Assembly: GCA_048940445.1 (NCBI GenBank)
Contig: JBHLON010000025.1
Span: 1 to 51,277 of the forward strand
Origin: Promethearchaeota archaeon
GTDB lineage: Archaea > Asgardarchaeota > Lokiarchaeia > Sigyniarchaeales > SOKP01
DNA length: 51,277 nucleotides
Reading direction: 5' to 3'
Shown here: in pieces, positions 1 to 51,277 of the stretch
How the letters are laid out: every line of letters begins with the position of its first letter
Position numbering within the stretch: position 1 is the first letter of the stretch
The notes under the pieces: generated by a model
Database searches by the model: none
What the model was told of the DNA's origin: nothing
What the model saw: only the letters and a program-made list of their open reading frames with translations
Translations under genes and position numbers: made by a program

Positions 1-1194
1 ATTAGTGAAACTTCTAAAATTGCGCATAAAATGATTAATACTGCTTTTAGTCCTCAATTTTACTCTCATTATGGGACTTTATCAGGAATGGATATTGGGT
101 TAGTGTATGGAGATGTGCCGGGATATTACTTTACTCGATCAGAATTTGCTGTAGAAAACCTCACAGGGTTAGCTTTAAAAGAACAATATCCAGTTTTGTC
201 ATACGCCTGCGCAGGTTGTACAATTGGATGTGGTAGAACAACAATTGCTGAAATAGATGGAGATGAAGTAGAAGTTGATGGGCCTGAATATGAAACAACT
301 GCTGCATTTGGTCCATTAAGTGGTGTGTTTGACTTTAAATCAATAATTAAAGCCAATCATTTATGTAATCTTGAAGCACTTGATACAATTTCTTGTGGCG
401 TCTCTATTTCATTTCTTATATATCTCGTAGAAAATAAGCTAGCATTAAAGAATATCTCGAATTTTTTATCTGATATTAGGATAGAGGAAATAAAATGGGG
501 AAGTGAATCTACTATTTTTAAACTAATTAATAAAATTGTAAATCGAGAAGACATTGGGAACTTACTAGCAGAAGGGACAAAAGTTATGGCAGAGAAATTA
601 AATGTAGATCCTGAATTAGCAGCCCATGTAAAAGGATTAGACCATCCATTACACGATTCAAGATCATTTTTAGGGCAAGCCTTATCTTATATGACCAGTT
701 GTGTTGGAGCAAATCACTGTAAAGGAGATTTTTATCTTATAGACTGGGGTTTTACAAACTATTCTAAAATAAAAAGAGGGGATAGATTTAACATCAATAA
801 AAGAGAAAGTTCTATAATTAATATGCAAGATATTTCAAATATTTACGATTCTGCCGTGATTTGTAGTGTCCCTAAACTTAATGAAAGCCTTTTAAGTAAA
901 TTATTACAAGCGTCTACAGGATTTTCTTCACTTGGAAGTGTGAAAAAGTTATATTTAGCAGCGGAGCGTGCAACAAATTTAAAAAGGGTAATATCTTGTA
1001 AGTTAGGATGTTCCCGAAAAGATGATTATTTGAAAAAGATTAACAGCCAAGCTTTAGAAAATGGGTGTACTGCCGGGATTCATGCCTATCTAGAGGAGAA
1101 TTTGAAAAATTATTATAAAATTCGCGGGTGGGACTGGAATACTGGTTGGCCAACTAAAGAAAAGCTAAAGGAATTAAGTATTGAAATTAAGTAG
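1..1194 (+). CDS. Aldehyde:ferredoxin oxidoreductase family (tungsten/molybdopterin) protein, C-terminal part; 5' end lies outside the window
   Basis: Frame is open from base 1. Motifs CxxCxxxC (CAGCTIGC), GPEYET, LAEG, HVKGLDxPxHDxR, GAxH and C-terminal YYxxRGW..GxP..EKL are typical of AOR domains 2/3. Confidence 0.9.
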   Translation: MSETSKIAHKMINTAFSPQFYSHYGTLSGMDIGLVYGDVPGYYFTRSEFAVENLTGLALKEQYPVLSYACAGCTIGCGRTTIAEIDGDEVEVDGPEYETTAAFGPLSGVFDFKSIIKANHLCNLEALDTISCGVSISFLIYLVENKLALKNISNFLSDIRIEEIKWGSESTIFKLINKIVNREDIGNLLAEGTKVMAEKLNVDPELAAHVKGLDHPLHDSRSFLGQALSYMTSCVGANHCKGDFYLIDWGFTNYSKIKRGDRFNINKRESSIINMQDISNIYDSAVICSVPKLNESLLSKLLQASTGFSSLGSVKKLYLAAERATNLKRVISCKLGCSRKDDYLKKINSQALENGCTAGIHAYLEENLKNYYKIRGWDWNTGWPTKEKLKELSIEIK

Positions 1195-1196
1195 GA

Positions 1197-2303
1197 TTAT
1201 TCTACCTTTTTTATTATCTCTTCTTTATATCCAGTGATCACTTTAAAAAAACCTTGAAGCATTTTATCAACTTCATTATCTCCGGTATCAACTTTCAGAG
1301 ACTCTAAATTTTTAATTTTTTCTTTAGTTGAAATAATTAAAATATTTTCTCTTCCAATTTTTTTAATAACTTGAGGTGTAAATTGCTTATTTCCTCTTCC
1401 GAAAATAAAACCTTGCCCTCCAATAGGAGTAATAACAATCTTTACATTTTCGTATTTGTTCAAGAGCTTTAAAATAGCCTCTTCATTTAAGTCAGAACCT
1501 ACTATTTCTCTGTTATATAATCCGTCCACACCCAAAAGTGTCTTCTTTAATTCTAATTGATCTGTAATAGCTTTTAGTGTGGTGCCAGGCCCTAACAAGA
1601 ATAAAATATCGGCTTCCATTTTCTCAATTACCTCTAAAGCAATATCATATTTGTTTTGTTCAACTGAATTGCCTATTATGGAGCTATCTTTGCTCTCTTG
1701 AATTAAATTTTTAACTTTAAGAACCTTTAAGAATCCATAGAGTTTTGAATCTAACCTTCCTTGAACATAGGCTTCTTCATCTATATCTAACACTTCTTTC
1801 TCTTCAGTATTTAATTCTTCTGTCAAGAATCTATCCAATAGCTTAGCAGCAGCTTTTGGATTTATTGAAAATACAGAACTGAACATTTTAACTCCAGAGG
1901 GAATAGCTATAACTGGGATTTTCATATCAATAGCATCAAAAATATCTTTAGCAGTACCATCTCCTCCACAAAATATCAATAATTCGATATTTTTCTTTAC
2001 CATTGATTTTGCTATTCGAATTGTATCTTGAGCCGTAGTTTCAATTCCGATATTCCCTACCACTTCAATTTTATAGTTATAATTTTTAATATAATGCTTT
2101 CCCATTTTACCAGGTGCTACTAAGAATATTAAATCATCTTCACTATATTTTAAACATCTAAAAAATTCGGTCATCCTAGAAGGTGCTATAGGGATAGCTC
2201 CCAATTTTAAAGCTAATTGATAATTTTCCTTATCTGTCTTCTTTAAACCGACACTACCTCCCATTCCAGCAATAGGATTAACAATTAATCCCACATTCTT
2301 CAT
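1197..2303 (-). CDS. ATP-NAD kinase / AcoX-like family protein
   Basis: N-terminal GLIVNPIAGMGG, GGDGT motif, IPSGVKM, GGQGFIFGRGNKQ and VDTGD. Confidence 0.85.
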   Translation of the reverse strand: MKNVGLIVNPIAGMGGSVGLKKTDKENYQLALKLGAIPIAPSRMTEFFRCLKYSEDDLIFLVAPGKMGKHYIKNYNYKIEVVGNIGIETTAQDTIRIAKSMVKKNIELLIFCGGDGTAKDIFDAIDMKIPVIAIPSGVKMFSSVFSINPKAAAKLLDRFLTEELNTEEKEVLDIDEEAYVQGRLDSKLYGFLKVLKVKNLIQESKDSSIIGNSVEQNKYDIALEVIEKMEADILFLLGPGTTLKAITDQLELKKTLLGVDGLYNREIVGSDLNEEAILKLLNKYENVKIVITPIGGQGFIFGRGNKQFTPQVIKKIGRENILIISTKEKIKNLESLKVDTGDNEVDKMLQGFFKVITGYKEEIIKKVE

Positions 2304-2479
2304 AATGAATCAAAAATCTAATAATGCCAATACTTATGTCTAATTATTATTCAATAGCCTAAAAAAAAATTTTGAAATTCATTCTTAGGATTACACATCT
2401 ATAGCTTATTTTTTAAATAAACTATATAAAGGGAAAAAAAATAGTTTATACCATAATCAAGTTAGATTAATGAGGAAAA

Positions 2480-2953
2480 ATGACAGAAAATACAGAATTG
2501 AACTTAGGAAATTTAAAAATAGATCAGTTAAGTTATGTCTATAAAGACATTAAAACTCAAGCAAAAATTATGGAAGAAAAATATGGCATTCCTAAGTTTG
2601 CTCAAATGGATAACATTTCTCACCAAAATGCAACCTATCGAGGTAAGGAAGTAGAGATCATATTAGATTACGCATTTAGTCGAACACTTAATGTACAAAT
2701 TGAACTACAGCAATGGAAAAGCGGTGATTGTCTTTACAAAGAATTTATAGATCAAGGAAAAGAAGGACTTCATAGCATTGGTATATATGTTGATGATTTA
2801 GAAGTTTATGTTGAAGGGTTCAAGAATAGAGGTATAGAAGTAATACAAACTGGTCAAGTAGGTAAGCAAAAATTTGCATATATGGATACTAAAAAAACAT
2901 TTGGGGTATTATTAGAAATTTCCACAACAGTTCAAAGACGAAAAAAGAAATAA
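2480..2953 (+). CDS. VOC/glyoxalase family protein (methylmalonyl-CoA epimerase-like fold)
   Basis: QIELxQ, EGLHxIG and FAYMDTxxxxGVLLE pattern. Confidence 0.8.
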   Translation: MTENTELNLGNLKIDQLSYVYKDIKTQAKIMEEKYGIPKFAQMDNISHQNATYRGKEVEIILDYAFSRTLNVQIELQQWKSGDCLYKEFIDQGKEGLHSIGIYVDDLEVYVEGFKNRGIEVIQTGQVGKQKFAYMDTKKTFGVLLEISTTVQRRKKK

Positions 2954-2991
2954 AAAATCTATTAATTTATTATCTTATTTTTTCAAAGGTT

Positions 2992-3855
2992 TTATTTTAA
3001 ATAACCTGTTTTTCTCCTAGCTCTCTTATAGAGCCTATCTAAAACAGCCCGGATATCATCTGGATTTTCTCTTATTGATTTTAGCTGAATTGCTGCTTCA
3101 CCTGGTAAGATTTCAAAGTGTCCTTCTAAAATATCCTTAATAAATATTTCAGCTACATCTTCCGCAGTCATTAATGTGCCCGATTCTGAAATCAATTTAC
3201 ATTCAGGTGGTTTAAGTTTATTCTCTTCTGCAAAACCAGGTGTATCGGTATCAGGCGGAAAAAGAACTGAAACTTTAACATTATAAGGAACAAGCTCATG
3301 TCGTAGAATTTCAGCTAAACCGAAAACTGCATATTTACTTGGAACATAAGTCGCATAACCCATAATTGCCATAAATCCTAGAACTGAAGATGTAAATGTT
3401 ATATACCCTTTTTTTGCTTCCATAAAGTATGGTAAAAGAATGAGAGTAGGGATAAGTTGACCATAATAGTTCACATCCATATTTCTTTTAAAATCTTTAA
3501 GAGTTAGCTTTTCAAGATACTGAGCATATGCATATCCAACAAAATTAAATAAATAATCTGGAACTTCATGCTTCTTAATCATATCTATTAATAGGGGTTT
3601 TAATTTATCCATATCTGTTGCATCACAGGCTATACTTTCAATAAATTGAGATTCATTATTTCTTAATTTTACGCATTCCTCCAGAGTTTTTCTTAATATT
3701 TGCTCATCCCTCGCAATGATACATATACTTCCCCCTAATTTGATAAATAATTGAGTTGTTGCTTTTCCCATCCCTTTTGAACCACCAGAAACTACAGCAA
3801 ATTTTCCTTTAAATGGTTGTTGAATCATTAATTCGTCTAATGTCATTTCAATCAC
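2992..3855 (-). CDS. SDR oxidoreductase, 3-ketodihydrosphingosine reductase (KDSR/Tsc10)-like
   Basis: GGSKGMG Rossmann motif, YxxSK catalytic motif (YVPSK), MDVNYYG, and PPDTDTPGFAEENxxKPxExxLISE, which is characteristic of the KDSR subfamily. Confidence 0.8.
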   Translation of the reverse strand: MIEMTLDELMIQQPFKGKFAVVSGGSKGMGKATTQLFIKLGGSICIIARDEQILRKTLEECVKLRNNESQFIESIACDATDMDKLKPLLIDMIKKHEVPDYLFNFVGYAYAQYLEKLTLKDFKRNMDVNYYGQLIPTLILLPYFMEAKKGYITFTSSVLGFMAIMGYATYVPSKYAVFGLAEILRHELVPYNVKVSVLFPPDTDTPGFAEENKLKPPECKLISESGTLMTAEDVAEIFIKDILEGHFEILPGEAAIQLKSIRENPDDIRAVLDRLYKRARRKTGYLK

Positions 3856-3908
3856 TTTTATTTATTTTTATTATATAACTTTAATTAATTTTTAATTAAA
3901 TTTACAAG

Positions 3909-4721
3909 TCATATATCTGATTTGATATAATATGCTGGAACTCCCACTTCAATAATTCCACCATCGACTGGGAAATTATGACCCGTTATAAAATCCGATA
4001 AAGGAGAAGCTAAGAATAATATAAGATTCACTACATCTTGAATCGTTCCTAAGCGATTTAACGGAGTTTTAACATGGCCATCCTCCATAATCACTTTAAC
4101 AGCATCTTCTCTATTATCATATATTCCAGTTACATGATAACCAGGAGAGATTGCGTTTACAGTAATCTTTGGTGCCAGACTCTGAGCTAGCATTTGGACC
4201 ATTGCAATAATCCCCACTTTACTAATAGTATAAACTGGTGTCTTATTGTCCGCTTTCATTCCTGCGATCGATGCGGTGTGGATTACTTTTCCTACCAATG
4301 GTTCAAATGATTGCCTTTTCATTCTTTTGCAGATAAATTTTGAGACCAACCATTGGCCTTTTAAATTTATCGCTAATATCCTGTCCCAGTCTTTTTCTTT
4401 TGTCCTTAATAAATCTAAACCATAAGGATAACCTACACCCGCGTTATTAAATAAGATATAAATATTATCTAATTCCTGAAAAGCTTGCTTTGCCATAGCT
4501 TCTACCTGATCTGATTTTGAAACATCACATAAGATTGGTATTACTTTTTGGCTAGTTTTCTTTTCTATATCTTGCGACGTCTGTTCTAAAAGTTCTTTGT
4601 TTATATCTACTAAAACCAAACTTGCTCCTCGTTCAGCAAAAGCATTCGCAACACCCTTTCCAAATCCAGATGCCGCACCTGTAATTAGAACCCCTTTTCC
4701 TTCTAAAAATTTACCTTCCAT
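3909..4721 (-). CDS. Classical SDR oxidoreductase (FabG-like)
   Basis: TGAASGFG, NNAG, YxxSK, NAISPG, FITG and VDGG motifs. Confidence 0.9.
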   Translation of the reverse strand: MEGKFLEGKGVLITGAASGFGKGVANAFAERGASLVLVDINKELLEQTSQDIEKKTSQKVIPILCDVSKSDQVEAMAKQAFQELDNIYILFNNAGVGYPYGLDLLRTKEKDWDRILAINLKGQWLVSKFICKRMKRQSFEPLVGKVIHTASIAGMKADNKTPVYTISKVGIIAMVQMLAQSLAPKITVNAISPGYHVTGIYDNREDAVKVIMEDGHVKTPLNRLGTIQDVVNLILFLASPLSDFITGHNFPVDGGIIEVGVPAYYIKSDI

Positions 4722-4907
4722 AACTTATCAAATTCTTTTAATCTTTTTTGATGTTTAATTACAATAGTTAATATATCCAAATTAAATATATAGCTTAAAT
4801 TTAATTATCAGATTTTCACATGTAAAGAAATAATTTTGAATAAAACCAAAAATTTAATTATTTAGCTCTTTTTAAGATTTAATATAGAAACGGCATGTGA
4901 TTCAAAA

Positions 4908-6488
4908 ATGGTTGATAAAATCATTCCTTTTTTAATAAATGTTGGTGAAGTCCTCCCTGCTCGGAGTAAAGCTACATTGTTAGATGAAATGGCAATGGCT
5001 TTAATTGAATGTATTAATCTCTATGGAAAAACTCTTAACAAGTTAGGAAAAATCAATAAGATCTCCATGTGTTTTTGGCCAGTGAGATTAGTTCCATTAA
5101 ACGAAACAAGAGCTTGTGTATGTAGTTATTTATTAAATAAACAAGAAAAATTAAATGTCGGACAATTTTCTCAAATGCCACCTCCTCCTGGAAATATAAT
5201 CAAGGGAGCAGATCCAGAAACATTTTTAAATGCTTTACAATCATATAATAGTAATTACTTAAAAAAGAGTAAATATTTCAAGAGAGGCACAGTAATCCAA
5301 GAGGCATTGTTTAACTCTAGTGAAGTCGAATATTTTAAGAATTTTTTCTTAAATCAATATGGAGTTGGAGCTTTTGGAGAACCTTATTTCACTTTAGAAG
5401 GGGGGCCAATTCCTAAAAGTATTAATCAAGCAAAAATAATCCCAGAGATTCTTGAGTATGTTTCCCAAAAAGACATTAAAATGCTTGATGATTACGGGAC
5501 TGAAATTACCAAATTGTGTGATGTTTGGATTCAACGAGGAGCACAAGAAGCGGATAAAATAAGAGGGAAAAAAGTGGATACAAGTGAAGAAGAGAAACAA
5601 CTAGCCGTATTAAATAAAGAATTAGAAGCAGAAAAAGCCCGAAAAATAGAAAAATCCCCTGAAGAATTAGTAAAGTCGGGGAAGTATAAAGTAAATGACA
5701 AAACAAGTGATTTCTATAACAATAACAACTCAATAAAAACAAGTATTGATCGACTTAGAAGTGCAATAAATAAAAGTGACCTCTTTGAAGTAGAAGAGTC
5801 TGTAAAGGATTTAGAGATAAAATATCAAGATTTAGGTAATTCAATAAACAGATATAATACTGAACTCGATCAATTAAGGAAGAATATCCAAAGGGAAATT
5901 ATTGATTTAGAGAAAACAAAACAACAAAAAATAAAAGATTTAGAAAAAAAAATTTCAGAAGTAAAAAGTAAAATCGATTCAAAACATAGTGCGTTAAGCA
6001 GTGATTTAACCAGTGCAGAAGATATTGTGGGTAAAATTAAATTGGAAAAACAATCTTGTTTAGATAATATCGAGAGTGTAAAAGATAGTGAAATGACGGG
6101 AGTACAGAATTTCTTTAGAACCTATACAATAGAAATAAAGACTCAAAATGTTGTTGTTGGTGTTCCAATGTTTATTTTTTATTTCATTGATCCAAACACA
6201 AGGAGGACCACTGAAAGAGCACCGATATTTCCAATCCTCATTGAAAAAGGTAAGATGCAGAGAACAAAAGCTACAGACGCCTTTAGGAATAAATTAAGAG
6301 ATTTAATGAATAAGGATAATGCAATGGTAAATCTTGTAGAAAAAGGTGGTGAATCAGGTAACTTAATGGATATTAAAAATCTTGACACTCAACTTGAGGA
6401 TGCGATTAACGATTTACGGATAAGGAAGATTCTAGGTAAGAAAGAAGCAGAAAAAGCCAAAGAGATTATTAATAACCTCGTTTGGTAA
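4908..6488 (+). CDS. Hypothetical protein with a long central coiled coil
   Basis: 526-aa ORF. Heptad-rich E/K/L segment at about aa 220-400, flanked by beta-rich segments (FWPVRLVP, VGVPMFIFYF). Confidence 0.7.
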   Translation: MVDKIIPFLINVGEVLPARSKATLLDEMAMALIECINLYGKTLNKLGKINKISMCFWPVRLVPLNETRACVCSYLLNKQEKLNVGQFSQMPPPPGNIIKGADPETFLNALQSYNSNYLKKSKYFKRGTVIQEALFNSSEVEYFKNFFLNQYGVGAFGEPYFTLEGGPIPKSINQAKIIPEILEYVSQKDIKMLDDYGTEITKLCDVWIQRGAQEADKIRGKKVDTSEEEKQLAVLNKELEAEKARKIEKSPEELVKSGKYKVNDKTSDFYNNNNSIKTSIDRLRSAINKSDLFEVEESVKDLEIKYQDLGNSINRYNTELDQLRKNIQREIIDLEKTKQQKIKDLEKKISEVKSKIDSKHSALSSDLTSAEDIVGKIKLEKQSCLDNIESVKDSEMTGVQNFFRTYTIEIKTQNVVVGVPMFIFYFIDPNTRRTTERAPIFPILIEKGKMQRTKATDAFRNKLRDLMNKDNAMVNLVEKGGESGNLMDIKNLDTQLEDAINDLRIRKILGKKEAEKAKEIINNLVW

Positions 6489-6526
6489 CTAATTTTTTAA
6501 ACTCTTTAATTTTTTTCATAAAAAGT

Positions 6527-6700
6527 TTATTCACCTATGTATTCCATAGTTGTACCACAACATTTGGGAATTTCTTGATAACCACATCCTTCTGGATTAC
6601 AACAACATAATAAATATCCTTCTTTTACTATCATTGATCTGTCACAACATTTCGGAACTTCACGTTCATTTCCACATACATTACAAATTAATTTTGGCAC
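6527..6700 (-). CDS. Small Cys-rich metal-binding protein (two desulforedoxin-like CxxC...CCxxxM repeats), about 57 aa
   Basis: GTG at 6700 is preceded by an AGGTGA Shine-Dalgarno. Sequence contains CNVC...PKCCDRSM and CCCNPEGC...PKCCGTTM. Confidence 0.7.
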   Translation of the reverse strand: MPKLICNVCGNEREVPKCCDRSMIVKEGYLLCCCNPEGCGYQEIPKCCGTTMEYIGE

Positions 6701-6933
6701 TTCACTATCACCTAATGTTAAATCTATTAAGTAATAAAAAAAGAGCATAATAATATGCATCCATTATTCTGTATAAATAGGTAGAGACGACTATCTTATG
6801 ATTATAAATAAAAAATCCTAAAATTTTATAAGATATTAAATTTATCAAAAAATTACGATAAAATTCATTTAAATCATTTCCATAATTATAAATTATATTT
6901 AGAAGATCTATGAGAGATAATTGGAGAAATTTT

Positions 6934-8184
6934 ATGCTTGATAAATTAAAATTAACGAGAACCTTTGAGTTATATGACGAAGCGTTAAAATTAATACCTG
7001 GAGCTATTTTGGGTATCCGTCGACCCTATAATTTCGTTGAAGGGGAATATCCCATATTTTTTGAAGATGGGAAAGGGGGTAGGGTCACTGATGTAGATGG
7101 AAATTCATATATTGATATGTTATGCGCTTATGGCCCCATAATTATTGGACACAGAGAACAAGAAATAGATAATGCGGTAATTGAACAAATCAAAAACAAG
7201 GGTTTTTGCATGTCATTAACTCAGCCAATACAAAATAGACTTGCGAAAATTCTAAGAAAACTTATTCCTTGTTGTGAAAAATTAGTATTAATGAAGATGG
7301 GAACTGACGCTACTACTGCCGCAATCAGGGTTGCACGAGCATTTACAAAAAAAGTAAAAATACTATCATGTGGTTATCATGGATGGTATGATGCTTTCAG
7401 CGAAGTCCATGGAATAGAAGCTGGAATTCCAGAAAAATTATATGAAGATATCTATGAGTTTGAATTTAACAACACAGAACAAGTAGAAAAGCTATTTAAA
7501 AAATATAAAAATGAAGTTGCTGCGATTATAGTAAACCCAATACATACACCAGGAGGCAGAGAAGTGCAAAAACCTGAGAAAGGTTTCTTAAGAACGCTAA
7601 GAGAGTTATCCACTGAAAATAATGCCTTATTAATCTATGATGAAATTAGGACAGGTTTTAGAGTGGATATGGGAGGAGCACAGAAGTTATACAATGTAAT
7701 TCCCGATCTAGCTGCTTTTGGAAAGGCAATGGGAAATGGATACCCAATTAGTATACTAGCAGGAAAAGCAGAGTTCATGGACGTGTTAGTTGAGAAGGTA
7801 TTTTTGAGTTCTACATTTTTTCCAAATAGTCTTTCTCAGATTGCTTCATTGAAAACTATAGAAATTTTACTGCGTGAAAATGTTTTAAAGGATATATCTG
7901 AAAAGGGTACTCATTTTGCAAAGAGAGTTAAAGAAATTATTGATAGATATGATATTCCTTGTAAATTTACAGGAGAACCATGGATGCCATATATCACATT
8001 CTTACCTGATCCTAAATTTCTATACCGAAAATTAAGAGAAGAATTTTATCGACAATTAATTAGACGGAAGGTTTTCTTACAACCTTTTCATCATGGTTAT
8101 ATTTGTTATCGGCATTCATATGAAGATTTAGATTATGCTGCAGATATGATTTTTGAATCAATGGCAGAATTAAAGAAAATGTAG
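6934..8184 (+). CDS. kat: Class III PLP aminotransferase, probable 3-aminobutyryl-CoA aminotransferase
   Basis: GSA-aminomutase-like N-terminus (GIRRPYNFVEGEYPIF), DVDGNxYID, YHGW, DEIRTGFR and FGKAMGNG (PLP lysine). Sits at the head of a kce-kdd-kamA-kamDE cluster lacking kal. ATG 6934 follows GGAG (ORF track start 6910). Confidence 0.7.
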   Translation: MLDKLKLTRTFELYDEALKLIPGAILGIRRPYNFVEGEYPIFFEDGKGGRVTDVDGNSYIDMLCAYGPIIIGHREQEIDNAVIEQIKNKGFCMSLTQPIQNRLAKILRKLIPCCEKLVLMKMGTDATTAAIRVARAFTKKVKILSCGYHGWYDAFSEVHGIEAGIPEKLYEDIYEFEFNNTEQVEKLFKKYKNEVAAIIVNPIHTPGGREVQKPEKGFLRTLRELSTENNALLIYDEIRTGFRVDMGGAQKLYNVIPDLAAFGKAMGNGYPISILAGKAEFMDVLVEKVFLSSTFFPNSLSQIASLKTIEILLRENVLKDISEKGTHFAKRVKEIIDRYDIPCKFTGEPWMPYITFLPDPKFLYRKLREEFYRQLIRRKVFLQPFHHGYICYRHSYEDLDYAADMIFESMAELKKM

Positions 8185-8763
8185 TATCAATGACATAATT
8201 GAAGTAGTTAAAAAGCCGATAGTACAAAATAGACTAATAACTGTTATTTTCCACATCATATATTTCTTTTTAAGATATAATTCTTTCTTTTCATCCCCAG
8301 TGGATTTATTACTATCTGGATTCCAAATCTCATCCATTCTAAAACCTAATGTTCCGGATGTTGGAGGTCCAAGAAACATATTATACATACGAACTGAGGT
8401 CTGATCATAATAAGGGAGTCTTTCTTGCTTTGAAGCTTTCATATTAATATAAATCTGACCAGAGCTTGGACCCCTAGTTGCTAAAACTATTAGAAAAATT
8501 AACTCTGGTATAAGAACTACTAAACTAATCGGAATGACTATAGCAACAACTATAGTAGCAACTATTATTCCAATATAGAACTGTAAATAATATGGATTCT
8601 TAATGAAAAAGGTATATAGTGCTCCAGAAACAAGAATGAAAAAGAAACTAGACTCAAGAGTAGTTAATAGAAGATTTGGATTAGAAATAATAAGAAAAAA
8701 GACAAATAAAACAGCATGAATTCCTATTAGTATCAGAAATAATATCCTTTTAATAAGGGACAA
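8170..8763 (-). CDS. Hypothetical membrane protein
   Basis: About 4 N-terminal hydrophobic helices and 1 C-terminal helix. Confidence 0.6.
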   Translation of the reverse strand: MSLIKRILFLILIGIHAVLFVFFLIISNPNLLLTTLESSFFFILVSGALYTFFIKNPYYLQFYIGIIVATIVVAIVIPISLVVLIPELIFLIVLATRGPSSGQIYINMKASKQERLPYYDQTSVRMYNMFLGPPTSGTLGFRMDEIWNPDSNKSTGDEKKELYLKKKYMMWKITVISLFCTIGFLTTSIMSLILHFL

Positions 8764-8926
8764 TTGAAACCATTTAGGATTATTTATTTTTATTCGCCAT
8801 TTTTAGTATATATATTATATATATTTATATATAGATTAGGATATACTTATTGCTTTCACTATATATTAATATAGTTTAGGATATATAAAAACTTTTGTAA
8901 GGGATAAATAATATTAAGTATTTGTT

Positions 8927-9748
8927 ATGGTAAAATTAATTATTACCGCAGCTATCTGTGGAGCAGAAGTCACAAAAGATCAAAATCCAAATATACCCTA
9001 TTCGGTGAGAGAAATAGGAATTGAGGCAGAAAAAGCCTTTTTAGCTGGAGCTAGTATTATTCATTTACATGTACGAGAAGACAATGGAACTCCTACGCAA
9101 AATAAAGATAGATTTCAAACTTGTATTAATGAAATTAAGAAAAGATGTCCAGATGTAATTATCATGCCATCCACGGGTGGAGCCGTTGGAATGAGTAATG
9201 AAGAGAGAATTCAATCTATCTATTTGGAAAATATAGAGATGGCAAGTTTAGATTGTGGGACCATGAATTTCGGTGCAGATGATATTTTTATTAATACTGA
9301 AAATTCGATAAAATATTTTGCTAAAGAGATGTATAAAAGAAATATTAAACCAGAATTAGAATGTTTTGATAAAGGAATGATAGATATGGCTTTAAAGCTA
9401 CATGAAGAAGGGTATATAAAAGATGCGATGCACTTTAATTTAGTATTAGGTGTTAATGGAGGTATTAAAGCCTCAACTAGAGATTTAATATTTTTAATTG
9501 AGAGTTTGCCATCAAATTCTACATATACGGTGACAGGAATAGGCAAACATGAATTTCCAATGGCTATAACTAGCTTAAGTTTGGGCGGTCACGTTAGAGT
9601 AGGTTTTGAAGATAATATATATATTTCTAAAGGTAAATTAGCTGAATCTAATTCTCAATTAGTCGAAAAAGTTGTAAGGATAGCCAGTGAGTTTGACAGG
9701 GAATTAGCATCTCCTTATGACGCGCGAAAAATTTTAGGAATCTCTTAA
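8927..9748 (+). CDS. kce: 3-keto-5-aminohexanoate cleavage enzyme
   Basis: KLIITAAICGAE, HLHVR zinc motif, STGG, PELECFD and RVGFEDN; lysine fermentation context. Confidence 0.93.
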   Translation: MVKLIITAAICGAEVTKDQNPNIPYSVREIGIEAEKAFLAGASIIHLHVREDNGTPTQNKDRFQTCINEIKKRCPDVIIMPSTGGAVGMSNEERIQSIYLENIEMASLDCGTMNFGADDIFINTENSIKYFAKEMYKRNIKPELECFDKGMIDMALKLHEEGYIKDAMHFNLVLGVNGGIKASTRDLIFLIESLPSNSTYTVTGIGKHEFPMAITSLSLGGHVRVGFEDNIYISKGKLAESNSQLVEKVVRIASEFDRELASPYDARKILGIS

Positions 9749-9786
9749 TCTATTAAATATTAAGTAAAGCGTATTTTTCAAAAGGA

Positions 9787-10836
9787 GTGAAAAGAATGAA
9801 AAAAGGAAATAAATATGGAATACATAGAGTAATTGAACCTGCTGGTAGTTTACCCCAAGCTGCAAATAAACTATCTAATGATATGGAAATATTTGACAAT
9901 GAGATTTTGATTAATGTTGACTATTTAAACATTGACGCTGCTAGCTTTGCACAGATAAAAAGGGTAGCTAATGATGATCTTGCTGTTATTGAAGAAATAA
10001 TATTAGAAATTGTCCAAGAAAAGGGAAAGATGCAAAATCCAGTTACGGGTTCTGGAGGAATGTTAATTGGAAGAGTTGAAGAAATTGGGGATGTTCTTAA
10101 AAATAAAATTGATTTGCAGACTGGAGATAAAATTGCTTCTTTAGTTTCTCTTTCCTTAACACCTCTTAGAATTGATAAAATCATTAATATATATCCAGAA
10201 ATAGATCGTGTTGAAATTGAGGGCAAGGCAATATTATTTGAAAGTGGAATTTATGCTAAATTACCAGATGATATGGAAGATGAATTAGCATTAGCAGTAC
10301 TCGATGTTGCAGGTGCCCCTGCTCAAGTAAAAAAATTAGTAAAAGAAAATGATACAGTACTAATTCTTGGTGCAACTGGTAAGTCTGGTCTTTTATGCTC
10401 ATATATTGCCAAAAAAATGGTGGGAAAAAAGGGAAAAGTAATTGGTCAAGCGAGAAGTACAGCAAGAGCAGGATTTCTTAAATTAACAGAATTTTGTGAT
10501 GAAGTAATAGTTGCCGATGTTTTAAATCCTATTAATATATTGGAAGAAACTTTGAAAGTTAATGACAATCAAGAAGTAGATATCTCATTTAATTGTTTGA
10601 GTATTCCTAACACTGAAATGTCTAGTATATTACCAGTACGAGAAGGTGGGATAGTATACTTTTTTTCAATGGCAACAAATTTTACAAAAGCAGCTCTAGG
10701 AGCTGAAGGTATAGGAAAAGATGTTACAATGGTAATAGGAAACGGTTATACTAAAGGACATGCTCAATTAGCTTTAGATTTACTACGAGAATCTGAAGTT
10801 TTAAGAAAAATATTCGAAGAAAAGTATCTAAAATAG
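9787..10836 (+). CDS. kdd: L-erythro-3,5-diaminohexanoate dehydrogenase
   Basis: YGxHRVIEPxGxLPQ, GKMQNPVTGSGGM, SLVSLSLTPL, LDVAGAPAQ and FFSMATxFTKAALGAEG. Confidence 0.93.
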   Translation: MKRMKKGNKYGIHRVIEPAGSLPQAANKLSNDMEIFDNEILINVDYLNIDAASFAQIKRVANDDLAVIEEIILEIVQEKGKMQNPVTGSGGMLIGRVEEIGDVLKNKIDLQTGDKIASLVSLSLTPLRIDKIINIYPEIDRVEIEGKAILFESGIYAKLPDDMEDELALAVLDVAGAPAQVKKLVKENDTVLILGATGKSGLLCSYIAKKMVGKKGKVIGQARSTARAGFLKLTEFCDEVIVADVLNPINILEETLKVNDNQEVDISFNCLSIPNTEMSSILPVREGGIVYFFSMATNFTKAALGAEGIGKDVTMVIGNGYTKGHAQLALDLLRESEVLRKIFEEKYLK

Positions 10837-10849
10837 TATAAAGGAAAAA

Positions 10850-11857
10850 CTAATATTCTTCATCAAGGTTTACAATATTTAAAGGTTTTTCACCTTTGAT
10901 AAATCTGTTCACATTATAAAGAAATGGTTTAATATCCGTCATTAGTGCATCTGATTGCCAAGCTCTATGAGCAGTCATAACTAAATTCTTTAACTCATGA
11001 AATGGAAATTTAGAGGGATAACATGGCATTGGATCTTGCTTTTCTGCTCCTCTTACCTCTGGATAGTTGTACCACACGTCTAAGGCTGCACCCCTAATTC
11101 GTCTATCTTTTAGTGCTGTATATAATTCTCGTTCATTTATAGTATCACCACGACCTACATTAACAATTATCACAGATTCCTTCATAACATCAAACTCAGG
11201 TGCATCAAGAAAATTTACGGTATTTTTTGTTAAAGGAAGGGTATTAATAATGATATCAGCTTGTCTTATAGCTGCTAACTTCTGATCTGGGGTGTAAATC
11301 TCAACCTCAGGATCTTCGCATGGTTTAGTTCTTTTCACTGCAATAAAGGTCATATTTAATGGTTCACATAACTTTTTAAAGGTTTGTGCTATATTTCCAT
11401 AGCCCAGAAATAAAATTTTTTTCCCAAATAAAGTTATAGAGGGAAACTGTGTATAATCCCAGTTACCTTCTCTTAAAAGTTGGTCATTTGCAATCAATTC
11501 TTTAGAAATTGAAAATAAAAGAGCAAAACCATATTCCGCAATAATTTTAGAATGGTTATGGGAGTTACAAAGAAGAATATTATTTTTCTTATAAAAAGAA
11601 AAATTATAGCCTTCTAAACCTGTAGCAAACGTTTGATGCATTTTTATGTTCTTATATAAATCTAATTCAGATACCTCTATCTTTGGACCAATAAGGACAT
11701 CGATTTCTTTAATTATTTGTACCTTTTCGTCGTTACTAACCTCGTTATAAAAAATTACATCTATATTTGGTCCAAATGATTGTCTAATATTATTTTTAAC
11801 ATCTTCCCTTAAAAGAAGGTTTACTATCTCTAATCTTGGCTTAATTAGAACTTTCAT
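10850..11857 (-). CDS. D-isomer-specific 2-hydroxyacid dehydrogenase family protein
   Basis: GYGNIA, LPLTxxT, VNVGRG, AALDVW and MTAH motifs. Confidence 0.88.
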   Translation of the reverse strand: MKVLIKPRLEIVNLLLREDVKNNIRQSFGPNIDVIFYNEVSNDEKVQIIKEIDVLIGPKIEVSELDLYKNIKMHQTFATGLEGYNFSFYKKNNILLCNSHNHSKIIAEYGFALLFSISKELIANDQLLREGNWDYTQFPSITLFGKKILFLGYGNIAQTFKKLCEPLNMTFIAVKRTKPCEDPEVEIYTPDQKLAAIRQADIIINTLPLTKNTVNFLDAPEFDVMKESVIIVNVGRGDTINERELYTALKDRRIRGAALDVWYNYPEVRGAEKQDPMPCYPSKFPFHELKNLVMTAHRAWQSDALMTDIKPFLYNVNRFIKGEKPLNIVNLDEEY

Positions 11858-12081
11858 ATTAATATTTATGCATGAATTTTAAAAAAAATTTTAGTATCCA
11901 AAATATACAAATTTTTGTTTTATTGATTAGATAACGATTTTGTTCTATCTCTTTAAAAATCTTCTGCATAAAACGCGGGTTAAAAATTCACTATTTAAAA
12001 CTTCAAAAATTGCAAAATTATTTGAACAAACATATTTTTAATAAATTGTTAAGAAATAGAAAAAATTTAGAAATAATCATC

Positions 12082-13320
12082 ATGAAAGTCAATAGAAGAA
12101 ACGAATTATTTGGTGATATAACTGATAAGGAATGGTGTGATTGGCGCTGGCAAGTCAAAAACAGGATTACTACATTAGAAGAACTCAAGAAATATATTAC
12201 ATTAACTAAGGAAGAAGATGATCCCAGAATCTTACAAGAGTATCGGATGGCAATTACTCCTTACTATCTATCTTTAATTGATCCCAACGATCCGTATGAT
12301 CCTGTTAGAAAACAAGCTATTCCAACAATTCATGAGTTAGAAAGATATGTTGGGGATCTTAAAGACCCTTTAAGTGAAGATGCTGATTCTCCTGTTGAAG
12401 GATTAACACATCGCTATCCCGACCGAGTATTATTCTTAGTTACTGAAAATTGCTCAATGTATTGTAGACATTGTACTCGGAGAAGATTTGCTGGTCATCA
12501 TGATAAAGCACCTCCACAATCCCAAATAGATGCATGTATCGAATATATCCAAAAAACTCCTTCAGTTAGGGATGTGTTATTATCCGGAGGCGATGCCTTG
12601 TTAATGTCTGATGAAAAACTAGAACTAATTCTAAAAAAATTAAAAAAAATTCCCCATGTTGAGATAATACGTATAGGATCTAGAGCGCCAGTAACAAATC
12701 CATTCCGCATTACTCCAGAATTGTGTGAAATTTTGAAAAGATATCATCCTATTTGGTTTAATACACATTTCAACCATCCTAATGAAATTACAGAAGATTC
12801 TACAAGAGCTTGTGAAATGCTAGCTGATGCTGGGATACCTCTTGGAAATCAATCTGTCTTATTGAGAGGAATAAACGACTGTATTCATATCATGAAAAAA
12901 TTAGTCCACGAATTAGTAAAGATAAGAGTCAGGCCGTACTACATATACCAGTGTGATCTTTCAATGGGATTAGGACATTTCAGAACAAGTGTTGCACAAG
13001 GAATTGAAATAATTGAAGGTTTAAGAGGACATACCTCTGGTCTCTGTGTTCCTACATTTGTAGTAGATGCCCCTGGAGGGGGTGGGAAAATACCGGTTAT
13101 GCCAGATTACACAATTTCTCAAGGACACAAACGAGTAGTACTAAGAAATTTCGAAGGCGTAATTACAACTTATGATGAACCTGTAGATTATCATCCTAAT
13201 TGTCATTGCGAAGATTGTGAAAAGCAAATTGGAGTTAGTGCTTTATTAAGTGGTCAAAAAAGGACAATTGAGCCTGGAGATTTGATGAGAAAGTTAAGAC
13301 GGAAAAAGGTCACTAAATAA
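12082..13320 (+). CDS. kamA: Lysine 2,3-aminomutase (radical SAM, PLP)
   Basis: [16 protein letters not shown] (CxxxCxxC), [22 protein letters not shown] (PLP Lys) and C-terminal CHCEDC zinc ligands. Likely ATG at 12082. Confidence 0.96.
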
Positions 13321-13389
13321 TTCTAAAATAAGAAAAGTTGATTTTAACTTTTCAGATATTATTTTATATCTAATAGTTTTGGCGAGAAT

Positions 13390-14418
13390 ATGGAACCTAT
13401 TACCAAATTTATTGATAGCATTACTAAATATTCTATAATTTCAATAATAGGTCTCGCTAAAAATGTAAGTAAAACTACAACATTGAACCATTTAATAAAG
13501 AATTTGAAAGGACATAAACTAGGTTTGACATCTATAGGAAGGGATGGAGAGGAATACGATGTAATTACAAACCTTCCAAAACCTCGAATCTATGCTGAAA
13601 AAGGCACCTACTTTGCAACTGCTCAACAAAGTATAGAGAATAGTGATATAAAATTTGAAATCATTAAAAACACGGGAATAAGCACTCCTATGGGTGAGGT
13701 CTTAATTTTAAGAGCACAAAAATCTGGTTTAATTGAACTCGCAGGTCCTTCGATTAGTACCCAATTACCTCCAATATGCAAGGAACTAAAAAGTCTTGGA
13801 TGTGAAATAATTCTTATCGATGGAGCATTTGATAGGCGAGCCTATGCTACACCTTTGATATCAGAGGCCACTATAATCTCAACCGGAGCATCAGTATCAG
13901 AAGATATGAAGAAAGTTGTTGACATGACAATATTTACTCTAGAATTGTTAACACTTCAAAATGAGACTAATCATGAAATCTTAACATTAGCAAAAAAGAT
14001 TATTGCAGACAATAATGTCGGAATTATAAACAAGGATTATTCTGTTAAAAAGTTGGATTTACAAACTGCTTTAGATGCAGCAGAAAAAATTAAAGAAAAT
14101 TTAGATATAAATTCAAAATATATTGTAATTAAGGGAGCTTTAACCGACAAATTATTAGAAGATTTAATGAGGATAACAAATAAGTATAAGAATCTAACAT
14201 TCTTGGTTGAAGATGGAACCAGGTTATTTTTAAGTAAGAATATATTCAATAGATTTCATAAGAAAGGAGGGTTCATAAAAGTATTGAATCCAATAAACGT
14301 TATTGCGATAACTATCAATCCAATTTCTCCAGATGGATTGAATTTTAATGAAGAAAAATTTTTAAAACTGTTCGAAGAAAAAGTTAAAGTTCCTGTTTAT
14401 AATCTTGGACCAAGTTAA
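13390..14418 (+). CDS. kamB: KamB-like lysine 5,6-aminomutase reactivase subunit
   Basis: P-loop-like GLAKNVSKTT, LTSIGRDGE and IDGAxDR; position between kamA and kamD as in clostridial/fusobacterial clusters. Confidence 0.7.
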   Translation: MEPITKFIDSITKYSIISIIGLAKNVSKTTTLNHLIKNLKGHKLGLTSIGRDGEEYDVITNLPKPRIYAEKGTYFATAQQSIENSDIKFEIIKNTGISTPMGEVLILRAQKSGLIELAGPSISTQLPPICKELKSLGCEIILIDGAFDRRAYATPLISEATIISTGASVSEDMKKVVDMTIFTLELLTLQNETNHEILTLAKKIIADNNVGIINKDYSVKKLDLQTALDAAEKIKENLDINSKYIVIKGALTDKLLEDLMRITNKYKNLTFLVEDGTRLFLSKNIFNRFHKKGGFIKVLNPINVIAITINPISPDGLNFNEEKFLKLFEEKVKVPVYNLGPS

Positions 14419-14465
14419 CTCAATTAATTTAATTAAACATTTGAAAAAATAGAGGAAAACTCGAA

Positions 14466-16037
14466 ATGGTTATGAGTAAATTAAATATTGACTTCAATAT
14501 TGTAGAAAAATCAAGAGATAAAGCCAAAAAAATAGCATTAGATACCCAAAAATTTATTGATCAACATACTACAACCACTATTGAGAGAACTGTTTGCAGA
14601 TTAATGGGCATAGATGGAGTCGATGATTTTGGAGTACCTTATCCAAATATTGTTATTGATAATATTAATAAGAAAGACAAACTTGGAACTGGGGTCTCTC
14701 TATTAATTGGAAATGCTATGATACATACTGGTCAAAATCCCCAAAAAATAGCGGAACAAATTGCAAATGAGAATTTGGATCTTTTAACTTTAGAACTTAA
14801 TGATCTAAATAAAATAAAGAAAACAATTCAACCTATAGTTAAAGGAGCACTTGGAAAGATAAAACAAAATAAAAAAAATAGGAATGAACTGCTTAAAAGA
14901 TATGGCGATAAAGAAGGGCCTTATATCTATGTAATCGTGGCAACTGGAAATATTTATGAAGATATAGTCCAAGCAAAAGCTGCAGCAAGACAAGGTGCAG
15001 ATATAATAGCGGTCATTAGGTCCACTGGTCAAAGTCTTCTAGATTACGTACCTTATGGTCCAACTACAGAAGGATATGGAGGAACTTTTGCAACTCAAGA
15101 AAATTTTAGACTTATGAGACAGGCTTTAGATGAAGTGAGTGAAGAATTAAAAAGATATATTAGATTAACTAACTATTGTTCTGGATTATGTATGCCCGAG
15201 ATAGCAGTCATGGGTGCTTTCGAACGATTAGACGTCATGTTAAATGATGCACTTTATGGAATACTCTTTAGAGACATAAATATGCAGAGGACGATAATCG
15301 ATCAATACTTTTCAAGAATGATTAATGCCTATGCTGGAGTAATAATCAATACTGGCGAAGATAATTATCTTACTACTGCCGATGCATATGAAGCAGCCCA
15401 TACTGTTTTAGCTTCTCAATTTATTAATGAACAATTCGCCTTCCTTGCTGGATTGAGAGAAGAACAAATGGGATTAGGTCATGCTTTTGAAATGAATCCA
15501 GATTTAGAAAATGGCTTTTTATTTGAATTAGCTCAAGCAGAAATGGCTCGAGAAATCTTTCCAAACTCTCCATTAAAATATATGCCCCCAACAAAATTTA
15601 TGTCTGGAAATATATTCAAGGGCCACATCCAAGATGCCTTATTCAATATTATTACGATTATGACAAATCAAAAGATACATTTGTTAGGAATGTTAACAGA
15701 AGCAATTCACACGCCTTTTATGTCAGATAGAGCATTATCTATTGAAAATGCGCAATATATATTTAATAATCTGAGGTCAATAAGTGAAGAGATCACATTT
15801 AAGAAAGGAGGTATAATAGAAAAAAGAGCTAATTTTGTTTTGAGAGGAGCATTTCAATTATTATTAGAGATTGAGAAAGAAGGATTATTTAATACAATTG
15901 AAAAAGGAATTTTTGCAAATATTAAGAGAGAAAAAGATGCAGGAAAGGGTTTAGAGGGTGTAGTGAAAAAGGAGAAAAACTATTTTAATCCATTTTTAGA
16001 AGTTATGAAAAAAGAATTAAGTGTTGGTGAAATCTAA
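14466..16037 (+). CDS. kamD: Lysine 5,6-aminomutase alpha subunit
   Basis: YVIVATGNIYED, RSTGQSLLDYVP, NYCSGLCMPEIA, NTGEDNY, KYMPPTK and EAIHTP. Confidence 0.96.
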   Translation: MVMSKLNIDFNIVEKSRDKAKKIALDTQKFIDQHTTTTIERTVCRLMGIDGVDDFGVPYPNIVIDNINKKDKLGTGVSLLIGNAMIHTGQNPQKIAEQIANENLDLLTLELNDLNKIKKTIQPIVKGALGKIKQNKKNRNELLKRYGDKEGPYIYVIVATGNIYEDIVQAKAAARQGADIIAVIRSTGQSLLDYVPYGPTTEGYGGTFATQENFRLMRQALDEVSEELKRYIRLTNYCSGLCMPEIAVMGAFERLDVMLNDALYGILFRDINMQRTIIDQYFSRMINAYAGVIINTGEDNYLTTADAYEAAHTVLASQFINEQFAFLAGLREEQMGLGHAFEMNPDLENGFLFELAQAEMAREIFPNSPLKYMPPTKFMSGNIFKGHIQDALFNIITIMTNQKIHLLGMLTEAIHTPFMSDRALSIENAQYIFNNLRSISEEITFKKGGIIEKRANFVLRGAFQLLLEIEKEGLFNTIEKGIFANIKREKDAGKGLEGVVKKEKNYFNPFLEVMKKELSVGEI

Positions 16038-16798
16038 TGGAATTAAATAAAACTATAGATTATAGAAGTGTAAAACCATATGGTGATACCCTTAATGATG
16101 GTAAAATTCAAGTCAGTTTTACACTCCCCCTGAATGATGGGGAAAAAGCAATTGTTGCTGCTAAAAATATAGCTGAAAAATTAGGTTTGGAAGATCCTGA
16201 TGTAGTTTATCATAAAAGTCTAGATATTGGGTTTACATTTTTCATTGTATATGGTCAAGTAAATTTCTCTATTGACTATACAAAAATCAAAATTAGATCT
16301 GTGGAAGTCGAGAAAATGAAGATTAAGGAAATTAATGATTATATTCGTTCCAACATTAAGCGAAAAGTTATAGTACTTGGAGCAACTACTGGCACCGATG
16401 CCCACACCGTTGGAATATCAGCAATAATCTCAATGAAGGGATATGCAGGACATAAGGGGCTTGAGAGTTTTGAAATGATAAATGCTTATTATATGGGAAG
16501 CCAAATATCAAATGAGGAATTCATAAAAAAGGCAATTGAGATGAAAGCAGATGTACTCCTTGTCTCCCAAACAGTTACCCAAAAAGGTATTCATATAAAG
16601 AATTTAACTAATTTAGTAGAATTATTAGAAGCAGAAGGAATAAGAGAGAGAATTATTCTTATTTGTGGAGGGCCTAGAATAAGTAATGAATTAGCAAAAG
16701 AGCTTGGTTATGATGCAGGATTTGGTCCAGGGACTAATGCAGAAATTGTTGCATCTTATTTTATAAAAGAGCTTGTTAATCGGGAACGATTATATTAA
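16037..16798 (+). CDS. kamE: Lysine 5,6-aminomutase beta subunit (cobalamin-binding)
   Basis: KPYGDTLNDGxxQxSFTLP; DAHTVG (DxHxxG); MKGYAGHxGLE (PLP Lys); overlaps the kamD stop by 1 nt. Confidence 0.96.
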   Translation: MELNKTIDYRSVKPYGDTLNDGKIQVSFTLPLNDGEKAIVAAKNIAEKLGLEDPDVVYHKSLDIGFTFFIVYGQVNFSIDYTKIKIRSVEVEKMKIKEINDYIRSNIKRKVIVLGATTGTDAHTVGISAIISMKGYAGHKGLESFEMINAYYMGSQISNEEFIKKAIEMKADVLLVSQTVTQKGIHIKNLTNLVELLEAEGIRERIILICGGPRISNELAKELGYDAGFGPGTNAEIVASYFIKELVNRERLY

Positions 16799-16820
16799 TG
16801 ATTGTCAGGAGTGAATCTAG

Positions 16821-18413
16821 TTGGCACAGAAATTCGATTGGAAATTTCCTTTTTCATCAAAAAGAATGCCTATTTTAGCAGAAAATTTAGTAGCTACTTC
16901 TCAACCCCTTGCATGCCAAGCCGGGTTAAAGATGCTTCAAAGTGGAGGAAATGCGGTAGATGCAGCTATAGCAACAGCAATTGCATTAACTGTAGTGGAA
17001 CCTGTAAATAATGGAATCGGTAGTGATGCTTTTGCGATATTATGGGATGGTAGAGAGTTAATTGGTTTGAATGCTTCAGGAAAATCACCGTCAAATTGGA
17101 CTTTCGAACACTTTTCACGCTATAAAGCTATGCCACAATTAGGATGGGATTCTGTGACAGTTCCTGGAGCTGTTTCGGCTTGGGTTTCCCTTTCAGAAAG
17201 ATTCGGAAAATTACCTTTCAAAACATTATTTGAACCAGCTATAAAATATGCTGAATGTGGGTTTTTAATATCTCCTATAATTGCTGAGGTTTGGAAGTTG
17301 CAATCCCTGATGTATAAAAAAAGAAAATTTCCAGTGTTTTGGAGTACGTTTATGCCTAATAATCGAGCACCACAGGCAGGAGAACTATTAAAATTACCAC
17401 ATCATGCTAAAACCCTTAGACTTATTGCAGAAACACAAGGAGAGGCGTTCTATAACGGCATTCTAGCAAAAAAAATAGTTAATTATGCCGAAGAAACTGG
17501 AGGATTAATTAGTTTGGAAGATTTAGAGAATCATCAAGCTACTTGGGAAAAACCAATCTCGCTTGTATTCAACGGTATAAACTTATATGAAATCCCCCCT
17601 AATGGTCAAGGTATAACCGCTTTAATCATGTTGGGTATTCTTAAGCAATTTAATTTAAATTCTTATAGGCCTGATTCTATAGAGTCTTTACATCTACAAA
17701 TTGAAGCTATGAAGTTAGCGTTTTCTGATACCAATCGCTACTTATCTGATATAAATACTATGGAATTTGATCCTACGCAGTTAATAAAAGAATCATACTT
17801 GAATGAAAGAGCAAGTCTTATTAATCTAAATTATGCTCAGAAATTCGAATATGGATTCCCCCAAAATGAGGATACTGTGTATCTTACTACAGCAGATTCT
17901 AATGGAATGATGGTATCTTATATTCAATCGAATTTTTGGGGATTTGGATCCGGAATTGTGATACCCAATTCAGGAATAAGTCTTCAAAACAGAGGTTGCG
18001 GATTCTCTTTAGTTAAAGGGCATCCAAATCAAGTCGCTCCTAATAAAAAACCTTTTCATACGATAATTCCTGCTTTTGTTACAAAAAAGGGAAAACCTTT
18101 AATGAGTTTCGGTGTAATGGGAGGGCAATTCCAACCTCAAGGACACGCACAAATGATGATTAGGATTTTTGAGTATGGACAAAACCCACAAGCTGCTCTT
18201 GATGCACCAAGATGGAGAGTAATGCAAGGCCTTAAAGTTAATGTTGAGAATGAATATGAAGAGACTATAATTAAAGGATTAACTCAATTAGGTCATAGTA
18301 TTTCCAAAACACACTTCTTTGATTTTGGTGGAGGGCAAATCATTTATAAGTTAGATGATGGATATTTAGGCGCCTCAGATAAAAGAAAAGATGGTCAAGT
18401 AGTAGGATTTTGA
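16821..18413 (+). CDS. Gamma-glutamyltransferase family protein (Ntn hydrolase)
   Basis: GGNAVDAAIA, TVPGA, PPNGQG, processing-site DTVYL, PFHTIIP, GVMGGxxQPQGH and SDxRKDG; TTG start after AGGAG. Confidence 0.92.
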   Translation: MAQKFDWKFPFSSKRMPILAENLVATSQPLACQAGLKMLQSGGNAVDAAIATAIALTVVEPVNNGIGSDAFAILWDGRELIGLNASGKSPSNWTFEHFSRYKAMPQLGWDSVTVPGAVSAWVSLSERFGKLPFKTLFEPAIKYAECGFLISPIIAEVWKLQSLMYKKRKFPVFWSTFMPNNRAPQAGELLKLPHHAKTLRLIAETQGEAFYNGILAKKIVNYAEETGGLISLEDLENHQATWEKPISLVFNGINLYEIPPNGQGITALIMLGILKQFNLNSYRPDSIESLHLQIEAMKLAFSDTNRYLSDINTMEFDPTQLIKESYLNERASLINLNYAQKFEYGFPQNEDTVYLTTADSNGMMVSYIQSNFWGFGSGIVIPNSGISLQNRGCGFSLVKGHPNQVAPNKKPFHTIIPAFVTKKGKPLMSFGVMGGQFQPQGHAQMMIRIFEYGQNPQAALDAPRWRVMQGLKVNVENEYEETIIKGLTQLGHSISKTHFFDFGGGQIIYKLDDGYLGASDKRKDGQVVGF

Positions 18414-18437
18414 TTTTAATATCCTCTCTATAGTTAT

Positions 18438-18983
18438 TTAATTTGTTAACTTGATACCTAAATTATATGCTTCTTCTAATTTATCTTTAAGTTTTTCAAT
18501 AGGAATATCTTTTTGGCTACTTGGATCATAAGTCTGACATATGATAAAGTCTAATCGAATGTCAAAAAAAGGAGCTATTCGTTCAAAGAATGCAGCAGTG
18601 GATTCAAAATGATGCCGATAAGTGATTATAACTACAAAATGTTTATGATAAAAATGCTCCCATGCAAGCGCTTCCATTCTATCCATTACTGTCTTTAATT
18701 GAGCAGTCATATAACCCCAATACATAGGTGTTGCAAATACAATAATATCTGCATCAATGTATGAGCTATAAATCTCCTGCATATCATCTTGAATAGCGCA
18801 TCTATGATTAATAGAAGTTGCGCAAGTTAAACATCCTTGACAGGGGCTTATATTCAGATCATTTAAATAGAAATGTTTTATTTGATGATCCTTATTTTTG
18901 TTCACTCCATTAATGAGATATTTTACTAACGTATCTGAATTTTTATTTTTTCTCGGACTCCCATGAAGAATTATAATATTCAA
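18438..18983 (-). CDS. Flavodoxin-like / iron-sulfur flavoprotein (NADPH-dependent FMN reductase family)
   Basis: GSPRK, CxxCxxC...C, DDM and ATPMYW..QLKxxMDR. Confidence 0.88.
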   Translation of the reverse strand: MNIIILHGSPRKNKNSDTLVKYLINGVNKNKDHQIKHFYLNDLNISPCQGCLTCATSINHRCAIQDDMQEIYSSYIDADIIVFATPMYWGYMTAQLKTVMDRMEALAWEHFYHKHFVVIITYRHHFESTAAFFERIAPFFDIRLDFIICQTYDPSSQKDIPIEKLKDKLEEAYNLGIKLTN

Positions 18984-19066
18984 TCGTAATGCCCTCCAAT
19001 GTTACTATTTTTTTAATATTGACAGAAAGAGTAGAAAACTTATTAAGTTTAAGTCAATAAAAAGTG

Positions 19067-21040
19067 CTATATTTTTACAAATAAATGGAGAACAGCACTT
19101 ATTCCAAGAGCATTAGATACAACAGCGGAAAAAAACAATTGAATAATTATAAATGAGCTTAGAATTACAGAACCAAATGACTTTGTGTGCTGAAAAATAA
19201 TTGTATTTTGAATAACCACAATTAATAGGATTAAATAAGTAAATATTACAGAAGGAAAGAAAGCCCATGACCACGTTAAAGACATTAGATTTATTTGTAC
19301 ATAAATAGCTAAAATGATTATTATTTTAGATTTTGACCATTCATTTTTAATAAAGCCTAAATGAGGATAGATTACTTTCCTATATAAGATTTCCATAGAA
19401 AAGTAAACAGGAAATGCTGTAATTGATCCTATAACAAAATTAAGATAATTAGATGGCCACATAAAAGCAAATGGATAAAAAAAGGAAAAAATTAGATAAA
19501 TGAGAATAAAATACAATGAACAAACTGTAGAATATATGAAATACTTATAATGAATCTTGAATCTGAAAATATTTTTTAAATCAGTTTTAATATCAGCTCT
19601 TCTTTTTCTTTTAAGATAAATTCTCAATCCAAATATCGCAATAGTAATTGTTATAACAGTTAATGACATAAGGATAACACTAACTGGGATGATATAACTA
19701 TATAATGGATTAGATGGTGAGAATAAGAAAATAAAATAAACTATAACAAAATAAGCGGAATATATTAATAAAAAGATTAGTATCCTTAAACTAACTTGCG
19801 TTTCAAGGAGTTCTTTTAATTTAATTTTTCCTATATCTGCCTTATATTTTCTCAGATAAATTAAAGACTCAATAATTCCATATATTAACAGAATATTAAG
19901 TGAAGCAAGGAAAATCCCTGGGAGCCCAAAAATCCTTTCAAACAATTCCCAGTTCAAAATAAATATAGCTAAATAGAAAATGATTTTTATAATTGTAATG
20001 AAGATTTTATGTTTAGGAAATTGTTCTTCTATCTCAGGTTTTAATATATCATCAATATACTGATTTTTTTCTTCTTTATTCCTAAACCTTTTTTCTTTAG
20101 CGAAAAATTTTGAAGAATAAGAAATTAATAATAAGATTATCAAAAATAGAAGACCTAAAGTAATAAAGATTACTACATAGTTTATATAATAAGTAATAAA
20201 AATTGGTCCATTAATACTAAGAGACCCAAAAAAATTTGTTTCAAACCATTGAATTGAATCAATGATTACAACATCATCAAGTAATTGATGACCGCCACCT
20301 ATTAAGGGCCATGTTATGTTTATAACTTCACAACCTGTTAAATTTTTAGCTACTAACGCTTGATCCTCGAAATCTAACATCTCATCATATACATGCATAA
20401 TTATAAGCAGGTTATGTGTATTACTTGTGTTTAAAAGATTCACAGGGATATATTTTGCGTATTCAGTTATTTGATAAATTCCAAGTTGTTGAGGATCAAA
20501 ATTAACTAATGGCGCCCAAGCAACGGTTATATTGAAACGAGGATCAAGTGCTTGATTCATAAGAACAACCATTCCTCCGAGCGAATGTCCAATTAATCCA
20601 ATTTGGGAAGTATTAACATCTGAATAAAAAGGCATTGCTTCTAATTTATCTAAGAGTCTGGAACAATCTTGTGCTAATGCAGGAATTCCGCTTGGATCTA
20701 TATCAGTTATACTACCCCCACTTTCTCCGTGACCATGATAATCTAATGCAGCAACGTAAAAACCACGTTTAGTTAATTCTATTGGGATTCTTAAATCAAA
20801 ATCTCTCTGACTCCCAATTCCATGACAGTATATAACTAAAGGTCTATTAGATTGAAAATCTAAGTTTCTTGAAGGATAGTATAAATTCGCATATAAAGTA
20901 GCACCACTTGATTGAAATTCTACTCTTTCATACTTATAATAGCTTAAACTTCTATTAATGTTCAAATATACTAATGATGCTATCAATAATCCAATTAAGA
21001 TTAAAATCCGTTTGAAAAACTTAATATCTTTCTTATCCAT
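19067..21040 (-). CDS. Membrane-anchored alpha/beta hydrolase with a multi-TM C-terminal domain
   Basis: N-terminal signal/TM helix; HG oxyanion motif, GHGES, GHSLGG nucleophile and GGGH; about 10 C-terminal hydrophobic helices. Confidence 0.8.
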   Translation of the reverse strand: MDKKDIKFFKRILILIGLLIASLVYLNINRSLSYYKYERVEFQSSGATLYANLYYPSRNLDFQSNRPLVIYCHGIGSQRDFDLRIPIELTKRGFYVAALDYHGHGESGGSITDIDPSGIPALAQDCSRLLDKLEAMPFYSDVNTSQIGLIGHSLGGMVVLMNQALDPRFNITVAWAPLVNFDPQQLGIYQITEYAKYIPVNLLNTSNTHNLLIIMHVYDEMLDFEDQALVAKNLTGCEVINITWPLIGGGHQLLDDVVIIDSIQWFETNFFGSLSINGPIFITYYINYVVIFITLGLLFLIILLLISYSSKFFAKEKRFRNKEEKNQYIDDILKPEIEEQFPKHKIFITIIKIIFYLAIFILNWELFERIFGLPGIFLASLNILLIYGIIESLIYLRKYKADIGKIKLKELLETQVSLRILIFLLIYSAYFVIVYFIFLFSPSNPLYSYIIPVSVILMSLTVITITIAIFGLRIYLKRKRRADIKTDLKNIFRFKIHYKYFIYSTVCSLYFILIYLIFSFFYPFAFMWPSNYLNFVIGSITAFPVYFSMEILYRKVIYPHLGFIKNEWSKSKIIIILAIYVQINLMSLTWSWAFFPSVIFTYLILLIVVIQNTIIFQHTKSFGSVILSSFIIIQLFFSAVVSNALGISAVLHLFVKI

Positions 21041-21159
21041 CTTTAATAATTTATTTTGGGATTTAAAATATTTAATCTTTTAAATTTTCAAAATCCCATT
21101 TCCCTAAAAAATTAATAATAAGAAAATTTTTTGTGATTAAAGCTCTAAAAATTAAAGTC

Positions 21160-21702
21160 ATGTCTGAAGACCAAAAACGTCAACTAATATTTAAAATTGT
21201 TATATTAGGAGATAGTGCGGTAGGAAAAACTTCTCTAATAAATCAATATATCCAACATTCTTTTGAAACTGATTATAAACCTTCTTTAGGTGTAAACATT
21301 GTTATAAAGGAGCTAGATCTAGTTGATCTTAATGCTAAAATCCGTTTAATATTATGGGATATAGCTGGTCAAACAAAATATGATCTATCGCGTAATTTAT
21401 TTTTCCAAGGTTCTCAAGGAGCTTTCATAGTTTATGATATGACTCGCCCTAAAACTTTTGAAAATGTTAGGGAAAAATGGTTGAATGATCTACAGAAATT
21501 TGCCAAAAAGGATTTGGAATTTCATCTAATTGGAAATAAAAACGATTTGACAGATTTGAAAAAAATCTCTACCGAAAAAGGTGAAAAATTAGCAAAAAAG
21601 TTAAAAGCTAATTATTTCATTGAAACAAGTGCTAAGTCAGGGGAAAACGTAGAAGAAGCATTCGAAAAGTTAGTTTACGCAATATTAGAAAGAAAAAAGT
21701 AA
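21160..21702 (+). CDS. Ras-superfamily (Rab-like) small GTPase
   Basis: G1 GDSAVGKT, G3 WDIAGQ, G4 NKND, G5 ETSAK. Likely ATG at 21160 (ORF track GTG 21133). Confidence 0.93.
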   Translation: MSEDQKRQLIFKIVILGDSAVGKTSLINQYIQHSFETDYKPSLGVNIVIKELDLVDLNAKIRLILWDIAGQTKYDLSRNLFFQGSQGAFIVYDMTRPKTFENVREKWLNDLQKFAKKDLEFHLIGNKNDLTDLKKISTEKGEKLAKKLKANYFIETSAKSGENVEEAFEKLVYAILERKK

Positions 21703-21713
21703 TATATTTTGTT

Positions 21714-21959
21714 TTATTTGATAAATTCTTTCATAACCATATGGGTATTTGAAATCGTGATGCCATTGATCATATCGATTTTATTGGCAAAAATTTCATA
21801 TAATTCTTCAGGAGTTTCTACTATGATTTCAGCTAATGCATCATAATCTCCTGTCAATGACATGATTTTGGTAATTTGAGAGATTTTTTTTAATTCCTCA
21901 ATAACTGATTTAATTACACTGATTCCCAATTTAAATAATATAATTGCTTTAATTACCAT
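21714..21959 (-). CDS. Stand-alone Lrp/AsnC ligand-binding (RAM) domain protein
   Basis: 81 aa with TGDYD signature and beta-alpha-beta-beta-alpha-beta pattern; GGAGGAG RBS. Confidence 0.85.
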   Translation of the reverse strand: MVIKAIILFKLGISVIKSVIEELKKISQITKIMSLTGDYDALAEIIVETPEELYEIFANKIDMINGITISNTHMVMKEFIK

Positions 21960-21973
21960 TTAATTTCTCCTCC

Positions 21974-23278
21974 TTATATTATTATTTTTTCTATTTGATT
22001 TGCAAATAAAATTTCTATATTTTGAATATCTCTTAATGGTTTTAATCTTGTATTTATTAAGTCATAAAAATCTTTAATTGAACTGATCTTCACATTCAAG
22101 AGCAGATCACTAGCCCCAATTAGAGCATATGTGGAAGTAACTCCATAATATTTAAAGACACGCAAAGCAACTTTATTCATTGAACCCCTATGAATCTTTA
22201 ATAATAAGACAGCTTGAACTAAATTCTTTACTTCATGGGAATATCTAAGTATCACTGTAGTAATTATTAAAAAGACTACAATTATTAAAAGTTCTAAAGG
22301 AAAGTATTCATTCACGAAAATAACAGAAAATATAATTGAACCCATAGGATCGATTAGGTTTAGGATGCTATTCCATTGACTATAAGTCAGACTTTCCGAT
22401 TTCCAATTAACATTAGCAATAAAGACTAAAAGATATGGTATAATCGTTGAAAAGATAATTAAAAAAATAATTTCCCATCTGCCTAAAATCGAGAATAAAT
22501 TTGGGAATTGCTCGAAAAATTTTACTATTTCATAGGTTAAATCAGTCTCTATTGGTAACAGATAAATAATAAAAATAAGTGGAATCATAAAAATTATTCC
22601 GATTAAGAAAGAAAATGCCATCTTAATGAGAAATCTCGGAATTTTATAATATTTATTTTCATTGATCTGGGTAGTTTCATATTTAGAATATGCATCTCTA
22701 TTGATACTGATATAAAGGAATGAAATAGTAACTGAAAAAATTAACAGATAAATGATACCATTTAACCTAATCGGTGTTCCTGTACTTCCTACAAATATTA
22801 GCAGAACTATGGTGAACAATAGAATTATAATGTAAAGTGCCTTAAATATATCAAATTTTTTAAAATTCACACCTTTTTCATAGAGCGCGATCAAAATAAT
22901 GCTGAGGAGAAAACCAACCATAGTAAATGTTATAGAAGTCACTTTTAGAGTTAAAAAGAAAAATATTATTTGAAGAATTATCCCAAAGAACCCAAGATAT
23001 GCGTAATAGGATATATTCTTTGTACCAAAAAATCTTCTATTTTTATGAAATAGGGTTTTAAATAGAAATCTAAGTGAAATTGATTTATTCTTAGTTAATT
23101 TATTATTAATAAGTACTAGGAACACCACCAACACTAGTAATACAAAACCAGAAATTAAAAATCTTAGAAAGATTACCATAATAATCGATACTTCTAAAAA
23201 TAATTTAGAAACTACTATTGGAATGAAACTCCATAACAAATTCGCCACTATTATGTTAATAATGAGTTTGTTTTTCAT
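21974..23278 (-). CDS. DMT/EamA-like 10-TM transporter fused to a C-terminal Lrp/AsnC RAM domain
   Basis: LLWSxxP and FLRFLISG in the first helices, LIDP in the second repeat; C-terminal about 80 aa with ALIGASDLLL resembles the adjacent RAM protein. Confidence 0.7.
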   Translation of the reverse strand: MKNKLIINIIVANLLWSFIPIVVSKLFLEVSIIMVIFLRFLISGFVLLVLVVFLVLINNKLTKNKSISLRFLFKTLFHKNRRFFGTKNISYYAYLGFFGIILQIIFFFLTLKVTSITFTMVGFLLSIILIALYEKGVNFKKFDIFKALYIIILLFTIVLLIFVGSTGTPIRLNGIIYLLIFSVTISFLYISINRDAYSKYETTQINENKYYKIPRFLIKMAFSFLIGIIFMIPLIFIIYLLPIETDLTYEIVKFFEQFPNLFSILGRWEIIFLIIFSTIIPYLLVFIANVNWKSESLTYSQWNSILNLIDPMGSIIFSVIFVNEYFPLELLIIVVFLIITTVILRYSHEVKNLVQAVLLLKIHRGSMNKVALRVFKYYGVTSTYALIGASDLLLNVKISSIKDFYDLINTRLKPLRDIQNIEILFANQIEKIII

Positions 23279-23484
23279 GTATCCAAATCATTTTTAGATT
23301 TTACTGTATTATATAAATAAATAAAGATTATAGAATTTCTTAAAATATGAATCTTGTTGTTTAAGCTTTTTACAGAATCCCATCAGTTTCCCAAGTTCTT
23401 TTATTTCAGAAAATCGAAAACTTTAATCTTAAATATGATTTATAATTTAATGAATTTCTTGAAAAAAGAGAATTGTGAAATTAT

Positions 23485-24744
23485 ATGCCAAGTTCAAAAG
23501 ATTATATCGAAATGGATCATATTTATTGTGCTCACAATTATCATCCCATTCCTGTCGTGATCTCTAAAGCAGAAGGAGTTTGGGTATTTGATCCTGAAGG
23601 AAATAAGTATTTAGACTGCTTATCTGCGTATTCGAGCCAAAACACTGGACATTGTCATCCTGAGATAATAAAAGCACTAAAAGAACAGGCTGATAAAGTT
23701 ACACTTACATCTCGTGCATTTCATAATGATATGATGGGGCCATTTTTAAAGAAATTATGTGAAGTCGTAGGTCCTCATATTAATGACCCAAAAAAGACAG
23801 GAATTATGGCTTTACCGATGAACACAGGCACAGAGGCTGTTGAGACAGGGCTAAAAGTCTGTAGAGCGTGGGGCTATATAAAAAAGAAAATTCCAAAGGA
23901 TCAAGCTCAAATTATAGTATGTAGAGATAACTTTCATGGGAGATCCATTACCATTGTTGGCATTAGTACCGACATTTCGACCGTAAAGTATTATGGTAAT
24001 TTTGGACCATACACTCCAGGTTTTTCCATAATTCCATACGGAGATGCAGAAGAATTACAGAATAAAATCTTAGAGTTAGGTCCAGAAAGAGTAGCCGGTT
24101 TTCTTTTTGAACCTGTACAAGGAGAAGCAGGAGTTAAAGTTCCTCCAGAAGGATATGTAAGAAAAGTTAGAGAGATTTGTAATAAGTATAATATTTTAAT
24201 GATAGCTGACGAAATTCAAACTGGCTTCGGAAGAACGGGAGAATTATTCGCTTGTGATCATGAAAATGTAAAACCTGATATGCATCTATTAGGTAAAGCT
24301 TTAGGTGGTGGTGTATATCCTGTTTCTGCTGTAGTAACTAATAAAGATATTATTGGGCCAGATGTTATTAAACCTGGAACACACGGTTCAACATTTGGAG
24401 GTAATCCAATTGCAGCCGCAGTGGGGATTAAATCACTTGAAGTTCATATTGAAGATCATTTAGCGCAGAGAGCGAAAGAAAATGGGGCATATTTTTTGGA
24501 AGGCTTAAGGAAAATCATTACCAAAGGTCCAAAAATTCCTATAAAAGAAGTTAGAGGAAAAGGTTTATTGATTGCTATAGAATTTAAAGCAAATGCTAGA
24601 CATATTGTAGAAGAATTAAAAGATAACGGTATTTTAGCTAAAGATACTCACTCCACAATTATTAGGTTTGCCCCACCTCTCGTTATCACAAAGGAACAAA
24701 TAGATTGGGCGTTAAAAGTAATAGAAAAAGTCCTAATTAAATGA
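23485..24744 (+). CDS. rocD: Ornithine--oxo-acid aminotransferase
   Basis: AHNYHPIP, LSAYS, LTSRAF, NTGxEAVET, FHGR, EPVQGEAG, DEIQTG, LGKALGGG and HGSTFGGNP. Confidence 0.93.
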   Translation: MPSSKDYIEMDHIYCAHNYHPIPVVISKAEGVWVFDPEGNKYLDCLSAYSSQNTGHCHPEIIKALKEQADKVTLTSRAFHNDMMGPFLKKLCEVVGPHINDPKKTGIMALPMNTGTEAVETGLKVCRAWGYIKKKIPKDQAQIIVCRDNFHGRSITIVGISTDISTVKYYGNFGPYTPGFSIIPYGDAEELQNKILELGPERVAGFLFEPVQGEAGVKVPPEGYVRKVREICNKYNILMIADEIQTGFGRTGELFACDHENVKPDMHLLGKALGGGVYPVSAVVTNKDIIGPDVIKPGTHGSTFGGNPIAAAVGIKSLEVHIEDHLAQRAKENGAYFLEGLRKIITKGPKIPIKEVRGKGLLIAIEFKANARHIVEELKDNGILAKDTHSTIIRFAPPLVITKEQIDWALKVIEKVLIK

Positions 24745-24840
24745 ATATGTAATCATTTTTTTTTAATAAAGTAATTAATTAAAAAAATTTGTAATTAGAA
24801 AATAATATAATGTATAAGAGATTTCTTCAAGCGGTCAATT

Positions 24841-25140
24841 ATGTCTGTTAATGAAGTGTGGAAATTAGAAATGAAGAATCCTTTTAGTACACAAAAAGCT
24901 ACCTTGTACATCTCTATTATAGGTAATACGGTCAGTGGTAGAATGGAACGACGTAACGAAACTAGTGATATCATTGATGCAAAGATTGATGGTGACACAT
25001 TGATGTGGAAAGCTTCGAGAAAATTTTTAACATTTGAATTCAAAGCAAAAATTGATGGCGACACAATGTCGGGTACAGTAAAAAGCCGTCTTGGTAAAGC
25101 GTCACTCAAGGGAACGAGAATTGTCCACGAGATTTCCTAA
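24841..25140 (+). CDS. Small beta-rich hypothetical protein
   Basis: 99 aa with internal repeat AKIDGDT(L/M) x2. Confidence 0.6.
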   Translation: MSVNEVWKLEMKNPFSTQKATLYISIIGNTVSGRMERRNETSDIIDAKIDGDTLMWKASRKFLTFEFKAKIDGDTMSGTVKSRLGKASLKGTRIVHEIS

Positions 25141-25192
25141 TAATAAGTGAATAAACTTCAGTTCATATTCATGATGTTTAGTATTGTTTAAT

Positions 25193-25400
25193 TTAACCAT
25201 TTTCATCTATATATAAGTGAGTTCCAGCTTCTCCTTTTAATGCATCTTTAGTCTTATCAATAGAAGTGATAATCACTCGTTTGCCAACAATTTGAAGAAA
25301 ATTCACAACTGCTTGAACTTTAGGGGCCCATGTTTCCAGCTGGAAATTGATTCTCTTCCAAGTATCTAATTGCATCTTTAATTGATATTTTATCAAAAAA
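25193..25400 (-). pseudogene. arcC: Frameshifted 3' remnant of a carbamate kinase gene
   Basis: Minus strand reads FDKISIKDAIRYLEENQFPAGNMGP, then an extra C near 25321-25327, then KVQAVVNFL...IITSIDKTKDALKGEAGT. This aligns with LDKLSITEAKNYMKEGHFPAGSMGPKVQAIVNFL...ITSIEKIKDALDGKAGT of the intact gene at 28161-29066. Confidence 0.85.
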
Positions 25401-25500
25401 AAGCACTTATTAAATAAGTAAAAATGTTAGAAGAAGCTTTCAGATTAAAAAAAATAAAAATTTTGAAATAAGATTTAAGTTTGCTTTAGATCTTATTTCA

Positions 25501-28032
25501 TTATTTATAAAATTTAAAGTATAAATATGTCACCGTTTCTTTTACTTTCCAGATATCATAAAAACTATATCTCATCGGTTTATAAGTCCAGGTCTCGTAC
25601 AATTCAAGTTGGTCATAAGCATGATTGTATTCAAAAAGGGGATTAATAAATCCACTTTGACCAGGTGGAATTACATTATACGCATAAGGAGCGCGACTCC
25701 AGTATTTATGATACCATTTATGTTTTGGCATTTCTACAATTTGATTATATGTACCGCGATTCATATAATGCATTACTGGTTTAGGTAGAGCCCCAAGTTG
25801 GCTGGGCCACCATTGTATGACGGGTGTAAGCCAAGTTAACATATCTGGTCCGTATTCATCTGTTAAATTCCCAATAGCCCATTTTAAAACTCTTAAGATT
25901 ACCGTATTTCTATCTTCTCCATTGAGATAATCATAATTCAAGGGTAATTTCGATTCAGGTCCATCAAAAACATGGATAATCGTACTTGGCCATACAGAAG
26001 CAAATTCACGATGAATAGGTCCTATTGGAGGATATGGTGGAAGATCATCATCAAAAACTTCGTCAAAAATCATCGCGTACCATGCATCAAATATAGTTAA
26101 GCCAGGATCATCATAAGTTGCGTCAAAACTTGGCCACTGAGGCGCTTCATAATCATTATAATGATGATTCCAAGCCTCTAAATAAGGTAAGGCAGCTACA
26201 ATATCAGGATCACTGGATCCACTAGCAGCTTCAAGGACATAACTCAATAAATTCATACCTGGAATATGATTATAACCAGCATCCATGACAACTGAATTCA
26301 TATCATCCCATGTTATATCATCCATTGTAGATAGTAGTTGCATGATCCTCTTAACACGATGGCCTTCACCCCATCCAGCATCAGATTCCCCATAAGGCCA
26401 ATTTGTTATGGGTTTATTATTCCAATTAGCAAGCCATCCCTGTTCAGGATTTATGCAGATTGGCATTTCATCTGGACCAGTAACACCTACCCATTCTTCT
26501 TCTCCGGTTCCCCATAATGGAAATCTATCATCTATAACTCTCCCATCCTTTCCTGTTTCAGGCTTAATAGGAAATGTACCTGCATGCCAATAACCAATAT
26601 TTCCTTTATTATCTACCCAATAAAAATTATGAGCTGGCGTAACTAATTTACAAGCTTCATTAAAATCATATATATTTTTTGATTGTTGGAACATTGACCA
26701 TCCTTCTTCTGCTGCTAATTCATCTTTAAAGTAAGGGGTTTTCATTGTAAAACAAAGATGATTATCTTCATCCCATCCGATAATTGGTCCATGAATTGTT
26801 CGATATACGTCTCGTTCTTCATAGTAGGATTTAAGAGGTCCATAAATCTTTTCGACTCTTTTTTCCATGTCAACCCATCCACCATTATACCAATATTGAG
26901 TATGATCTTCTGGATTTAAGACTTCAATATAAGTGTCCATTACATCAGAAACGCCTGTCGTTGACGTCCAAGCACCATATAAGCTTGCTCCAATTAAGAT
27001 GGTTGGAGCATGTGGCATCATCATACCCACAGCATCAATTCCAGCACCATGTAATCCCATTTCAAGCACGATTTGAGGAATAGATTGCCCCATTTGGGGA
27101 CCACCCACCTCTAGGGCATTTCTTGTAGCTGATTTACTCGGATCTACCATAAATGCATTACTTCCAAACTTAGTCGGCAACCCTAATGAATCAAATAACT
27201 CTGTTTGCCCCATCTGAATTTTATTATATTCTTGATACACTTTTGATATGCTATTTTGAAGATCAATAGACATACAGGGGGGATTTATATTAATGCTCTG
27301 TACATCTGGCCAAACTGCTTCCTCTATAGGGATTGTAACTTCTGCTCCTGGATCATTTTGGGGAAAATGATCATTAAAAACTCCCCAAGCAATATCAGAA
27401 TCCTTAAATTCTTCCTCTAACGCCATTAATGCTGTTGCATAACTTAATTCGTCCCCACCACATCCACCAAACCGCCAAGCCATCATGACAACAATAGCAA
27501 CACAATCCTCAATCGTGAAAGGTTCAATGGGAAGGCCATAATAATAGTATTCGGCTGGCATTAAAGATGGATCTCCATTGTTATATGCTTCCATTATTTC
27601 ATCTATATGATAATTAATACCCTCCACGTAAGCTAACATCATTTCTTTCAACTTAGCCTTAGGATCTTTTGGTTCCCATTTATCAAATATCTCTTTCAAT
27701 TCTTCTCTACTATATCCCATACTTCTAGTGTAATAATCTGATTCTAAAGTTGCCAAACCAAATTCAGCAAGACTTCCAAAGGCTTGTCTTCGATATAAAT
27801 CAGCTTGCCATAATCTATCTTGAGCTACAGCATAACCACAGCCAAATGCTAATTTCTCCTTACTATTAGCAAAAATATGAGGTACTCCATAATCGTCTCG
27901 GACAATGGTTACATTGTATTTTATTTTTTTCCCTTTTCCTTTACATGCATCAGTTGAATCAAAATAAATAAATGGTATCATCATAAGTATCATCGATACA
28001 CATAATATACAAGCGTATAGTTTCTTGTTCAT
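25501..28032 (-). CDS. Penicillin acylase family Ntn hydrolase, secreted or membrane-anchored
   Basis: N-terminal signal helix; RDDYGVPHI, AQDRLWQ, beta-chain start G|SNA, RTIHGP, GNIGY, NWNNKP, NRGT and PPGQSG. Confidence 0.92.
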   Translation of the reverse strand: MNKKLYACILCVSMILMMIPFIYFDSTDACKGKGKKIKYNVTIVRDDYGVPHIFANSKEKLAFGCGYAVAQDRLWQADLYRRQAFGSLAEFGLATLESDYYTRSMGYSREELKEIFDKWEPKDPKAKLKEMMLAYVEGINYHIDEIMEAYNNGDPSLMPAEYYYYGLPIEPFTIEDCVAIVVMMAWRFGGCGGDELSYATALMALEEEFKDSDIAWGVFNDHFPQNDPGAEVTIPIEEAVWPDVQSININPPCMSIDLQNSISKVYQEYNKIQMGQTELFDSLGLPTKFGSNAFMVDPSKSATRNALEVGGPQMGQSIPQIVLEMGLHGAGIDAVGMMMPHAPTILIGASLYGAWTSTTGVSDVMDTYIEVLNPEDHTQYWYNGGWVDMEKRVEKIYGPLKSYYEERDVYRTIHGPIIGWDEDNHLCFTMKTPYFKDELAAEEGWSMFQQSKNIYDFNEACKLVTPAHNFYWVDNKGNIGYWHAGTFPIKPETGKDGRVIDDRFPLWGTGEEEWVGVTGPDEMPICINPEQGWLANWNNKPITNWPYGESDAGWGEGHRVKRIMQLLSTMDDITWDDMNSVVMDAGYNHIPGMNLLSYVLEAASGSSDPDIVAALPYLEAWNHHYNDYEAPQWPSFDATYDDPGLTIFDAWYAMIFDEVFDDDLPPYPPIGPIHREFASVWPSTIIHVFDGPESKLPLNYDYLNGEDRNTVILRVLKWAIGNLTDEYGPDMLTWLTPVIQWWPSQLGALPKPVMHYMNRGTYNQIVEMPKHKWYHKYWSRAPYAYNVIPPGQSGFINPLFEYNHAYDQLELYETWTYKPMRYSFYDIWKVKETVTYLYFKFYK

Positions 28033-28160
28033 TCTTAATCACTTTTTAAAATTTTTTAATATTTAGATTGGATTCAGATACTTTTTTGTCGATTTTATAT
28101 TTAAATCTTTCTATCCACTAGCTTAAGGTCATAAAATAAGCGTTTTTTTCCGATAAATAT

Positions 28161-29066
28161 TCAAAAACAAAAAATTGTCCCAGCTTTTCCATCTAATGCA
28201 TCTTTAATCTTTTCAATAGATGTAATTACCCCTAACTCTCCACCAGATTCTAAGAAATTAACGATTGCTTGAACTTTTGGTCCCATACTTCCTGCAGGAA
28301 AATGCCCTTCTTTCATATAATTCTTTGCTTCCGTGATTGAAAGTTTGTCAAGGTATCGATAATTTATAGTTCCATAATTCAGTGCGACTTTTTCTACATC
28401 TGTGGCTATTATTAAAGTATCTGCTTCAATTTGTTCTGCTAATTTTGCGCTAGCTAAATCTTTATCAATAACAGCTTCAACACCTCGAAATCTACTTCCT
28501 TCTTTGACTACGGGAATACCTCCACCTCCACAAGCAATCACGATAAAGTTTAACTCCATTAACTTTTTAATTTCTCTCCATTGTACAATTCTTTTTGGTC
28601 TTGGGGATGCTACTACCCGCCTCCAACCTTTCGATGTTTTGACATAACCAACTCTTTTACGTGTATATGATGGTCCAATTGGTTTAGTTGGATGTTTAAA
28701 AGCACGATCATGAGGGTCTACTTCCACATAAGTCAAAACTGTGAGAAAATATTTTTCAGTGTCAATTCCGAGCTCCATAAGTTCTTCATCTAATGTTGTT
28801 TCAATAAGAAACCCTATTTGACCCTGTGTTTCTGCAACTAAAATTTCTAATGGCATTTCAATAACCTCTTTTGTTGCTTCTTGTTGGAGTAAAAGAGCAC
28901 CAACCTGAGGACCATTCCCATGGGTGATTATAATGTTATATTCCCTCGATAATTCAGCGATTTGTCTTATAGGAGCTCTTAGATTAGTAAGCATTTGCTC
29001 AGCTGTTCCCTTTTCTCCTGGTTTAATAAGAGCGTTTCCTCCAAGAGCAACTATTAATGTTTTCAT
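28161..29066 (-). CDS. arcC: Carbamate kinase
   Basis: ALGGNAL, THGNGPQVG, PTKPIGP, GWRRVVASP, GGGGIPV, VIDKD and GSMGPK. Confidence 0.95.
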   Translation of the reverse strand: MKTLIVALGGNALIKPGEKGTAEQMLTNLRAPIRQIAELSREYNIIITHGNGPQVGALLLQQEATKEVIEMPLEILVAETQGQIGFLIETTLDEELMELGIDTEKYFLTVLTYVEVDPHDRAFKHPTKPIGPSYTRKRVGYVKTSKGWRRVVASPRPKRIVQWREIKKLMELNFIVIACGGGGIPVVKEGSRFRGVEAVIDKDLASAKLAEQIEADTLIIATDVEKVALNYGTINYRYLDKLSITEAKNYMKEGHFPAGSMGPKVQAIVNFLESGGELGVITSIEKIKDALDGKAGTIFCF

Positions 29067-29190
29067 GATTCGTCTTTAATGAGAAATTTTGAATTCAATA
29101 AATTGAGTTATATTTGACTATTCGAAAAAATAATTTAGTTTTTATATTTTTAAAAATTTTTTGATTGTTACAAAATTTTCAAATTCCTAC

Positions 29191-29205
29191 TTTTTCCTTT
29201 AAATA
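29191..29205 (+). promoter_or_regulatory. TATA box with pyrimidine-rich upstream element (TTTTTCC-TTTAAATA)
   Basis: Lies in a divergent intergenic region, 56 nt before ATG 29262. Confidence 0.4.
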
Positions 29206-29261
29206 TCCTTATCCTAAATCTTCTCTATATACTCTAATACAATAAAATAAGGTTAAGAAAT

Positions 29262-30338
29262 ATGCAAGAATTTGAAATTGTAAGGAATTTATCAGTACGA
29301 ATTGTAGATCATCCCGAAGAAATCCTAAAATATATCCATATAGGAATAAGTATTCCAGTATTACCCCAATTTCATAAATATATTGTTAGTGATATTAAAG
29401 AATACAACGCAAAATCTATATTACTCGAAGAGGAAATTGATACTCAAATATTCGGAAAACTAACTGATAATATAATAGGCCATACCCTTGTCTATGATGA
29501 TGGAGGAGAAGTACTTTTCTTTGGATTTTTTAATGTATATGACCATGATCCAAAAAAAATTGAGTACTTAGTGGATCAGGTCATTAACTATGCTAAAGAG
29601 AATGATTTTAGCATAATTCGAGGCCCAATTAATGTACCGACTGTGATCTTTGGATGGGGTTTTATGGTTGAGGGAAGTCGAAAGGATTTATTTATTGGTT
29701 CACCTATTAATCCACCTATATATCAGCAAATATTCAGAGAAAAAGGGTTTATTGATAAGTTTCAAGAAGATAGATATTGGATGCCCGCTTTAAAGATGGA
29801 TCCCCATAACAATCCAGCACTAGTTAAGAAAGGAGTGGATTTTTCAGATTATGAATTCTCCAATCCAGGAAGAGAAGGACTAATGGCGATAAAAGATGAG
29901 TACATTGAGCTTCATGCGACTTACATGCCTCATTCAGCTCGTATTACTCCCAAAGCATCCAAAAATTTCGATAACATAGTTGATTTTACCCATTCGTTTG
30001 GTGCGGACTGGATGATGTGGATTGTAAGACACAAAGAAACGGGACAGATGTCTGGGTGTGGTTATATTATACCCGACGTGTTTCATTTGAATCGGAAAGG
30101 ACAGTTGGATTCAGTTAGCTTCCATGATTGGGTAGTACATCCCGATCATCGTAGAAAGTATCTGTCAATGTTAATGTACGGAGAAACCTCTTTACTAGCC
30201 AAAGATCATAAAACTCCTCACTACATTAATCGGGGTTCTTGGCCTGTAGGAGCAGATAATCTTGCCAATGCAAATGCAGCTATGAAAATGGGAGGAAAAA
30301 AAGATAGAAGCCATATTATCTTAGAAAAAACACTATAA
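29262..30338 (+). CDS. Tandem GNAT-fold protein of the YghO / bacterial ceramide synthase-like family
   Basis: FFGFF, RGPIN, GFxVEG, NPPxY...GFxxxxxD and VHPDHRRK acyl-CoA-binding-like motif. Confidence 0.65.
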   Translation: MQEFEIVRNLSVRIVDHPEEILKYIHIGISIPVLPQFHKYIVSDIKEYNAKSILLEEEIDTQIFGKLTDNIIGHTLVYDDGGEVLFFGFFNVYDHDPKKIEYLVDQVINYAKENDFSIIRGPINVPTVIFGWGFMVEGSRKDLFIGSPINPPIYQQIFREKGFIDKFQEDRYWMPALKMDPHNNPALVKKGVDFSDYEFSNPGREGLMAIKDEYIELHATYMPHSARITPKASKNFDNIVDFTHSFGADWMMWIVRHKETGQMSGCGYIIPDVFHLNRKGQLDSVSFHDWVVHPDHRRKYLSMLMYGETSLLAKDHKTPHYINRGSWPVGADNLANANAAMKMGGKKDRSHIILEKTL

Positions 30339-30357
30339 AAAAATTTTTTTTCGTGGT

Positions 30358-30732
30358 TTATTTCTTTCTTATTTTTTTTTCCATAAGTTTAGTATAAATA
30401 GAATTTATTTTAGTATCGACTTGAGTTAAAAGAGAGCTTTTTTTTTCTAAATCCTCTTGTAATTTCCTTACTTCCTTAATATCTGTTTTAGGATGTAGAA
30501 ATTCGACAAGAAAGGGGAGGTACTCTAATAGTTCTTCCACTACTAGCTCGCATTGTTGATAAATTTCTCTACGGAGCACTATCTCATTTACTTTCTTTTC
30601 CATCACATCTCTGATTAGAGCTTTCATTCTGAGCAACCAATCGGCATCAACCACTATTCTCTTAATATCTTCTCGTATCTCTTGGATAGTCTTTTTTTCT
30701 AATGTCATTGATTTATTCATACTTGAATTCAT
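30358..30732 (-). CDS. Small helical / coiled-coil hypothetical protein, last gene of the membrane operon
   Basis: 124-aa ORF starting 3 nt after the stop of the 1238-aa gene. Confidence 0.65.
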   Translation of the reverse strand: MNSSMNKSMTLEKKTIQEIREDIKRIVVDADWLLRMKALIRDVMEKKVNEIVLRREIYQQCELVVEELLEYLPFLVEFLHPKTDIKEVRKLQEDLEKKSSLLTQVDTKINSIYTKLMEKKIRKK

Positions 30733-30735
30733 ATG

Positions 30736-33700
30736 CTAAATCCCCTCTACAGATGCATAATCCTTAAGATTACTATAAAAGTCTCGAAATGCATGATACA
30801 ATTTATTAAGATTAGACTCTAATAGCTTTCCATCAATGTGTACATTCTCACTCTTATAAATTAAATCTTTCAAAGCTTCTAATGTATAAGGAAAATTTCT
30901 TAAATCTGAAAGTAGTGAAATAAGATCCTCAATATTTTCTCTCGTAATTGCATTTTGAGAGCCATAATAAGTTCGATACATACGTGCTAAGAATCGAGTG
31001 ATAAATTGTTTTGCATATTTGTGAAAGTTCAAGAAATCTTGGTTAGAAAGTGCTTTATGCATATAAAATAGTTCCCTTCTTACATCGGTTCCTAAGCTTT
31101 TATCTAATGCGTATTTAAGTTTTTGTTCTTTCTTTTGAGATACTACAGTTTTTGCGAAATCTTTAACAGAATCCGTTTCTTTCGATATAATAGCAACATC
31201 AATCCTACTAGTGTGTTTCGATTCATAATAGTCTGCTAAAGCTAAATCATACTGAGGGCCCACTGCATATGATGTTGCCATCTGTTCTCCTCCACCTGCA
31301 GTTCGGGGATGACTGGGAATGAGATATTTATGGTCAATCATAATTCCAAAGATCTGATTTCGTATGTTTCGCATCATAGTTCGGTCCTGACCAAATTTAA
31401 GTGAAATTGCTGGACCAAGAATATCCATTAATATCTTTAGTATTTTTTTCTTGAACAATCCCCCTACTTTTTCAACTGTCTTTATTGTTTCAAAAAAGGT
31501 CATAATTTCATCAAGAAAGATGACATATTCTCTAAAATTATTTTCAAATAATGTTGGTTTTGCTTGGGCAAGAATACGATGTTCACTATACCTTATGTCA
31601 TACCCTTGAGAACCCATATGCTTGACTATATCATGATATTCCATAGAGGGGAGTTGTGAAATATCTTCACCATCAATTGTTATAGGAAACGATTGGTAGA
31701 TGTCATCCCGTTTCATAAGCGCTCGATTGTTTATTAAATTTTTAAGATAGGGAATCTGATAAGTCTCTTTTCTTCGAGCATTATAATATCCTGTTCCATG
31801 GAGCTCATTTAAGTTCATATGGTTTGCTAAAACACTTATGTCTTGTTGATTGGTTCCTCTAAAAGTGACAATATTATGAAAAAAATTGAATACGTTAGAA
31901 TGTAAGTAATGGATATTATTACACAAGCAAATAAATCCAAAATTCTTCTGTAGTAAAGGTAAAAAAAACTTATTGATCTTACTATATTCCCCATTAGCAT
32001 CCAAAAATTTTTCTTGGAAGATAATATCTATGTGAGGGATAAAAAGAAATTTGGAATAAAATCGTGTGTTATGGTAAATATAATGTATAAATTTAGAGAG
32101 AATCACAAACACATAAAAGCATTGGCGTGTATAATCGGGATATTCGGATATATCGACGATAATTGTATGAGGTTTGGTTATGAATTCATGAGCTTTTGTT
32201 CTTTTTTCCTCTGATTGTGTAGCGTCATAAAAGAATGCCAAATCTTCAGCATCAAAATATTCAAGGTAGGAGAGAAGCGAATCACCATTAGAATCTTTTT
32301 CAAATGATGGTCTATTGTTAAACTCAACTTTCATAGCTTTAATATCGAGTCCTTGATGCTGGATCACAAAACTGCGAAACTTATTCATAATATATTTATT
32401 TGCCTTGATTGTAAATTGATAGGCATCATACATATATTGTAAATAGTGAAGATTATCGGGATCGTTCGGTACCATTTCAGAATGAATAGGATCTAAATTA
32501 AATGTCTTACCCAATTTGAAATAAAGTATATCACTGGCATATCTTGTTCCCTTAAAATATGTCAGTAATTTTCCCCAATTACCAGATATATCGAATACAA
32601 CAGAGGGGAGGTTCATTTTGATAAGTTCAGCCACTATTTTCATTGCTAAGAATTCACGCCTTTCATTTGTGCCGCAAGTAATGAGAAAAGAACGCAATTG
32701 TCTCAATAATAATCCTGCTTCTATTTCTAATTTACTTATTTCCGTATTGATGGTTTTCCCGAACACAACCTCATTCTTTAGATTCGTGGGAGTATTAAAT
32801 TCCGCAGCCACTTGCACTTGAGTACCTTTCTTTAATTCATCAGCTAAATAAATAATATACAAGAGCGTAGTGCCTTGAAAATAGACCTTTGCTAAATACG
32901 ATCCATTATATCGCAGGGAAGTATTTTTTAGGAACTCACATATCACTCCTGAACGCAATTTCATTTTTGAGAGAGGAGTAAGTGTATAGCTATTGGCATT
33001 AATATGGAAAACTTTTGAGATGGTATCTGCTTTTGTAGGCAACTCCTCTTCAATTTTTCGTATAGCATCTGTAGTAATATCCCTTATGGGAACAGAATAT
33101 GATGTTGAAATTAATATCGTAGCTTTCCACATCCCAGCCCTACGTCCTAACCACTTTTTTTCGTCAATCTCTCTCGTGACTTCTCTTGAAAGCTTATACT
33201 TTACATTATCTTTTAAATAATCTTGAGCTTGTTTCACAAATTCTAAATAGTGAACTGGAGTAGAAATGACTGTATAAGTAAAAGATAAGTCATGAGCAAT
33301 CACTCCCGATAAAAATTTCGAAAATGAACAATAAGGAGGGTCTATTACTTCAGTGACATTATATATTTGAATGCCCGTAATTTCGTGACTTCGAATATAA
33401 GCATAATAAATCTGGGGATTTTTTTTAGAGGTTAAAAACTGAATGTCATGAAAAGGTTGGATGATTACTACATTCTCATACCCAAAAATATTATTTTTAA
33501 TAAAATAAAATATAAAATCCCGTAGATACAGAAAGAATTGAGCAAATCCTATTATTATCATCAAAGGTAGTATAGAAAAGGGAGGGACTCCTAACATGAT
33601 AAATAATATAATAAAAAATGTATTTAATCCCAATGTAAATACTCCTTTTACCAGATTATGTTGTTTACTTCCCACCATAAGAGAGTTCTCTTCTGTATCG

Positions 33701-34452
33701 TATGTCTCTCTTTCATCAATTTTTTTATGGAACATTACACAACGAAACGCGTTAATTAATTCATGTCCTTTATATTGCTTAGTTTGAAAATGGTGGAAAT
33801 TTGCTGAGAACCCTGAAATTACTTGGCTTCCCACTGATTTTAATTGATCGTGCAAGAATTTTATTTTGCTCTCATTTAGCCATCCTGATACTGACCGAAA
33901 TACGGTAATAAAAATAGTGTCTCCTGTGGGACGATGCACTACTTGATAAGAGAATGAAGTTTTTGTTTCTAAAACTTGAAAAATGTTTATAAAATATCTC
34001 ATAGTAGCGTGAACAGTTTCGGGCTGTATTTCGATTTCAAAGATTTGAAGTCCCACAGTAAGCGAATCTACTTTATTAGTGTAAAACAAGGTTTCATTTT
34101 CATCCTTTATCATCCAAAAGACTAATTCTTTAAAGGGATTAAATTCTAGAGGGCGAAATAATTTTGCCAGTTGGAAGAAGGATTCATGGAATATAAGTAT
34201 AAATACAATGATAAAAGTTATTGCTAATCCTAATGATAAATATACATTATGACTCAAGAAATACATACATACCGCAAGTGTTATACCCATCCCAATTAAG
34301 AAGGTTGCCTTCAAGATTGAGAGCGTAAGATTGGTGTCTATATAAGAAGGATGAATATCAAAAATTGTCTTGAATTCATATTTGGATTCACTATTTTTCG
34401 ATTTACCTTCTTTCTCCGATTCAGTTAAAAAATGCGTATAAAACTCTCCCAT
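30736..34452 (-). CDS. Large membrane protein with a VirB4/HerA/FtsK-like P-loop fold domain, apparently catalytically degenerate
   Basis: Two TM hairpins. Fold landmarks: VVFG..., SFLITCGTNERRE (Walker A position), PSVVFDISGNW, FNLDP, TIIVDIS, KFLFIPHID (Walker B position), FGFICLCNN and IVTFR...DISVLANHMNL. Confidence 0.65.
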   Translation of the reverse strand: MGEFYTHFLTESEKEGKSKNSESKYEFKTIFDIHPSYIDTNLTLSILKATFLIGMGITLAVCMYFLSHNVYLSLGLAITFIIVFILIFHESFFQLAKLFRPLEFNPFKELVFWMIKDENETLFYTNKVDSLTVGLQIFEIEIQPETVHATMRYFINIFQVLETKTSFSYQVVHRPTGDTIFITVFRSVSGWLNESKIKFLHDQLKSVGSQVISGFSANFHHFQTKQYKGHELINAFRCVMFHKKIDERETYDTEENSLMVGSKQHNLVKGVFTLGLNTFFIILFIMLGVPPFSILPLMIIIGFAQFFLYLRDFIFYFIKNNIFGYENVVIIQPFHDIQFLTSKKNPQIYYAYIRSHEITGIQIYNVTEVIDPPYCSFSKFLSGVIAHDLSFTYTVISTPVHYLEFVKQAQDYLKDNVKYKLSREVTREIDEKKWLGRRAGMWKATILISTSYSVPIRDITTDAIRKIEEELPTKADTISKVFHINANSYTLTPLSKMKLRSGVICEFLKNTSLRYNGSYLAKVYFQGTTLLYIIYLADELKKGTQVQVAAEFNTPTNLKNEVVFGKTINTEISKLEIEAGLLLRQLRSFLITCGTNERREFLAMKIVAELIKMNLPSVVFDISGNWGKLLTYFKGTRYASDILYFKLGKTFNLDPIHSEMVPNDPDNLHYLQYMYDAYQFTIKANKYIMNKFRSFVIQHQGLDIKAMKVEFNNRPSFEKDSNGDSLLSYLEYFDAEDLAFFYDATQSEEKRTKAHEFITKPHTIIVDISEYPDYTRQCFYVFVILSKFIHYIYHNTRFYSKFLFIPHIDIIFQEKFLDANGEYSKINKFFLPLLQKNFGFICLCNNIHYLHSNVFNFFHNIVTFRGTNQQDISVLANHMNLNELHGTGYYNARRKETYQIPYLKNLINNRALMKRDDIYQSFPITIDGEDISQLPSMEYHDIVKHMGSQGYDIRYSEHRILAQAKPTLFENNFREYVIFLDEIMTFFETIKTVEKVGGLFKKKILKILMDILGPAISLKFGQDRTMMRNIRNQIFGIMIDHKYLIPSHPRTAGGGEQMATSYAVGPQYDLALADYYESKHTSRIDVAIISKETDSVKDFAKTVVSQKKEQKLKYALDKSLGTDVRRELFYMHKALSNQDFLNFHKYAKQFITRFLARMYRTYYGSQNAITRENIEDLISLLSDLRNFPYTLEALKDLIYKSENVHIDGKLLESNLNKLYHAFRDFYSNLKDYASVEGI

Positions 34453-34453
34453 G

Positions 34454-35287
34454 TTAGGATTCTCCTGATTTCAATAATTTTTTATATACAATTAAAAGTA
34501 CAATATCGCTTCCAGAGAATAATAGTAAATAGAAGCTAACTACCATAGTAATGTTGGGAAATAAAATCATCTCGTAAATGATGTTTATCCCCATAAACAT
34601 AAAAAATGCCATCACACCTAAAATGATATATTTTAAGTTTGATACCTCAGATATCTGATATATAAACGAATCCTGGATCCGCCCTTTTTTCTTAAGGGAT
34701 GTGATTGTGGTCTTCAATTTTTTCAAATATAATGCTTCCTCAAAGCATTCTTTATCAAAACCTTGCTCTAAGGATTTTTGTAGGTGTATTTCTTTCTGGT
34801 GAATATTATGTATTAACAATTGTTTTGATCGACTAGATTCGTGGTTTTTACCTTTAGTAGCCATCGTCATATATAAATTCAAATCAGTATCTCCGTGTAT
34901 AAAATCATTCCCTAAAATACCAAAGACATTGGGAACGTCAAGTTCTTGTAGCTCAAAATATAGGGAAAAAAGTTTTTTAATATGATCATATGGAAGTTCT
35001 CCTCGAAGTTTAAGGAATATAAGTTCTGTCACTTTCAAGCGTTCAATTATAGAAGCCATGAATACAGGACTCTTAATCAGGTTCTGAAAAACCATATTGA
35101 TGAATTCCATATACTGATACAAATGCTCATTTTCCTTCTTTTTTCGAGCCCGAATTCCTAAATTAGCTCCAATCTCATCAATTACGTTACTTAAAAGAAT
35201 GAATCCTACTACTGCTATTTTCTTATAATTTTGGGTTTGTTTGCAAAGATGGATAAGATGTTTTAGTTTTGAATCGACAATCTTCAT
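34454..35287 (-). CDS. Hypothetical protein with a helical N-terminal domain and two C-terminal TM helices
   Basis: 277 aa; overlaps the upstream gene by 4 nt; 1-nt gap to the next gene. Confidence 0.7.
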   Translation of the reverse strand: MKIVDSKLKHLIHLCKQTQNYKKIAVVGFILLSNVIDEIGANLGIRARKKKENEHLYQYMEFINMVFQNLIKSPVFMASIIERLKVTELIFLKLRGELPYDHIKKLFSLYFELQELDVPNVFGILGNDFIHGDTDLNLYMTMATKGKNHESSRSKQLLIHNIHQKEIHLQKSLEQGFDKECFEEALYLKKLKTTITSLKKKGRIQDSFIYQISEVSNLKYIILGVMAFFMFMGINIIYEMILFPNITMVVSFYLLLFSGSDIVLLIVYKKLLKSGES

Positions 35288-36006
35288 CCTTTTGTCACAC
35301 TCCTTTGATTTTTAATCGATTTTCTTGTTGTCTTATTTATTGAATCATTTAAAGGGAAATTACGAGTTAACTCTAGTTCCTCTTCTCGGATCAATTTATC
35401 GAAATCAATTGGTTCTTGAATGGTTTTTATATACGCATTCACATCCTCTTGTGGAGACGAAGAGGAATGCTCCATTGTAATTGATAATTTATAGTAGAAA
35501 ATAGAATAAGGAAATACTAGGATAAAACCTATTCCCTGCAGCAGATAACCCCACTCTATACTATAACTAAAAATGAGATTGAGATTTGGCTCATAAAATG
35601 ATATCCAGGGGATGTAATATTGATAAGGTATCAGATAAAAAACAGGATATATTACAAGAAAGAATCCCATGAGAAGAATGGAAAAGATAAGCACATAAGA
35701 GAATATTTTTCGTGGACTACGGAATACTACTCCAATCATGGAAATTATTAATGAAACAAAGAACACGATAATCATGGTAAGAGGTATTGGTTTTGCGACA
35801 GGAGTATAAAGTTCATTAAATACGGAACCTTCTCCAAAAATGGAATACCAGTTAAAAATAGGATTATATCCCCAATAGACTACGAGATTCCCACTCTGAT
35901 CTTTTGCCTGGAACAAATACCAATCAAAAAATAATGAGACTCCGGATATTATTATTCCAACAAGGAGCATAATTCGAAGTACATTTGATAATTTCATATC
36001 ATACAC
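35284..36006 (-). CDS. Four-TM membrane protein
   Basis: Four hydrophobic helices, an aromatic-rich loop after TM1 (SLFFDWY...WGY...NWY) and a charged C-terminal tail. Confidence 0.75.
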   Translation of the reverse strand: MYDMKLSNVLRIMLLVGIIISGVSLFFDWYLFQAKDQSGNLVVYWGYNPIFNWYSIFGEGSVFNELYTPVAKPIPLTMIIVFFVSLIISMIGVVFRSPRKIFSYVLIFSILLMGFFLVIYPVFYLIPYQYYIPWISFYEPNLNLIFSYSIEWGYLLQGIGFILVFPYSIFYYKLSITMEHSSSSPQEDVNAYIKTIQEPIDFDKLIREEELELTRNFPLNDSINKTTRKSIKNQRSVTKG

Positions 36007-36007
36007 C

Positions 36008-37957
36008 TTATTTTGCTAGGTATTCATCTAATTTTTCATCATATGTATCCTTGTTTTTATTTGACTCAAAGAGATTTTCTATCAGAGTATTTGAAGAGTT
36101 CTCAATTGGTGTGCTAAGCACTTGTTTCGTTCGATGTTCTTCGATTTGATTTAAGAGTTTATATTCTGAGGTTTTTCCAAAGCACTCATATCCAAATTGA
36201 AGCATAAGCTCATCTACAAGATCTCGATAAATTATTTCCAAACTAGCATCATCTAATTCTACTGGTTTTTGATAAGAAGGAATAGCAAATTGGTTTCTTA
36301 AGTCTTTTCGCATATTTTTAAATTTATAAAATAAATATCCTACCATTATTCCATAGACTCCTAGCATCGTATAACTCAGTCCAATAAATGGCAGTAATAA
36401 GGTTGGTATTTGAGTAAGGGCAATCATAATTGTGAGCCCCCCAAATCCCGCAGGAATAAGCGAATAATACATAAGTTTTTTTTGAAATTCTTGATTAGTG
36501 TGCTGGTAAGTATCCTCCGTTTGTTTAGCATCATTATACTCTTCAATATATCCATGTTTCTGTTCTAAAAATTCCAATAAATCAGTTATTTGAGAAGTTG
36601 AAATGTAATGGATATTATAAGTTCTCTGATACGCAAAAGGGATGGACTTCTCCACATATTTAACTTCATTATTAGAAATGAGGATGGGATCACAATATAC
36701 AGATATAATTTCTCTAGCAGAAAAAAGTGTAGACTCATTTTTTACTACTTGGTCCTGGACCATATCTATTTTAGTCATTAAAAAATTCTGTATATACTGA
36801 AAGAAATTACCGTTAATTGCCATCTCCTCAGAAATTATCTCTTGAGCATGGATTAAGTGGGACATATAAGATTTTATCAAGAAGTTGTGTTCTGCTTCTT
36901 GCTGATATTCAATAATATCTTCAGAGATTAATAATATATCCTCTATCTCAGCTATTTTAATAGGAGTGATTAATAGAATTTGTTGTTCAGGTTTGAACAA
37001 ATACATTTTAAAGAATAAAAGATCAATCTCCTGAAGGAAAGTTTCTTGAATAATTTGGGTTGGAACAGAATAAAAACCCTCAGATCCTACTTCCTTAATT
37101 ATTTGATCATAAATTGTAATAGGCTCCTCTTTAGCATGCTTCTCCAGATCTTGCATTTTTGGGTACTTCTCTTGATCATGGAGTTTTTCTACTTCTATAA
37201 TATCGGATTCATGAGGTAATTCGAAAATGCTTCTAATATGTTTAACTTTCTTTTTAGATAGTTCCTTTTCAATAAATACTTCATCCTCTATAGTTGCGTT
37301 ATCTTCTTCAATAGTTTCTATTTGTTCTTTTTGCGCTACTTCTGCTTTTAGAAACCGTTCTTGATAGGAGAACTGATCATTCTCCTCCGTTGATTTTGAC
37401 TTAATATCCTGTGAGACTAGGGCACTTTCGCTTTGTTCTTCATTTTTCACTTCTTTAACCGTTTTTATATTTAATTTTAATTGTGGAGTGTTTATAGCTT
37501 CGTAATCATTTTTAAGCCCTAAATACTCCCGTGCAGAGAGGATAAATTTATTTGCAGTTTCTATCCCGATCCCCCTAACACGGGATAGTATTTTTGGAGT
37601 AGAAAATGCAATTTTATTTATGGTAGTGTATCCAGCGTCCCATAACTTTCGTTTATGTGTAGGACTTACACCGTTGACCTTAGTTAAATCCTCATACAAT
37701 ATTTTCTCTAGTATAGCATCATTCTTAATTGGAAAATCTGAAGATTGCTCAGTAAGCGCTCGAGAGATTTCCTCAAACTTGTTCTTCCATTCAATATTAC
37801 TGTCTAATTCTGACTTTCTTAACCCCTTTTTAGATAACTCAACAGCCTGATCTATATCTCCGGATTCCAATGCCTGTTGAGTCATATCATAAAGATAACT
37901 CAACTCCCATTTCTTTTCCAATGATTCTTGCATACTGATAAGAAGTTTGCTCCTCAT
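36008..37957 (-). CDS. Membrane-anchored helix-hairpin-helix (HhH) DNA-binding protein
   Basis: Tandem HhH DLTKVNGVSP...DAGYTT...SRVRGIGIETANK (RadA/Rad51-N-like), an acidic linker, a globular domain and two TM helices near the C-terminus. True start may be ATG 37933 (leaderless spacing from the TATA box). Confidence 0.75.
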   Translation of the reverse strand: MRSKLLISMQESLEKKWELSYLYDMTQQALESGDIDQAVELSKKGLRKSELDSNIEWKNKFEEISRALTEQSSDFPIKNDAILEKILYEDLTKVNGVSPTHKRKLWDAGYTTINKIAFSTPKILSRVRGIGIETANKFILSAREYLGLKNDYEAINTPQLKLNIKTVKEVKNEEQSESALVSQDIKSKSTEENDQFSYQERFLKAEVAQKEQIETIEEDNATIEDEVFIEKELSKKKVKHIRSIFELPHESDIIEVEKLHDQEKYPKMQDLEKHAKEEPITIYDQIIKEVGSEGFYSVPTQIIQETFLQEIDLLFFKMYLFKPEQQILLITPIKIAEIEDILLISEDIIEYQQEAEHNFLIKSYMSHLIHAQEIISEEMAINGNFFQYIQNFLMTKIDMVQDQVVKNESTLFSAREIISVYCDPILISNNEVKYVEKSIPFAYQRTYNIHYISTSQITDLLEFLEQKHGYIEEYNDAKQTEDTYQHTNQEFQKKLMYYSLIPAGFGGLTIMIALTQIPTLLLPFIGLSYTMLGVYGIMVGYLFYKFKNMRKDLRNQFAIPSYQKPVELDDASLEIIYRDLVDELMLQFGYECFGKTSEYKLLNQIEEHRTKQVLSTPIENSSNTLIENLFESNKNKDTYDEKLDEYLAK

Positions 37958-37971
37958 TTATAAAGAAAAAA
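37957..37971 (-). promoter_or_regulatory. TTTTTTC-TTTATAAA promoter of the membrane operon
   Basis: TATA 37964-37957 lies 23 nt before ATG 37933. Confidence 0.6.
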
Positions 37972-38001
37972 TCTGAATAATTTAGATATAGATCTTTCAA
38001 A

Positions 38002-38016
38002 TTTTTTCTTTAAATA
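38002..38016 (+). promoter_or_regulatory. TTTTTTC-TTTAAATA promoter of the Hel308-like helicase
   Basis: TATA 38009-38016 lies 26 nt before ATG 38043. Confidence 0.6.
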
Positions 38017-38042
38017 TTGAGGAACTCACGAAAGATTGTAGA

Positions 38043-40562
38043 ATGACACTTCATAATTTTACGAGCGATGGTCCTAAAGAATTGGTATTACAAGATGAGG
38101 AAATATTCACCTATATAGCTGATAAGCGGATACTTAGAGTATTATTTGAGCAAAAGATTTTTGCATTACGGGACATTCAAAAAAAAGCTATCGAAAAAGG
38201 GTTGTTCTTTCGAAAATCATTTTTAATTTGTTCCCCATCAGGAAGTGGAAAAACTTTAATCGGAGAAATATGTGCTTTTCATAATATATTCAATAATTAT
38301 GGAAAATCTATTTATTTGGTTCCCTTCAAAGCATTGGCTACCGAGAAATTCTATTATTTCAAAAAATATTATGAACGATTTAAGGTTAAGATTATACTCT
38401 CAATTGGAGATTATGATGTAGATGATTCTAAATTAGAAAAGGGAGATTTAATTATCACTACATATGAAAAATGCGATTCTATTTTGAGAAATTTCTATGA
38501 TAAGGCATGGATCCATGATATTTCCACAATTATTATAGACGAAATTCATATTGTAGGAGATTCGGATCGAGGTCCGAGATTGGAATCTCTAATTGTAAGA
38601 TTAAACGAATTTTTGCATAATCCTCAAATAATTGGACTTTCCGCTACGATTGCGAATCCCAATTTTTTCAATGAATGGCTTACTTCACTAGGAAATAATA
38701 CAACTCTTATTCAATCCGATGATCGTCCTGTTCCTCTTCATTATCAAATTATAACTACTCAAAATAAGGATTCAACAATTAAAAAAATAGTGAAGCACAC
38801 TCTAGACCAAAAGGGCCAAGTATTGATATTTTTAAATAAACGAATATCTACACAACAATCTTCATTTTTGCTGAAAAATGTAGTTAAGAACCATATTGTA
38901 CAGGACGACTTAAATAAATGTAAAATATTCAAAGAAAAATTGAGTGAGATTAAAGGAGGGCACAAAGATATAAAAAGTATTGTAAATTATGGACTTGCCT
39001 TTCACCATGCGGGGTTGTTGCCAAAAGAAAGAAGATTAGTAGAGAATGGTTTTCGTAAAAAAGTAATAAAGGTAATATGTGCTACCACCACATTAAGTGC
39101 AGGTATTAATACACCATCGCGAGTAGTAGTGCTTCGAGACTTTAAAAAATATATCACTTCGGGGCATAATATCAAAAACTTTTCTGGGTATGTAGAAAAT
39201 GGAGATGGGTTTTATTATTTCAAACCCTTTTCTGCAAACCAAGTATTTCAGATGCTGGGAAGAGCAGGTAGACCAGGACTAGATTCTATAGGTTATGGAA
39301 TTATCTTAGTAAATAATGTAGAAGAAAGAAATTGGGTTGAGGAAAACTATTTTCAGAGAAAAGGTGCTGATAAGAAATTAATACCTATATATAGTAATCT
39401 GGTCTCGGGATTAAATAAAGTGAACATCCTTAAGGAGCAGGTGCTTTTGAGGATTTATGAAGAAGGTGCAATCACTCTTGACCAATTAAAAAGTTTTTTT
39501 GAGCGAACATATTTTTGGTTCTTTATTAAGCAAAAAATGAAGGCGCAAGAGATCCCAATCGAGCAAATCTTAATGATCCAAGAGATAACTCCTGAAAATA
39601 TATTGAAATTACATGCTGATCCTAAAAGATTAGCCCAATTAAAGCATAAAAATTATCAGATAAAAATAACTGAAGTTGCAAGTTCAATCATTGGGGGGGT
39701 TTTAAAGACCGAATTTGGTATCTATACGTGTGAATTTAGCATTGACCATGGAATTCGATGTTCATGTGGGTTCAAAAATGGTATTTCTGATAATTTTTCA
39801 AACAACGAATTTGCATTCGAATTTTGTGATCATATTACCTATTTTTTAAATTATTTGATCGAAATTTCTGATACCAATTTTAGAAAATATATAAGAGACA
39901 TTATTCCTAAATCGATCAAGAACCAGTATATCCTGAACTATTTATTTGAAAACGGATTAATCGAACCCAATCCCAATAATACAATCAGGTGCAGTCAATT
40001 TGGGAAATTAATTATTCGTTTGTATTTATATCCAACGTCAGGAGTTTTGATTCGATATAAATTGGAAAATAATCAGCTTCACACCGCCCAAGATATTATT
40101 AGGGAAGCCTATGACATACTCCGAGTAGAATTTAAAGTTAGGGATTATAAAATGCTTCAGCCAATTTTGGAATGGACAGATGAAGTACCTATTGAAGAAA
40201 TTTTAGAGCGCTATCACATTTTAGCTGGAGACTTATATACAATCCGAGATAATTTAGAGCGAATTATCACTTTTATCGGAATTATTGCTATTCATCTAAG
40301 CGAAAATGATATTGAACTTCAAGATATGATGACTCAAATTGCAGAGATGGCCGAGACTTTAAAGATTCGAGTACACTATGGAATAAAAGAGGAGTTATTT
40401 GATTTGATATTGCGTTTGGATAACGTAGCACGAGTTAGAGCCAGAATTATCTATGATGCGGGATATCACACTGCAGCTCAAGTACGTAGAAAGAATCCTT
40501 ATATATTACACCGGAAAACGGGATTAGGCGTTAATCTCTGTAAAAAAATTATAAATAAATAG
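38043..40562 (+). CDS. Ski2/Hel308-like SF2 DNA helicase with an inserted SWIM-type zinc finger
   Basis: PSGSGKT, VPFKALA, TYEK, DEIH, RGPRLE, SAT, FHHAGL, TTTLSAGIN, QMLGRAGRPG and C-terminal HhH (VARVRAR.IYDAG). Insert CSC...CDH. Confidence 0.9.
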   Translation: MTLHNFTSDGPKELVLQDEEIFTYIADKRILRVLFEQKIFALRDIQKKAIEKGLFFRKSFLICSPSGSGKTLIGEICAFHNIFNNYGKSIYLVPFKALATEKFYYFKKYYERFKVKIILSIGDYDVDDSKLEKGDLIITTYEKCDSILRNFYDKAWIHDISTIIIDEIHIVGDSDRGPRLESLIVRLNEFLHNPQIIGLSATIANPNFFNEWLTSLGNNTTLIQSDDRPVPLHYQIITTQNKDSTIKKIVKHTLDQKGQVLIFLNKRISTQQSSFLLKNVVKNHIVQDDLNKCKIFKEKLSEIKGGHKDIKSIVNYGLAFHHAGLLPKERRLVENGFRKKVIKVICATTTLSAGINTPSRVVVLRDFKKYITSGHNIKNFSGYVENGDGFYYFKPFSANQVFQMLGRAGRPGLDSIGYGIILVNNVEERNWVEENYFQRKGADKKLIPIYSNLVSGLNKVNILKEQVLLRIYEEGAITLDQLKSFFERTYFWFFIKQKMKAQEIPIEQILMIQEITPENILKLHADPKRLAQLKHKNYQIKITEVASSIIGGVLKTEFGIYTCEFSIDHGIRCSCGFKNGISDNFSNNEFAFEFCDHITYFLNYLIEISDTNFRKYIRDIIPKSIKNQYILNYLFENGLIEPNPNNTIRCSQFGKLIIRLYLYPTSGVLIRYKLENNQLHTAQDIIREAYDILRVEFKVRDYKMLQPILEWTDEVPIEEILERYHILAGDLYTIRDNLERIITFIGIIAIHLSENDIELQDMMTQIAEMAETLKIRVHYGIKEELFDLILRLDNVARVRARIIYDAGYHTAAQVRRKNPYILHRKTGLGVNLCKKIINK

Positions 40563-40586
40563 AAGAATGTTGAGGATTTCTAACAC

Positions 40587-40600
40587 TTTTTCTTTTTATA
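40587..40600 (+). promoter_or_regulatory. TTTTTC-TTTTTATA promoter-like element
   Basis: 26 nt before ATG 40627; could also act as the helicase terminator. Confidence 0.45.
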
Positions 40601-40626
40601 ACTATAATATCTAAATTAGTGAAACA

Positions 40627-40941
40627 ATGCAGAAAAATAAAAAATCAAATAAATTAAATAATTTTCATTGGGAAGATTATATCCAAGGAAAAAGTACAAA
40701 ATCTAAAGAATCCAAAATTCAAGAATTTATTGTTTATCAAAAGCCAAATCAGGAGACTAATAACTACTTTATTAGGAAATATGATAAAACTCAAGAACAA
40801 AATTTAGAAATTTTAAACTTAATTAAAGAAATACTCACAAATACAGCCAAACTGAGTCCACAACAGATAATTGATTATTGTAATAGTCAAAGGTACTTTA
40901 TGAAACTCTATTTTAAAAAATTACAGAAAAAAAGAGAATAG
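40627..40941 (+). CDS. Hypothetical basic protein
   Basis: 104-aa ORF with a correctly spaced TATA box. Confidence 0.55.
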   Translation: MQKNKKSNKLNNFHWEDYIQGKSTKSKESKIQEFIVYQKPNQETNNYFIRKYDKTQEQNLEILNLIKEILTNTAKLSPQQIIDYCNSQRYFMKLYFKKLQKKRE

Positions 40942-41069
40942 TTATAAACAATAAATTAGTAAATTCTTAGTCTAATTTCTTTTATCTATTAAATCTTTAA
41001 TATGCAAGTTATAATTTTTCTTTAAATGAATTAAAAATTAGTTTTGTCCAAGGTTAAAAGTGAATTAAT

Positions 41070-41312
41070 ATGAGTTTTGGAATTGTTAAAAATGAAAAGA
41101 ATTTAGAAACCAAGACTGAAATAAAGAATTATCGAGAGTTAGAAAATATATTAACTAAAGCGTTAATTCCTTTTTCCAAATTCTTGGACAAAAAGAGAGA
41201 ACCCGATATTTATAATGGGAAAGAAGATATACCTTTTGAAAGAAGACATCCTATCTTCAAAGCTTTAATGCGAATTGAGTTTGAAGATCGGAATAAATTT
41301 AAAGACTTATGA
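41070..41312 (+). CDS. Hypothetical protein
   Basis: 80-aa ORF preceded by TTTTTC-TTTAAATG at 41015-41028. Confidence 0.5.
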   Translation: MSFGIVKNEKNLETKTEIKNYRELENILTKALIPFSKFLDKKREPDIYNGKEDIPFERRHPIFKALMRIEFEDRNKFKDL

Positions 41313-41348
41313 TTGGCTTCTAAAAATAGAATAGATAAAAAAAAATGT

Positions 41349-41600
41349 CTATTTTTTTTGAAATAATTTTACAATTTGATCCCAAAGTCTAGGATTAGAA
41401 AATCTATCTTCTTGAATTTTTTGAAGCAATTTTTCTACTTTTTCTTGTTTTGGGATAATATGGGAAATTATTTCTATAGTTTGGGTCATTTTTAAATTTT
41501 CCTTTAGCATACTCAAATCATTAACCAATTTTGGTAAATAAAGATCGAGTGCAGAAATATTTAAATAAAAAATTTGCCTGAAAATGCATTTTAAATACAT
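41349..41600 (-). CDS. Possible small hypothetical protein (start uncertain)
   Basis: 83-aa ORF; only the C-terminal half looks protein-like. Confidence 0.3.
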   Translation of the reverse strand: MYLKCIFRQIFYLNISALDLYLPKLVNDLSMLKENLKMTQTIEIISHIIPKQEKVEKLLQKIQEDRFSNPRLWDQIVKLFQKK

Positions 41601-41615
41601 TTAAAAGTAGTATGC

Positions 41616-41723
41616 CTAAATAATCAATATTATGATAGGGATTGATATTGCTAATGCAAATACTATCATAAGTAGGGTTATTGCCTTACCTTGAAAAGTT
41701 CGTTTGAGACTATGCTTAGACAT
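41616..41723 (-). CDS. 35-aa single-TM microprotein not in the ORF track
   Basis: MSKHSLKRTFQGKAITLLMIVFALAISIPIIILII*: basic N-terminus plus hydrophobic helix; TTTATATA at 41750-41743, about 20 nt upstream. Confidence 0.5.
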   Translation of the reverse strand: MSKHSLKRTFQGKAITLLMIVFALAISIPIIILII

Positions 41724-41790
41724 AATTTTACCACTTAGTAAGTATATAAAAATTCATCTTTATTAGTTTGTCTATTACTATAGATTAAAA

Positions 41791-41804
41791 TTTTTCTTTA
41801 TAAA
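41791..41804 (+). promoter_or_regulatory. TTTTTC-TTTATAAA promoter element
   Basis: Divergent intergenic region, 46 nt before ATG 41851. Confidence 0.45.
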
Positions 41805-41850
41805 GACATGTTAGTTATAAGGTAACAAACAAGAATGACGTAAATATAGT

Positions 41851-43077
41851 ATGATTACTCAAAAAGCTTTTCCCTATTATATTTTGCAACATAAGGAATT
41901 ATTTCCGGATACTATTGATGAATACCTGCTTAAGCTCTTTCCCTTAGTGGATTTGAATATTGAAAATAGAGTATGTTATCCTTTTGAGTTGGAGACTCGA
42001 TTAGGTAACACAAAAGTTAACCCTTTCTTACGAATTGCGCAGCCAAATGATGCAGAAACTATTGCTGAGGCTTCTAAGGAAGTTTATGAGTCTACATATC
42101 CATATAAAGAAATGGAAGACGCAGAGTATATAAGAAAAATGATAAAAAGTCCAGAAAATCACTTCATTCTTTTTGAGACTGAAACTGGAGAAAATGCAGG
42201 ATGTTTTCGGTGTGCACTAGATTATGAGCATAGAAAAGGTTATATGGGAGGCTTTATGATCCGCAAGAAATTTCAAGGAAAACTAGATGTAATACGAGCA
42301 ATTATGGGCTCTTACATCTGGATGTGGAATTCTTTCAAAGATGAGATTCTAGTATGGTATTGTGAGAATCGAACTGCTCATGCTTCCTCACAATACATCA
42401 CAGCGATTTGTGGCATTAATACAGTGGCCATCTTTCCTAATAAAGATATTTTTTTTGGTGATATTGAGTCTGATGTGATGGGGATAATCTATGTAGAAGA
42501 AGTATTAAGGAGGTTAAGAGTGCCGCAAATCCCGTGTTTTATCAAAGCTGTAGAAAAACCCTATTTATATTCAGATAGATTATACAATCTTGGTAAATAT
42601 CAAATTAGAAGTCCAAAAATTAGTTTAGATGAATCAAGGATTAATGAAGTTAAGAGGATATTTGCATGCAAAGTCTCTACGGATAAATATGGATATGAAT
42701 ATTATAGGTTTATTATAAGGTATTCTGGCTCTTATTTTGAATTTTTGCATAACTCTTATATTCAAAACCTTGAAAAAGCAAAATTTCATGTGGAATCTTT
42801 GGAAGAATTATATGTGTTTATTCAGGAGTTAAAAAAAGTAATGGATCAACTTAACGTTAGATATTGTGAGGTTTTCATCTCAGCTTATCGTCCTAAGCAT
42901 CAACAGTTATTCTATAACTTCGGGTTTCGTCCTAGGGGATACGTCCCATGTTGGAACTATGATATTAGAAATAATACTTTTGAAGATAGTGTTATCTTTA
43001 ATTACTTTGAAGGTGAGATCACCAACATTGATTTGTTACCCCAAGGATATAATTTGTTAAATAGTATCGAGATATAA
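41851..43077 (+). CDS. Tandem GNAT-fold protein
   Basis: LRIAQPNDAE, YPY, IRKKFQGK, ENRTAHxxSQ and GFRPRGYVP. Confidence 0.65.
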   Translation: MITQKAFPYYILQHKELFPDTIDEYLLKLFPLVDLNIENRVCYPFELETRLGNTKVNPFLRIAQPNDAETIAEASKEVYESTYPYKEMEDAEYIRKMIKSPENHFILFETETGENAGCFRCALDYEHRKGYMGGFMIRKKFQGKLDVIRAIMGSYIWMWNSFKDEILVWYCENRTAHASSQYITAICGINTVAIFPNKDIFFGDIESDVMGIIYVEEVLRRLRVPQIPCFIKAVEKPYLYSDRLYNLGKYQIRSPKISLDESRINEVKRIFACKVSTDKYGYEYYRFIIRYSGSYFEFLHNSYIQNLEKAKFHVESLEELYVFIQELKKVMDQLNVRYCEVFISAYRPKHQQLFYNFGFRPRGYVPCWNYDIRNNTFEDSVIFNYFEGEITNIDLLPQGYNLLNSIEI

Positions 43078-43109
43078 CTCCTAGGTTTTTTATTAACATC
43101 TTTCATTCA

Positions 43110-43613
43110 TCATTTGTAATTAAATAAATAGTAATGTGTTTTTTTGCTAATTAAAATGAGCTTCTTTTCTTTTACAAATTTTCTAATCAAAATTTTAAGC
43201 TCCATTGGAGGAATATGGCATTCTTGGGCCATTAATTCCATCATATAAAAAGGAAATTCTTTATATTTCGAGGACAATTCTTTTAGCAAGTCAATAAATA
43301 ACGATTCATATTCATCACCAGCTCGGGAGAGATCTTTTTTAGCTTTAATTTTGGAACATATCGAAAATTCGTTTTCAGTAGAAAATTGAGATGCCCCTAA
43401 GGCATTCTGCAGCTCTTTAACCCGTTTAATAGCATTTGAAATACCATAAACTCTTTCTCCATTATTTAGAATTAGTATAACTTTATATGTTTTTCTACAA
43501 CGAAGGCATTTTTTCGTCTTTTGTGTTGTTTTTGCGTAGAGATACTGATGACATCTAGTACAAATGAAAATTACATACGGATTGATATCTTTTTTCCAGG
43601 TTGCATCTTCCAT
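43110..43613 (-). CDS. Zinc-ribbon (DUF1922-like) protein with a putative C-terminal winged helix
   Basis: YVIFICTRC...TKKCLRC; ATG 43613 lies 2 nt after the Hef stop. Confidence 0.7.
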   Translation of the reverse strand: MEDATWKKDINPYVIFICTRCHQYLYAKTTQKTKKCLRCRKTYKVILILNNGERVYGISNAIKRVKELQNALGASQFSTENEFSICSKIKAKKDLSRAGDEYESLFIDLLKELSSKYKEFPFYMMELMAQECHIPPMELKILIRKFVKEKKLILISKKTHYYLFNYK

Positions 43614-43615
43614 GG

Positions 43616-45730
43616 TTACCCCTTTTTTAAATTTTGATCTAATATACTTCGTAATATAAACCATAATTCTTCCTCATCTTCGATGGGAATGATTTTGTAA
43701 TGCTTCTCTTCAGCAATCTGTCGTGCTTTCTGTTTGATTACCCGTAATTCTCCATTTATACCTTCTTGAAAGTTAATAAAATCCAAAATGATTATAATGA
43801 GTTGAAATTTATGTTGATAAGCAGTGATAAACTTGGTTATCTTATCTTGAAGCGATTCTGTAAAAGAATCTATTGGGAAAATCTGTATTAAAACCTTACC
43901 ATGAATTACGATATGCTCAGATTGATTATTTAAGGTGTAATCTATTCCTTCTCTCTGAAGCTTTTTGCGAAGGCCGAACTTTACTGGAAGGTTAATATTT
44001 AATTTAACTAATTCTGGCTTTGGCATTTCCTTTATGGCGTTACTTACAAATTTAAGCAATCCCTTTTTGTTTTTTTGTATGTTATTAATCTGAAAAGTCG
44101 GTTCAGATATCTCTTTATCACCATCGAAAGTTTTCTCTTGTGTCTTAAGTTCAATATTCATTCTTTTCAGTTTATTCATTACGATTCGTAAATAAATATC
44201 ATCATGTGTACCTATACAATACAAAATGATTACTTCACCTTTACGCTGTCGAGCAGTTCTCCCTTTTCTTTGGATAAATCGTATCTCTGAGACCACAACA
44301 TCATAAAAGATTACAAGATCACACTCTGTTATATCTAATCCTTCTTCCCCGACATTTGTTGACACTAATACATTATACTTCCCTTGTTTGAACTCATCAA
44401 GAATTTCCAACTGCTTTTTTTGAGTTAGCCCTTTATCATCTTTAGACTTGGTAGATTGTCCTACAAAACGAGAGGCTGCAATAAATTCCTCTTTGTTTAA
44501 TTTTATCGTTATATTCTTTACAGAGTCTCGGAACTTTACAAATACCAAAATTCGTGAATCTGGGATTGCTTTAAGCTGGTTAAGAATGATTTTTTCCAAT
44601 ACTTTATATTTGGGATGAATCAATCTTTCGGGGGAGTGTTCATAATGCTTTAAAAGCTCTAAGACTACTTGATGCAGGCGAAGGTCTGAACCGAGAATTT
44701 TTATTGCTTTAGAACTATTCTGTTTCTTTGCATCCTCTTTTACCTTGAGCAAATAGGTTAAAAGTATATCCAATCCCTGTTGTTCAATTAAATCCACCAT
44801 ATGAAAAAGGATAAGTGCTTGAGCATTAACTGAGAGAGCAGAATAAACTCCTGTCTTATCTCCATTTGAGTTCACAAGTGATATTAACTCTGAATTTAAC
44901 TTCAACAAATCGTTACGGAACACTTTTTCTATTAATCTATCTGTCTTTCTCTCTAAAAATCCTAAAGATGATAGATACTGCAAACGTTCTTCTAAGAGTT
45001 GTTGGATGACTAAACAAGCATCTTTCATGAGGGTAGTCAGATTCACTCCAACTTTAAAAATATTCATAGGTTTAATATAAGACTTCACATCCCGATCTGT
45101 TCTAATACGAGTATGGATATTAGTAAGTGGAATATGTAAGAGTTCGCAAAGAGTCTTAATTTTAGTTTTGGATGCCCCTGGGGATGCAGTCAGTCCTAAA
45201 ATATTACCATCAGGATTCTGATCAAGATATTCATCAGCAATTAGTGGATAAGGATAATCTCCAGATGCATGGTGCGCCTCATCAAATACTATTAAGCAAG
45301 TGGTATCGAGGGAATATCTTTTCTTCACTAAATCATTCCGTAAGGTCTGAGGGGTATATAAGATAATTTGATGCTCATGAAATAATTGGCTACGTTCTTC
45401 GGGATTGACTCTTCCTGTTAAAATGGTAAAGCTTTCTTCAGATAAAGTCAGAAAATTTTTAAAAGATTCATACTGCTGGTTGATTAGAGGACGTGTCGGA
45501 GCTAATATGATAATCTTACTTTTCTCTGGATAGAGTTCTAAAGTATAAGCGGCAACCAATATTGCAATGATGGTCTTTCCAAGACCAGTAGGTAATACTA
45601 CAAGCGAATTATGATTAACACATTTCTTTGCAATCTCCACTTGATATTGACGGAATTCGATATGTTCTTTTCGAATATATTGATCCTTTAAATTATTGAG
45701 TTTCGAGTCAGAGGAACTTATAAAACTCAC
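43616..45730 (-). CDS. hef: Hef/FANCM-like SF2 helicase with a degenerate C-terminal ERCC4-like domain
   Basis: RQYQ, LPTGLGKT, APTRPL, TPQ, DEAHH, LTASPG, HPK, FVGQ, EEGLDI and IQRKGRTAR. The C-terminal about 130 aa lack GDY/ERK. Confidence 0.88.
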   Translation of the reverse strand: MSFISSSDSKLNNLKDQYIRKEHIEFRQYQVEIAKKCVNHNSLVVLPTGLGKTIIAILVAAYTLELYPEKSKIIILAPTRPLINQQYESFKNFLTLSEESFTILTGRVNPEERSQLFHEHQIILYTPQTLRNDLVKKRYSLDTTCLIVFDEAHHASGDYPYPLIADEYLDQNPDGNILGLTASPGASKTKIKTLCELLHIPLTNIHTRIRTDRDVKSYIKPMNIFKVGVNLTTLMKDACLVIQQLLEERLQYLSSLGFLERKTDRLIEKVFRNDLLKLNSELISLVNSNGDKTGVYSALSVNAQALILFHMVDLIEQQGLDILLTYLLKVKEDAKKQNSSKAIKILGSDLRLHQVVLELLKHYEHSPERLIHPKYKVLEKIILNQLKAIPDSRILVFVKFRDSVKNITIKLNKEEFIAASRFVGQSTKSKDDKGLTQKKQLEILDEFKQGKYNVLVSTNVGEEGLDITECDLVIFYDVVVSEIRFIQRKGRTARQRKGEVIILYCIGTHDDIYLRIVMNKLKRMNIELKTQEKTFDGDKEISEPTFQINNIQKNKKGLLKFVSNAIKEMPKPELVKLNINLPVKFGLRKKLQREGIDYTLNNQSEHIVIHGKVLIQIFPIDSFTESLQDKITKFITAYQHKFQLIIIILDFINFQEGINGELRVIKQKARQIAEEKHYKIIPIEDEEELWFILRSILDQNLKKG

Positions 45731-46308
45731 CTTTCCTGATTGATTATGATACTATAATTCGGAAATTCGACCTTTGTTATAGGCTTATTCCCACGATTAT
45801 ATGCAAGAATCTTCGTTCCCAACTCGATTGCTAACTTTGTAGGGTAAATTAAGCCATTTCCATGATGTTCAAATAAGTAAGGATGAATTTTGCAAAGGTT
45901 TTTTACTTTATGTATCAATTCCGAACCATTATGACTGAGATCAAACCCTTTTCCAATGTTGATATGCTGAAAGTAGTAGATTACATCGCTAAGTATATTA
46001 ATCTGCTCTGATGTAATGTAAATTTCATTTGATTCATTATTGAAGTTAATGTCCTTCGAGTATGGTTCCAATGCCAAATAGAGAGTAGTATTTTTCCGTT
46101 TTTTATATAAGCAATAACCTTCTAAACTTGATAAGAATAGATTTTGAAACCGAAAAAAGATGTCTAATAATTCTTCCCCTTCTCTGGGGAGTAACCTAAA
46201 CCCTTGACACAACTTACTGAAATTAAAATGGGAGTCTGGATGATCTTTGAATTGTTCTAAAATCTGAATAAGCTGAAGCAGTAATTTAATTTTATCGCTA
46301 GGGGGCAT
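45727..46308 (-). CDS. Hypothetical protein (possible tandem winged-helix), coupled to hef
   Basis: 193 aa; ATGA overlap with the hef start. Confidence 0.65.
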   Translation of the reverse strand: MPPSDKIKLLLQLIQILEQFKDHPDSHFNFSKLCQGFRLLPREGEELLDIFFRFQNLFLSSLEGYCLYKKRKNTTLYLALEPYSKDINFNNESNEIYITSEQINILSDVIYYFQHINIGKGFDLSHNGSELIHKVKNLCKIHPYLFEHHGNGLIYPTKLAIELGTKILAYNRGNKPITKVEFPNYSIIINQER

Positions 46309-46330
46309 TTATCCATATTAGTAGTATCTC

Positions 46331-46345
46331 AATAAAAAGAAAAAA
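46331..46345 (-). promoter_or_regulatory. TTTTTTC-TTTTTATT promoter-like element of the hef operon
   Basis: 22 nt before ATG 46308. Confidence 0.45.
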
Positions 46346-46364
46346 TTGATAAAAATAAAAAAAA

Positions 46365-51277: not shown

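Follow-up and report, generated by a model that had tools for sequence, protein, structure and literature searches.

The locus described here raises the question of what a compact and largely membrane-bound operon could be doing in an Asgard archaeon. The window (the whole stretch of DNA analysed, 51,277 nucleotides) contains on its minus strand five consecutive ORFs of 649, 240, 277, 1238 and 124 aa, which according to ORF calling are separated by +1, -4, +1 and +3 nt, so that genes 2 and 3 overlap by 4 nt. The original prediction, made from the sequence alone, had given the same five genes and tight spacings, and the ORF list yields identical values; the TM helices that it had placed in four of the five proteins are also found by the hydropathy scan, the 124-aa protein being the one that lacks them. 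The operon probably encodes the membrane component of a machine that handles DNA, so far restricted to Asgard archaea, and, as had been proposed, it matches no named system. Pfam, NCBIfam and PHROGs gave no match for the four proteins other than the HhH protein of gene 1; in PADLOC neither the four membrane proteins nor a short-form pseudo-ATPase had a match, and the 124-aa protein had weak ones only (E 0.018-0.035). The coordinates of all the features are collected in the table.

The operon is transcribed head-to-head with a Hel308-like gene, as had been proposed. The spacer of 85 bp given at that time is correct when it is measured from the annotated ATG of the 649-aa ORF, but not from the start that is more likely to be used. 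Twelve homologues aligned to this protein start at the equivalent of Met9 (one of them a few residues earlier), this Met is invariant in the alignment, and a conserved T-rich/TATA box, which extends as far as the annotated ATG, stands 23 nt upstream of the codon for Met9. Because of the homologue starts and the position of the box, the start of gene 1 was moved to Met9, which is most likely the true one and would give a leaderless protein of 641 aa; the distance between this start and that of the helicase gene would then be 109 bp. At the other end, the oligo-T tract just past the stop of gene 5 is a possible archaeal terminator and would mark the end of the operon.

Coordinates of the features of the operon and of the neighbouring helicase gene within the window
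Feature	Position	Strand	Basis or remark
Gene 1, 649-aa ORF (probable start Met9 at 37933, 641 aa)	36008..37957	-	ORF list, alignment
Gene 1, N-terminus, TPR-like, three helices	before HhH2 domain	-	
Gene 1, RadA-N-terminal-like HhH2 domain	aa 86-149 (649-aa numbering), nt 37511-37702	-	
Gene 1, acidic disordered linker	nt 37121-37507	-	
Gene 1, alpha/beta domain, fold unassigned	nt 36536-37114	-	
Gene 1, TM hairpin, C-proximal	nt 36284-36520	-	hydropathy scan
Gene 1, conserved cytoplasmic tail with QFGYECFGK motif	after TM hairpin	-	
Gene 2, 240 aa, GTG start, polytopic membrane protein, ~4 TM segments	35284..36006	-	ORF list, hydropathy
Gene 3, 277 aa, ~215-aa helical cytoplasmic domain, then C-terminal TM hairpin	34454..35287	-	ORF list, hydropathy
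Gene 4, 1238 aa, membrane-anchored VirB4-like pseudo-ATPase	30736..34452	-	AF2 model, Foldseek, VIA
Gene 4, TM hairpin 1	nt 34156-34329	-	
Gene 4, alpha/beta module 1	nt 33667-34155	-	
Gene 4, TM hairpin 2	nt 33508-33657	-	
Gene 4, module 2	nt 32923-33480	-	
Gene 4, P-loop-fold domain	nt 31588-32811	-	
Gene 4, degenerate Walker A position, ITCGTNERRE; family consensus NGTxxxRE	32653..32682	-	alignment
Gene 4, degenerate Walker B position, FLFIPHID; family consensus PHID	32026..32049	-	alignment
Gene 4, winged helix	nt 31261-31452	-	
Gene 4, C-terminal helical extension	nt 30739-31260	-	
Gene 5, 124 aa, small soluble helical protein	30358..30732	-	ORF list
Oligo-T tract, candidate terminator	30337..30343	-	read from sequence
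Operon promoter box TTTTTCTTTATAAA, T-rich element then TATA box	37957..37970	-	23 nt before Met9
Helicase promoter box TTTTTCTTTAAATA, matching the operon box	38003..38016	+	26 nt before helicase ATG
Hel308/Hjm-type SF2 helicase, 839 aa	38043..40562	+	profile and homology searches

The original prediction depended on the gene order being conserved in relatives, and this is what was found: the order recurs in about 20 loci of the same genus, in which the last four genes are similarly tightly spaced, and because order and spacing recur together the arrangement is not due to chance. The module is present in 103 of the 134 genomes of the family. It is not a mobile element, since it keeps a conserved position among housekeeping genes with a GC content equal to that of its surroundings, and it appears to be vertically inherited across the phylum.

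A subunit of VirB4/HerA fold had been predicted, and the structural searches support one in the product of gene 4. Its AF2 model (pLDDT 78.5) matches TrwK/VirB4 both in Foldseek (E 5e-14) and in VIA (Z 26-27, 560-626 residues aligned), residues 55-916 of the model being aligned to residues 6-807 of TrwK from R388. The best structural match, which covers the N-terminal and P-loop domains, is VirB3-VirB4 (TrwM/TrwK of R388; PDB 7o42, 8rtd, 8rtb) and the N-terminal domain of gene 4 has a TM hairpin in front of it, an arrangement also seen in VirB3-VirB4 fusions. In the model the VirB4 architecture (N-terminal and P-loop C-terminal domains) is complete, with a winged helix in addition. On the other hand, sequence identity to VirB4 is about 10%, no Pfam VirB4 model matches, and the protein differs from VirB4 in having two TM-hairpin modules instead of one (aa 42-99 and 266-315 in the hydropathy scan) and in carrying, beyond the VirB4 domains, a winged helix followed by about 170 aa of helical extension. 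The P-loop domain is also similar to that of HerA (VIA Z 15-21), known from HerA-NurA and from the SIR2-HerA and DUF4297-HerA defence complexes, and the sensor region of HerA is where the lone sequence-level PDB match, a non-significant one, is located. However, the N-terminal part follows VirB4 and not the HerA barrel, and the gene 4 product is membrane-anchored and ATP-dead. No NurA gene is present in the operon and no NurA, SIR2 or DUF4297 partner was found for this protein; the genome does carry ordinary DUF87/HerA genes at other sites.

The main difference from VirB4 concerns the Walker A and B motifs, which this family lacks. At the Walker A site there is no GK[ST], the Lys and Ser/Thr being replaced by Arg and Glu, and in the model the strand and the helix are separated there by just two residues. 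Among the relatives checked that are at least 600 aa long, about 110 in number, none carries the Walker A lysine, and their sole Walker A regex match is a conserved KLGKT stretch at an unrelated site. The hhhhDE acidic pair of Walker B is also absent, here and in every relative examined. By its motifs, the gene 4 product is to be regarded as an ATP-dead relative of VirB4. As the motifs are missing in all the relatives examined, it is unable to act as the motor of a minimal T4SS, one of the kinds of apparatus of which the operon had at first seemed reminiscent. Shorter forms of the protein occur in other Asgard families (hhalign probability 99.9%, E 9e-33 against the long form of gene 4); their winged helix, which has a weak Pfam PadR match (E 3e-4), is homologous to that of gene 4 (hhalign probability 99.9%). 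The pseudo-ATPase module is described by features that are found together here: a TM-hairpin and VirB4-N-terminal-like module, a P-loop domain without the Walker A lysine, a winged helix at the C-terminus, and linkage to a helicase of Hel308 type.

The DNA-binding subunit that had been foreseen is the product of gene 1, an HhH protein with a Pfam HHH_5 match (E 1.6e-9) and a structural match of its HhH2 domain to the N-terminal domain of RadA/Rad51. Its identity to the N-terminal domains of RadA proteins is 36-40%, and to the RadA of its own genome 35%. Conservation of the small membrane subunits is undetectable between distant Asgard versions. Gene 2, without family or fold match, shows three strong TM segments in the hydropathy scan and a fourth (around aa 155-175) that was read by eye and is unscored. 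The aromatic-rich loop between TM1 and TM2, with N-x-S/T sequons in most orthologues, is probably the sole part of the protein exposed to the outside, and the acidic C-terminal tail is predicted to lie in the cytoplasm. For gene 3, nothing usable came out of the Atlas search. Gene 5 follows the gene 4 homologue in all 14 loci inspected downstream, its product being either short (106-134 aa) or long (287-304 aa).

The helicase is the only Hel308-type gene of the genome. Within the genus, 29 genomes contain both operon and helicase, three the operon alone, three the helicase alone and seven neither of them (Fisher p = 4e-4, related genomes not being independent). Where operons are duplicated, each of the three copies in genome G008 and both copies in G016 have a helicase of their own. 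Being co-inherited and co-duplicated with the operon, the helicase is a member of the module and not a mere neighbour. The two divergent transcription units also share a promoter box. Of the 13 homologous loci examined, 12 show the same design upstream of the start codon, at a distance of 22-28 nt. Five such sites occur within the window against 0.5 expected, and at other places in the genome the box is found with leaderless spacing upstream of a FEN1/XPG paralog and of two RPA-like genes.

The wider context, which the original prediction missed, consists of recombination genes. In other Asgard families the module occurs in split or shorter forms, beside or in one operon with Hel308, RadA paralogs, XPD, FEN1 and Hef. 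A Hel308-like helicase is linked to it in loci L048, L050, L053 and L054-L056, a FEN1-like nuclease in L050 and L054-L056, and a Hef-like helicase in L049 and L057. Divergent spare RadA paralogs and XPD share an operon with the module in family f31, and a RadA paralog is immediately upstream in family f21.

The explanation that we tentatively place first, at somewhat below an even chance, is a Ced-like dock for DNA import or exchange with the helicase as motor. We infer passage of DNA across the membrane and its direction: DNA would be taken up from other cells, or exchanged with them, and then handed to dedicated recombination enzymes. The 1238-aa protein, descended from VirB4 with loss of hydrolysis, would probably form a cytoplasmic ring or scaffold beneath the membrane, anchored by its two TM hairpins, and its C-terminal winged helix could contact DNA. 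In contact with it, the 641-aa protein would hold double-stranded DNA at the inner membrane face by its RadA-like HhH2 domain, the 240-aa polytopic and 277-aa hairpin proteins would round off the membrane part, and the 124-aa protein would be a soluble adaptor. DNA movement would be powered by the divergent Hel308-type helicase and not by the dead ring, and the DNA would then be coated and processed by the co-regulated RPA-like and FEN1-like proteins and Hef. ComFA is an SF2 ATPase acting in ssDNA uptake during bacterial transformation, which a Hel308-type motor would parallel. The full combination of a domesticated, motor-dead VirB4 membrane scaffold, a Hel308/HELQ-type helicase drive and a dedicated spare recombination set (RadA paralogs, XPD, FEN1, Hef and RPA) is possible, though on the unlikely side. 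If this combination is real, the lineage ancestral to eukaryotes would have had a kind of sex of its own, in prokaryotic form.

In T4SS, as in the archaeal DNA importer Ced, the hallmark ATPases are relatives of VirB4. As to other T4SS components, no VirD4/TraG-type protein was found in the window or, using PF02534/PF12846, in the genome, which is 93% complete. The scanned ORFs of the window included no member of a relaxase family, and neither VirB6 nor VirB8 was recognisable. The Ced system of Sulfolobales imports DNA by means of CedA, CedA1, CedA2, CedB, CedD and CedE, of which CedB and CedD each have TM helices and a partial VirB4 N-terminal domain (PMC11868833). The present module would likewise be a chromosomal archaeal machine of few parts, all in the membrane; gene 4 encodes a TM-anchored protein with a VirB4-like N-terminal part, likened to CedB and CedD by description, via VirB4; and Ced is tied to the response to DNA damage and recombination (PMC11868833), this module being linked to recombination genes. 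Nevertheless, CedB and CedD are described as ATPases (PMC11868833) whereas gene 4 has no ATPase motifs, no sequence match between the operon proteins and a Ced part came out of the searches, and physical linkage to a Hel308-type helicase and recombination genes distinguishes the module from Ced.

Bacterial competence combines a membrane-anchored HhH DNA receptor, polytopic membrane proteins, the SF2 ATPase ComFA and dedicated ssDNA-binding proteins. The module offers a possible analogy in its membrane-anchored HhH protein, polytopic protein and SF2 helicase, but the likeness to ComEA, ComEC and ComFA is functional only, homology not being detected, and the HhH domain of gene 1 is predicted to be cytoplasmic instead of extracellular.

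Against transport, nearly all the protein mass is predicted to be cytoplasmic, with short loops of the 240-aa protein facing outwards; no channel of known type is recognised among the operon proteins, the operon has no pilus or adhesin gene, and we know of no precedent in T4SS or Ced for a ring without ATPase activity. Of these observations, the cytoplasmic mass, the dead ring and the lack of a recognised channel also favour a membrane-tethered platform for recombination and repair without any transport, which we consider unlikely but deserving attention. Chromosomal DNA (broken ends, stalled forks, homologous copies) would be anchored at the inner membrane face, where Hel308, Hef, FEN1, RPA and the spare RadA paralogs would be concentrated, and the dead ring would serve as a DNA clamp or scaffold. 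The HhH2 domain and winged helix, both predicted to be cytoplasmic, fit such a platform, forks and branched DNA are the classic substrates of the linked enzymes, and the linkage to repair genes suits a purely intracellular role equally well. However, the VirB4 lineage is otherwise known from transport machines only, a spare rather than housekeeping recombination toolkit suggests a special DNA substrate, and tethering alone leaves no evident use for a polytopic subunit whose outer loop is probably glycosylated.

The dock also competes with a membrane defence system, by Zorya- or Hachiman-like logic, in which incoming DNA of viruses or mobile elements would be sensed, with the dead ATPase as sensor or decoy, and destroyed by recruited helicase and nucleases. 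This is improbable. The operon proteins do evolve far faster than their flanks (38-61% identical to those of locus L011, against 81-91% for the flanking genes), up to three paralogous copies exist in some genomes, HerA-type proteins occur in several defence systems, and the SF2 core of the helicase matches the PADLOC HamB models (E 6e-43). Nevertheless, the helicase is far nearer to Hjm/Hel308 (294 bits) than to HamB (145 bits), neither the membrane subunits nor the pseudo-ATPase are covered by a PADLOC model, RadA paralogs and RPA-like proteins are atypical defence parts, and the fixed housekeeping position and apparently vertical distribution contrast with the patchiness of defence islands.

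Still more improbable is an FtsK-like device holding or positioning DNA at the division site or resolving recombination products. Gene 4 has the domain order of FtsK/SpoIIIE (TM anchor, P-loop ring domain, C-terminal winged helix) and the linkage to recombination genes would agree, but the structural match to FtsK is weak (Z 9.9, compared with 20-27 for VirB4 and HerA), a ring without ATPase motifs could not pump, and about a quarter of the genus genomes, some of them 92-95% complete, lack the module, which is unlikely for core division. Finally, very little credence is due to a role that does not involve DNA, for instance in secreting proteins or remodelling membranes, with the repair neighbours being coincidental: VirB4-type machines also export proteins and the N-terminal TM-hairpin modules of gene 4 are similar (Z 13.7) to EccE, which belongs to the protein secretion system ESX-3, but the complex itself contains HhH2 and winged-helix domains, its promoter box is common to DNA-metabolism genes, and the helicase/nuclease linkage recurs in at least six Asgard families with differing gene orders.

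The operon (minus strand, 30358-37957) consists of five coupled reading frames of 649, 240, 277, 1238 and 124 aa separated by +1, -4, +1 and +3 nt, just as the original prediction had described it, and the divergent helicase gene, which together with the operon is termed here the module, lies 85 bp from the annotated ATG of gene 1. The claim that four of the five genes encode TM helices also agrees with a hydropathy scan: one TM hairpin was found in each of the 649-aa and 277-aa proteins, and two in the 1238-aa protein. The scan gives the 240-aa protein three strong TM segments, to which direct reading of the sequence adds a fourth, and the 124-aa protein none. An oligo-T tract is located after gene 5. 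All 12 aligned homologues of gene 1 begin at the Met that aligns with Met9 (one of them a few residues earlier), this residue is invariant among them, and a conserved T-rich/TATA box ends on the annotated ATG, 23 nt before Met9. Because of these homologous starts and of the position of the box, gene 1 probably encodes a product of 641 aa from a leaderless transcript.

The 1238-aa protein has no match in Pfam or NCBIfam. An AlphaFold2 model of residues 39-1238 (pLDDT 78.5) was matched by Foldseek to TrwK/VirB4 of plasmid R388 over both domains (E 5e-14), which bears out the proposed VirB4/HerA-fold subunit, and VIA aligned 560-626 residues with Z 26-27 (model 55-916 to chain 6-807). When the P-loop domain is compared by itself, HerA, DndH-C, the VirB4 C-terminal domain and TrwB are tied at Z about 18-21, and the N-terminal TM-hairpin modules are also similar to EccE of ESX-3 (Z 13.7). 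Against PDB sequences the family profile gave nothing but a non-significant HerA match (E 1.3), and the C-terminal 300 aa searched alone gave no match. ITCGTNERRE stands at the Walker A position, where the family consensus is NGTxxxRE, and PHID at that of Walker B. A profile search of 1.84 billion representatives recovered 348 relatives, every named one from Asgard archaea; none of the approximately 110 relatives of at least 600 aa shows Walker A at this site, and the single regex match among them falls in an unrelated conserved KLGKT stretch. Since the long relatives lack Walker A and the motifs are degenerate, the 1238-aa protein is, as judged from its sequence family, an ancient and conserved pseudo-ATPase. 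A winged helix C-terminal to the P-loop domain is, by hhalign, the counterpart of the one at the C-terminus of shorter relatives (probability 99.9%, E 9e-33); one of these relatives shows a weak PadR match there.

The weak phylum-wide matches are split or shorter forms of this family, all of them lacking the Walker A lysine. The split form consists of a protein of about 300 aa (TM hairpin and N-terminal-like domain) followed by a protein of 480-535 aa (pseudo-ATPase and winged helix), and both parts are fused (about 785 aa) in one Asgard family (f31). Genes for helicases, RadA paralogs and nucleases found beside these forms are collected in the table. Where RadA is linked to the operon, it is a divergent additional copy, the same genomes having canonical RadA genes elsewhere. 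In two Asgard families, nitrogenase-like genes follow the short-form module, which probably reflects shared synteny and not shared function.

Related to the other subunits, Pfam, NCBIfam, PADLOC and PHROGs searches over the five operon proteins recognised the HhH domain alone. In the model of the 641-aa protein (pLDDT 70), a TPR-like N-terminus precedes an HhH2 domain, after which come a disordered acidic linker, an alpha/beta domain, a TM hairpin and a conserved tail. The best match of the HhH2 domain is the RadA/Rad51 N-terminal domain (36-40% identity, rmsd 0.7-0.8 Å), and the domain shares 35% identity with a RadA of the genome that contains the window (G000); DNA binding is predicted, in agreement with the DNA-binding subunit originally proposed. 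G000 has two full-length RadA genes, and the second one (415 aa), which carries an N-terminal zinc-ribbon-like CxxC motif and an acidic extension, has the HhH closer to that of the 649-aa protein. No partner of the alpha/beta domain was found by Foldseek or in VIA-wide searches, made within the long model. An NYN-like assignment was rejected for this domain, as neither NYN nor PIN appears among the Pfam families listed for 34 members. The outer loop of the 240-aa protein is aromatic, and most orthologues carry N-x-S/T sequons in it. In the 277-aa protein a helical cytoplasmic domain is joined to a TM hairpin; the ESM Atlas gave no usable look-alike of this protein. When the 240-, 277- and 649-aa families were compared by hhalign with membrane proteins of distant Asgard operons, the match was confined to the HhH domain, the one exception being a 598-aa protein of L024, which was weakly matched (E 0.0025).

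The helicase is of the Hel308/Hjm type (E 1.6e-86 to 2zj2) and is the sole gene of that type in G000. Among 42 genomes of the genus, 29 carry both operon and helicase, three the operon alone, three the helicase alone and seven neither (Fisher p = 4e-4, related genomes not being independent); G263, G022 and G024, which are 92-95% complete, are among these seven. In G008 and G016 each duplicated copy of the operon is adjoined by its own helicase, and the helicase is part of the module. It has been reported that Hel308 seems to be missing from 13 of 15 Lokiarchaeota genomes, which was ascribed to incomplete genomes, and that eukaryotic HELQ/POLQ helicases group with Asgard Hel308 sequences in a tree (PMC10946056). 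The patchy presence of the helicase is one possible reason for that gap.

Going by the source names of homologues, G000 belongs to a Loki-type Asgard archaeon. Homologues of the 1238-aa protein are present in 20 of 24 relatives of the genus (first sample); at family level 103 of 134 genomes have one, as do 11 of 14 in a sister family. The order 649-240-277-1238 is retained in about 20 fetched loci, so the objection that gene order might not be conserved fails, and a homologue of the fifth gene was present in all 14 loci inspected downstream. The junction between genes 1 and 2 is sometimes wider in other clades; in one relative (L018) a 315-aa P-loop kinase-like gene lies between them, and gene 1 is therefore separable from the tightly coupled four-gene core. 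The locus has a conserved position amid housekeeping genes and an ordinary GC content. The operon proteins are only 38-61% identical to those of L011, a related locus used as reference, whereas the flanking genes reach 81-91%, the operon thus diverging far faster. In G017 the 1238-aa gene is reduced to an N-terminal fragment with an internal TAA and the helicase to a 196-aa fragment, which looks like decay of the entire module.

The window contains five copies of the box TTTT[CT][CT]TTTA[AT]A[AT]A (0.5 expected), which precede the operon and the helicase, 358-aa, 408-aa and M50-like genes, the last at 22 nt before the ATG. Before gene 1 it is conserved in 12 of the 13 loci examined, paralogous copies included. 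There are 86 sites genome-wide in G000, and two RPA-like genes and a FEN1/XPG paralog are among the genes whose ATG lies 21-31 nt from one of them; neither RadA gene of G000 is preceded by the strict box.

Ced and Ted, both from Crenarchaeota, are to our knowledge the only DNA importers of archaea that have been characterised. In the mechanism proposed here, a VirB4-lineage scaffold unable to hydrolyse ATP would form the basis of a complex, with two predicted DNA-binding domains placed at the inner face of the membrane. A helicase and a set of spare recombination enzymes are linked to this complex across the Asgard archaea. Among working systems its nearest analogues are the Ced importer (PMC11868833), compared by description, and bacterial competence, for which reason the module is tentatively regarded as a dock for DNA import or exchange that may use the helicase as motor. 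If DNA were moved between cells, this union of a domesticated conjugation-type scaffold with Hel308 and spare RadA paralogs would offer a concrete molecular explanation, open to testing, of how genes are exchanged and recombined in the lineage ancestral to eukaryotes, as well as an unusual secretion ATPase retained very long as a non-catalytic part. A membrane repair platform that transports nothing is a rather unlikely reading; even if it did no more than tether DNA, the module would represent a repair centre of a new, membrane-bound type. Membrane-proximal defence is improbable. As the original prediction had anticipated, no named system fits: the module falls outside T4SS, HerA-NurA and all PADLOC systems, because defining features of these were looked for and not found in it, and it is probably distinct from Ced, as judged by description. 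An FtsK-like role is very doubtful, and a function unrelated to DNA is hardly to be expected. The literature searched contained no paper describing the module or linking Asgard archaea with a VirB4-like system. Relatives are present in closed genomes of the same order, one of them a single contig of 6.0 Mb, and genetic and cell-biological tests should therefore become feasible as cultures improve.

Location of features in the window and in related genomes and loci
Feature	Location	Remarks
Met9 of gene 1	window 37933	
T-rich/TATA box	window 37957-37970 (-)	
408-aa gene	window 41851-43077	
Hef-like helicase operon	window 43110-46308 (-)	fast-diverging, 48-55% identity to L011
Toroid-domain membrane protein	window 46365-48689 (-); L053:14783-17977; L024:1124-4333	
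M50-like membrane peptidase homologue	window 50488-51273 (+); L024:6021-6905; L057:7237-8016	
RadA genes of G000	C3:28535-29536; C76:4637-5884	
RPA-like OB-fold genes	C30 (about 52583-53506), L043; C139 (11999-12700), L045	box, leaderless spacing
FEN1/XPG gene	C124 (2-1072), L044	box, leaderless spacing
P-loop kinase-like gene	L018:4665-5612	
Module remnant	G017:C17:129896-130438	
ThiF/E1-like gene and 408-aa GNAT-like paralog	L015, L017-L023, L025, L026	after the operon, in other genomes of the genus
NifH-like and nitrogenase-component-1-like genes	L048:3800-5904; L053:4507-8229	
Short-form locus	L050 (G168, f7)	divergent Hel308-like helicase, small TM proteins; FEN1/XPG-like nuclease inside operon
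Short-form locus	L053 (G045, f10)	Hel308-like helicase and prenyltransferase-like large TM protein in same operon
Short-form locus	L048 (G046, f11)	C-terminal end of Hel308-like helicase just upstream
Short-form locus	L049 (G149, f19)	Hef-like helicase adjoining (4708-5925)
Wider-family locus	L057 (G171, f2)	Hef-like helicase adjoining (14634-16784)
Short-form locus	L052 (G157, f21)	RadA paralog immediately upstream
Fused-form loci	L054-L056 (f31, three genera)	single overlapping operon: RadA paralog, XPD-like helicase, pseudo-ATPase, Hel308-like helicase, TM proteins, two small RadA-like proteins, FEN1-like nuclease

Several neighbouring genes recur near the module. The 408-aa protein is pointed to as a GNAT acetyltransferase by the ESM Atlas. 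Its paralogs and a ThiF/E1-like gene are co-duplicated with the operon in multi-copy genomes, the latter gene being missing at this place in the window's clade, and both are possibly passengers despite this co-duplication. A TFB-like gene suspected in L024 was unsupported by BLAST (E 5). The large membrane protein whose alpha/alpha-toroid domain is prenyltransferase-like, and which in L053 shares the operon with the Hel308-like helicase, may belong to the system as a component at the cell surface. A Hef-like helicase is encoded in the window, and such helicases adjoin the pseudo-ATPase module in two other Asgard families. In the sister family, two genomes have the M50-like gene beside their homologue of the 1238-aa protein.

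Follow-up and report, generated by a model that had tools for sequence, protein, structure and literature searches.

A probable VirB3-VirB4-like pseudo-ATPase with a conserved, remodelled nucleotide site, encoded beside a Hel308-like helicase in Asgard archaea

Introduction

The hallmark of type IV secretion and conjugation is the ATPase VirB4, whose activity is considered indispensable for the transfer of substrates. A contig of a Promethearchaeota archaeon (JBHLON010000025.1; "the window" is the whole stretch of DNA analysed, 51,277 nucleotides) encodes a 1238-aa protein that resembles VirB4 in its build but lacks the motifs with which VirB4 would bind and hydrolyse ATP. The question is what such a protein is kept for, i.e. 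whether the gene is decaying, whether the protein is a motor with an unusual active site, or whether it is a scaffold on which other motors work. An initial annotation, made from the sequence alone, had proposed a catalytically dead ring or scaffold that is either powered by a partner or acts as a passive channel. We found no paper describing this Asgard pseudo-VirB4 family.

Results

Architecture and fold of the 1238-aa protein

The initial annotation described the reading frame as intact, and it is open throughout its 1238 codons; the positions of its parts and of its neighbours are collected in Table 1. The predicted order of parts is a transmembrane hairpin with a VirB4-NTD-like module, repeated once in what would be a tandem duplication, followed by a RecA-like domain, a probable winged helix and a helical tail. 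The repeat is supported by hhalign, in which aa 35-262 and aa 263-530 match each other with a probability of 98.8% (E 1.2e-16, 44 homologs).

Conventional searches give little indication of what the protein is. Neither Pfam (DUF87 model included) nor NCBIfam has a match to it, and phmmer and homolog-profile searches against the PDB returned nothing meaningful, i.e. the kinship with VirB4 is visible by fold and profile-profile methods only. An AlphaFold (AF2) model was made for aa 325-1100 (pLDDT 81, mostly 85-96 in the RecA-like domain). Its best Foldseek matches are TrwK/VirB4 proteins and cover both domains (E 1.4e-12, approximately 700 columns); 8rtd_O, 7o42_A and 7o43 are matched with E values of 1e-12 to 1e-11 over 690-780 columns. 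VIA-align superposes the model on 8rtd_O with Z 17.6 and 492 aligned residues (model residues 13-627 on chain residues 221-804), and within the full-length matches model residues 8-200 correspond to TrwK residues ~217-400, i.e. the N-terminal part is included. The RecA-like domain scores Z 24.6 with VirB4 (4ag5_A), 24.4 with HerA (4d2i_A), 24.2 with DndH-C (7es4) and 21.9 with TrwB (1e9s_F), each over 319-344 aligned residues, and EccC is found among the fold matches as well (Z 13.8). The nearest ESM-Atlas cluster bears the name 'CedB family'. At the profile level the family is similar to active Asgard DUF87/HerA proteins (hhalign probability 96%, E 2.5e-9). The suggestion that this is a P-loop fold of the VirB4/HerA kind, with its landmarks in the right order, is thus borne out by the structure searches, by the strand-loop-helix and the Walker B strand of the model, and by the hhalign result.

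The C-terminal part is less clear. The evidence for the winged helix is weak; in the equivalent region of the short-form relatives described below there are sub-threshold HTH_34/PadR matches (3.4e-5 and 2.5e-4). The tail (aa 1100-1238) has no family match in Pfam or NCBIfam, and no conserved Rx4-6H (HEPN) motif was seen in the tail or in the 124-aa operon protein when the homolog alignment was read by eye. The string RRELFYMH is private to this window's copy.

Full-length homologs with 30-52% identity are found in Asgard archaea only, and all relatives that bear a name are Asgard. With no available ortholog closer than 51-52% identity, synonymous sites are saturated for a dN/dS analysis.

Table 1. 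Positions of the 1238-aa protein, its parts and its neighbours in the window
Feature	Position	Strand	Basis or remark
Operon gene 1: 649 aa, RadA-N-terminal-like HhH, alpha/beta domain and TM hairpin	36008..37957	-	HHH_5 1.6e-9
Operon gene 2: polytopic membrane protein, 240 aa	35284..36006	-	TM segments
Operon gene 3: 277 aa, C-terminal TM hairpin	34454..35287	-	TM segments 220-238, 248-266
Operon gene 4: VirB3-VirB4-like pseudo-ATPase, 1238 aa	30736..34452	-	ORF without stop or frameshift
TM hairpin 1, aa ~44-88	34189..34323	-	hydropathy segments 44-62, 70-88
Alpha/beta module 1, aa ~95-245, copy of VirB4-NTD-like module	33718..34170	-	hhalign
TM hairpin 2, aa ~271-310	33523..33642	-	hydropathy segments 271-289, 292-310
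Alpha/beta module 2, aa 325-525, VirB4 N-terminal-domain-like	32878..33480	-	structure matches to TrwK
RecA-like P-loop-fold domain, VirB4/HerA/TrwB type, aa 544-954	31591..32823	-	VIA-align and model
Walker A, remodelled: ITCGTNERRE, aa 591-600	32653..32682	-	hhalign mapping
Strand after P-loop helix: SVVFDISGNW, aa 617-626	32575..32604	-	hhalign counterpart of HerA 'IiiD-HgEY'
Walker B, remodelled: FLFIPHID, aa 802-809	32026..32049	-	hhalign mapping
Sensor strand and motif: CLCNN, aa 842-846	31915..31929	-	N845-N846 aligned with Q-R of HerA-like tQRP (hhalign)
Invariant loop GTGYYNARRKETYQ, aa 886-899	31756..31797	-	conservation across homologs
Winged-helix domain (probable; weak evidence), aa ~1001-1080	31213..31452	-	model H-H-H-strand-strand-H
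C-terminal helical tail, aa 1100-1238, outside model	30739..31155	-	lowest conservation in homolog alignment
Operon gene 5: coiled-coil-like, poorly conserved, 124 aa	30358..30732	-	detectable homolog in 2/55 loci
Hel308-like SF2 helicase, divergent from operon	38043..40562	+	DEAD/Helicase_C/Helicase_dom4_arc matches

A remodelled and conserved nucleotide site

In the hhalign mapping C593-G-T-N-E-R-R599-E600 is aligned with [GA]xSGxGKS, so the Walker A lysine is replaced by R599 and the Ser/Thr by E600; in the model the region forms a strand (588-592), a loop and then a helix (596-612). The initial annotation was right that the motif is without GK[T/S], but its start at 32691 adds three residues to the true span of 32682-32653. 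Its reading of the Walker B position as devoid of DE stands, as P806-H807 occupy the D/E-E positions, preceded in the model by the strand 802-805. The replacements are themselves conserved in 44 homologs: G594 in 100%, R599 in 98% and E/D600 in 93% of them, P806 in 100% and D809 in 98%, and, in the strand after the P-loop helix, F620, D621 and G624 without exception. As a set, the substitute site residues are 93-100% conserved in the family.

The sensor is a different case. Its glutamine was described as replaced, which is true of this window only: the family as a whole has the consensus S-A-N-Q, 41 of the 44 homologs retain Q846, and an asparagine at 846 occurs only here. Judged by the alignment, the whole family shares the Walker A and B replacements, and N846 alone is lineage-specific. 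Downstream of the sensor, the loop 886-899 contains five invariant residues (G886, G888, Y890, R894 and Q899), and its Arg and YQ are retained even in the short-form relatives. It is possibly a pore or interface loop, modelled at low confidence (pLDDT <50, model residues 560-572).

A GK[ST] is found in none of the 54 GTDB homologs and in none of 120 database relatives; 92 of the latter have Arg aligned at the lysine position. In a tree the members of the pseudo-ATPase superfamily group in a single clade with support 100, separate from the active Asgard HerA-like proteins. The remodelling of the nucleotide site, including the loss of the Walker A GK glycine, predates the split of the Asgard lineages. 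Neither of the two findings that the initial annotation had named as refuting it was obtained: the region is a P-loop fold, and its orthologs lack intact Walker motifs. The idea of a decaying gene, i.e. a once-active VirB4/HerA from a defunct mobile element that erodes in this lineage only, is refuted. It could draw on site changes private to this copy (C593, R598, C844 and N846), but the frame is intact, the chromosomal synteny is conserved, and full-length orthologs with 30-52% identity carry the same replacement residues in Loki-, Thor-, Hod- and Hermod-type genomes; for practical purposes this explanation can be dismissed.

Canonical Mg-ATP binding and hydrolysis is very unlikely because Lys is replaced by R599, Ser/Thr by E600 and D-E by P806-H807, and the GK glycine is lost; this is an inference without biochemical evidence. 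A self-powered motor that binds and hydrolyses nucleotide in a non-canonical way, with R599, D621, D809 and R894 as a new phosphate pocket, has to be weighed at this point. The substitutes are conserved like a catalytic site (G594, D621, P806 and R894 at 100%, R599 and D809 at 98%), and in the short-form branch the Walker B strand still ends in an acidic residue. Such chemistry would, however, have to do without a great deal: the Mg ligand is exchanged for Glu or Asp, the GK glycine for S, R, E or Q, the catalytic Glu for His or Asn and the Walker B Asp for an invariant Pro, the P-loop of the model has only three residues before the helix, and the lysine-position counts given above leave no relative with GK[ST]. 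We regard this explanation as improbable.

The operon and its neighbourhood

The gene is the fourth of a tightly packed operon of five (spacings +1, -4, +1 and +3 nt), four of whose products are membrane proteins. The HhH domain of the 649-aa protein superposes on the RadA NTD (1t4g) with 38% identity and an rmsd of 0.9 A over 58 residues. Apart from the HhH, Foldseek and VIA-wide searches with the model of this protein (pLDDT 70) found generic helical hairpins only, and its alpha/beta domain (aa ~280-475) remained unmatched. The 240-aa protein showed no homology to a known family in Pfam, PDB profile and Pfam TrbL/VirB6 searches; the profiles of the 240-aa and 277-aa proteins gave only chance-level GPCR matches in the PDB. 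The three genes are syntenic in 33-34 (649 aa), 32-34 (240 aa) and 37 (277 aa) of 55 loci.

We looked for the parts that a VirB4-based machine would have. No homolog of a VirB6/CedA pore or of a VirB2/CedA1 pilin was recognised among the operon partners, and the sole match of Pfam TrbL/VirB6 (PF04610) in the whole genome lies on a different contig and is below threshold (E 0.745). For VirB3/VirB6/VirB8-type partners there are the N-terminally fused hairpins and the three co-encoded membrane proteins, with no homology detected by profile searches. Likewise, for Ced/Ted-type partners there are the polytopic protein of 240 aa and two proteins with hairpins, with no profile similarity to solved VirB6.

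A membrane-rich operon around a VirB4-like protein could also be the base platform for the assembly of a secretion or surface structure, in the style of a T4SS pilus or of the EccC of a T7SS, without any DNA substrate. Besides the four membrane proteins and the EccC fold match, this explanation has in its favour that VirB4 is required in pilus biogenesis, and that in Agrobacterium an active-site mutant of virB4 remains able to stabilise VirB3 and VirB8 and to support pilus formation (evidence cited in PMC2653234). It does not account for a partner with a cytoplasmic RadA-like HhH DNA-binding domain, for the probable winged helix, or for neighbours that are consistently DNA helicases and recombinases, and no gene for a pilin-like or signal-peptide substrate was recognised in the operon. 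We consider it quite improbable.

The Hel308-like gene upstream, transcribed divergently, has the same position in 24 of 27 comparable loci. It is also the genome's best Hel308 match, so the linkage need not reflect functional coupling; the operon could simply have inherited its place beside a housekeeping gene. The operon and its surroundings differ in their rate of change: the operon proteins are 38-61% identical to those of the nearest genome, while the flanks (Hel308, a 358-aa gene, arcC and an acylase) are 81-91% identical.

This fast divergence relative to the flanks also fits a conflict system, in which the protein would be the sensor or scaffold of a nucleic acid-directed antiviral complex comparable to the HerA-effector complexes and the synteny with Hel308 would be coincidental. 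The fold is indeed shared with the HerA of SIR2-HerA and DUF4297-HerA and with DndH-C, and the class-2 paralog loci described below look more defence-like. On the other hand, none of the operon's five proteins is matched by a PADLOC model (an undescribed system could still escape such models), and Pfam and NCBIfam detect no nuclease, SIR2, HEPN or TIR effector domain in the operon. Moreover, the gene is single-copy here, the distribution is vertical with a synteny that is stable across families and does not resemble patchy islands, and the short-form branch lies within a RadA/XPD/FEN1 recombination cluster. On balance a conflict system appears rather unlikely.

Related branches and the rest of the genome

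Two related branches show what such proteins are associated with elsewhere. The pseudo-VirB4 gene of the distant short-form branch is directly upstream of a Hel308-like gene, and in 7 of 8 loci this pair lies inside a cluster with RadA, an XPD-like helicase, RadA paralogs, an XPG/FEN1-like nuclease and several TM proteins. No homology was found by hhalign between nine short-form accessory clusters and the three accessory proteins of the present operon (all <=4%). In the paralogous class-2 branch, the gene after the pseudo-ATPase always encodes a HerA-like ATPase in which GxxGxGKT and DE are intact; these loci comprise a TPR protein, the active HerA-like ATPase (weak PADLOC mad8/HerA matches) and a giant protein.

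The proposal of the initial annotation that a partner supplies the power receives indirect support from this class-2 ATPase and from the occurrence of a Hel308-like helicase in two deep branches. The further option it named, an active paralog elsewhere, was not confirmed: none was found in the rest of the source genome, which is 93% complete. Searches of this genome found no AAA_10 (PF12846) VirB4 and nothing matching PF03135 even at E <= 1; the family is represented by this one copy, and the class-2 HerA-like ATPase has no homolog here. Three ordinary DUF87 proteins are encoded on other contigs, and nothing ties them to the operon.

Discussion

The combination of a VirB4 build, a conserved, remodelled site and a helicase neighbour points to an undescribed membrane-bound machine that handles DNA. 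Our preferred explanation, which we hold to be probable, is that the 1238-aa protein is a non-catalytic scaffold of the VirB3-VirB4 type in a partner-driven, DNA-handling membrane complex. It starts from what was observed, namely the fold, the replacement of the motifs and its conservation, the operon synteny and the helicase and recombination neighbourhood; the loss of ATPase activity, the oligomer, the physical complex, the DNA substrate and the direction of transport are inferred. The pseudo-ATPase reading of the initial annotation is supported, with catalytic loss, ring formation and channel function remaining inferences.

If this explanation is correct, the protein would be kept under strong constraint as a structural platform. 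Together with the operon's three co-translated membrane proteins it would make up a complex, of which it would be the cytoplasmic base, and it would probably be oligomeric, as VirB4 and HerA are. The 649-aa partner may bring its RadA-like HhH DNA-binding domain to this complex, which might handle DNA at the membrane for uptake, for export or for tethering in recombination. The mechanical work would come from partner motors: here presumably the divergent Hel308-like helicase, and in the class-2 operons the adjacent active HerA-like ATPase. This would be a secretion motor turned scaffold that has outsourced its work to a helicase. In an entire family of VirB4 build, which to date has been met with only in Asgard archaea, equally conserved residues have taken the place of the ATP site, and the gene is still a core chromosomal one tied to Hel308, with a sister branch tied to RadA, XPD and FEN1-like genes.

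One can take this scaffold explanation further and speculate about a phylum-wide, chromosomal DNA-exchange machine derived from a T4SS/Ced-like ancestor. In such a machine the VirB4-like protein would be reduced to a passive ring for docking, and the DNA would be pulled through a membrane channel by a Hel308-type SF2 helicase (by a HerA-like ATPase in the paralogous version) and passed directly to RadA-family recombinases. We offer this only as a possibility, and a doubtful one. Should the complex move or tether DNA, it would be the first candidate for a DNA-exchange apparatus of Asgard archaea and would bear on how cells of the lineage ancestral to eukaryotes could have recombined with one another; should the exchange machine itself be real, the closest prokaryotic relatives of eukaryotes would possess a dedicated route of inter-cellular recombination.

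The family can be compared with several known systems. VirB4/TrwK of R388 and the VirB4 of T. pseudethanolicus share with it the VirB4-type N-terminal domain and the RecA-like C-terminal domain, and are likewise encoded with small membrane proteins; the VirB3-VirB4 fusions of T4SS share the N-terminal TM hairpins. The differences are nevertheless considerable. Firstly, GK[ST], the Walker B DE and any Pfam signal of CagE_TrbE_VirB (PF03135) or AAA_10 (PF12846) are absent from the 1238-aa protein. Secondly, it has a duplicated hairpin-plus-NTD module, an extra, probable, C-terminal winged helix and a tail. Thirdly, the Asgard family is chromosomal, Asgard-only by named records, and linked to Hel308 and not to VirB6/8/9/10/11/D4.

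Ced and Ted, found in other archaea, are domesticated VirB4-based machines that import DNA for repair, and the Ted loci include the repair genes Rad50 and HerA (PMC9905601). CedB/TedB resemble the present protein in being archaeal, chromosomal, domesticated VirB4-like proteins that are encoded with membrane proteins. CedB, however, is described as the ATPase that powers import (PMC9905601), whereas here the ATP site is remodelled and neither a CedA/VirB6 pore nor a CedA1/VirB2 pilin was recognised among the operon partners. Asgard archaea are not mentioned in the Ced/Ted paper (0 occurrences; PMC9905601). HerA (DUF87, PF01935), known from HerA-NurA and HerA-effector systems, is similar in the RecA-like core (Z 24.4 to 4d2i) and, against an alignment of Asgard DUF87 proteins though not against the Pfam DUF87 model, at the profile level (96%), but the 1238-aa protein has an N-terminal domain that resembles the VirB4 NTD and gives no HerA-type match, has a membrane anchor, and lacks the Walker motifs as well as a NurA, SIR2 or DUF4297 partner.

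A precedent for the degenerate site is the Rickettsia VirB4b (RvhB4-II), also a full-length VirB4 with a substituted NTP-binding cleft, for which a non-powering role as a gate and channel stabiliser was proposed (PMC2653234). VirB4b is a recent paralog beside an active VirB4a in a canonical T4SS, while the Asgard family is degenerate phylum-wide and this genome is without a canonical VirB4. For the Asgard protein, non-canonical binding of phosphate or a nucleotide by R599 and the invariant R894 is still possible.

Fold and domain architecture of the pseudo-VirB4 protein

No sequence library recognises the 1238-aa protein: searches of Pfam and NCBIfam, and of all PDB chains with phmmer and family profiles, gave nothing meaningful, so the VirB4/HerA fold proposed in the initial annotation was tested by structure. 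Fifty-five related loci were taken from GTDB species genomes, the region equivalent to aa 325-1100 was cut out, and 44 homologs were aligned. The structure predicted from this alignment (mean pLDDT 81, pTM 0.65, core mostly 85-96) has its best PDB match by Foldseek in TrwK/VirB4 of plasmid R388 (8rtd_O, E 1.4e-12, 713 columns), followed by 7o42 and 7o43 and then by HerA (4d2i, 8xau), the DndH C-domain and T. pseudethanolicus VirB4. In VIA-align, model residues 220-630 (aa 544-954) superpose on the VirB4 CTD (4ag5_A, Z 24.6, 330 aligned residues), HerA (4d2i_A, Z 24.4, 319 residues), DndH-C (7es4, Z 24.2, 326 residues) and TrwB (1e9s_F, Z 21.9, 344 residues). The preceding domain is also covered by full-length TrwK chains (model 8-627 versus TrwK 217-805, Z 16-18), which indicates that the N-terminal module is VirB4-like and not merely a generic partner of a P-loop domain. 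The proposed fold is thus supported by the predicted model, and the intact reading frame of 1238 codons was borne out as well. The nearest proteins in a language-model look-up, a 'CedB family' cluster and type-IV coupling proteins, are a lead only.

A hydropathy scan places two TM hairpins at aa 44-88 and aa 271-310. When the profile of the 44 homologs is compared with itself by hhalign, aa 35-262 match aa 263-530 (98.8%, E 1.2e-16), from which we conclude that the long, full-size form carries a unit of TM hairpin and VirB4-NTD-like module twice in tandem; only one copy is present in the short forms, a distant branch of 770-850-aa proteins. Past the RecA-like domain, the model contains a helix-helix-helix-strand-strand unit at aa ~1001-1080, and the equivalent C-termini of the short forms give sub-threshold winged-helix matches (HTH_34, 3.4e-5 and 2.5e-4, also PadR). 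A winged helix is likely at this position of the model, although it is only weakly supported.

Coordinates of the features discussed (L, related loci from other genomes; G050, another Asgard genome)
Feature	Location	Strand	Remarks
Pseudo-VirB4 gene	window:30736-34452	-	ORF open for 1238 codons
Tandem duplication	window:32929-34320	-	aa ~42-511 of the 1238-aa protein
ITCGTNERRE	window:32682-32653	-	aa 591-600, Walker A place
FLFIPHID	window:32049-32026	-	aa 802-809, Walker B place
CLCNN	window:31929-31915	-	aa 842-846, sensor place
RadA-like HhH domain	window:37520-37690		aa ~89-146 of membrane-anchored 649-aa protein
Hel308-like helicase gene	window:38043-40562	+	faces the operon across 85 bp
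408-aa protein	window:41851-43077	+	weak GNAT match (0.0032)
TFB paralog	window:48858-50120	-	14 kb from the operon
TFB-like genes	L028:4542-5471; L055:427-1356	-	few kb upstream of two class-2 operons
Class-2 operon	L039:8300-20433; also L028, L034, L037, L043, L044, L052		Loki-type genomes
Short-form cluster, ~15 kb	L089:2352-17831; same order in L090, L091, L092, L094, L095; partly in L096
Split short-form gene	G050:C1:2535539-2537961; also five other genomes		~290-aa and ~535-aa parts; one Asgard family

The nucleotide site

The motifs were mapped by hhalign of the family profile against an alignment of active DUF87/HerA-like proteins from the window's genome and its relatives (probability 96%, E 2.5e-9, 314 columns). 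The Walker A signature [GA]-x-S-G-x-G-K-S has its counterpart in C593-G594-T-N-E-R598-R599-E600 and Walker B (liiE-E-A-H) in FLFI-P806-H807-I-D809; SVVFDISGNW, TIIVDIS and C-N845-N846 correspond to IiiD-HgEY, the 'I-nl' strand and t-Q-R of the active proteins, respectively. According to this mapping, the Walker A lysine is replaced by arginine and the Mg-ligand Ser/Thr by glutamate, the Walker B aspartate by proline and the catalytic glutamate by histidine. In the model, the Walker A place consists of a strand (588-592), a three-residue loop and a helix (596-612), and at the Walker B place the strand 802-805 is followed by P-H-I-D. All three strings quoted in the initial annotation exist, but the Walker A start had been set at 32691, nine bases too far upstream.

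The Walker A place reads N-G-x-x-x-x-R-[ED] in all GTDB homologs (n=54) and G-G-T-x-x-[ED]-R in the short forms, where the Walker B strand still ends in an acidic residue but the catalytic Glu has not been retained. The alignment profile, run with HMMER against 1.84 billion representatives, returned 221 relatives. Of those retrieved, 120 span the region; GK[ST] occurs in none of these, and in 92 the lysine is replaced by Arg. Within the 44 aligned homologs G594, F620, D621, G624, P806, R894, Q899, R915 and D917 are invariant (100%), R599 and D809 are conserved at 98% and E/D600 at 93%, i.e. the substitute residues are among the best-conserved columns of the family. The losses of Walker A and Walker B claimed initially therefore hold family-wide, whereas the sensor change is lineage-specific: Gln846 is retained in 41 of the 44 homologs and Asn is found only in the window's protein. 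Decay of the gene in a single lineage is refuted by the open ORF and by the conservation of the replacement residues across homologs.

The Walker A Lys and Ser/Thr and the Walker B Asp-Glu pair provide the phosphate, Mg and water-activating ligands of P-loop chemistry. Because these ligands are replaced, we strongly infer, from the sequence and without activity data, that ATPase activity has been lost. Two outcomes would have refuted a dead ATPase, namely a fold other than the P-loop type and intact Walker motifs in orthologs; both were looked for and neither was found. A non-canonical nucleotide site cannot be excluded, since the substitute residues are so conserved; even so, with the canonical ligands replaced, we consider that the site has been rebuilt and is probably inert.

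Phylogeny and distribution

In a maximum-likelihood tree of the core domain, the whole pseudo-ATPase superfamily is split from the active HerA-like proteins of Asgard archaea (support 100), and the window's protein falls within the long-form clade as sister to that of locus L001 (a Hermodarchaeota MAG). Relatives with a named source come from Asgard archaea in every case, and a search with a distant query detected the family in 106 of the 301 genomes sampled from the phylum. Within the VirB4 family the protein represents a new, ancient variant, so far known only from Asgard archaea; the data demonstrate its VirB4-type fold, its remodelled nucleotide site and the antiquity of the remodelling.

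Genomic neighbourhood of the long forms

The pseudo-VirB4 gene occupies the fourth place among five co-directional genes (649, 240, 277, 1238 and 124 aa) with stop-to-start spacings of 1, -4, 1 and 3 nt, in a window of ~32% G+C, and the hydropathy scan finds TM segments in three of its four operon neighbours. By tblastn, the 649-aa and 240-aa proteins accompany it in 34 of 55 loci each and the 277-aa protein in 37 of 55. Of the 27 loci with 1.5 kb or more of upstream flank, 24 have a divergently oriented Hel308-like gene there, and the best Hel308 match in the window's genome is the window's own helicase. The 649-aa protein contains an HhH domain (HHH_5, 1.6e-9), the model of which has the RadA/Rad51 N-terminal domain as its nearest match (1t4g, 38% identity, rmsd 0.9 A, 58 residues); the POLQ helicase-like domain has a similar HhH (Z 9.2). 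Structure searches left the remainder of the 649-aa protein unassigned, and no fold was recognised for its alpha/beta domain at aa ~280-475.

Homologs of the 408-aa protein occur in 28 of 55 loci, in most of which the gene directly follows that of the pseudo-VirB4 and shares its strand; in the window it has been relocated beyond the Hel308-like gene. This protein probably belongs to the pseudo-VirB4 module.

Class-2 and short-form branches

The 649-, 240- and 277-aa neighbours are absent from 11 loci, which represent class-2 paralogs nested inside the long forms in the tree. Most of those with enough flank have the order TPR/unknown, pseudo-VirB4 (~1280 aa in Loki-type genomes), a ~650-aa soluble protein and a giant of 1400-1800 aa, which in L039 has a TFIIB repeat (PF00382, 2.1e-19) and HTH matches. 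The ~650-aa protein matches DUF87 and has intact GLTGxGKT and VTDE motifs, so that, judged by motifs alone, a dead VirB4-like protein is paired here with a live HerA-like ATPase. In the window's genome (93% complete) there is one copy of the pseudo-VirB4 family, and no second copy, no AAA_10 VirB4, no class-2 ATPase homolog and no class-2 operon was found.

Eight short-form loci were retrieved from another Asgard family; in seven, the pseudo-VirB4 gene is immediately followed by a Hel308-like gene. The cluster is long and co-directional: it contains RadA (Rad51 Pfam, 1.5e-53), an XPD-like helicase, two RadA paralogs, an XPG/FEN1-like nuclease and several TM proteins (in L089, 2-TM and 5-TM proteins among them, beside a ~785-aa pseudo-VirB4). 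The accessory proteins have no detectable homology to those of the window's operon; common to both branches are the pseudo-VirB4, the helicase and a membrane-plus-recombination theme. In one Asgard family the short-form gene is split. In six genomes of this family the match to the ~290-aa part contains a single TAA, which may reflect either a conserved split or read-through.

Possible functions

All five operon proteins are only 38-61% identical to those of L001, as opposed to 81-91% for the flanking Hel308, 358-aa protein, carbamate kinase (arcC) and penicillin-amidase-like acylase, thus the membrane operon evolves much faster than its surroundings. Such divergence would suit a conflict system, as would a fold akin to HerA-effector complexes and the defence-like look of the class-2 operons. 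Against this, there is neither an effector nor a PADLOC match, the gene is single-copy and vertically distributed, and its neighbours include recombination genes; we keep this explanation alive. A platform for protein or pilus secretion is also possible, but it would leave the DNA-binding modules unexplained.

We favour a role as the non-catalytic platform of a membrane DNA-handling complex, the work of which would be done by partner motors. Firstly, there is an HhH partner; secondly, there is a probable winged helix; thirdly, Hel308 is linked to the gene in two deep branches with different gene orders; fourthly, class-2 operons encode a live HerA-like partner. An analogy, and only that, may be drawn with bacterial competence, in which DNA is believed to be pulled through ComEC by ComFA, a DEAD-box helicase. 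Precedents for a scaffold role exist. The NTP cleft of Rickettsia VirB4b is degenerate, and the protein has been proposed as a gate that stabilises a channel without powering it (PMC2653234). In Agrobacterium, a virB4 active-site mutant continues to stabilise VirB3 and VirB8 and to support pilus formation (evidence cited in PMC2653234).

Full-text literature searches found no description of the pseudo-VirB4 family or its operon; a membrane operon of this kind, tied to DNA helicases, is undescribed. The domesticated archaeal VirB4/VirB6/VirB2 machines Ced and Ted import chromosomal DNA in connection with repair, and the paper on them does not mention Asgard archaea (PMC9905601). A DNA-exchange function is plausible but unproven in the present case.

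TFB genes are found near the window's operon and near two class-2 operons. The Sulfolobales paralog TFB3 activates Ced and Ups genes following DNA damage (PMC6101591, PMC6101594), and this may be a parallel worth testing.

Follow-up and report, generated by a model that had tools for sequence, protein, structure and literature searches.

Any link between membrane and recombination in Asgard archaea, and with it their means of exchanging or taking up DNA, would bear on ideas about the origin of sex and about the tethering of chromatin to membranes in eukaryotes. The protein examined here, p649, joins a predicted DNA-binding domain to a membrane anchor and raises the question of what such a domain does at the membrane, and on which side of it. 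It is encoded in a 51,277-nucleotide stretch of DNA (contig JBHLON010000025.1, positions 1 to 51,277, hereafter the window) from an Asgard archaeon of a Lokiarchaeia-type family with a G+C content of about 31%. Homologues come under Promethearchaeota and similar MAG labels. As set out below, p649 represents a new family that combines a known type of DNA-binding domain with a core lacking a recognised fold, within an undescribed Asgard module; full-text literature searches returned no description of the family or of the module.

Domain organisation and start of p649

The position and general description of the open reading frame given in the preliminary description (36008-37957, minus strand, 649 aa) are correct. 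Most homologues begin at the equivalent of Met9, that is at the ATG at 37933, and the annotated ATG (37957) is directly abutted by a TTTATAAA box; the ATG at 37933 is therefore the likelier start, and translation probably begins there on a short-leader or leaderless transcript. An AlphaFold2 model computed from a 24-sequence alignment (mean pLDDT 67.7) contains five confident blocks, at aa 19-71, 90-146, 281-475, 480-558 and 570-615. Together with homologue alignments and profile searches, the model divides the protein as follows.

36008..37957 (-), p649 open reading frame, 649 aa as listed and 641 aa from the ATG at 37933
37745..37903 (-), N-terminal three-helix TPR-like module, aa 19-71 (AlphaFold2 block)
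37520..37693 (-), tandem HhH of the RadA/Rad51 N-terminal type, aa 89-146 (Pfam, NCBIfam, PDB profile, Foldseek)
37118..37507 (-), acidic, variable, disordered linker, aa 151-280 (pLDDT 27-40, charge counts, family statistics)
36533..37117 (-), juxtamembrane alpha/beta domain, aa 281-475 (pLDDT 73-93, conservation across homologues)
36326..36469 (-), TM hairpin, aa 497-544, two hydrophobic helices joined by a loop of about four residues (hydropathy, AlphaFold2, homologue alignment)
36011..36325 (-), C-terminal helical tail, predicted cytoplasmic, aa 545-649 (K/R-rich start, conservation, AlphaFold2)

A RadA-type HhH head on an acidic tether

The RadA/Rad51-N-like tandem HhH proposed in the preliminary description is borne out by sequence and structure searches alike. 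Pfam HHH_5 matches aa 89-144 with an E-value of 1.6e-9, exceeding the gathering score, and the NCBIfam RadA model aligns to aa 90-189 through its positions 1-97 only (E 5e-10). In a PDB profile search with 24 homologues, RadA/Rad51 N-terminal domains are the best matches (E 1e-11), followed by the NusA AR, L32e and topoisomerase V HhH domains. Foldseek superposes the HhH of p649 on RadA N-terminal domains with an rmsd of 0.7-0.8 A over 58-60 residues at 37-39% identity. The remainder of a recombinase is missing: p649 has no Rad51 or RecA match in Pfam, and its AlphaFold2 model contains no RecA-fold ATPase core. Both G-hydrophobic-G hairpins are retained in the family consensus, and we infer that the domain would bind DNA without sequence preference.

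About 40% of the family representatives carry an L-N-x-F/Y-S/T motif (LNDF[ST]) after the HhH, where RadA has its polymerisation motif GFKSA. A RadA-type polymerisation motif (FxxA) behind the p649 HhH was considered and is kept as no more than a lead; the aromatic residue recurs in about 40%, but conservation does not extend to the Ala, and the spacing is not that of RadA. The long acidic linker already noticed in the sequence likewise holds up: aa 151-280 are acidic with a pLDDT of about 30, and across the family the linker varies from 40 to 328 aa in length around a median of 147, and 77 of 84 members carry a net negative charge in it.

A conserved juxtamembrane domain without a recognised fold

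Behind the linker, a nuclease-like strand pattern had been read in aa 280-480, with a check for an inactive PD-(D/E)XK fold proposed. The IDLLFFK and LITPIKI motifs exist and are conserved, but a nuclease fold is not supported. Conserved positions of the domain (p649 numbering) are D312, K317, P332, K334, DPI 423-425, EK 436-437, FAYQ 441-444, N448, H450 and FLE.K 463-467; the invariant polar residues of the core as a whole are D423-P424, E436-K437, Y443-Q444, N448, H450, E465, K467, Q587 and E591. When these are set against the PD-(D/E)XK motif, D312 is conserved, but P332-x-K334 stands where (D/E)xK would be expected, an invariant Pro taking the place of the acidic residue. Comparison by hhalign with an Hjc alignment built from Asgard genomes gives insignificant probabilities of 0.6-1.2%, below 2% in every case. 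Pfam returns no match to the domain in 21 members even at E-values up to 5, and a PDB sequence search with the domain returns none.

Searches with the full-length p649 model were dominated by its other parts. Foldseek against the PDB yields HhH matches only, in a list filled by other domains; a wide VIA search matches only the hairpin, TPR-like and HhH parts; BFVD gives nothing meaningful; and ESM Atlas scores reach at most 0.79 with TM values of at most 0.36. The p649 core is without a match in Pfam, PDB, PADLOC and PHROG, and a PD-(D/E)XK or Hjc-like nuclease assignment for aa 281-475 lacks support from the motif, sequence and profile comparisons.

Membrane topology

Two of the earlier observations, a TM hairpin and the lack of a signal peptide, are confirmed. 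The only hydrophobic segments of p649 are aa 497-517 and 522-544, both contained in a long helical hairpin (aa 480-558) of the AlphaFold2 model, and the TM hairpin is present in 21 of 21 aligned homologues. By hydropathy, p649 has no N-terminal signal peptide or TM segment, and the roughly 480 residues that form its N-terminal part are strongly acidic. Averaged across the 21 homologues, K and R residues number 3.2 in the 15 aa before the hairpin and 3.8 in the 15 aa after it, compared with 0.1 per sequence in the uncharged loop. The tail that follows carries the motif QFGYECFGK and a conserved motif at its extreme C-terminus with the family consensus KYSSFLED.

Because the loop is short and uncharged, the flanks are rich in K and R, no signal peptide is present and the N-terminal part is acidic, p649 is almost certainly oriented N-in/C-in, with its HhH in the cytoplasm and thus opposite to ComEA. 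The relatives agree with this prediction. Six representatives carry an NYN nuclease on the N-terminal side of the core and a seventh has one at its C-terminus, as expected if both termini face the same compartment. The cytoplasmic HhH and reversed ComEA topology proposed earlier are thereby supported, on the strength of the loop, the K/R-rich flanks and the occurrence of NYN on either side of the hairpin.

A conserved operon with an ATP-dead HerA/VirB4-fold partner

p649 heads a tightly coupled five-gene operon with intergenic gaps of 1, -4, 1 and 3 nt; the start of p240 lies one base past the p649 stop codon. The partners and the divergent neighbour are listed below.

35284..36006 (-), operon gene 2, p240, polytopic membrane protein, 240 aa, three TM segments above the hydropathy threshold and a probable fourth
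34454..35287 (-), operon gene 3, p277, 277 aa, soluble N-terminal part and C-terminal TM pair, 4-nt overlap with gene 2
30736..34452 (-), operon gene 4, p1238, 1238 aa, two TM hairpins, HerA/VirB4-fold domain and helical C-terminal part
30358..30732 (-), operon gene 5, small helical protein, 124 aa, weakly conserved
38043..40562 (+), Hel308-like helicase, divergent, 85 bp from the listed p649 start

The order p649, p240, p277, p1238 is kept in 20 of 20 loci from 18 genomes, and the Hel308-like helicase is the divergent neighbour in 19 of them. In many of the 20 loci the same stretch also encodes a Hef-like helicase with two small partners, a 408-aa protein, a surface protein and a TFB paralog. 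In the window and in several of the 20 loci the operon stands beside p774, which has a signal peptide, an alpha/alpha toroid and a C-terminal TM segment. None of the five operon proteins has a match in PADLOC or PHROG, and p240 and p277 have none in Pfam or NCBIfam either. No VirB6-like or VirB2-like component, pilus or strand-processing nuclease was identified within the window. A mobile element or provirus was also considered and rejected, given no PHROG matches and no integrase in the flanks inspected.

Between the window and a second locus, L021, the membrane proteins are 43-61% identical, compared with 69-87% for their neighbours. The genome G000 holds one copy of the module. G250, a MAG with 9% contamination, holds three, which are 75-98% identical and may represent mixed strains; among them p649 evolves fastest (57-68% identity, against 75-98% for its neighbours). 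Membrane proteins evolving faster than their neighbours are also typical of conflict systems, an observation that weighs against the adaptor reading developed below.

The HerA/VirB4-fold domain of p1238 spans aa 550-940 approximately (nt 31633-32805, minus strand). A model of the C-terminal 739 aa, computed with 18 homologues (pLDDT 73.7), has structure matches over about 300-345 residues, with the following scores.

HerA (4d2i), 21.4
DndH-C, 21.1
VirB4 (4ag5), 20.4
TrwB, 19.9

SIR2-HerA, DUF4297-HerA and DndH are among the closest folds. The catalytic elements of these ATPases are degenerate in p1238. Its P-loop position reads TNGT...RE, without a Walker A motif, and its Walker B, TIIVDIS, keeps the Asp without a catalytic Glu after it; the pattern G....GK[ST] occurs in none of 120 relatives, anywhere in the sequence. 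Since both Walker A and the catalytic Glu after Walker B are missing, p1238 is, judged from its sequence, a pseudo-ATPase throughout its family and not a pump, a point that the preliminary description, with its alternatives of DNA export, DNA import and chromosome anchoring, did not take into account. All of its relatives are annotated as hypothetical, without a Pfam domain. Internal homology between p649 and p1238 was also considered and dismissed: hhalign assigns it a probability of 2.6%, through TM segments only.

Family distribution and exchangeable heads

A profile of the p649 core (aa 281-649) was searched against 1.84 billion proteins, with representatives clustered at 50% identity. It matches 236 cluster representatives, of which 166 fall below 1e-30. 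In every case the core forms the C-terminal end of the protein or comes close to it, and the N-terminal part in front of it is variable. Among whole genomes, only those of family f1 of the order, together with one genome of another family, yield full-length matches; beyond these genomes only the HhH finds matches, which are RadA and similar proteins, and no member of the p649 family turned up in the sister families searched, closed genomes included.

Head types were counted in the 117 representatives of at least 500 aa. An HhH is found in 84 of these (about 72%), a TPR-like module in 72, and an NYN nuclease, alone or behind an HhH, in seven representatives. The constant part of the family is thus the membrane anchor with two juxtamembrane domains, and the head is exchangeable. 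About 28% of representatives lack an HhH, so the HhH is accessory to the conserved core. Wherever the head can be identified it is a predicted nucleic-acid module, HhH, NYN or both.

RadA paralogs in distant modules

A search with the pseudo-ATPase profile retrieves weaker relatives in several other Asgard families, and ten loci with such distant versions were examined. Nine of them have a Hel308-like helicase close by, Walker A is missing from every one of the pseudo-ATPases, and large surface proteins occur inside these modules. In family f21 the pseudo-ATPase is split over two genes, and the membrane operon is headed by a complete RadA paralog (HHH_5 and Rad51 core, Walker A intact), which is translationally coupled to the next gene and holds the position that p649 occupies elsewhere. 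In families f30 and f31 a RadA paralog is encoded a few genes upstream of the pseudo-ATPase.

By their predicted domains, the head variants (HhH, HhH with NYN, NYN only, and a RadA paralog) together indicate nucleic acid as the substrate, and the RadA paralogs of the distant versions would tie the module to recombination. The profile of the p649-family HhH scores 49-58 bits on the f21 RadA paralogs, compared with 42 and 32 bits when G000's two ordinary RadAs are the targets. These bit scores are compatible with an origin of the p649 head as the N-terminal domain of a RadA linked to the module; since the HhH domain is short, they are suggestive only. A bolder version of this history appears unlikely to us: p649 would descend from a module-specific RadA paralog that retained its DNA-binding N-terminal domain and whose ATPase core was swapped for a membrane anchor, yielding a fixed landing site that couples DNA arriving at the dead VirB4 ring directly to homologous recombination and forms a core part of a new DNA-exchange apparatus in the archaea closest to eukaryotes.

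A candidate DNA-handling adaptor and its rivals

We tentatively favour a reading of p649 as the cytoplasm-facing, DNA-handling adaptor of an undescribed membrane machine for DNA exchange and recombination. In this proposal p649, the four-TM p240, the two-TM p277 and the p1238 pseudo-ATPase would form a four-protein membrane complex. The TM hairpin and the conserved domains on both sides of it would fix p649 in or beside the complex of p1238, p240 and p277, while a flexible acidic tether of about 130-150 aa would carry the RadA-type HhH head together with the TPR-like module, a putative protein-docking element. Where the complex opens to the cytoplasm, the head would hold DNA and pass it to or from RadA and the presumably co-regulated recombination helicases, Hel308-like and Hef-like. 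Because the membrane ring cannot hydrolyse ATP, any pulling force would have to come from the helicases; DNA movement might then be driven much as by ComFA, which acts at the ComEC channel in bacterial transformation. The modelled HerA/VirB4 fold of the operon partner fits DNA capture at the membrane, and the biological role would most likely be DNA uptake or exchange coupled to homologous recombination. p649 thereby gives the pseudo-VirB4 module a testable DNA-facing part, with a 60-residue domain, a predicted topology and natural variants.

The main rival, which we regard as somewhat unlikely, is a conflict system directed against viruses or plasmids at the membrane, in which the dead HerA/VirB4-like ring would serve as scaffold or sensor and p649 would present its HhH or NYN head to invading DNA or RNA. 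Defence systems repeatedly feature HerA-fold proteins and Ski2/Hel308-like helicases, and here SIR2-HerA, DUF4297-HerA and DndH are among the closest p1238 folds and the Hel308-like helicase matches HamB models. The NYN nuclease heads of seven representatives, the fast evolution of the membrane proteins relative to flanking genes, with p649 fastest (57-68% against 75-98% in G250), and a patchy distribution within the family (about 70% of genomes in the two best-sampled genera) would all suit such a role. The linked helicase, however, scores 406 bits on Hel308 models and 145 on HamB models, PADLOC and PHROG models find no counterpart among the five operon proteins, and the neighbourhood is metabolic rather than a defence island. 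The module is moreover single-copy in G000, with one full-length match each in closed or large-contig genomes, and the RadA paralogs of the distant versions favour recombination over destruction.

Two further explanations keep the head in the cytoplasm and dispense with the transfer or the binding of DNA. As a tether between nucleoid or chromosome and membrane, or as a membrane repair hub, p649 would hold the cell's own DNA for repair or segregation without transfer across the membrane, in an architecture like that of LEM/HeH proteins. We consider this improbable. Its predicted layout (cytoplasmic head on a long tether, two TM helices, cytoplasmic C-terminal domain) matches that role, an ATP-dead partner ring suits a static scaffold and the linked helicases Hel308 and Hef are fork-repair enzymes, but the surface protein p774 beside the operon and the large surface proteins in the distant modules suggest contact with the outside, and a housekeeping tether would be expected throughout the order, whereas the search of sister families did not recover the p649 family. 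Slightly more doubtful still is a head that docks protein instead of DNA, recruiting RadA, Hel308 or another factor to the membrane complex. RadA-type HhH domains can serve as protein-binding modules; the N-terminal domain of RadA contacts neighbouring protomers in filaments, and NusA AR2 binds the C-terminal domain of the RNA polymerase alpha subunit. Searches by sequence and by structure both place NusA AR domains among the best matches of the p649 head, which derives from or resembles the RadA N-terminal domain, and the L-N-x-F/Y-S/T motif stands at the position of GFKSA in about 40% of representatives. Against a protein dock speak the retention of both G-hydrophobic-G hairpins in the consensus, the lack of a conserved FxxA pattern in the motif behind the HhH, and the NYN domains that replace or join the HhH and argue for a nucleic acid ligand.

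Comparison with known systems

The adaptor that we tentatively propose shares features with several established systems. The VirB4-based DNA importers Ced of the Sulfolobales and Ted of the Thermoproteales sit with repair genes (PMC9905601, PMC11868833). The module resembles these importers and type IV secretion systems (T4SS) in the VirB4/HerA fold of p1238, in its small polytopic membrane partners and in its linkage to recombination and repair genes. It differs in that the p1238 family lacks Walker A and that searches of Pfam, NCBIfam, PADLOC and PHROG with p240 and p277 gave no hit, and so none that would link them to VirB6/CedA or VirB2/CedA1; the available text of PMC9905601 and PMC11868833 gives no HhH-TM component like p649 for Ced or Ted. 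The HerA-type proteins of the SIR2-HerA (Nezha) and DUF4297-HerA effector defence complexes and of DndH are soluble, active ATPases, whereas p1238 is predicted to be membrane-embedded and ATP-dead and has no PADLOC match.

The bacterial competence receptor ComEA, part of a DNA-transport pathway, is anchored at its N-terminus and uses its HhH to bind incoming DNA, without sequence preference, outside the cytoplasmic membrane. p649 resembles it as a membrane-anchored protein with a tandem HhH (HHH_5, E 1.6e-9) and predicted DNA binding. In p649, by contrast, the HhH is N-terminal without a signal, anchoring falls to a TM hairpin near the C-terminus that probably leaves both ends of the protein inside, the HhH belongs to the RadA/HHH_5 type with no ComEA-type match, and the core domain bears no relation to ComEA. 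A parallel in layout, by analogy only, is offered by the LEM/HeH proteins of the inner nuclear membrane (MAN1, LEM2, Heh1/Heh2), which combine a helical DNA- or chromatin-binding head, a disordered linker, two TM segments and a C-terminal domain on the side of the head; the HhH fold differs from the HeH/LEM fold.

The best match of the p649 head, in sequence and structure, is the N-terminal HhH of RadA/Rad51 (E 1e-11, 0.7-0.8 A, 37-39% identity). p649 departs from RadA/Rad51 in lacking the RecA-fold ATPase core, Walker A and B and a conserved FxxA, and in fusing the HhH to a linker, an alpha/beta domain and a TM hairpin. In p649 a domain of the kind found at the N-terminus of a recombinase has been put to use again in a module tethered to the membrane.

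Start sites of p649 and p240

The ATG annotated as the start of p649, the HhH-bearing protein encoded by the first gene of the operon, lies at 37957 and is immediately adjoined by a TTTATAAA box (window 37930-37975, minus strand). The majority of p649 homologues begin at the equivalent of Met9, the next in-frame ATG, at 37933. Given the abutting box and this shared downstream start, p649 is probably translated as a 641-residue protein from a transcript with a short leader or none.

The listed start of p240, the second gene, is a GTG at 36006 (window 35995-36010, minus strand); an alternative in-frame ATG occurs at 35997, with a GGTG upstream at a spacing typical of ribosome-binding sites. Alignments of p240 homologues begin at approximately residues 3-13 of the listed protein.

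Variation of p649 between module copies and relatives

A single metagenome-assembled genome, G250, carries the complete module in three copies (loci L031, L032 and L033), among which identity reaches 88-98% for the Hel308-like helicase and 75-93% for the pseudo-ATPase p1238 but just 57-68% for p649, the fastest-evolving gene of the three copies. Because contamination of this assembly stands at 9%, the copies may represent mixed strains instead of paralogs. In genus g2 (loci L037 and L038), the p649 homologues lack the HhH, possess a helical region in its position, and contain an additional insertion of about 140 residues within the C-terminal tail.

Genomic and operon context

In several loci, a further gene lies near the module operon:

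46365-48689, minus strand: 774-aa protein

This protein has an N-terminal signal or TM segment as well as a TM anchor at its C-terminus, and one region resembles the alpha/alpha toroid of prenyltransferases (PF00432, E 1e-17); it is probably a surface protein. Among the distant modules, those of family f21 (L065-L068) include within the operon an M28-peptidase-like protein of about 880 residues with TM segments, and downstream of the operon a metallo-beta-lactamase-fold protein. In the f30 and f31 modules (L071 and L072), an XPD-type (DEAD_2) helicase separates the RadA paralog from the pseudo-ATPase.

Genome G000 encodes two full-length RadA proteins that are 66% identical (contig C76, L041:1180-2427; contig C3, L042:1426-2427), the former bearing an acidic N-terminal extension of 100 residues that contains a CxxC motif. 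The Holliday-junction resolvase model Hjc (PF01870) returned no match at E <= 1e-5 or 1e-6 in any of about 30 sampled genomes of the window's order (families f1-f4). In a phylum-wide sample of 61 genomes, 17 matched it; control models were detected normally in these searches.

Short conserved motifs in p649

The extreme C-terminus of p649 (window 36011-36040, minus strand) is conserved family-wide, with the consensus K-YSSFLED in the family alignment A2 and the version LDEYLAK in the window protein; this end looks like a docking peptide. A second motif, L-N-x-F/Y-S/T, follows the HhH by about 8-12 residues (window aa ~147-156, where p649 reads LKNDYEA) in roughly 40% of the HhH-bearing family representatives. 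Although the FxxA pattern is not retained in the p649 family, this post-HhH motif occupies a position similar to that of the RadA polymerisation motif.
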